A stretch of DNA of 33,310 nucleotides, taken from positions 1-33,310 of the forward strand of contig RBNJ01000316.1 of the NCBI GenBank assembly GCA_003990765.1, in the 5' to 3' direction. The notes beneath the pieces are model-generated. The model saw only the letters and a list, made by a program, of their open reading frames with translations, was not told the DNA's origin and made no database searches. The DNA comes from Jimgerdemannia flammicorona (lineage: Eukaryota). Of this stretch, positions 1-33,310 are shown one piece after another. How positions within the stretch are numbered: position 1 is the stretch's first letter; the number at the start of each line of letters is the position of its first letter. The position numbers and the translations under genes are program-made.

Positions 1-894
1 CACATCGCCAGAGATTAACACAGATAGGTAGCCCCGCGAAAAAAACTTGGTCAGCCCTCCCTCGCTCGAACAGGCGGCGGTCAAACAATCATATCGTGCG
101 TCATATGTCCCTGTCCCCTGGTACGGCGACACGTACGTGGTTGGTAAAATGGACAGAAATTGCAGAAATTGGCGGACATGTGGGTGACCATATAAGTAGT
201 GTGCTTACGAAACCAAATGACATTCACAAAAACTGGTTTCCACGCGCGGATCTCGCTGTCCGCTAGAGCCGTCCAGAGACTTCATTAAATTTCGGAAAAG
301 AACCTTCGAGTTGCCCAACGGCTATTTGCCAGAGAACTATACATCCACTCGTCGACGAGAACGATGGAGCGCGGAAATGCGGAAACGCGGGAACGCGGGA
401 TAACGGATAGATCGTGTATTACCCTTTTCAAACCCAGTCGATCGTTTCTACGTGGAATTACGCTTGAGGTTCTATCGCGCCAGGTATGGAAATCGGTCGG
501 CGTGGCCAACGCTGCCTGAGTCGAGAATAAAATGGGAAAAGGAAGGTTGCCGAAGAGCGAAAAGTGACTAGCGTTTTATGATATAATTGTGCAGGCTATT
601 GGTAGGCTCGTTTATTGGGACTGACGTCTGAGTATTTTTAGAGATGAGTCCGAGTCGATTTCTTTTTCACTTGGTTTCTGCTAGGTCGCTTATGATCATC
701 CTCCAAAAGAACATATATTTGCTTCACATGTAATTAACTAGTGCCCTGAGAATTTTACACGACAATGCCAGCGGCATTCGAATTTCGTGAACACACAGTG
801 GTTGCTTCTAAGGATGGCTCAGAAACAGTATCGGTCACTACCTGAGTTAACTGGATAGCTAAAGTCTAGCAAATTACTCATAGCGCATGGTTTT

Positions 895-1395
895 GCTATA
901 ATGATAATACGTATAAATTGATGCATATATTTTAGTTCTAAAATTATAACTAGATTTTTAAAATTAATATTACTAATAATATTGATAATAATATATGCAG
1001 TAAGAGAAGTAAAGTTATTATTTTGAATTTGAAATATATAAATATATCTATAAATTAACTCTGCAGTAATAATAAAGAGTATTGATAATATTTAATCTAA
1101 TTTATATATTTATATTTTTTTTTTTAAAATAATATTATATTAATTCTGATTTTATTTTAATAATTCCTGATAAAATATGTTTATTTAATAATTGAATATT
1201 ATCATTATTATTAATTAAAACCTATCTCTATAGCTATAGTTTTAATAATAATAATAATAATAATATCTATCTAATTCTAGAATATTTATCTTATTAATTA
1301 TAAAGCTAACAATCATTATAGAAATAAAATAAAATTATTTAATATCTGTAAGTGATAAATAAATAAATAAATAAAAGTAAAAAAGCTTAATTCAT
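895..1395. other. Extremely AT-rich, TpA-rich island; probable heavily mutated transposon relic
   Basis: Abrupt switch to very high AT with almost no CpG, the same texture as the eroded Copia relics at 10.9-11.8 kb and 26-28 kb. No recognisable domain; boundaries approximate. Confidence 0.4.
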
Positions 1396-1520
1396 AGTTG
1401 ACAAATGGTAACGAGTTCATTTCCAGTTTACTGCATGAATGTAAAATTCATTACACGAAGAACCAGCACACTTCATCTATTATTTACACACACCCTACGT
1501 AAAACGTCTGCCACCTCCGC

Positions 1521-2288
1521 TCACGCCCTCTCGGCCTCCCTCCTCTTCGCCTCCTCGATACTTTTTATCCTCTCCTCCTCCCACACGACCAGGTCAATCA
1601 GGTTGAACCGCCTCCGGCGCGGCTGATCAGGAGAGAAGGGCAGCGTGTCCTCGCGGTCCAAGACAACCCCGATGAAGCGTCGCTTGGGCTGCGCGGGGTC
1701 TCTGTAGAACTGGACGTAACCAGGCTCGAGGGCGTAAATGGTATGGTCCTTGCCGATGCCGACCTGAGTGGTCGTGGCAGAAGAGTTGGATGATTTGATG
1801 AGAAATTCGGCCCAGGATTGGATCGAGAACCGAACCATCAAATAGACCAAGAGGATAGGTATAAAAAGCGATGAAGCATACGTTCTCGCCGGGATGGAAC
1901 TTGGTGCCGCGTTGCCTGACGATGATGTTGCCCGGCACGACCTCCTGACCACCAAACTGCTTCACGCCAAGTCTCCTACCCGCAGAGTCTCTGCCGTTGC
2001 GCGTGGAGCCGCCGGAACGCTTCGTAGCCCATCTGACTTGCATCACGGCTGAAAGTAAAAGCAAAAATATTTAAATTCAGTTTTACGAACCACAGTTATC
2101 GTGTGGGGGTGGTGGCAGAAGATGGGTATCTGAGCAGTAAGCCAACAAGCCAACGACGTACCTGGGTGTGAGGACAGAAAAGGTAAGAGAGACGGATGGC
2201 ATATGGAGGAGATTATAGTGGAAGGTGTGGATATGATTTGGTATGGACGAAGGGCGTTGAGGTTGAGGGAGGTGGAGAGTAGCGACAT
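1521..2288 (-). CDS. MRP7: Mitochondrial large-subunit ribosomal protein bL27m (yeast Mrp7, human MRPL27, bacterial RpmA family), ~178 aa, 3 exons
   Basis: Exons 2288-2162, 2048-1882 and 1763-1521 with GT..AG introns splice in frame. Product: Ser/Leu-rich presequence, then [25 protein letters not shown]...[34 protein letters not shown] (L27 signature). Confidence 0.95.
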
Positions 2289-2533
2289 GGTGAAGTGGTT
2301 GTTTGTTTATAAAATTTGATGACGCGGGTATTGTATTGTTAAGGTCTCGTGACCAGGGTCAGCCTTCGACACTTCGACAAACCGCAACAGAACCCTGACA
2401 TAGACTCCCGTAATACCCTGAACCCTTTCCGTGCCTCAAAGCACCGAGCTCAGAACACCTTGACCCTGTACTGTCCTTTTTGGTCCATTTATTTTGAAGA
2501 AAGAGTAGCAGGCCCCATCGAACACTCGTCATC
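2289..2533. promoter_or_regulatory. Short (245 bp) divergent intergenic region; probable bidirectional promoter
   Basis: Start codons of bL27m (2288, -) and AP-2 mu (2534, +) point away from each other. Confidence 0.6.
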
Positions 2534-3072
2534 ATGATCAGCGCTTTCTTCATTTACAATCAAAAGGGCGAGGTCCTGATCTCCCGTCTCTACCGCCACG
2601 ACCTAAAGTATGTTTACCGCGTCACCTTTGCCATTATAATCTTACCTAGCCGGCCATTGCGCCCAACCGTTCTCCGTTACCCTCGTTTCCTCTCTGATCC
2701 ACGACCACGAACCTCGACTCATGCCCCACAACTACCCTATCCCCTCAATACCTTCCACAAAGACGCTCGGTAGCCGACATATTCCGCATCCAAGTCATCT
2801 CCAACACAGACGTTCGCTCGCCCATCATCACTCTCGGCTCCACCTCCTTCTTCCACGTCCGCCACGAGAACCTGTACATCGTCGCCGTCACGAAGTGGAA
2901 CGCCAACGCTGCGCTCATCTTCGAGTTCTGCTATCGCGTCGTCAACATTGGCAAGGGTTACTTCAACAAGTTCGATGAAGAGGCCGTGAAGAACAATTTC
3001 GTGCTAATTTACGAGTTGTTGGATGGTGCGTCTCATGTCGGTTTGATTTGTGCATGTCAACCCTTAATGACG

Positions 3073-3104
<32 letters not shown>

Positions 3105-5011
3105 GCATGCATTGTGTTTGAAATTCATTCAGTCCCTTGCGGATCATAGCAAAATCCAACATATCATTTCGTTCCGATCTTCTGTCGTCTCTCCCTAAAA
3201 AAACAAACACCAGAAATCCTCGATTTCGGCTACCCTCAGAATAGCGAGACCGACACGCTCAAATTGTACATCACGACGGAGGGCGTCAAATCCGAGCGTG
3301 CAATGGAGGACTCGTCTAAGATCACAATTCAGGCCACGGGAGCCACGAGCTGGCGCCGGAGCGATATCAAGTACCGCAAGAACGAGGCGTTTATTGACGT
3401 GATTGAAAGCGTGAATCTGCTGATGAGCAATACAGGTATGTTTTTTATATATTCAAATCGGAGAGGTTTGTAAATTATGGCTTGCCGAGAATGGCCAATG
3501 GGTATGACGTATAAAACCGAAAAAACCAGCTGGCGTCTTTAGCAAAAGAAGTCACTGCCATCCATTTTGGACGACTCCTCTCATATCCGTCATGGTCTTA
3601 CCCTTGAACCTTAGGCTTGTGGAAGGAGTGCTGGGTATGAAGTTATCTCACGCAAACCCGTTTTCACAAATTTCTCAGGAACCGTCCTTCGCGCCGACGT
3701 AGCAGGTCAGATCATGATGCGGGCTTACCTCTCCGGCACGCCCGAATGCAAGTTCGGGCTGAACGACAAACTGTTGCTGGAGAAGGACGCTTTGCATAGA
3801 GGAAGGTGAGGATCTTGCATAGAATCTCAGAGGGAACTGGTCGGTCGGAATGAGCCGGGGCATTCAAGGCTTATTGGGGTAGTCGGATGTCGATCTGTGA
3901 AAAATTACGATGGCCGAATTTCTTGACAAATACCACAGGGAAATTGCGATATGGCTCGCACATGCACTTGCTAATACTTCATGTGCTCACGCACCCGCAG
4001 CCAAAACCGCCGCCCCAACGCCGTCGAGATCGACGATTGCCAGTTCCACCAGTGCGTCAAGCTCGGCAAGTTTGACAGCGATCGTACAATCAGTTTTATC
4101 CCGCCCGATGGCGAATTCGAGTTGATGAGGTGGGGGTTTGTGGTTTTGGTGGATGTGAGGTGGCATGGGATGAGACGCATATATTTTCGTGGGAAGTTAT
4201 TCGAGCAACACGGAACGTGGAGAAGGATAAAGATTTCATTCGGTTATCTTACAACGTTCAGGTACCGCACCACCGAGAATGTCAACCTCCCCTTCAGGGT
4301 ACATCCGGTAGTGAACGAAATTGGCAAGTCGCGCGTCGAGTATAAAATCAACGTGAAGGCCAACTTTTCGCCCAAGCTGTACGCCAACAACGTGATTATC
4401 AAGATCCCGACTCCGCTGAACGCCGCACGCGTCGAAGTCAAGGTTAACTCGTCCGGCAAGGCCAAGTACGTGCCAGCGGAGAACGCAATCGTGTGGAAGT
4501 GAGTGTGAAGAGTTTTTTTTCTGTGATTCATGTATGTTCGGCTAAGATCAGACTTTCGAGAGTTCATTGGTGTGCTAAACAGCATAACCTGTCACCCCCT
4601 GCGATACATCTAGGATCACGCGATTCCAGGGCCAGTCCGAGTTCACACTAAGTGGCGAGGCCGTGCTGACAGCCATGACCAATAAAAAGGCTTGGTCAAG
4701 GCCGCCCATCTCCATGGATTTCCAAGTACGTTGTTGGGATTGACTGCAATGCCATCACGTGACCAATCTGTTGACGCACTCCGTTGTCCTTCTAGGTTCT
4801 CATGTTCACCTCCTCGGGCCTGCTCGTGCGATTCCTGAAGGTGTTTGAGAAGAGCGGGTACCAGTCAGTGAAGTGGGTGCGATACATGACGAAGGCTGGG
4901 TCGTACCAGATAAGGGTGAGTTTGAGAACGTTCATGAGTGCGAGTCACTTGTTTATATGAAACTGATGATGCTTTCTTTCCATTCTATTGCAACCGATGA
5001 TACAGTTCTAA
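2534..5011 (+). CDS. AP2M1: AP-2 clathrin adaptor complex subunit mu, 9 exons
   Basis: Exons 2534-2607, 2763-3025, 3214-3435, 3679-3805, 4001-4129, 4262-4498, 4614-4725, 4796-4915, 5006-5011, all GT..AG. Motifs: [103 protein letters not shown]. Confidence 0.97.
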
Positions 5012-5926
5012 AATACCCTCGTCATTATGTATTGAAAAATGAATATATTGGGAATTCCTGCGATATACATTGATTGGGCCGGAGAGATATAGACACGGAT
5101 ATCCAGGCCATCTGGCCACAAACACGGGCCTAATGCCCTTATATTTCCTTTCAAGCGTTTATCTCTTTCTTTTGTTCGCGCGGAGGATAGAAAATACGTT
5201 TCTTTCAATTCCCCTTTTTCTCAGATTTTGTTCGTCGACGAACACAACACACTTAGAATTTCCTCCTTTCCTTTAACGCGTGTCCTTCTCCTTAAACTTG
5301 TTTTATTGCTTCAATCCCACAAAAAAAAAAAAAAAAACTCATGTTGATGTGTAATGATTCTCGTACGGATTCTTTGTCTAAATTGTCTCTTGGTTGATGA
5401 AAACGCACTAGGAAAGCCCCGTTGTCGCAAATTTGAAAGAATACGCGTTTCAACATGAGGCTCTGTTTAAACGTACGGATGCCATTCTTGAGATTGCAAA
5501 GTGAAACATGCTCTCTAGACGAAGATTTTCAAGCTATTAACTTTGGCCCGAGTTTGTTCATACTGGGGATAGAATTCTGGGCATTTCGAGACGCGATTTT
5601 TATGACTGCATTGGCTAAACTCGTCATTGCCATCAGTTCCCATAAATCACGCCTTCGGGCAAAGGTGACACCGAAAGGCAAAGTCATGTCGATTCTAACG
5701 GCCATGTTTGAAAGAAAGTTAACACCATCAATAATATGGTGCCCAACCCTCGCTTTGTGAGCTTCTTGCGGCTACATATAACAAAGCCGTCTCATGTCAG
5801 TCACATCACCAGGTGGCAGTCACCATTGTCCAATTGAATCTTAGAACTGTGGTATATATCTCTGCTTCCCACGCCCTCCTTTTTTTCCTCCATCACTTCC
5901 GACATCCCAATCCAACAAATCCCATA

Positions 5927-6831
5927 ATGTCCGTTACCAGGATTTCCGAGAGCACCGTCGTCCCCGCCCCCCTGGCCGACGTCTGGGCCAAGGTCCGCAA
6001 CACTGACTTCTCGTGGTGGGGTCTCGTCAAGAACGTTGAACTAAAGGACGCCAAGAGCGCCTCCGAAGGTATGTGTATTATTTTGAAAGAGTCTGCTCAT
6101 TTAGAAGCGATTTCCGGGCATCTGGTTGTAAGCTTTTTGCGCAACATGGTTTCTATGCTCCTGCGAGCCGAGACGGGTTCGTCATGAAACCTTCAAAGGC
6201 GACCATAGCTTTTTGATCTCGAACCATTTTTCTAACCTCATTTATATTGCTTGTGTAGTTGGCGGCGAGCGTAGGATTACCTTCAAGGATGGTACCGTTC
6301 AAGTGGCTCGCATCGTTGAATTGTCTGGTACGAATATTCGATATCATGCGAGTACGTCCGTGATGCTTCGAATTTTTACTCATACCACTCATACCATGAT
6401 ACAACTTCACTGCAGACCTCGAACACTTTGTCACCTACGAGTTCGTCGAATCCGATCCGCCCGTCGGCTACCTGTCTGCCATCCACACTTTAAGGCTTCA
6501 TCATGTGACTTCGGTAAGACTTTCTCTGACTATCTTTCGCACGCGTTAATTCTTACGGAACGCACAATGTCAACTCACTCACCACATCTGGCCCTTCTCT
6601 TGCATTTTACAGGACAACACCACGTTCGTCGAGTGGTCCACCGAATTCTCCTCCGACGCCGGCCAAGGTATCACCATTTTCCTGTGTTCAAACTTACCAC
6701 TATCGCCATGTCAACTGTCGAGTATGTTCTCTAAACTGACTTTACATCCCAAACCTGCAGCCATCATCCAGGACAGCAGCTTCAAGCGCAAGGATGGTCT
6801 CCAGGACCTTGTCCGCGCTGTCCACAAGTAG
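5927..6831 (+). CDS. Bet v1-like / SRPBCC (polyketide cyclase-like) ligand-binding protein, 144 aa, 5 exons
   Basis: Exons 5927-6068, 6259-6327, 6416-6513, 6613-6667, 6761-6831 give MSVTRISESTVVPAPLADVWAKVR...VGGERRITFKDG...YLSAIHTLRLHHVTSDNTTFVEWSTEFSSDA...RKDGLQDLVRAVHK*. The APxxxVW motif, VGxxR motif and C-terminal helix are typical of SRPBCC folds. Confidence 0.85.
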
Positions 6832-7327
6832 ATGATGCGCCCAGTGAAGGAAATTGGCTGTGGGACTAAGAGTAGAAAAGAAGGAAGAAAATAGGATACC
6901 TGTTGTTGGTCATGTTAACGAGGTGGTTTTTGCGGTACATTATTCGTTGGTCAGGTGAGGGGATATGTGAATGTGGTGTTTACACAAAAGGTTGCCCTAT
7001 GATGTCTAATGATTGCTCGGCTATTACGTACAAAAATAAATAAAAAATTGCGAAAATGGCAATTCAGTATCGCACATATGAAAACTGATTTGCTTTTTAT
7101 TTCGTTGAGATTGGACAACCATGGCTTCCGAAAACGGACAATATTTGAATGCACCATCTCTTAGAACGAAAGCGGTCTTTCTCCGGAAATGTTTGCCAAT
7201 CAATACAGTTTTATGGTATAAATAAATCATAAATGTACGAATCACCGCCATATAAATACAAAAGGATAAAAACACCCTTCCAATTACAAACACCAACGAA
7301 CCCACACCCTTTCCCGCCCATCTTGCC

Positions 7328-7636
7328 CTAATACATGAAATACTCGACGATTAGGCCGCCAACCACGCTGATTGTCACGACGCCGCACATGAACAGAAAC
7401 AGCCCAGCATCGACGGCGACGCGGCCGACGCGCTTGAGCGACCATCCCGTCGATGTTATGGATACGGGGCGGGGGACCGCGCAGGCACCGTTCGTGCACT
7501 GACCCTGGTGGCAGGTGATGAAGAAGTAAATATTTCTGCTTCACAGACAAGCATCCTCGTCCTCCCCGCCTGTACTCACATCAGGACAGCCTCCGTTGGG
7601 ATAATGTGGGCAGGAGATCCCGCTTGGTTTGTTCAT
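7328..7636 (-). CDS. Predicted 77-aa Cys-rich small protein with a C-terminal transmembrane helix, 2 exons
   Basis: Exon 7636-7580, 75-nt intron GTGAGT..CACCAG (7579-7505), exon 7504-7328 ending in TAG. Product: MNKPSGISCPHYPNGGCPDGQCTNGACAVPRPVSITSTGWSLKRVGRVAVDAGLFLFMCGVVTISVVGGLIVEYFMY*. Confidence 0.6.
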
Positions 7637-9202
7637 ATTCACAGTGTTGTTTGTGGTAGTGGTTGTGAGAATGGTGGTGTTGGGCAGGCCAAAGGTCGAC
7701 TGCAACGACGGGTCTTGCGAGGCGACGAGAGGTGTCAGCTTGTGAAGTTGTGAAGAAGGGTTAGCCAGGGTAAGGGATGCTTTGCTATTTGGGTGGTCGT
7801 GACGCTTTTCCTGTGCGTGGGACGGAAGACACAAACGGCCGGGGACCTTTGCGGACTCGCAGGGGTCGGTGTTATCTGTGCCAAAAAGACAGGATGATGG
7901 AACTGACCGACCAACCGAACCGCGAGAATGAGAGTGAGACCGTGCACGCGGCTCCCGACGGTGTCGGATGCACAATTGGATTTGCGGCCTTTCTGTCGCA
8001 TGAGCATCTAACCCCCCCCCTCAAGGCTGGTCACATCGAAGCCACAGGGTCACACATCGCATATTTCCTTATAAGGCAACAGCTAGGCGCCTGTGGAAAT
8101 TCGAGAATTTGGGTGTTTCCGCATCATGATCCTGGCAAATAGAAATACGTGGGGCCTGTACTTTCACGGCTTGAAAAATAGGCAACCACAAATACCTTTA
8201 TAAAGGAATTATTGTGCAAGACAGGCCATCGAAATAAATCACGATTTTCAGGTATGCGATATGCATCGGCTATTGCTAATGTTGATCTTTGGGTTTCTGT
8301 ATTCTGACAGCATCTACTGTTGGCTTTTTCCAAAGGCAAGGAGCGAAGTACTCCGACTGCAAGCGATTCGTCTTTAACATAGATATGGTTTATATATCTA
8401 ATACTCCATCTACTTTCATATTATCATAAAATTATGAACGCCGCTTATAAAAGATACAGGAAGGGGTAAGTAATTCAACTTTTTCAGGTGAGAAGCAGAA
8501 ACCCGTGGTATCGCCACTGGTACTTTTACCCTCGGGAATGGTTTATGGTGGTACGCGAAACGCCAAACGTGAACCGGAATTGCGCCCCGGAAATGCATGC
8601 CAAAGAAAATAGACTGCTCTGTGCATTTTCTCCGGTTCTGCCAAGTATTATGGCGTTTGTGTAGGTTCGGGGTTCCCACAAACGTTCGGATGTGGAGGCT
8701 TGCAATTAATTTCTGCATTGAAGGGGTGAGAGAAGGGCTTGCGCCACTGGACGCGTGGCCGCGACAGGGTTTTGTGGTCACTGCTTTGTTCGTATTATAC
8801 TTTCAAGTTAATGCGTGCTATTTTGAGGTACCAACTTTAAGTGTCCCATCTCGGACGTGTCAACTAATTGTCGAAAATCGCTATCGTTTTTCGAGATGAT
8901 TGGAACGAAGACAGTAGATATCGTGGAGGCTCCCGGGTTTCCTGCTACATAGAAGAAGGCCATGTTTGGACAAGTGACAGACTAGGAGAAACAATTGGCT
9001 TCACTCTACATGTAGGCCGAAAGGAAAAATAATATCTCGCGCCAGACCACCAGCCAGATTAAAGCCACAAGGCGATCAATGATCTTATCCTCCGATCTCC
9101 CTTTATCACAACGGAGCGTCAAAACAAACAACCCTACAAAGTTTTCCAGTCCAAGATACATACCTCCCCCGCATCCTTCTCAGAACACCACGCCTCGAAC
9201 CC

Positions 9203-9993
9203 ATGACGTTCTCATCAAACATACCAATTCCCCTGCGAGCGCCACGTAAGTCCCACCCCACGCACCGTTTGCGTTTGACAGGTCGGCATACGATTCCCGA
9301 TTTCGGGCTCACATCCACACCCACCCTTGCACCCTTCCCTCGCATCACACCACATCACACCACCCCACAGCACCGCGCCAGCACCCACCCTACAATACAC
9401 TTCATCGGCTCGAGCAGTACCACAGTGACCTGGAAAAGAAGCATGCACGGCTGCGGCGGGAATTCGCCGAACTGATCCACCGGCGCGCGGAGCTCGAGCA
9501 CACCATGACGTCCGAACACGGAGCGGGACAGGCAGAGGACACAATTGCGCAGGACATGCTGCAACTCCTGCGGCGCAAGGCCGAATCCGTGCGCGCCAAC
9601 GCCGATATCGTTGGGAGGCTGGCGAAATTGATCAAGGAGAGGGTGGATTCGGTCAGGGAGGTGCAGAGGCTGGACTCGGAGAAGGAGCGGATGGATAGGC
9701 GGATGGAGTATCTGAGGCGGTATAGCGAGTGGCAGGATTGGTATGTCGAGGAAAAGAGGAAGGTGCTGGCGGTGAGTGTGAGATTGTTTTATTTTTTGAG
9801 AAAGGCTGGGGAGGGGGAGGGGGGGACAGTAAACCAGGTTTGGTATTCGTTTTCCAAATGTCCATCTCAACCAGCCCCATTATCTGTGTCGCGGCGACAG
9901 AACCCGCTATACAAGATCATCTACCTGATGAAGAAGCGAAAGCATCCCAAGCCGGTGTTTTCAGCGGAGCCGAGTCATCTGTCGGAGACATGA
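9203..9993 (+). CDS. Hypothetical coiled-coil protein, ~178 aa, 3 exons
   Basis: Exons 9203-9245 (donor GTAAGT), 9371-9771 (donor GTGAGT) and 9901-9993 join in frame. Charged heptad-like segments such as LEQYHSDLEKKHARLRREFAELIHRRAELE and VREVQRLDSEKERMDRRMEYL. The start codon and last acceptor are less certain. Confidence 0.65.
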
Positions 9994-10102
9994 AGGATCG
10001 ACAAATAGAACAATAGACTTCAATTACCTTCCAATCTTTCCTCCTTTTTTTTTCCCCTCACGAAGCCCCATCGGCTGTTTTGTACTATAGTTCTTTGCCA
10101 TT

Positions 10103-10104
<2 letters not shown>

Positions 10105-10182
<78 letters not shown>
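10105..10182. repeat. Poly(T) tract
   Basis: About 78 nt of nearly pure T. Confidence 0.9.
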
Positions 10183-10183
<1 letters not shown>

Positions 10184-10705
10184 GTTGGTTTGGTTTGTTT
10201 TTTGGTTTGTTTTTTGTTTTTCATTTTGCTTCATCCATAGCCATTTCCCCGCACATTCGTCTGTCGCTTAATTTGCTTTGCCCTCCTTTTCGAACCGTTC
10301 CTCTCATGTCAAAAAAAGCTCATATCCTTTTGCTGATGTTTTTCTGTAATAAAAGTGCGCAACCCGATGAATCGGTACGAAAAGTTTGATTGAGCTCGAA
10401 AAACAGCTTTAGTGAACGAGGCCAAACAATTGACCATGTTGCCCGTTGTGAATCTAAACTAGCTGAATACCAGTCAACGCAATATTTCAACGCGACATTT
10501 TTTATTTTATTTTCAAATGGTGCTTTTTATTCTCTTGTGGATCGACAGATGCAACTTGAAGGATGATCCCAACAGCACACGCTCGTAACAAGAAACCGAT
10601 GTAAACGTAAAACAAAATAGGACGGGGAAATGCAGCAAAAGCAAATGATGTAGCGCAACCTGTATATGAAATAAGATAAACCAGGATAAAAATGAAATGA
10701 AATAC

Positions 10706-10777
10706 AAAAAAAAAAAAAAAAAAAAACAAAATAAAAAAAAAAAAAAAAAAGAAAGGGAAAAAGAAAAAAAAAAAAAG

Positions 10778-10820
<43 letters not shown>
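10706..10820. repeat. Poly(A)-rich tract at the gene/transposon boundary
   Basis: About 115 nt of nearly pure A immediately before the Copia relic. Confidence 0.9.
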
Positions 10821-10822
<2 letters not shown>

Positions 10823-10839
10823 GAAGTCAGTATTAGCAA

Positions 10840-11812
10840 CATGAGAGTAATAGAAAGAAATATAATAGTAAAGAGTAATATAATATAAATACTACTAAAA
10901 CTGACAATAATCAAGATGGAGGCATATTATATATATAAGTAATACATACTGAGTATCTGAAAAGACATTTATATCTATACCTAAGTTATATATTTTTGAG
11001 TCAGCAAAAAATAATAATGTCAATATAAGCAAAGTATATACTAATATAACTAATAATAATAATATACAATCTATAGATTGAGATACTATACAATATATAA
11101 CAGTCTACTGAAAATAGTTCTCTATATATGAGTTCTTTAAGTATTTAATACTAATTAAGTTAGATAATAATAATATTAATATATATTTCTATAAGAGTGT
11201 TATAAAGTCTGCTGGTACTTTTTAGGATATACTATATACTCTAAAGATAGAAAAGAATCTCCTCTCAATTAGCAAAATAATAGTATATAGTGATAAAGAA
11301 ATATATATATACTCAATGGGAGTAATAATATATAGCTTAAAGAATAATAAGGAGATTATAATAGTATTGAAATGAGGTAATCTTTATATGATCAATAGTA
11401 TGTCAAATAGTATAAAAGTCTCTATATATATAATAACTATACCTGATGTATCTAATATATAGTATTAATACTTAGAACATATAAGTAATATGAGTCTAGA
11501 AAAAATGATTAAAAACAGATCTATAGGAGAATTATTAGTAATATATCTTAAGAGTTTCCATATTATATATAGTAAATAAAGTATTCTGATAACTATTTCA
11601 GAAATAGATAAAACACATATCTGATATATTTGATTTAATCTATATAGATATACAGTCTAATGTATACTATTTTCTATAGTAGGAAGAGATATTTCAAAAT
11701 TAAATATATAAAGTATATATATATATATATCTTAATAGTAAAAAGTGAGACCCTAGATAAATTCGAAGAGTTCAAAGTAATTATAGAGAATAAAACAAAA
11801 TATAAAATATAT
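10840..11812 (+). mobile_element. Degenerate Ty1/Copia relic A, left part (gag C-terminus, protease, pre-integrase, integrase N-terminus)
   Basis: Colinear with the young Copia at ~16.4-17.5 kb. Example: KSETLDKFEEFKVIIENKTKYKI versus KSEALEKFGEYKAIIENETGRKI. Ends abruptly at the Gypsy TG. Confidence 0.85.
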
Positions 11813-13257
11813 TGTAACAGTAATCCCAGAATAATGACATCAGCTTAGAATACAAGAAGATCATATGATATATGAGATGAGTAATAATGACCAACTGTGA
11901 GTCATTGTGACCACAGTATGGGTATCTTGAGGAATATAAAAAAAAGAATCAAAGAACTGCAGTAGCAGCAACTAATAAACCCACCAATTCCAAATAGCTC
12001 AAAGACTTACCACAAATAAAATATCTACTACTCACTAAACCTCAAGGTCAAGGAACTATCAAGATATCTCAGTAGAAGAAAGAATATTCCAAGACATCAG
12101 AAGAGCCATGATGACTAGCTCAAGAAGGACTCCTAGTGTCAACCTGGGTACTGGTGACTCTTATTATTATATTCTCTACTGTCATGAAATAGAAACAAGG
12201 ATCACCATTGCTACCGAATACCTTCAAATATGACAGGAATGAAATAGGAAACCTCCTCTACTGGAAGTTCCCACAAGCCAGTACTCAAGAGCTATAAGAT
12301 GCTATTTCTATAGATATATATGAAATAAGGACAGCTAAGAAGATACATCAGATCTTCAGGTATGTACTATAATCAATCTCCAACTTAGAGTATATTAGAG
12401 TCTCAGATTTCAGAGATCTATCAGCCCACCATATCAATACACTAGAAGCCAGAGTAGCTACAGAAGTCCAGTCTACTATTACTCTTAATAGTGACAAAGT
12501 AGAAGACTTCTGGTATCCCATCCTCTAGGACAACCCAGACTAATTCCTATAAGAATTGATCTTAGTATTCCAAGGCCCAAGCATCCAGATTAGATCTCTC
12601 CAAGATTCCACATTTGTCCCCTATTTTGTGGAAGAGAATCTCATTCCTTGTTCCTGTCACTGCCAAATGTGATGACATCATCAGTGATGACATCATCCCA
12701 TGTAACATATATGAGATGTGCATCAATAACAAATTCATAGACCTCATCTCCTTCGAAGACATCCTGACCTCTGATGAGGATGAAGCCTCTATGGTCTTGA
12801 ACATTCTGCTCTAAAGTTCTGATGTGACACTGAATTGTACCAGTACTGGTATTCTGATGTGATACTGAATTATTCTAGTACTATTTTCCTATATCATCGA
12901 AATTATACTAGTATTCTGAACCTGTACAACCATCAGTACCAACCCTGGAACTTAGTAGTTTTTCCTGTTCTGGTATTTTATTTTAGTTATTATTTAGCTT
13001 TATATCTTAGCAACCATTGAATTATATTTTATATAAATACTCCTCTTATTTCCTCTGAAATAAAGTCAGTCAAGTTCACTTATATACACTTCCTTGTAAG
13101 CAATCTAAGAGATAACAAGACAGTTCAAAGATAAGAAGTTTGAGGACTATAAGATCTTGGGAAGGCACTCCAATAATAACTTACTTATAACAAACTTAAG
13201 TTAGTCTAAGAGATATATCTTGACATATTTAAAGAACTCAGTGACCACTACATAATA
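11813..13257 (+). repeat. Gypsy A 5' LTR (~1445 bp)
   Basis: Direct repeat of 24264-25810. TATAAA at 13032, AATAAA at 13059, followed by act-TGGTACCC (PBS). Confidence 0.9.
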
Positions 13258-13260
13258 ACT

Positions 13261-13280
13261 TGGTACCCATTGGCTGGTGA
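13261..13280 (+). promoter_or_regulatory. Primer-binding-site-like sequence of Gypsy A
   Basis: TGGTACCCATTGGCTGGTGA lies 3 nt after the LTR; the sister element has TGGTGTCCATTAGCTGGTAA at 28900. Cognate tRNA not assigned. Confidence 0.7.
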
Positions 13281-13383
13281 TTCAAGATGAATCCCTCACT
13301 TTCAAGCTGAAAAACAAATAACCACCACAACAACTACCCTGATTACAAGAGTAACCCCTATAAGAATTCAAGATAAGATAGAA

Positions 13384-15248
13384 ATGTATCCTCTCACATT
13401 CTATGGATATGTATACTACTGAAGAGTCAATCCTGACCTTCATTGAAGACTTTGAAAAATTTATCACTATACAGGCTCTTTATATAGATGTGCAATTGAT
13501 CCTTCTACCAGTCAGCCTCAGAGGACCTACCAGAGACAAGTTCAATGCAGCCACTATTGCTGATAATGGTGCAGCCAAACTTGCCAATATGAAGACCTTC
13601 CTCAGAATAATATACTATACTGAAGAGATCAAGCAAGCTCTCAAGGATCAACTCAACACTATCTGCCAGGAACTTAGTGAAGATTCCAACTCATTCTATA
13701 CCTGAATCTGCCACCAGATTGTCTTAGCTGGCTATGATGATGCTCTCAAGAAATAAATAGCAGATTCAACCTTCCTCAAAGAAGTTCACCCTTAAATTTC
13801 TCTAGCAATCTGATCTACCCTAGCTGCACTGACCCTTGATCAGAAAGTAGTCTTTATATAGAGATATTGGACTGCTAGACACTCTGCTGAACACTCAATG
13901 GAGAAAATAACTGGTATCAAGATGGAGTCATCAAAGCCAACTAGTATCATACCTGCTATAGTTGTAAACAGACAACTATCCCCACCTATCTCCAAGACAA
14001 CCAAAGCTGACCCAGTGGAGGAACTTACCAAGCAGTTTGCTGAGATGACTACACACCTTGGTGATGTTGTTAGAGAAGTCTAAAGTGCCAACAGGAGACC
14101 AGTGTGGAGATTTGCAGCTGCTATAAAATAATGCAATATCATATACTTTAGATGTAAAGAAGAAGGCCACTATACAAAGAATTGCATAATCAAAATAAGA
14201 TGCAAAGCCCAACTAAGCAATGCTAGCAGAACTAGAGAACAAACCAATATAGTTGTCATTGAGAAGATTGGTGATACTGATGATGAAGAATACTATGAGG
14301 AGCTTGAATTCTACCCTACTACTGAAGATACCAGAACCCAGTCCAAGCCCTATGACAAGAAGAGCAACAGCAAGCCAGTTGGAAGACCAAAGAAGACTCT
14401 AGCTGTCACTATTCAAAGTAAGACTCAATCCAAGGAGATTGATCAAGATATGGAGTTAGATGAAGCTACTCACCAAATCATTGAAGACACTACTCTAGTC
14501 TCAGGAGAAAGTAAAAGCAAGAAGAAACAGAAGCTGCACAAGACCAAGATCCACCAGTATGATATCTATAAGAATCTTAAGGAACAGAAGGTCAATACTA
14601 CTTTTGGAAAGCTAGCCAAAGTTCCTGCCTTCAGACAGTAGTTGAGAGTAGGACTTGTAACTATTACCAAGAATTAAGAGTACAAGATTGTAGAAGCTCA
14701 CAATGTACAGGAAGAATCAGAAGACTCAGGTGAAGAATCTGAAGACCAGTGCAAGATATCAGCCTATACCCCATATCAGATTGAAGATTATATCTTTGAT
14801 ACTATCATTGATACCAGTGCTGGAGGATGCCTTATGAGTAAGAAGACAATTGACCACCTAGGCTGGGACATTGAAGAGTCCACCAAGATAGTCTATATTA
14901 TAGTAGATGGTACACTAGCTATTCTCCTTGGCAAAATCCAAGAAGTCCCTATTAAGATAGGAGGAGTTACCATCCTAGTAGATGTGATTGTTACAAGCAC
15001 CACCAACTATAATATTCTCATTGGTAACCAATGGCTTCATAAGACCAAGGCCATCATTGACCTCAATGCCCAGAAGATATAGATCAACTATAGAGGAAGA
15101 AAGGTATGAGTCTCTATCAATATCCACAAAGGAGTCCTACCAGATATAGAGGAAGGAGATGAAGAGAACACATAAGTCTTTATGCACTTAGTGAATAAGA
15201 ACAAGAACAAGAGTAAGACACCCAAGCTTACAGATGAGCAGTGATACA
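13384..15248 (+). pseudogene. Gypsy A gag and aspartic protease (disrupted)
   Basis: Gag-like ILTFIEDFEKF...SLRGPTRDKF, zinc-knuckle remnant CKEEGHYTKNC (~14150-14190), protease IIDTSAGGCLMS...ILIGNQWL. Many stop codons. Confidence 0.85.
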
Positions 15249-15414
15249 TGTTGAGATTTCTAGCTAATCAACTCGGTATGTAGCTCACGTGAAGGTGGTG
15301 CAGCTCACATGTGAGGACGTCATCAGTAGAAACGTCATCAACACGTAAATATGCGCTTCGCACATATCAATAAAGATTGCTCCTTTATCCCTCAAATTCC
15401 AGTATTTCACAATA
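15249..15414 (+). repeat. Young Copia 5' LTR (166 bp)
   Basis: TGTTG...CAATA; 152/166 identical to 20369-20534. Confidence 0.95.
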
Positions 15415-15426
15415 GGTTATGAGCCC
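15415..15426 (+). promoter_or_regulatory. Copia PBS of the half-tRNA(iMet) type
   Basis: GGTTATGAGCCC directly after the LTR, resembling the Drosophila copia-type PBS GGTTATGGGCCC. Confidence 0.85.
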
Positions 15427-15488
15427 TGGTTAGTGGCTAACCAAAACACCTCTTTAATATACGCTACACTACTCTATGCGCAAAAGAG

Positions 15489-18400
15489 ATGTCGAATACG
15501 CCAGGGAGTCCCTCGGTGGGTGCCGGAACAGGTACCGGAACGGGTGCCGGAATGGGTACCGGAACGGGTACCAGAACAGCCCCAGCGGCAACTACTATGA
15601 CCGTCACGACGACGTCAATTCCAGCCCCAGCGGCTATTACGACAGTGCAAACGTCCAAGAGGTCCATCTCTGTCTTCGATGGGAAATATTATGCAATCTG
15701 GGCCTATCATATGAAGAATCTCCTTATCGAATGTGGCTTGGCGGACTACTGGAAGCCGCAAGCACAGATTACGGGATACAATGTCGCTAACGACGAGAGA
15801 GCCTTACGCGAGATTACGTTCACACTATCTAACGCACAACTGAAACACGTCATCTACACTACAACAGCAAACGAAGCCTGGGAGATCTTACGCGATCTAT
15901 ACCAAAAGGACTCCGCCTCGAACAGATTCCACTTGAAATCGCAACTATTCAGCCTACGGATGAAGTCCAAGGAGACAATCTGTAAATACGCCGATCGGGT
16001 TGACGAGCTGACGAATCACATTAACGCTCTAAGCGCACCAGCGGATTACGTCAAGGACGACGACAAGGTCCTGGCCCTTACACGTGGCCTTCCCGAGGCG
16101 TATAATATCGTTGTCATCGCGATGAGGGAGAGCGGTAAGCTTTCGGACTACAAACACGTGATAACGAGCCTCCAGAACGTAGAATCTCAGGCACAGGAGA
16201 ACAACAATGACGAAAGAGCACTCTACGGCTCGCGTGGATGAGGCAAAAAGCAGCGCAAGGGTCAACACGGCAAAAGCCAGCGTGACAAAAGCCAGCAAGG
16301 CCAAGACCAATCAGAGAAATTCGACGGGAGCTGCTATTATTGCGGCAAGTATGGACACCATGCGAATGAATGCATGAAAAAGGAAAAGGACAAGGGTGGA
16401 AAGAAAGGAAAGAGTGGCAAGCAAGCGAATAGTGCAGATTCTAACGCTGATAAGGGAGGATTGTTCTTCACCAATGTAGATTCGGACCCTTTTGGACCAG
16501 TGAAAAATGCGTAAGCCACCCCGACATCTACGAGATCTAGTTCTACATCCACCAGCGCCAGTTCTACCTGCAAATGCGCTTACTCGACATCTACGGAACC
16601 CGACATTCAGAATACTTTTCAAGGTGCGAAAAGTGGCGGTGACATAAACAGCACGTGCGCCAGCGCCAGAGACGAGTATACACCAAGCGCTAACATTACA
16701 TGCGACGAAGAGGACATCTGGCTCCTAGATTCGGGCGCATCCCAGCATATGACTTCACACCGCAAGTGGTTCTCTACATATGAACCCTTTGACAACCCCG
16801 TGCATATCAGATTGGGCGATAATAAGGTTATATATGCTCAGGGGAAGGGCAACGTCAGCATGTATTTGCATGGAAACATTAAGGAACCCTACGCGACCTT
16901 TATGGATGTACTGTATGCTCCAGGGATAGGAAAGAACCTCTTCTCGATGGGTCGAACACTAGCACGAGGGGATAAGCGAATCTCAGGAACATGCAATGGC
17001 GTGAAGATATACGATCTCGACGGCAAAGAAGTATTAATGACCAGGAAGCATGGATACTTATACGCAATAAACGGAATGCCAAGTGGCACAGCTGCGGTGA
17101 ATGCAGCGTGGTCTGGAACGACCAGCGTAGTGTATACCTGGCACTGGAGACTCGGACATATCAGCCCGACAAGCCTCGAACGTATGATAAGGAATGGTTC
17201 AGTGAGCGGACTCCCGGACAACTTATGCCCGGACCATATGCCATGTGATGATTGCGCGATAAACAAGGCCTGTCAACAACCCTTCCAGGAACAGATGAAA
17301 CGAGCCTCAGGGATACTCGATTTGGTATACTCAGACGTATGGGGACCTGCGAGAAATAAATCACACTCTGGGAAGAAGTATTTTATTATGTTCATCGACG
17401 ACTATATGTGCAAGGTCTACGTATACCTTATGGCGGCGAAGAGCGAAGCTTTGGAAAAATTCGGAGAATACAAGGCTATCATCGAAAACGAGACCGGACG
17501 TAAAATTCGAGCACTACGCTCAGATAATGGTAAGGAGTACGTTAATAATCAGTTCAAGAACTTCTTGACGAGACACGGGATAAAACACCAAACGACGGCT
17601 CCCTATACGCCTCAGCAGAATGGCGTAGCGGAGCGTTTTAACCGAATGGTAGTGGAGATGGCCCGTACAATGCTCAACGCGGCCGATCTATCGAAGCCCT
17701 TTTGGACCGAAGCGGTGAATACGGCGGTGTATATACGCAATAGGTGTATTTCTCGAGCTCTAAGCAAGGATGCTTGTGGCAATGATCAGCAATCCAGGAA
17801 TGAGGATAATGCTACGCCACATCAGCTATGGAGTGGAAATCGGCCCGATATCTCACATCTATGCATATTCGGAAGTGAAGCCTACGTGCTAGATAAAAGC
17901 AGAAATAAGGATAAGTTTGATCCAAAGGCTACTAAGCATGTGTTCCTCGGGTATAGCAACGGTTGCAAAGCGTATAGGCTGTAGAATCCAAGGAAGCGGA
18001 GAATTGTTAACTCCCGTGACGTTACATTTAAGGAACCCAGTGTACAGGATTCACACGTGAATATTGAGAAGACGACTACAATTATACATACGCTTCCGGG
18101 AATGCCCCTGGCAATCAACCTTACACCTCCAGCGGCCAGTACTACGCCTCCGGCGAGTCCTCCGGTCACACCCCTGAAGACACCCCCGAAAATGTCACCT
18201 ATCCCGGCGAGGATTCCTTCGCCACCTCCTGGACTGAGGATAACTGAGATAAGGGATAGCGATGACGAGACTAGCGAAGCGGAGATGATTCTCCCATCTA
18301 CGAAAGGTAAACAAAAGCGCAAATCCAGGATATTGGATATGGATCTAGGAGACTATTGGAATGTTCTGAAGACCTGACGCAAGCATCACGTGAACTATGC

Positions 18401-20030
18401 TTGCGAGTGCGCATACTTGACAACGGTGGATCCACGATCATATGACGAAGCCGTATCCTCCCCTGATAGCAAGGAGTGGAAGTGAGCGATGGATGAAGAG
18501 TATAATTCGCTCATCAGCAATGGTACTTGGGATCTAGTACCTCTTCCGAGGGATCGTCAAGCTATAGGATCTTGTTGGGTATATAAAGTTAAGCGTCAAA
18601 GCAATGGAAGCGTAGAGCGGTACAAGGCACGCTTCGTTGCTAAGGGATATTTACAGGATTACGGCGTAGACTACGACGAGACGTTCTCTCCCGTATTCAA
18701 GCTCACTTCTCTATGCATACTACTGGCTATCGGCGCCGAGTACGATTACGAAATACAGCAGATGGACATTAAGACTGTGTTCCTGAACGGTGACGTAGAT
18801 ACGGAACTATACGTCCAACAGCTGCAAGGATACGAACTATACGATGGGCAGAAAGAGCTCGTATGCAAACTACGTAAAGGGTTATATGGAATCAAGCAAG
18901 CGGCGAGACTATGGAATCGGAAGATCGATCAATATCTGCTTGACAACGGATTTCGGCGGTGCGAAGCGGATCCATGCATATATATGCGACATACATCCTC
19001 AGGAACGGTATACTTGGGGATATGGGTCGATGACATCATAATCGTTGGCAAGAGGAGCCAAGTTAACAAAGTAAAAGCTACGCTATGCCAGGAATTCGAG
19101 ATGATAGACTTAGGCGATGCGTCCTTCTTATTGGGAATAGCGATTACACGTGACAGAAACAAGCGCGCTATACACCTATCCCAAGCCACCTACGCTAAGC
19201 AAGTACTTGAATGATTCAGGATGAGCGATTGTAAGCCAGTGGCGACGCCAATGGAAACTACGACGAGGCTAAGGAAAAGTGACCCTACGCCCGACAAGAA
19301 CATCCCCTATAGACAAGCGGTGGGATCCCTTATGTATCTTATGTAAGAAACGTGACCAGACATCTCCTATGCAGTAAACAAAGTGGCGCAGTATGCCTCA
19401 TGCTATGACAACTCGCATTGGACGGCAATTAAGCGCATATTCAGGTACATCAAAGGAACAGCGGACTATACGCTCAGTTTGGGCGATGATAAAGGACAAA
19501 GCGGGAGTCACATGCATGTCTCCAGAGCTTGCGACGCTGATTGGGCCAGCGACCTCGACGACCGGCGCTCTACAACCGGATATCTCTTCCATATCGGCAA
19601 AGGGGTTATCTCGTGGCAAACACGTAAGCAATCATCGGTGGCCACATCCTCTATGCAAGCGGAATATCAAGCATTGTCCACAGCAACTAAGGAAGCCGTA
19701 TGGCTATGGAAATTACTAAAGGAATTAGGGTATACTCAGAAATGAGACTCTACGCTGATCTTACAGGATAATCAATCTATGATTGCATTAGCAAAGAACC
19801 CTATACATCATGCAAGGACTAAGCATATCGACATTCAACATCATTATATAGGTGAATGCGTGGAAAACGGTACTATATGCCTGGAATATATGCCAACGGA
19901 GTCTATGACGGCGGATTCTCTTACGAAGGCCCTTCCAAGGCCAAAATTCGAACACTGCGTGCAAGGGATGTGTCTTACGAGCAACCCTACGCTATGGCCA
20001 GGATTCAGGGACCACCAACAACAACAATAA
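15489..20030 (+). pseudogene. Copia Gag-Pol polyprotein (~1513 codons) with 9 in-frame stops and no frameshift
   Basis: FDGKYYAIW gag, CYYCGKYGHHANEC knuckle, WLLDSGASQHM protease, WHWRLGH/CDDC, YSDVWGP..RSDNGKEY..NGVAER integrase, YKARFVAKG..QMDIKTVF..WVDD RT, CDADWA..AEY..DNQS..KHIDI RNase H. All ORF pieces share one frame. Confidence 0.95.
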
Positions 20031-20368
20031 TCGACGCAAATCATGAGACTTTCCTAACAGCAAAAAGCCTCCAACATATACATCTTACATCCCCTATGAA
20101 CATTGCACATCCGTACTGCATTTCTATTTGCAAGCAAGCAAGCAAACATTTCAAGCGGACATCCATTTCGGACATTCGGACTGTTTATCAGTTCCTAGCG
20201 CACCCTTTCTACTATGTATTCTACCTATTTTAGTGCTTATAAGCAGGGAATTCGGACATTTTTAGGTTGATAGATAGCACCCATTCTACCTATCATTTCC
20301 TGCATTGCATTCATTAGTTAGTTAGCATGCATTTCTGCAGTTTGAGCGCATATCTCATTGAGCGGGAG

Positions 20369-20534
20369 TGTTGAGATTTCTAGCTAATCAACTCAGTATG
20401 TAGCTCACATGAAGGTGGCACAGCTCACGTGTGAGGATGTCATTAGTGGAAATATCATCAATGCGTAAATATGCACTTCGCGCATATCAATAAAGATTGC
20501 TCCTTTATCCCTCAAATTCCAGTATTTCACAATA
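20369..20534 (+). repeat. Young Copia 3' LTR (166 bp), preceded by PPT TTGAGCGGGAG
   Basis: Direct repeat of 15249-15414, followed by TSD ATACA. Confidence 0.95.
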
Positions 20535-20760
20535 ATACAACATGATCATTGATGGCTATATCCCTCAAGGAAGATGCCCCTATGGTATTAGGATGTACTG
20601 CTCTGAACACCTGAATGACTGCTGGTCCTATATCAGTGAAGTCAGGAAAATCTGCTAACAGAAACATAAGTAAAGAGCTACTGAAGTAAAAAGGAAAGCT
20701 GAAGAAGATGACCAGCTCCCCAAGCTTCAAGCTAATAGTGATGATAAGGAGGAATAAGAA

Positions 20761-21183
20761 TCAGATATCACCCTCAAGGTCAAGAAGTTTTACCCTGAAG
20801 CTAAGATCCCAGAATACAAGACTGAAGGAGCCATAGGAATAGACCTTGCCAGCATTCAAGATGCTACTCTTGAACCACAGACCACCACCCTACTTGGTAC
20901 TAGAATTGGAGTCAAGCTACCAGAGAATCATACTAGAATTATCAAGACCAGGAGCAGTCTGGTCAAAAGTGAAATCTCAGTTAAAGGAGGAGTAATTGAC
21001 CCTGATTACACTGGCAAGATCTTCCTTATAGTCAGAAATCACAACCCCATCACCCCATTCAAAGTCAAGAAGCATGACAGGATTGGTCAGATGCTGATCC
21101 ACGAAATCAAGAAGCCCAAGATCACTGAAACCATCAAACTCATCAAGACCAAGAGAGAAGAACAAGACTTTGGATCTACTGAA
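20761..21183 (+). pseudogene. dut: Trimeric-type dUTPase domain within Gypsy A pol
   Basis: Stop-free frame lacking an upstream ATG: KTEGAIGIDL (motif I), KTRSSL (II), GGVIDPDYTGKI (III), DRIGQM (IV), REEQDFGSTE (eroded V). Confidence 0.92.
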
Positions 21184-21399
21184 AGAGGAGTCTATGTATG
21201 CTACCATTAAGATTACTAAACTTGAGCACAAGAAAGACAGGGACCAGAACAAGCACACATATACTATTGGAGACAACTTTCCCCTAGAAGAACAACTTCT
21301 CAAGATCCTGTACCAGAATGAAGGAGTACTTGCTACAGACTTCAGAGATATCTACAATCAAGAACTCAAGTACTATCATAAAGTTGACACTAGTAATAC

Positions 21400-23900
21400 C
21401 AAGCCCATCTACCAGAAAGCCAGACCTATATCACCTGCTTACAGAGAATAGCTGCAAGCAGAACTCAAGGAAATGGAAGAAGCTAGAATCATCAAGCAAG
21501 CTATCAGTCCCTGGGCTTCACCTATTGTCCTTGCCCTGAAGAAAGGAAGTAAGCCTGGAGAGTTTACACCAAGACTCTGCATTGACTACAGAAAGCTCAA
21601 TGCAATCATCAAGAAGGATAGGCAGCCCTTGTCAAATATTCAAGAAATCCTTACTATTCTTGGAAGCAAAGCCAAATACTATACCACCTTGGATCTGTTC
21701 TCAGACTTCCATCAGATCAGTCTCACTCAAGATGCCAGTGAGAAATCAGCCTTCATCACATCTGATACCACCTATATCTCCTGCGAATGCCATTTGAAAT
21801 GTACAATGCCCCAGCAAGTTTCTAGCAAATAATGAACAGAGTCTTCAGCAATGAGATTGGAAAATAGCTCTTTGTCTATATTGATGATATGATCATATTC
21901 AGCAATACTACACAGAAATATGTCAATTACATATAGCTAGCTCTCAAGAAGCTCAAGGAGCATGGCCTTTACATCAAGCCCAAGAAATGTAAGTTTGCAG
22001 CTCAGGAAATTGCCTACCTAGGACACCTCATCAACCAGACCAGAATCCACACAGACTCCATAAAGATTGAGACTATTACAGCCTACCTGAGACCCAGAAC
22101 AATCACAGAAGTCCATGTCTTCCTTGGACTGGCCAGCTACTACAAAAGATTCATCAAAAGATACTCCAATATTGCAGCACCTATCTATAAGCTACTAAAG
22201 AAGGAAACTAAATTCAAATGAACTAAGGAATACCAAGAAACCTTCAATGAACTCAAGACCAGATTGATCCAAGCATCTATTCTCAGAAGATCAGATTGGA
22301 ACCTAGAATTCATCCTACAGATAGATGTAAGTACTGTAGAACTTGGAGCAGTCCTAGCTCAAAAGAAAGATGGACATGAATATGTTATCTCTTATGTAAT
22401 CTAAGATACCTATAGAGTAGAACAGAACTATAAGTCATACAAGCTCGAATGCTTAGCAGTAGTTTGGGCAGTAGATAAGTCCCACTACTACCTAGCTGGG
22501 AAACACTTTACTGTTTAAACAGACCATTCTGCTCTTGCTTGACTATTCTACACTCTGAATTCCAAAGGAATATATACCAGATAGATCTACAGGCTACAAG
22601 AGTATAACTGTACTGTCAAGCACTGCTTAGGAAGAACCAATACTAATGCTGATGTACTCTCAAGGATACCCTGAAATACTCCCATCAAGACTATTCAATA
22701 TAAATAAGAAGTTATACTATGGATTAATCAGCTATCTTGTGCAGTAGAAGATACCCAACCACCTCAAACTCTGGACAATCACCATCATCAACTAGATTTA
22801 GAAATAGTTTGAATAGATAACACTATACTCAGAAAAGGAAGAAAGCTAGTAATACCTGAATACAAGAAGTATCAAGTAATGAAGGAAGTATATAAGCAAG
22901 GATACCTAGAAGGAACCAATACATATGATAAGGCAAGAAGAACTATGTGGTGGCCCAAAATAGAAGAAGAGCTATACCAATTTGTCAAAGGATGTGACAA
23001 GTGCCAAAAACAGAAATAAGATCAGCAAGACCAGGCACCTGGGTCATCAAGAATTGAGCCTATCCCCTTCCACCACATTATAATGAATATTATTGGACCA
23101 CTACCAGTAACACTATCAGAAAACCACTATATTATAGTTATTGTAGATCTCTTTACCAAATAGATAGAAGCAGGAGTATTACAAGAAGCCAATATTCTGT
23201 CTATAGCTAACTTCCTGTACTAAGAAATCATCTGCTGCTACAAGACACCAAAGCAAATCACAACAGACCATGGTACAGAATTTATCAATGGATTCTACAA
23301 GATAATGTATCAGAAATACAAGATTCAGCACATCAAGACTACTGCATACCACCCTCAAGGAAATAGATAGATAGAGAGAACCAATAAGACTCTTAAGAAC
23401 ATTCTGGCGAAGATCTCAGAGATATATGAGAATTGGGATAACTACCTCCCAACTGCCCTCTCTGTTCTATAAGATATATAGTCACAGAGCACACACTTTA
23501 CCTCAAGTAAACTGCTCTTCAGAGAAGAAGATTCTGATGAAACCTCAGCTACAAATCTAGACCTAACTTGGAGATGGGTTGATACAGAAATCTGAAGACT
23601 ACACTAAATCAGAAAGAAGGCTAAAGATTATATTATCAAGTCACAAGCACTGATAAGGAAAAATGCAGAAAAGAATCACAAGACCCTAGAACCTATCCAA
23701 ATCAGAGAAAAGGTTCTACTATATTGAAATATAGTAGAAGTCTTATGGTTGTGAAAACTAGAGCCCAAATGGAAAGGATCCTTCTATGTGTAAGATACAT
23801 ATCAAGAGAACTACCTTCTGGCTTAGAAAAATCACAGGGACTATACTGTCTATCATGGTACATAGAAACAGACTCAAGAAGTACTATGAACCTATATAAG
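21400..23900 (+). pseudogene. Gypsy A reverse transcriptase, RNase H and integrase (disrupted)
   Basis: RT: SPWASPIVL, RLCIDYRKLN, LDLFSDFHQI, VYIDDMIIF. RNase H: FILQIDVS, LECLAVVWAV, TDHSAL, NADVLSR. Integrase: CDKCQ, IIGPLP, TTDHGTEF, TTAYHPQGN. Confidence 0.92.
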
Positions 23901-24274
23901 AGAAGCAAAATGTAATGATCACCTATGAGGTTCTAGTCTGTGAATCATAACAGCATATCTTGTAACCAGCAGGCTATCTGTCTGGACCATTCTCTAAGAG
24001 ATATGGTACCAGCAACTACTCATTCATGAGACTTTCGAAGCCAGAGGAGTTTGAACCATCAACTGATTAATCAAGATCAGAATCAGGCCCTTGCTCTATA
24101 TGAAGGGAGTAACTCTTCACCATCATGCCAAAATACAAAGAGAAGACACCAGCTCATAAATACCACTTTTCAACCCCTTGCTAGAGGTTATGGGATCAGC
24201 AAATTTTTCAGGACTAGACTAATGAACAAGGACATTCAAGAAGATTCTTATTCAGGAGAAAGATGTAACAGTGA

Positions 24275-25321
24275 CCCCAGAATGATGACATCAGTACAAA
24301 AGACAGTCTTTTCTTGCAAGCTACTAGATTGGAATACAAGAAGATCATATGGTATATGAGATGAGCAATGATGACCAACTATAAGTTATTGTGACCACAG
24401 TATGGATATCTTGAGGAATATAAAAGAAGGATCAAAGAACTGCAGTAGTAGCAACCAACAAGACCCACTAATCCAAAAATAGCTCAAAGACTTACCATAA
24501 ATAAAATGCCTGCTGCTTGTCAAATCTCAAGATCAAGGAACCACTAAGACACCTCAGTGGAAGAAAGAATATTCCAAGACATCAGAAGAGCCATGAGGAT
24601 CTACTCAAGAAGGACTCCTAGTGTCAACCTAGGTACTAGTGACCCTTATCATTATATTCTCTACTGCTATGAAATGGAAACAAGGATCACTATTGCTACT
24701 AAATGCCTCTAAATGTGGCAGAAGTATGAAATAGGAAACCTCCTCTGCTGAGAGTTCCCACAAGCCAGTACTCAAGAGCTACAAGATACCATTCCTATGG
24801 ATATATGTGAAACAAGAATAGCTAAGAAGATACATCAGATCTTCAGGCATGTATCATGATTGATCTCCAACTTGAAGTATGTTAGAGTCTCAGATTTCAG
24901 AGACCTGTCAGACCACTGTATCAATGCACTAGAAGCCAGAGTGGCTACAGAAGCCCAGTCCACTATTACCCTCAACAGTGATAAAGTAGAAGACTTCTAG
25001 TATCCCATCCTCCAGAACAACCCAGACCAATTCCTGCAAGAATTGATCTCAGTATTCTAAGGCCCAAGTATCCAGGTTAGATCTCCCCAAGACTCTATAT
25101 TTGTTCTCTATTTTGTGAAAGAGAATCTCATAGACTAGAGAGCCCCAGACCTCCTTGTTCTCACTGCTACTAAATGTGATGACATCATTGGCAATAATGT
25201 CATCCCATATAATATATGCAAGATATGCAATAATGATGAATTCACAGACCTCATCTCCTTCAAAGACATCCTGACCTCTGATGAGGATGAAGCCCCTATA
25301 GTCTTGAATATTCTGCTCTAA
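24275..25321 (+). pseudogene. Degenerate U3-encoded accessory ORF of unknown function (~349 codons); second copy in the 5' LTR at ~11824-12814
   Basis: One frame without frameshift in the 3' LTR. It has 11 internal stops, 6 of which are CAA/CAG/TGG sense codons in the 5' LTR copy. Codon style resembles the element's pol. Confidence 0.72.
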
Positions 25322-25323
25322 AG

Positions 25324-25428
25324 TTCTGATGTGATACTGAATTATACTAGTACTGACATTCTGATGTAACACTGAATTATGCCAGCACTAGTATTCTAAT
25401 GTGATACTAAATTATTCCAGCACTATTT
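25324..25428 (+). repeat. 35-bp tandem repeat, 3 copies in the 3' LTR (2 copies in the 5' LTR at 12817-12886)
   Basis: Units starting TTCTGATGTGAYACTGAATT at 25324, 25359 and 25394. Confidence 0.85.
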
Positions 25429-25810
25429 TCCTATATCACTGAAATTATACCAGTATTCTAAACCTATATAACTATCAGTGCCAACCCTAGAACTTAACAG
25501 TTTTTCCTGTTCTGGCATTTTATTTTAGTTATTATTTAGCTTTATATCTTAGCAATTATTGAATTATATTTTGTATAAATATCCCTCTTATTTCCTCTGA
25601 AATAAAGTCAGTCAAGTTCACTTACATACTCTTTCTTGTAAGCAATCTAAGAGATAATAAGACAGTTTAAAGATAAGAAGTTTGAGGACTATAAGACCTT
25701 GAGAAGGCACTCTAATACGAACTTGCTTATAATAAACTTGAGTTAGTCTAAGAGATACACCTTGAAGAAAATCTGGTATATTTGAAGAACTCAGCAACCA
25801 CTATATAACA

Positions 25811-25955
25811 ATAATATACTATATGCTCAGATAATAGATACAAATATATCAATAGTATATTTAAGCAGTTCTTGAGGAAATACAGTATATATTATTATAC
25901 AACAGTATTATATGTTATAGTAAAATAATATAGCCAAGTAATTTAACAATATGGC
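25811..25955 (+). mobile_element. Copia relic A, continuation of the integrase after the Gypsy insertion
   Basis: ctatatgctcagataatagatacaaatatatcaat...ttaagcagttcttg aligns to young-Copia ctacgctcagataatggtaaggagtacgttaat...ttcaagaacttcttg (RSDNG region). Confidence 0.8.
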
Positions 25956-27250
25956 TATTAAAATATCTTAGTTATAGCAACTTAATATATATATAGTAAT
26001 ACAGCCTATCCCTGACTATATCATTATATAAATATTATTAATATGTATAAAAGTATATAAGTTAGTATTAATAAACAATACTCTCTACTTCTCTACTCTT
26101 CTAAATATTTTATAACAAAATGTTATAAGTCCTGCTAGTGAAAGCAGATAATAAATATATCTCTAATATATATATTATACTATACTATAATATCAGTCAA
26201 TATAAGTAATATATAAAATATGAGCCAACCAAGTAGTATAAGTAAAATAGAATCCAGAATAGATACCAGTAGCATAAGTATACCTAATATGATAGTCATG
26301 ACTATAGTAGTACTGATGATGATAAAGAAGATAATTTCTGTCTTCAATAGTAAAGATTATACTATATGAGTATACTATATAAAAAATCTCTTAAAAGAAT
26401 ATAGTTTAGAAGATTACTAAAAGCCACAGGTATAAGTAATGATATACAAAACTATGAAATATTGTAGAATACTAAGAGAGATTATATTCACTCTTTTGAA
26501 TATATAAATAAAACTTATCATCAATACTATAATAGTAAATAAAGCCTGGGAGATCTTATATAATCACTACCAGTAGACATTTGCATCAAACAGATTCCAT
26601 CTGAAAGTACAACTGTTTAATCTCTAAATAAAGTCTAAGAAGAGTATCCAAGATTATACCAATCATATTAACAATCTGGCAAATCAAGTGAACTTTCTTT
26701 CTATGTTGACAGAACTCATCAAGAATGAAGACAAGGTTCTGGCCCTTATATTTAGCCTTTCCAATATATATAATATAGTTGTTATTACTATAAGGAAATC
26801 TAGTAAACTATCAGACTATAAGTATATTATCATAAGTCTTTTAAATGAGTAATTAAGACTAAGTGGCAATGATAACAATAATGGTAATAAAAAAGCCTTC
26901 TATAGAATATATGGGCAAGGCAAAGGTAAGCCAAGTAAATGATGAGACCAAGGCCAGTAATGTGAAAAATTTAATAGTAAATACTTCTACTATAATAAGT
27001 ATATATATTAAGAGTAAGATTACAATCATAAGAAAAAGAAAAAGAGTAGTCAAGATGAGTAATATGGACAATAGTAGATAAATGTCATAGATAATAATAA
27101 CAATAGTAATAATAAAAGTAGTAGAAATAATGAAGGTTTGTTTTTCACAAAAGCAGTGACCTATCTATATACAGAAGGAGTTATAGGAATAGAAAATATT
27201 GATGTTAATACTAGCATAAATATAAGCTATATATCAAGCTCTTATATATA
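25956..27250 (+). mobile_element. Degenerate Copia relic B: eroded 5' LTR, PBS remnant and gag
   Basis: tattaaaatatcttag resembles tgttgagatttctag; PBS remnant gttataagtcc at ~26122; gag colinear with 15489-16470 (for example aaagcctgggagatctta and gacaaggttctggccctta). Confidence 0.8.
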
Positions 27251-27269
27251 TAGCAAAGAAGTTTGAGCA

Positions 27270-28397
27270 TCCTGTATCTAGGAATGAGATCTGATATTTT
27301 ATATACTATAAATAAGATGGTATAGTACTCATCATGTTATGTCAATTTATATTAGAATATCATTAAGAGAATTTTTAGATATATTAAGAAATGTCATACT
27401 ATATACTTACTCTCAATAGATTAAACAAAAGTAATAGTAATAATAATAATAATAATAATAATATACAACTATCTGATATATGTAATACTGATTGGACAAG
27501 AGATTTAGATGATCACTAATCGATAACTGGATACTTCTTTTGATTAAATAATAAAGTGTTTTATAGTAAATATATAAGTAGAATTCAGTAGTAATATCAT
27601 CTATATAAGTGAAGTATCAAGTATTATCTATAGTAATAAAGTAAGCTATTTAACAATATCAACTATAAAAGAAACTCAGATTTAATAAGAAATAATACTA
27701 TACTTATGTATCTATCAGAATAATTAGTTTATAATTGTTATGATAAAAAACTCTATTTATTATAGTAAAATTAAATACATTGATATACAATACTATTATA
27801 TAAGAGAATATATGGAGAATAGAACTATATATTTGGAATATATCCCTATAGAATATATAATTATATATTTACTTATCAAAGCCCTTCTGAGATCAAAATT
27901 TAACCAATATACTAAAGAAATAAGTCTTATAATGAATTATATACCATTAATAAATAATTATAGGATATTTTCATAATAATGAAAAGAAAGCAGAAAAATA
28001 ATACAATATATCTTTCTATATCTCTCTCTTCAAGTATTATATTATAATTATTCATCAGTTCTCCTTTTTCTTCTTCTTTTATATTTGAGATTTTCTACTA
28101 TTAAGATCTATCTATATCTTTTATTTTCACTATAATTTCTTATATTTTAAGTATGGGTAGATAGTATTCTTTTAATATATTTGAAGTTATTTTATAGTTA
28201 TTACTTAGTTATATTATATTCTTATATATTATCTCATTGAGTAAGAATGTTGAAATTTTTATTATTTTAATATCTTGATAATATGACTTATATGTATATA
28301 ACTATGTCATTTTTGAGTTATATCACTCAATGTGTAAATATATACTATCTGGAGTAATAAATAATATTTCTCTCTTCTCTCTACTCTATATTTCAAC
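27270..28397 (+). mobile_element. Degenerate Copia 3' end: RT C-terminus, RNase H, PPT and 3' LTR (~28248-28397)
   Basis: KNSIYYSKIKYIDIQYYYIRE versus KNPIHHARTKHIDIQHHYIGE; tatctcattgagtaagaa|tgttgaaa versus tatctcattgagcgggag|tgttgaga. Confidence 0.82.
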
Positions 28398-28402
28398 TAA
28401 GA

Positions 28403-31400
28403 TATAATATTTTCAAATAATTAAAAATCTTCTCTTAATATTAAAATATTCTTATCTTTTCTCAGTACTAAGTATTATAATGGTTGATCTGAATTAGAAA
28501 CATAAATCAGGAGAATTAGATATTTGATTACAATACCTGAACCCAATTCACAATATAGCATAGCCATATAAATAGCAGTCATAGAACTTTGCTACTAGAG
28601 AATACTTTGCTACTAGCAAATACTTTACTACTAGTGAATACTTTGCTATTAGCAAAATAACTCACAATATAGCCACCTTATAGCTAGCAAACTTATATAA
28701 ATAAAGAGTGAATAAACCTCAGATTGCAATAGTTCAAAAATAAAGAGAAAGTAAAGGAACTAGTAAGCCTACAGGTAGATATACTTTGAACTTATCCACC
28801 CCTGCATTCCAAGAACTCTGCAGAGTCAAAGAAGATCAAGTTTTCAAGATACAGAAATCTGATATACTTCTAAGGTTAAGCATCTACTATGTTACAACTT
28901 GGTGTCCATTAGCTGGTAATTTAAGATAAATTCCTCACTTTCAAGCTGAATAATAAACAATCACCACTACCCAAATAATCATACAAATTGAACTAAGATA
29001 TCTAGACAAGATAGATATGAGATCACCAGTATTCCATAGTTATGCTTCAGATAAGTCAATCATCATCTTTATTGATGATTTTGAGCAATATACTACTATA
29101 AGGAGCCTGATAGCAAGGCAACAAGTAACCCTCATGCTCTTCAGTCTCTGAGGACCAGCAAGAGCAGTATTCACAGCTGCAACCTATGTAAGAAATAATG
29201 ATAATGCTATATTAGTAGTTCAGAAGACCTGACTCCAAGCCACATACTATATAGATGAGATCAAGCAGACACTAAAGGATCAGCTCAATACAATATACTA
29301 AGGAATGAGTGAGGATCTAAATACATTTTATACTAGAATCCAATATCAGATAATCCTTATAGATTATACTACTACTATCAGGGATTAAGTAGCCAAAGCA
29401 ACCTTTATGAAAGGAATCTACTCAGAGATAGCCCTGGATATCTGCTCATTATCAATAGTTCTAGATCTGATACAGAAGGTCACCTATGCTCAGCAATACT
29501 GAATAATCAAACACTCACAAGACTATATAATAGAGAGAGTCACTAGAGTCAGAATTGAAGCACTTAAGGCAACTAGCATAATTCCTATCATAGTGATTAA
29601 TTAAAACACACCTCAACCAAGAGCTATAGAATAATAGAGAAATAGTGACCCTATAGAGGAACTTTTCAAGAAGTTTGCTGAAATGACAGCCCACCTAGGT
29701 GATGTGATAAAGGAAATTAAAGGAAGAGACTGCTGCCCAGTTCAGAAATTTGCCACTACCTCAGACAAGAAGAGAGGTATCTGCTATACTTGTAGAGAAG
29801 AGGGCCACTACTTATATAAATGTATAAGTAAAACTAAGTACAAGGTATAGCCAAGCAATGCTACTCAAAATAAGGAACAGATCAACATCATTATCTTCAA
29901 GAAGATCAGATAATCAGATGAAGAGGAATGGAAAGTCTACTCTACTGAGACTATTAGGAAAGATGTCTGTAAACAACCCTACAAGAGACCACTAGAGAGA
30001 CTCAAGAAGAACCCTGTGAAAAAGCAGATAGAAACTGCTACAGAAAGTCAAAGTAAAGAAATAGATTAAGATATGAAGCTATAACAAGCTGTTCAAGATA
30101 TCATTCAAGAAACCACTCTAGTCAGTAAAGGAGAAAAGAAGAAGAAGCTTTGCAAAACCAAGACCTTCAAGTATGATATCTTCAAGGACCTTAGTTAATA
30201 AAAGATCAATATAACCTTTGGCCAGCTAGTAGAAATATCCACATTCAGATAGAAAATAAGATATGGACTTACTGAGACAACCAAGGAGCAAGGTTGGAAG
30301 ATAACTAAGGCCAACAATGTTCAAAAAGACTTAGGAGAAGAGAGAAAAGACAACTGTAAGACCTCTGCCTATGTAATCTGTCAAATTGAGGACAGAGTCT
30401 TTGAGGCTATCATTAATATAAGAGTAGGAGAATGTCTCCTTAGTAAGAAAGCAGCAGACCACCTAGATTGGGAAGTTGAAGAAGCAACTAAATTAGTGTT
30501 CATCATAGTAGATAGTACAAGAGCCACATCTCTGAGAAAGATCTGAAATGTCTCCATCAAGTTTGGAGGAGCAACTATTCCAGTGAATATAATTATAACC
30601 AATGTCACCAACTATGACATCCTCATTAGCAATCAATGGCTTTATAAAGTCAAGATGGTAATTGATCTAAATGCTCAGAAGATGAAGATTATCTACCAAG
30701 ACCAGAAGATGTGAATTCTGATTAATATCAATAAAGAAGTGCTGCCTAAGATAAAGAAAGAAGAAAGTGAGCAAGAAGAAGCCTATATAGTGACTACTTA
30801 GAAAAAAAAGAAAAAAGTCAGATGGATCAGTGAAGAAGAATGGTGCAAGAAGATTGCAGAAGGATATACTACAAGGAGTCTGCCCCCACAGAATCAAAAT
30901 GTACTATAGTGAGCATATCAATGACTGCTACCAATATAGCATTGGTATTAGAAAGATCTATCAGGAAAGAAGACAGAAGGCTCTCAAAAAACAGGCAAGA
31001 GAAGAGGAGGAGAAGGAAAAGGATGATGAACCATCAGCCCTCCTGAAGGATAGTGATGATGAAGAAGAAATCAAGGTCAAGATTTGGAGGATCTACTCTA
31101 ATACAGTTCTACCAGAATATAAGTCAGAAAATATAGCTGAAATAGATATTGCTACAGTAAAAGAAACTGTACTAGAGCCCCAGACAACCACCCTACTTAC
31201 AACTGGTCTGGAGATGACTATTCCAAAGAACTATATCAGAATCCTCAAGATAAGAAGCAGCCTAGCTAAGAGTGAAATCACAATTGAAAGAGAAGTCATT
31301 GATTTTAATTACATTAAAGAAATATTACTTATTGCTAGAAACTATAATATTTCCAATCAAGAAGAAGAACTGACTGATACAGATATTGATCTTCCCAGTT

Positions 31401-32140
31401 CTTCAGTCAAGGATTATAGAAGTCAAGAAGTTGGATGAAACAGAAAGAGAAAAGAAAGGATTCAGATCCATAGGAAGAGGAGTATTCATCAGTACTAAGA
31501 TTACTGAACTGGACTATAAGAAGGAGATAACTATGAATAAACATAGCTACACTATTGGAAATAAATTCCTACTCAAGAAGGAACTCAAGAAGATACTCTA
31601 TAAATTCAAGAATGTCCTAGCCACAGATTTTAAGGATATCAAAAAAAAAAGACCCCACACTACTATTATGACATAGATATGTATAAGAGATACTGAACCA
31701 ATCTACCAAAAAGCAAGACCAATACTGCCAGCCTACCACAAATGACTCAGAGAAGAAATCAAGCAGATAGAAGAAGCCAGTATTATCAAAGAAGCCAGCA
31801 GCCCCTGGGCCTTCACCAGTTGTACTAGTCTCAAAAAAAGAAAGTAAGCTAGGAGAATTGCCCCAAGACTCTGTATAGATTACAGAAAGCTCAACTTGGT
31901 TACTAAGAAGGATTGTCAACTATCACCCCTCATCAGTGACATCCTTGTAATCTTGAGAGATGAAGTACAATACTACAGCATCTTGGACTTATACTCAGAA
32001 TTCTACCAAATTGGCCTCACTGAAGCAGTAAGTGAAAAGTCAGCCTTTATTACCCCAGATGGAACCTATGTCTACCTGTGAATACTATTTGGAATGTATA
32101 ATATCTTTGCAAGCTTCTAGTGAATGATGAACAAAATCTT
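28403..32140 (+). mobile_element. Ty3/Gypsy element B (sister of A): ~0.5-kb 5' LTR, gag, PR, dUTPase, truncated within RT
   Basis: LTR ends GTTACA (28896) followed by act-TGG PBS; CYTCREEGHYLYKC knuckle; protease remnant ~30400-30650; dUTPase remnant ~31070-31475 (LEPQTTTLL..IRSSL..VIDFNY..REKKGFRSIG); RT SPW..RLCIDYRKLN. The left LTR boundary is inferred from TATAATA as eroded TGTAACA. Confidence 0.88.
28586..28657 (+). repeat. 18-bp tandem repeat, 4 copies, in the Gypsy B LTR
   Basis: ACTTTGCTACTAGNRAAT units at 28586, 28604, 28622 and 28640, upstream of TATATAAATAAA (~28693). Confidence 0.85.
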
Positions 32141-33310
32141 CAAATGCTTCTTTCTCTGCTATCTTACTGGTCACAAGGTTTGGTAGGTGACCTTCTAAGT
32201 CTCCTTTCCCCTATTATTACCCCCTCTATCTTGGGTTGGTTTGCTGTACCTGCATGGGCATGGTGGGAGGAGGTCAATGGTGATGAGTTGCCCCTTTATT
32301 AGTGTTGGATCAGTGTCTTCTCCACTTTTTGTAGTTTCTGGTGCCTTCAGCTATATCTGGAGTGCATCCATTTTGGTGTAGTGCCTTCTTCCTTTTGCCA
32401 TTGCCAATAAGGTAGTGTCTTGGTGTATCTTGGGCTATGTAGAGAGTCGGCCAACCTTGGGCATCAAGTGCTCAGTGTAGGTTACCTACAGGTCTTCAGT
32501 ACCTATGGTGGGGCCCTCTGGCTTTGGCGAGCTTCCCAGCAAGCGCAGTTCTGGCATAGGTGACTGCTTTTTGGGTGTTGTTGGGATGGGAGGGGAGATG
32601 GCCATCACAGATAGGAGGAAGGGTGATAACGGTAAACCAGTAGGGTGTCAGGCTGGGGGTGGTCATTGGGGCTGGGGCAGGTGCTGCTTTGGTGGGGCCT
32701 TTTGATTGGTACAGCATGGTTAGGTGGTAGGTGTCACTCTCAGCTTTTGGCAGTCAGCGGGGTTGGGCCCCAGTCATCAGGGGGGGTTGGGGGGCCCAAG
32801 GCTACCCATTTCAGGTATCTTGGCTGTACTTAACTAGAACCAGGAGCTGATATGGCAATGTGATCAAGGCCTGCAGGCTTGAGTAGTGGAGTATTGGGAG
32901 TTTCCTCCCACCTCATGTGTAAGTCCTTTACTCACCTCGACTGGGAGAACCAGGCCCTATCCACTATATTGTGCTTTGATGAGAGTTTTTCTTTGTCTGT
33001 CATTCTCTTTGGGGTGGCAGGGGCTATTTTATTCAGCTCAGACATAGTCTTGTACATACGTTGGGTTCTCAGGCATGTACTTTCAGTTGTTGGCATATGG
33101 TTGGGTTTTCCCTGATGGTAGGGAGAGCATGGTGCACAGAATGAGGTGTGGGCCAATATAGGCCCTACTGTGCCTAATATGGTTGAGCTGCTGGACAATA
33201 GCTAGCCTAGGTTAATGGGGGGGCAGTGCTTGGTGGGTAGTGGGGAAGGGTTTTGGTCTATATAGTCTAGGTTCCCTTCCAATAAAATTCCACAGGACAT
33301 GAGTCCATTA
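32141..33310. mobile_element. Unidentified CpG-depleted repeat interrupting or truncating Gypsy B RT; runs off the window
   Basis: Sharp compositional switch (G/T-rich on +, the opposite skew to the other elements) with very few CpG despite moderate GC. No recognisable domain. Confidence 0.4.

Follow-up and report, generated by a model that had tools for sequence, protein, structure and literature searches.

The window, 33,310 nucleotides long, is one entire contig of an assembly that totals 231 Mb and is split into 35,354 contigs. Its left part is gene-rich unique DNA containing the gene for AP-2 mu, and its right part is a nest of retrotransposons. The AP-2 mu exon is 100% identical to a protein of Jimgerdemannia flammicorona, the next protein matches being Mucorales, Umbelopsidales and Glomeromycotina at 80-85%. 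This places the DNA in Endogonales (Mucoromycotina), so the Mucoromycota host that a sequence-only reading had entertained is the actual one, and not a RIP-competent ascomycete. The unique DNA served as an untouched control. It holds 541 CpG between 1500 and 10400, an observed/expected ratio (o/e) of 1.04, and genes here do keep their CpG, as had been claimed. Its 8400-10450 segment, searched against the genome, matched only itself. RNA-supported introns (n=13) have a GC of 0.445 and a CpG o/e of 0.97; introns and intergenic DNA together range from 0.97 to 1.13 at a GC of 0.44, values that describe composition and not mutation rates. A poly-A tract separates the genes (1.5-10.4 kb) from the nested repeats. 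The repeat boundary is sharp at ~10.7 kb, with the last CpG at 10654 and then 4 CpG in 4.6 kb.

Table 1. Features of the window, in order of position.
Feature	Position	Strand	Remarks
Unique DNA rich in genes (AP-2 mu and its neighbours), untouched control	1500..10400	.	GC 0.48, CpG o/e 1.04
Old Copia relic 1, left part (pre-integrase and integrase start), oldest layer	10840..11812	+	GC 0.205, 1 CpG, TpA o/e 1.35
Gypsy 1 5' LTR	11813..13257	+	pairs with 24264-25810; many genome copies
Gypsy 1 gag-protease region, stop-broken	13258..15248	+	0 CpG in ~2.0 kb
Young Copia, youngest layer	15249..20534	+	LTRs of 166 bp, 15249-15414 and 20369-20534; ATACA target duplication
Gypsy 1 pol (dUTPase, RT, downstream pol), broken	20535..24263	+	PF00692 E 1.9e-24, RVT_1; CpG o/e 0.04
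Gypsy 1 3' LTR	24264..25810	+	pairs with 11813-13257
Old Copia DNA: relic 1 integrase continuation, then second relic	25811..28760	+	GC 0.232, 1 CpG
Gypsy 2, truncated, ~66% identical to Gypsy 1 (related family)	28850..32140	+	0 CpG in 3,291 bp; dUTPase match
GC-rich tail that has lost CpG, probably a further repeat	32141..33310	.	GC 0.50, CpG o/e 0.10

The order of insertion can be read from the nest itself (Table 1). The old Copia integrase reading resumes on the far side of Gypsy 1, and the young Copia lies inside Gypsy 1 between its 5-bp duplications; no clean target duplication of Gypsy 1 itself was recovered in the window. The translation of the first old relic, with stops written as X, resembles the young Copia integrase, and a second relic, also related to the young Copia, retains gag at ~26334-26821 and an RNase H region at ~27596-27900. 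Gypsy 1 begins with TGTAAC in its 5' LTR, has a TGG primer-site-like sequence after that LTR and gives Pfam matches to aspartyl protease at 14678-15079. The young Copia has Pfam matches to gag, integrase and RT; many copies of its family persist at 94-97% identity, and its own LTR pair differs by 14 transitions (12 CpG-type) and 0 transversions.

Base composition follows this order. From young to old, GC falls from 0.47 through 0.36-0.39 to 0.21-0.23, and CpG o/e drops from 1.06 in the young Copia, close to unique DNA, to 0.00-0.10 in every older layer (0.00-0.07 in the Gypsy segments; 0.03-0.10 in the old Copia relics, whose GC is 0.205-0.232 and TpA o/e 1.24-1.35). The sequence-only reading had described a hypermutation confined to repeats and graded by nesting order, with Gypsy elements almost devoid of CpG and TpA-rich old Copia relics; these values, with CpG-normal introns, agree on each point. 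It had also held that the young Copia lost some CpG, and relative to its family it shows 30 C>T changes at CpG within 1,421 bp; the loss is therefore real despite the normal o/e. One illustration fared less well: the peptide pair HHARTKH and YYSKIKY is present, but it is not a CAT>TAT case because the last Y is TAC, the first two being TAT against CAT. Across 30 copies of the old Copia family (GC 0.18-0.26), each 500 bp holds 0-1 CpG against 27 in the young element and 3-17 CC+GG against 55, whereas CT+AG, at 55-77 against 59, is unchanged or higher. CpT/ApG o/e is 0.84 in unique DNA versus 1.4-1.6 in old repeats. The ratio (CpA+TpG)/(ApC+GpT) stands at ~1.1-1.7 in Gypsy segments and is not lowered there, because CpG decay feeds CpA/TpG.

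Copy-level comparison gave the spectrum directly. Among the 30 best-matching copies of the young Copia (1,421 bp), a set biased to similar copies, 983 of 1,021 changes (96%) are C>T. Per-site C>T rates are 0.138 at CpG (823/5952), 0.020 at CpA (84/4188), 0.016 at CpC (58/3737) and 0.004 at CpT (18/4859), compared with 0.0008 for T>C (16/19871) and 22/38607 for transversions; these are copy-by-site counts, some of them inflated by shared descent. Expressed over T>C, CpG is raised ~170x, CpA and CpC 20-25x and CpT ~5x, and CpG changes at ~240x the transversion rate. The order CpG > CpA/CpC > CpT is the same in the integrase and the 3' UTR of family copies (in the integrase, 3' UTR and other regional sets, copies covering <90% of the query were dropped, leaving 17, 18 and 20 of 30). 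Similarity bias was removed with a 29-base motif search insensitive to C>T decay, and the 30 copies analysed from its 43 matches show the same spectrum. Flanking bases matter as well: a 5' A raises change (ACG 0.20, the most changed; ACA 0.040) and a 5' T lowers it at both CpG and CpA (TCG 0.075, the least changed; TCA 0.008), which rules out a TpCpG preference as in rusts. CAG changed less than CAH in 4/4 TE alignments. An apparent TpG T>C rate of 0.028 from a triplet method was an artefact of mis-polarised CpG sites (0.0002 with revised polarisation), and a majority-based tally on the old Copia family was saturated, gave false T>C and was excluded from the rates.

Paired LTRs carry the record beyond CpG. 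The two Gypsy 1 LTRs differ by 160 transitions and 10 transversions, with C/T differences at 96/214 CpA, 28/86 CpC and 3/196 CpT sites. Over five same-contig Gypsy LTR pairs there are 419 transitions and 21 transversions; polarisation by 29 other copies gave 258 C>T and 7 T>C, with 41 ambiguous, and C>T rates of 0.255 for CpA, 0.217 for CpC and 0.031 for CpT. LTR differences not explained by CpG were thus correctly noticed from the letters alone, non-CpG C>T running far above T>C and transversions. The proposed CpG and CpA signature captured two changed contexts and missed that CpC changes almost as often as CpA while CpT is largely spared. This C>T decay is genome-wide in the families sampled. 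Unique DNA compared with RNA contigs yielded at least 14 transitions, 5 of the 14 in CpT context (unpolarised, among 40 of 252 differences listed), against 3/160 in the Gypsy 1 LTR pair, a weak hint that CpT sparing is confined to repeats.

Host genes offered a view of which member of a homologous pair mutates. Histone genes located where CpG is normal are accompanied by further copies in CpG-poor DNA, two of which lack the source intron. We compared 7 pairs from 3 source loci, out of 29 matches, with sources chosen partly by their CpG-normal surroundings; the directional count does not include an H3-variant group (L117-L120, L126, L131) or L124/L130, their source gene being unassigned. Over 4,951 aligned bases, 258 sites read T/A in the copy and C/G in the source, and the reverse holds in 12 cases at 9 positions, with 13 transversions; at non-coding sites the counts are 112 versus 9. 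The copies changed at 171/544 CpG, 49/668 CpA, 32/594 CpC and 6/607 CpT sites, with T>C at 12/2481, the same spectrum as in transposons; the CAG<CAH trend is absent here (12/142 versus 37/526). Distant histone paralogue pairs (~81% identical) show many transversions, and in them CpT is not spared. One-sided decay with a transposon spectrum therefore means that host-gene sequence is mutated once it lies among repeats, while its homologue, despite sharing 600-860 bp, is spared. Selection removing mutated alleles of essential histone genes could produce such one-sidedness, although changes arriving singly should still be recorded at the silent sites of the sources.

Two hallmarks of canonical RIP are present: C:G>T:A transitions dominate in repeats, and single-copy DNA is largely untouched, as judged by composition. 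Three others are absent. CpA is not preferred, CpG leading instead, and homology alone does not change both partners, given the one-sided histone pairs (with the caveat of selection on essential genes). Canonical RIP changes often lie on one strand. Here neighbouring C>T events fell on the same strand in 465/953 cases in the young Copia, 129/249 in histone copies and 136 in Gypsy LTR pairs (126.7+-7.4 when shuffled), and the top-strand share in the young Copia was 0.55 for CpG and 0.51 for CpA/C, so changes are strand-symmetric and without strand runs. Nor do they cluster: 395 events in the decay-blind sample lay within 20 bp, compared with 407+-11 when permuted. None of the 43 decay-blind matches had >2 changes in the 29-base motif, and no class of heavily mutated copies appeared. 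Episodic clustered same-strand change is accordingly absent from the young Copia, LTR-pair, decay-blind and histone sets. CpG rates per copy spread from 0.05 to 0.23 among the 30 decay-blind copies and are heterogeneous (p 2e-4), which we read as a spread of ages; CpA/C rates are homogeneous (p 0.25). Canonical RIP also strikes closely linked repeats harder; in 17 copies the LTR and RT have CpG rates of 0.148 (52/351) and 0.146 (483/3308), which shows no excess in the linked LTRs, but the comparison is a weak one, the LTR being only 166 bp and all parts multi-copy. Changes thus accumulate gradually, and the pattern is unlike canonical RIP.

Searching the genome for candidate enzymes, we found three genes of the DNMT1 superfamily that carry PCQ and ENV motifs (contigs C8187, C11271 and C3657), two of which (C8187, C11271) appear clearly DIM-2-like by sequence. 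The C8187 protein has DNA_methylase, DUF7893 and weak BAH domains. Its best solved relative is 9baq/9bap, which we take to be Neurospora DIM-2, at 136 bits versus 92 for DNMT1. Its paralogue on C11271 carries motifs I, IV and VI. The C3657 protein is more divergent, with a near tie of 123 versus 116 bits, and a protein-atlas search left it unplaced between DNMT1 and DIM-2. A DIM-2-like methyltransferase with intact catalytic motifs, assigned by sequence similarity, is therefore present. Putative DNMT2-like gene pieces, labelled by motif reading, lie on C2181 and C58. No RID-like gene appeared among PF00145 matches (4/8 candidates) or among the 3 contigs matched by the DIM-2-like protein, in searches of this fragmented assembly made with no RID query. 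A PF12047 (DNMT1-RFD) search returned 0 matches, as did its control, and is not evidence of absence. A TDG-like gene, cut by a contig end, is also present, so the idea that the high CpG rate stems from lost G:T repair finds no support.

We consider it probable that these patterns reflect position-dependent, methylation-linked C>T mutagenesis in repeat DNA. Enzymes of the DIM-2/DNMT1 family would methylate cytosines in repeat-rich chromatin, densely at CpG, more sparsely at CpA and CpC and little at CpT, and methylated C would turn to T site by site, on both strands and steadily through time. Location in repeat-rich silenced DNA, not a homologous partner, would determine which sequences mutate. 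CpG would be exhausted first (the Gypsy stage), then CpA and CpC (the old Copia stage), so that the relics end up TpA-rich and enriched in CpT/ApG. The ~170x CpG rate is higher than is generally known for spontaneous 5mC deamination, which, together with the presence of the TDG-like gene, counts against this reading; an enzyme-assisted step or long spore dormancy may therefore contribute. The mutation order CG>CA>CC>>CT, seen in four data sets, equals the Dim2 methylation order given in the available text of PMC8016269. That match does not prove the route, because DIM-2-linked mutation elsewhere prefers CpA and does not follow methylation levels; the CpA-specific mutation of Zymoseptoria (>98% CA) is absent here, CpA contributing 84 of the 983 C>T changes in the young Copia copies. 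The sequence-only reading had offered repeat-targeted mutagenesis or a non-CG methylation defence: a methylation defence fits best, and Neurospora-type RIP is not supported, since CpG is the main target, strand coordination and clustering are lacking and source genes are spared.

A more active version, which we consider less likely, is a RID-independent, enzyme-driven mutator in Endogonales, in which an expanded DIM-2-like set (or a partner deaminase) would convert repeat cytosines with no pairing partner needed. The same genes might instead serve a weak, homology-triggered premeiotic RIP like the heterochromatin branch of Neurospora, making 1-2 changes per round; two clear DIM-2-like paralogues, 96% C>T and rates far above background speak for it. 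We think this improbable, as the known branch favours CpA very strongly and extends into flanking single-copy DNA (according to the available part of 10.1101/115501), whereas here CpG leads, the ~10.7 kb boundary is sharp and source genes with 600-860 bp homologues are spared. RIP of the canonical kind, dependent on RID/Masc1 but with a changed target preference, would account for directional C>T confined to repeats and for TpA-rich end products, but becomes very unlikely when no BAH-less RID-like gene is found among the methylase matches (fragmented assembly, no RID query), clusters, strand runs and heavily mutated copies are lacking, histone pairs are one-sided and many copies survive at 94-97% identity.

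Every element in the window, like at least two of the histone copies, has been through an RNA stage, and the Gypsy elements encode dUTPase. This would suit a deaminase of the AID/APOBEC type that works independently of methylation, or errors of reverse transcription, with retroelement cDNA as the target. Yet the changes are strand-symmetric, continue between paired LTRs after insertion and scale with nesting age. LTR-pair and strand data thus largely refute a cDNA origin, leaving it a very small chance; a deaminase may still work on chromosomal DNA in heterochromatin. The least probable account is that ordinary AT-biased mutation across the genome, together with CpG deamination, shows up only where there is no selection. 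The unique-DNA control, only 14 unpolarised transitions among those listed, gives it some room, but introns and intergenic DNA keep their GC and CpG, non-coding sites of histone sources are spared, and CpT accounts for a far larger part of those transitions than of the Gypsy 1 LTR differences.

The decay is real and occurs outside the lineages where RIP is characterised. Most probably it is the scar of methylation in a DIM-2-type context and not a product of canonical RIP. The available text of a 2025 survey covering 1,239 genomes concludes that a CpA preference is common to RIP-like defences and that these occupy few clades, and J. flammicorona was scored 'no_rip' in that kingdom-wide screen (PMC12543289); a repeat-erasing process with a strong non-CG share is invisible to standard RIP indices. 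We found no description of such a spectrum in Endogonales in the literature covered, most subscription papers lying outside it. The mutation record predicts the methylome of a fungus for which we found no methylation data, makes its DIM-2-like genes candidates to test and implies that LTR-based insertion ages in this genome will come out much too old. Should the enzyme-driven mutator be true, repeat-directed mutagenesis would predate the Mucoromycota/Dikarya split and current RIP screens would miss it.

Known systems, as described in the available parts of the papers cited, each share some of these features. Basidiomycete TEs undergo CpG hypermutation, with TpCpG preferred in Pucciniomycotina and no raised rate in other dinucleotides noted there for Agaricomycotina and Ustilaginomycotina (PMC3318451, PMC4014442). 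J. flammicorona resembles them in having CpG as the leading target outside Pezizomycotina, but departs from the former in that TCG is least and ACG most changed, and from the latter in its clearly raised CpA and CpC. RIP-like change outside Dikarya has a precedent in Entomophthorales, where a RIP-index signal and RID-like domain architecture were suggested with the authors' own caveats (PMC11105155); that is a different phylum, and the evidence there is composite dinucleotide indices, compared with a copy-level spectrum here.

RIP in Neurospora crassa depends on RID, is pairwise, premeiotic and directed at CpA, and has an additional DIM-2 branch (10.1101/115501, PMC12543289, PMC7862722); constructs acquire 0-108 changes per progeny (PMC12543289). 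Confinement of C:G>T:A transitions to repeats and TpA-rich relics are common to both fungi, whereas J. flammicorona has another target order, no bursts, no strand runs and a spared partner gene, and no RID was found in its fragmented assembly, where RID itself was not used as a query. Zymoseptoria tritici TEs combine Dim2-dependent methylation in the order CG>CA>CC>>CT with mitotic C>T change that falls >98% on CpA, CG not being reported there as mutated at a high rate (PMC8016269), and mutation linked to DIM-2 favours CpA in both Zymoseptoria and Neurospora without tracking methylation levels (PMC8016269, 10.1101/115501). More than 95% C>T among repeat changes, a Dim2-type enzyme and TpA gain in TEs are shared with Zymoseptoria, but in J. 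flammicorona CpG leads 5-7 fold and CpC is close to CpA; the former is an ascomycete with experimental proof, the latter a Mucoromycota fungus for which the case is read from the genome. Phycomyces blakesleeanus, of the same subphylum, has 5mC almost exclusively in repeats, most of all in LTR elements, with CG highest, CHH also methylated and CHG below CHH and given as unmethylated (PMC11258239), and it carries DNMT1 and a DIM-2 homologue (PMC7862722, PMC13297926). J. flammicorona likewise has a DIM-2 homologue, although no RFD-bearing DNMT1 was detected in the weak search whose control also gave none. The Phycomyces record is one of methylation and ours one of mutation, and the CAG deficit in our TE alignments parallels the CHG deficit there.

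Among the contigs of two sequencing runs (X1 and X2), whose RNA nature is the tool's guess, we found high-depth matches to the Gypsy LTR family at window positions 11685-13716. In the differences within the Gypsy LTR, these contigs had C or G against T or A in the window more often than the reverse. Over the entire stretch, X2 contigs differed from the window by 65 A>G/T>C and 31 C>T/G>A changes. These results suggest that less decayed members of the family, putatively sampled as RNA, are transcribed. In both Gypsy elements, a dUTPase domain lies after the protease and before the reverse transcriptase. The X1 contig differed from the window at ~9 sites in a 247-amino-acid ORF, while other genes were almost identical.

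Features of the window and of the genome searched (G000)
Feature	Location	Details
AT-rich island, 570 bp	850-1420	GC 0.16; unique DNA around
ORF, 247 aa	9250-10060	no domain matched in Pfam search of window
dUTPase, Gypsy 1	20758-21207	PF00692, E 1.9e-24
dUTPase, Gypsy 2	30794-31435	PF00692, E 5.7e-7
Tail, GC-rich yet CpG-poor	32141-33310	GC 0.50, CpG o/e 0.10
Intron-less H3 copies (L114, L116) and intron-containing H3 gene (L122)	C28274, C549, C830	
Divergent H3-like ORFs (L117-L120, L126, L131)	C29566, C28574, C138, C27062, C127, C20691	
DNMT1-superfamily genes (L065, L083, L066)	C8187, C11271, C3657	

The AT-rich island is possibly a repeat relic whose decay is complete. The window tail is probably a further repeat family because it resembles, by eye, the DNA adjoining histone copy L128. 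The two intron-less H3 copies, L114 and L116, are mRNA retrocopies of recent origin, with identities to the intron-containing gene of 99% and 95-97%. The divergent H3-like ORFs have altered tails; four share flanks over 1.6-2.0 kb at 84-97% and also show C>T decay like that of repeats, which would fit amplification of an H3 variant within a repeat.

In reviews, Phycomyces is credited with one DIM-2 and one DNMT1 (PMC7862722, PMC13297926), whereas J. flammicorona has three DNMT1-superfamily genes, at least two of them DIM-2-like.

Follow-up and report, generated by a model that had tools for sequence, protein, structure and literature searches.

Does an LTR of a fungal Ty3/Gypsy element contain a gene of its own? 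The question arises from a 33,310-nucleotide stretch of Jimgerdemannia flammicorona DNA (GenBank assembly GCA_003990765.1, contig RBNJ01000316.1, positions 1 to 33,310; hereafter the window), for which an initial annotation proposed a hidden gene of ~350 codons at 24275-25321, in the U3 region of a 3' LTR. LTR retrotransposons are usually seen as gag-pol machines with purely regulatory LTRs, and protein-coding genes within LTRs are taken as a hallmark of complex retroviruses. Our analysis indicates that each LTR of a RIP-degraded, dUTPase-bearing Ty3/Gypsy element probably carries a once-functional gene of ~271 codons that belongs to a small orphan family.

The host element, designated element A, is a RIP-mutated Ty3/Gypsy element with the domain order PR–dUTPase–RT–RNaseH–INT. 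Its 5' LTR (11813-~13259, + strand; direct-repeat families D1-D4 and D6) and 3' LTR (24264-~25812, + strand) were delimited using direct repeats, pairwise alignment and the start motif TGTAACAG, which occurs without mismatch at 11813 and 24264. The 3' end of the 5' LTR falls within about 13248-13259 and is blurred by RIP. Contigs from other samples have loose ends exactly before 24263/24264, at the start of the 3' LTR. A third LTR copy in the window was found neither by blastn nor by strict purine/pyrimidine alignment, and a permissive alignment that tolerates transitions gave scores no higher than those of shuffled sequences. The 5' LTR is followed by the PBS-like sequence TGGTACCCATTGGCTGG (13261-13277; TGGTACCC... 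at 13261), which, together with direct LTRs, TG...CA-type ends and the polypurine tract AGGAGAAAGA directly before the 3' LTR (24254-24263), places element A with Ty3/Gypsy. Its leader, gag region and aspartic protease occupy 13260-15248 (+ strand), with the protease at 14678-15082 (Pfam gag-asp_proteas, RVP_2) and no Pfam match in the gag region. After the protease part, at 15248/15249, the element is interrupted by a nested Copia insertion. Its second part (20535-24263, + strand) holds a dUTPase (20758-21210), RT (21452-22221; RVT_1), RNase H and integrase (RT_RNaseH, Integrase_H2C2 and rve, all read in the frame of 22201 and extending to about 23900), then a spacer and the polypurine tract. 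The Pol order PR-RT-RNaseH-INT is the Gypsy order, and Pfam places the dUTPase between PR and RT.

The two LTRs differ by 174 transitions and 12 transversions over 1433 aligned ungapped columns, and 121 of the 174 transitions lie in a CpA/TpG context. The mutation pattern is RIP-like with a preference for CpA, which points to RIP of the Dikarya type rather than to the Mucoromycota or Glomeromycotina suggested for searching in the initial annotation. Among the matches listed, a T or A of the window is mostly C or G in the contigs of other samples. Further along the LTR are a 35-bp tandem repeat of 2.9 copies (25324-25425, + strand; TRF), of which the 5' LTR holds one copy fewer (a 35-nt alignment gap), and the presumed promoter and polyadenylation signals of the LTR, TATAAATA (25574-25581, + strand) and AATAAA (25601-25606, + strand), which are identical in both LTRs.

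Translation of 24275-25321 gave exactly the peptide of the initial annotation, with 11 internal stops and a terminal TAA. As had been reported, six of the 11 are sense codons in the 5' LTR (CAG, CAA, CAA, TGG, TGG and CAA), and some codons show the reverse, seven being stops in the 5' LTR only. Of the remaining five stops of the 3' LTR, four are shared by the 5' copy, and one has no counterpart there because of a 20-nt deletion. The further argument that the other five stops lie one transition from CGA, CAG or TGG carries no evidential weight, since any stop codon can be reached from a sense codon by a single transition. A comparison of frames is more telling. Over 24506-25318, the claimed frame has 7 raw stops versus 11-30 in the five other frames, and two-copy de-RIP leaves 2 stops versus 8-22, so that the other frames are not equally open after reversion. 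Two or fewer stops were reached in none of 5000 first-order Markov simulations (simulated mean 14.3). Openness beyond chance begins only at codon 78.

Intact relatives were sought by using the reported frame as a query, with stops read through as X. Three intact proteins were recovered among 557 candidates (E 2e-105, 2e-105 and 2e-78; 66-72% identity); the intact relatives are 215-271 aa long and lie on short environmental contigs. In a tblastn alignment with the intact 271-aa relative, the 3' LTR copy reads in a single frame over 24506-25318 (E 7e-113). Six of the seven stops in 24506-25321 correspond to Q, W or R in every intact relative covering them: in P0002/P0003/P0004, the stops at codons 146, 159 and 195 align with Q/W/Q, R/W/R and W/W/W, and those at codons 242, 262 and 288 with W/W/W, Q/Q/Q and W/W/W. 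Opposite the stop at codon 91, P0003, the sole relative covering that codon, has Q. P0003, P0007 and P0008 all begin with MPxxR at window codon 78. The ORFs of the distant P0007 and P0008 (40-46% identity to P0003) are open with the Met-Pro start in the same column, and that of P0009 is open at 29% identity to P0003.

Judged by these sequence comparisons, the frame 24506-25321 is a real gene for a protein whose Met-Pro start and C-terminal end are both conserved. The LTR gene (+ strand; 271 codons plus TAA at 25319-25321) is colinear in one frame with its intact relatives. Its ATG at 24506, which is codon 78 of the frame first reported, lies 242 nt from the first base of the LTR, the whole ORF lies within the LTR (24264-~25812), and the 35-bp repeats begin right behind its stop codon. 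Seven RIP-type internal stops interrupt it, at codons starting at 24545, 24710, 24749, 24857, 24998, 25058 and 25136. The proposal of a ~350-codon gene is thus borne out as to the gene, by the intact relatives and the openness of the frame, but not as to its length, which is ~271 codons. The first 77 codons (24275-24505, + strand) are non-coding: they hold four stops, of which three are common to both LTRs and three are left after de-RIP, and they are no better than other frames (1-2 stops in antisense frames). In alignments of family members, no relative reaches this segment. It contains a TATAAAAG box (24419-24426), 87 nt upstream of the ATG.

The claim that the frame lacks frameshifts is true of the 3' LTR copy, which keeps one frame over 24506-25318, but not of the 5' LTR copy. 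The latter (12039-12811, + strand), identified by tblastn of P0003 and a list of indels, is broken over three frames (12039-12239, 12241-12645 and 12713-12811), split by deletions of 2 nt and 20 nt, and carries RIP stops as well. Both copies of the gene are dead, with CpA>TpA RIP-type stops in each and frameshifting deletions in the 5' copy.

The family is small. A profile search of 1,835,955,588 representatives returned six proteins at E<=0.001, four of them at E<=1e-30, and nothing beyond these six family members. A word-index profile search yielded eight clusters, all on contigs of 600-1625 nt, and one further member was found on 2375 nt. P0010 is a borderline member (E 4e-4, 18% identity). 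All are unnamed or 'hypothetical' metagenome ORFs. This is a small orphan family; outside the window, it has been seen only as intact ORFs on short environmental contigs, known as proteins alone. DNA of the relatives was not among 91 pattern-matching stretches in viral contigs or 70 in prokaryote genome contigs. A pattern scan of metagenomes gave 368 stretches, and the one 'confirmed' stretch (L001) proved to be a false positive, namely a bacterial SMC gene next to ftsY.

Where the gene lies within the LTR bears on how it would have been expressed. The ORF was described as preceding the 35-bp repeats (25324-25425), TATAAATA (25574-25581) and AATAAA (25601-25606), within the LTR of a dUTPase-bearing Ty3/Gypsy element. 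This order is correct, and the LTR pair and Pfam domains confirm the host. The polypurine tract lies upstream of the gene, and reverse transcription would for that reason copy the gene into both LTRs. Assignment to U3 depends entirely on taking the downstream TATA (25574) as the promoter. If it is the promoter, full-length RNA would carry the gene as a 3'-terminal cistron after pol, and we regard this as the somewhat likelier arrangement. The protein could be made from a spliced or subgenomic RNA, or else from a transcript that begins at the TATAAAAG box.

That box, 87 nt upstream of the ATG, makes the choice between U3 and R ambiguous. Were transcription to start after it (24419-24426), the gene would be just as real but would lie in an R region of ~1.1 kb, and the genomic RNA would both open and close with the ORF, which at the 5' end would be an 'ORF0' ahead of gag. 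The box is present in both LTRs (with one extra A in the 5' copy), the ATG has an A at -3, and very long R regions exist, such as the 2023-bp R of rice Retrosat2 described in the available part of PMC3485330. However, the TATA at 25574 sits 20 nt before the AATAAA at 25601, which fits the usual promoter/R/U5 layout, and contigs of other samples cover this part of the LTR best. With an R of 1.1 kb, the polyadenylation signal of the 5' LTR would also need to be ignored. We consider a location in R rather unlikely. A possible splice acceptor with branch point, CTAAT...TAG (24468-24483), precedes the ATG but was discounted, since the 5' LTR has a different sequence at this place and A-rich DNA often contains such motifs.

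Sequencing runs share small word fractions with the window (0.10 and 0.05). Contigs matching 22200-25900 at 80% likeness number 2782 in run X1 and 312 in run X2. Summed depth in X1 is 805-1653 over 24308-25051 versus 250-593 in the internal part, about twice as high, although this is not a measure of copy number. The matching contigs are short, the longest listed pieces being 150-270 nt, and none spans the whole stretch; no RNA run is among the runs listed as containing it. The coverage pattern suggests multi-copy, LTR-like behaviour elsewhere.

These data bear on whether the gene is a passenger, that is, a host gene or fragment transduced into the LTR of one lineage and of no use to the element, its environmental relatives being an ordinary host family. 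Element B (28898-32142), a related element in the same window with the same leader-gag-PR-dUTPase-RT order, lends this some weight. Even in a purine/pyrimidine alphabet, the 3.1 kb preceding its PBS do not resemble the LTR of element A (score 30; shuffles average 29.5, and positive controls score 1208 and 765), and element B has no tblastn match to the LTR gene family. Since its LTR is unrelated and holds no detectable copy, the gene is not a fixed feature of the wider lineage. The family also has no link to any retroelement domain, and transduction-type extra ORFs do exist, typically in one or few copies, according to the available text of a plant review (PMC7264820). Yet many contigs in two studies cover the ORF region, at a depth above that of the element's internal part, and the eight clusters on contigs of 600-1625 nt are typical of collapsed repeats rather than of single-copy genes. 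Longer or fused forms (610-2000 aa) were absent among 7748 candidates, no annotated cellular homologue was found among 1.84 billion representatives, and the LTR copy has retained its start, stop and full length. Taken together, a passenger origin appears quite unlikely. A chance open frame, produced by RIP reversal opening any frame and by metagenome callers reporting long ORFs in non-coding LTR DNA, would accord with the weightlessness of reversal as evidence by itself and with the 12 raw stops of antisense frame -1 over 24275-25321, as few as in the claimed frame, but is effectively refuted on sequence grounds by the 2 stops versus 8-22 after identical de-RIP, by the simulations (0 of 5000) and by ORFs of 200-342 aa with a shared start that stay open in relatives 29-46% identical.

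The initial annotation pictured a helical protein ending in an acidic tail, with which the AF2 model agrees, and recognised no named domain. The predicted layout comprises a basic N-terminus (a segment of pI 12), a confident helical core (residues about 61-160 have pLDDT 78-93), a short beta region and, at the C-terminus, an acidic tail that is disordered (residues 216-271, pLDDT below 50) and holds the conserved motifs DLISF and LNFLL. A second model, of the 40%-identical P0008, has the same helix order. Pfam matched none of the six LTR reading frames and, apart from one ATG5_HBR at E 0.13, none of the 10 family members. A PDB sequence profile had 0 matches at E<=10, and the best feature score (0.83) and best TM (0.33) in the ESM Atlas were both under its thresholds. 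Foldseek reached a best E of 0.68 in PDB and 0.07 in BFVD (viral models). In a VIA wide search with the two models, 0 chains had Z>=5, and the best Z values (3.7 and 3.9) were far below the helical-model noise level. Below that level, HTH proteins recur among the weak VIA matches and are kept as a lead only: the VirB core 3vwb_A has Z 3.4 in both independent models (rmsd 3.9 over 76 and 4.4 over 77 aligned), and the other HTH-type matches are SopB (Z 3.0-3.3), ParB 1zx4 (Z 3.1) and KorB (Z 2.9). Sigma-F (Z 3.1) is also below noise.

From the models and context, we infer that the product was an element-encoded regulatory accessory protein. Our best single guess for its role, a tentative one, is a nucleic-acid-binding activator of the element's own LTR; a silencing antagonist, an RNA-export factor or a particle-associated factor is less likely. 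The Pfam, PDB and fold searches lend support to no particular function, the transactivator or anti-silencing role put forward in the initial annotation included. A bolder and rather unlikely proposal is that the LTR was a self-contained gene, with TATA, 271-codon ORF, enhancer-like 35-bp repeats and polyadenylation signal, so that each LTR, solo LTRs included, could supply a regulator acting in trans, either to activate the family's LTRs or to counteract host silencing. It would then represent, in a fungal retrotransposon, an independently evolved equivalent of the regulatory genes found in complex retroviruses, with a fold that has no known relative.

The placement of the gene in the LTR is familiar from complex retroviruses and unusual for a retrotransposon. 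A coding sequence within the LTR downstream of the polypurine tract, which marks an LTR-located accessory gene, is what was found here, and a copy lies in the 5' LTR too. MMTV sag is an ORF in U3 of a betaretroviral LTR. Like sag, the LTR gene is a complete ORF in the LTR, downstream of the polypurine tract, doubled in both LTRs, and would be carried at the 3' end of the genomic RNA. MMTV is a mammalian retrovirus, however, and sag a membrane glycoprotein superantigen, whereas the LTR gene belongs to a fungal Ty3/Gypsy element and its helical, acidic-tailed product looks soluble. HIV/SIV nef and foamy-virus bel2/bet are accessory genes that overlap U3 and are expressed from spliced or internal-promoter RNAs. 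They share with the LTR gene the character of a 3'-terminal accessory gene of a retroelement running into the LTR, but they overlap it partly, whereas the LTR gene is entirely inside. Pfam and Foldseek against BFVD (best E 0.07) and PDB (best E 0.68) showed no sequence or fold relation to nef or bel2/bet, nor to Sag, Tas or Tax.

Among retrotransposons, plant LTR elements carry sense additional ORFs between pol and the 3' LTR (Vicient and Casacuberta 2020, PMC7264820). As far as the available text of this review goes, these resemble the LTR gene as extra conserved sense ORFs downstream of pol, of unknown or env-like function and in many family copies. They lie in the internal region, whereas the LTR gene starts 242 nt inside the LTR and is doubled in the 5' LTR; that text makes no mention of ORFs inside or overlapping LTRs. 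ORF0 of rice Retrosat2/RIRE3/RIRE8, as described in the available part of PMC3485330, is a lineage-restricted, fast-evolving orphan absent from related elements; like the LTR gene, it is of unknown function and sits in Gypsy elements whose LTRs are unusually long. It differs in lying between the 5' LTR and gag-pol, and there is no sequence relation, the family profile matching only itself. Among fungal elements, PosPlaTy3-5 of Postia placenta is a Gypsy element that also has its dUTPase between protease and RT (Novikova et al. 2010, PMC2864245); a figure legend there marks an 'add. ORF' of unknown function in some elements, and the text available places none in an LTR. The brtn gene of Botrytis Boty/BcGypsy1 (Zhao et al. 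2011, cited in PMC8365987) is likewise an additional gene in a fungal Gypsy family and is described as antisense. The crapaud study (PMC10787394), in its available text, describes variable 5' halves of LTRs and only gag and pol ORFs. Full-text literature searches returned no ORF inside a fungal Gypsy LTR; Zhao 2011 (brtn), Riccioni 2008 (Tmt1), Repbase and the figures and supplements of PMC2864245 lie outside their scope and could hold a prior description.

If the gene is confirmed, the 'complexity' conferred by accessory genes would have arisen in retrotransposons outside animals, solo LTRs could stay protein-coding, and TE pipelines that treat LTRs as non-coding and mask them would overlook a whole class of orphan proteins. 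Alongside the dUTPase, the family offers a concrete candidate for how a retroelement copes with fungal genome defence.

The 14-kb span of element A is due to the Ty1/Copia element nested inside it (15249-20534, + strand; repeat family D5, Pfam). This insertion, which is separate from the LTR gene finding, has gag, CCHC, a protease barrel, integrase and RVT_2, with terminal repeats of at least 166 nt.

The 3' LTR of element A, a dUTPase-bearing Ty3/Gypsy element mutated by RIP, contains a gene that, by comparison with intact relatives, runs from an ATG at 24506 to a TAA at 25319-25321 (~271 codons). A read-through translation with X in place of each stop (P0001) served as query against 5.8 billion proteins; of 557 candidates, three were matching intact proteins, 247, 271 and 215 aa long (E 2e-105, 2e-105 and 2e-78; identity 66-72%). 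A profile search of 1.84 billion representatives returned six family members at E<=0.001, four of these at E<=1e-30, with no further protein at E<=0.001, and a word-index profile search yielded eight 90%-identity clusters. All of these come from contigs of 600-1625 nt, except for an additional cluster member whose contig has 2375 nt; they are of ENA or JGI origin and are labeled unnamed or 'hypothetical'. At the window's stop codons, the relatives P0002, P0003 and P0004 respectively carry Q, W and Q (codon 146), R, W and R (159), W in all three (195, 242 and 288) and Q in all three (262); at codon 91, P0003, the only relative covering this position, has Q. These residues are exactly those whose codons RIP-type transitions convert to stops. 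P0003, the longest close relative, starts with MPAARQ at window codon 78, and the most informative of the distant members, P0007 (46% identity to P0003) and P0008 (40%), begin with MPALR and MPPIR in the same column. The C-terminal end LN(F/I)LL followed by a stop is shared by P0002 to P0006 (n=5) and the window. With tblastn, P0003 matched the 3' LTR in one frame over 24506-25318 (E 7e-113), whereas its match to the 5' LTR was broken over three frames because of 2-nt and 20-nt deletions in that copy. Drifting non-coding DNA was ruled out, since the relatives' ORFs of 200-342 aa stay open at 29-46% identity and share their start; the gene is therefore real, at ~271 codons.

The initial annotation had placed a gene of ~350 codons at 24275-25321. 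Its translation, with 11 internal stops, was reproduced exactly, and comparison of the LTR pair confirmed that the 5' LTR has sense codons at six of these positions. Of the other five, one falls in a 5' LTR deletion and four are stops in the two LTRs alike; at seven further codons the 5' LTR has a stop and the 3' LTR does not. The annotation also pointed out that the remaining stops lie one transition away from sense codons, but every stop codon does, and the point has no force as evidence. A fair test is the number of stops relative to the other five frames, both raw and after a two-copy de-RIP in which each transition difference between the LTRs was set to C or G. Over 24275-25321, the claimed frame has 12 raw stops (terminal stop counted) vs 12-37 in the other frames, and 6 vs 10-29 after de-RIP. 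Over 24506-25318, the raw counts are 7 vs 11-30, and de-RIP leaves 2 vs 8-22, such that the other frames are not equally open after reversion; two or fewer stops occurred in 0 of 5000 first-order Markov simulations of this de-RIP case (mean 14.3). The open-frame signal is therefore concentrated downstream of 24506. By stop count, the first 77 codons are no more open than other frames (four stops raw and three after de-RIP, with three common to both LTRs), and they are upstream non-coding LTR sequence. The annotation is thus partly confirmed, with a real gene of 271 codons in place of 350, and its interpretation is supported in part.

Repeat finding and pairwise alignment placed the two direct repeats of element A (~1.45-1.55 kb each) at 11813-~13259 and 24264-~25812, both beginning with TGTAACAG. 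A PBS-like TGGTACCCATTGGCTGG is located just 3' of the first LTR at 13261, and a purine run, AGGAGAAAGA, just 5' of the second at 24254-24263. Pfam identified an aspartic protease (14678-15082), a dUTPase (20758-21210), RVT_1 (21452-22221) and, in the frame of 22201, RNase H followed by an integrase zinc-binding domain and integrase core. Element A is thus a Ty3/Gypsy element with its dUTPase between protease and RT. Comparison of its LTRs over 1433 aligned ungapped columns gave 174 transitions and 12 transversions, with 121 of the 174 transitions in CpA/TpG context, which is the signature of repeat-induced point mutation (RIP). Related-copy contigs from two other studies mostly have C or G at positions that are T or A in the window, and contigs of the soil metagenome run X1 differ from the window by 179 T>C and 120 A>G vs 59 C>T and 70 G>A; the window's LTR copies are therefore the mutated ones.

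The 5' LTR lacks 33 nt near its start (3' LTR 24296-24328) and 20 nt inside the gene (3' LTR 25132-25151). Contigs of other samples have loose ends with a common consensus at 24336 (8 reads in X1, 2 in another run, X3), and the 33-nt indel region is therefore a recurrent variable block among copies. A 35-bp tandem repeat (25324-25425; 5' LTR counterpart 12782-12850) starts three bases past the stop codon, in 2.9 copies in the 3' LTR vs ~1.9 in the 5' LTR, and might act as an enhancer or be bound by the protein that the LTR encodes.

Contigs from four public runs were aligned to 22200-25900 at 80% likeness: 2782 from X1, 312 from X2, 26 from X3 and 9 from X4, with X1 and X2 each covering 30 of 30 bins. 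Summed X1 depth is 805-1653 over the first two thirds of the ORF vs 250-593 over the RNase H/integrase part, a roughly twofold ratio that is not a copy number but gives indirect support to an LTR location. X1 depth drops sharply to 20-109 over 25176-25547, a stretch comprising the acidic tail and 35-bp repeats, in agreement with the many indels near the C-terminal end of the protein alignment. One X4 contig (24173-24321) spans the internal/LTR junction of element A, and loose ends of X2 and X3 contigs begin immediately ahead of 24263/24264, the pattern that 5' or solo LTRs with different flanking sequence would produce, again indirect support. No DNA of family members was found in viral and prokaryote sequence collections, and a metagenome scan for it returned solely a bacterial SMC gene, which was rejected.

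Element B, a second and more heavily RIP-mutated relative of element A (28898-32142; leader, gag, PR, dUTPase, RT), is colinear with element A from PBS/leader to mid-RT at ~45% amino acid identity and, in patches, 71-84% nucleotide identity. It breaks off within RT, at a point where GC climbs to 0.49. In a purine/pyrimidine alphabet, the 3.1 kb upstream of it (25811-28897; GC 21-26%) has no similarity to the ORF-bearing LTR except in the last ~15 nt before the PBS. The score of this RIP-blind comparison was 30, with shuffles averaging 29.5 and positive controls reaching 1208 (LTR pair) and 765 (two internal regions); tblastn of the family found no match in the region. The ORF-bearing LTR is therefore a one-lineage module, gained or lost, and is not constant among dUTPase-bearing Gypsy elements. 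The unrelated sequence upstream of element B suggests modular exchange of LTRs within the lineage of elements A and B. The same absence of LTR and family match upstream of element B would fit a captured passenger merely carried by the element lineage, a reading we regard as quite improbable; an LTR-borne accessory gene encoding a helical protein with an acidic tail is supported.

The helices and acidic tail proposed in the initial annotation are borne out by structural models and segment charges. P0003 is predicted to comprise a basic N-terminus (residues 1-45; pI 12.0; 10 K+R vs 2 D+E), a helical core (46-160), a conserved region with short strands (161-215; NPILQDNPDQFLQ...FxGPxIxV...PQDP...WR) and an acidic tail (216-271; 17 D+E vs 3 K+R) with DLISF and the C-terminal LNFLL. 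AlphaFold2 with a 10-sequence alignment gave a mean pLDDT of 62, with 78-93 over residues ~61-160 and below 50 in the tail; a second model, of the 40%-identical P0008, has the same helix order. As the annotation also held, there is no named domain: Pfam was empty for the LTR in six frames and for 10 family members. A PDB sequence profile gave 0 matches at E<=10, the best ESM Atlas score was 0.83, below the threshold of that search, and the best Foldseek E was 0.68 against PDB and 0.07 against BFVD; the protein matches no known family, solved sequence or fold. Exhaustive comparison of both models with 48,161 PDB representatives gave 0 chains at Z>=5. The VirB HTH core (3vwb_A; Z 3.4 with each model) and SopB, ParB, KorB, sigma-F, TetR and MarR (recurring at Z 2.5-3.3) are within noise for helical models as calibrated for the comparison tool, and an HTH-like nucleic-acid-binding core is only a lead.

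By position, the closest analogues are retroviral: MMTV sag lies wholly within U3, and nef and bel2/bet overlap it. The gene's position within the repeat, 3' of the polypurine tract, means that both LTRs necessarily receive a copy of it at reverse transcription. If TATAAATA (25574) is the promoter, the gene would be in U3; the genomic RNA would lack it at the 5' end and carry it as the last cistron, and its expression would depend on a subgenomic or spliced mRNA or on an internal promoter, like that of retroviral genes overlapping U3. A TATAAAAG box 87 nt 5' of the ATG, which has A at -3, is a candidate promoter within the LTR that would allow expression from any LTR. Alternatively, this box may be the start signal, with the gene inside a long R; rice Retrosat2 has a reported R of 2 kb (PMC3485330). 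A basic N-terminus, compact helical core and acidic, hydrophobic-studded disordered tail make up the usual build of a nuclear activator. Our best single guess, offered tentatively from the models and at well below even odds, is a protein that activates the family's own LTRs in trans; alternatives are a silencing antagonist, an RNA-export adaptor or a particle-associated factor.

By element type, the nearest cases are the sense additional ORFs between pol and 3' LTR in plant LTR retrotransposons (PMC7264820), the orphan ORF0 of Retrosat2 (PMC3485330) and the antisense gene brtn of Botrytis Boty elements (as cited in PMC8365987). The dUTPase backbone is already known from the PR-dUTPase-RT order of the fungal Gypsy PosPlaTy3-5 (PMC2864245). 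Searches of the text of openly accessible papers turned up no account of a gene located within a fungal Gypsy LTR.

Repeats and Pfam delineated a nested Ty1/Copia element (15249-20534; gag, CCHC, Pol_BBD, integrase, RVT_2) that interrupts the Gypsy protease/dUTPase junction and accounts for the 14-kb span of element A. It has open frames up to 489 aa, GC of 46-50%, far fewer mutations than element A and terminal repeats of 166 nt that are 92% identical; its insertion was probably later than most RIP damage to element A. AT-rich blocks typical of RIP-degraded repeat islands are found on both sides of element A (10000-11800 and 25800-29000; GC 21-29%). In transition-tolerant alignment, the LTR scored against the upstream block (9500-11813) below shuffled controls, which were those made for the downstream target. 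Flanking ORFs match mitochondrial-type ribosomal protein L27 (1521-2070, minus strand; split between two frames, as an intron would explain) and an adaptor-complex medium subunit (3975-4502, plus strand), host genes that confirm a eukaryotic host.
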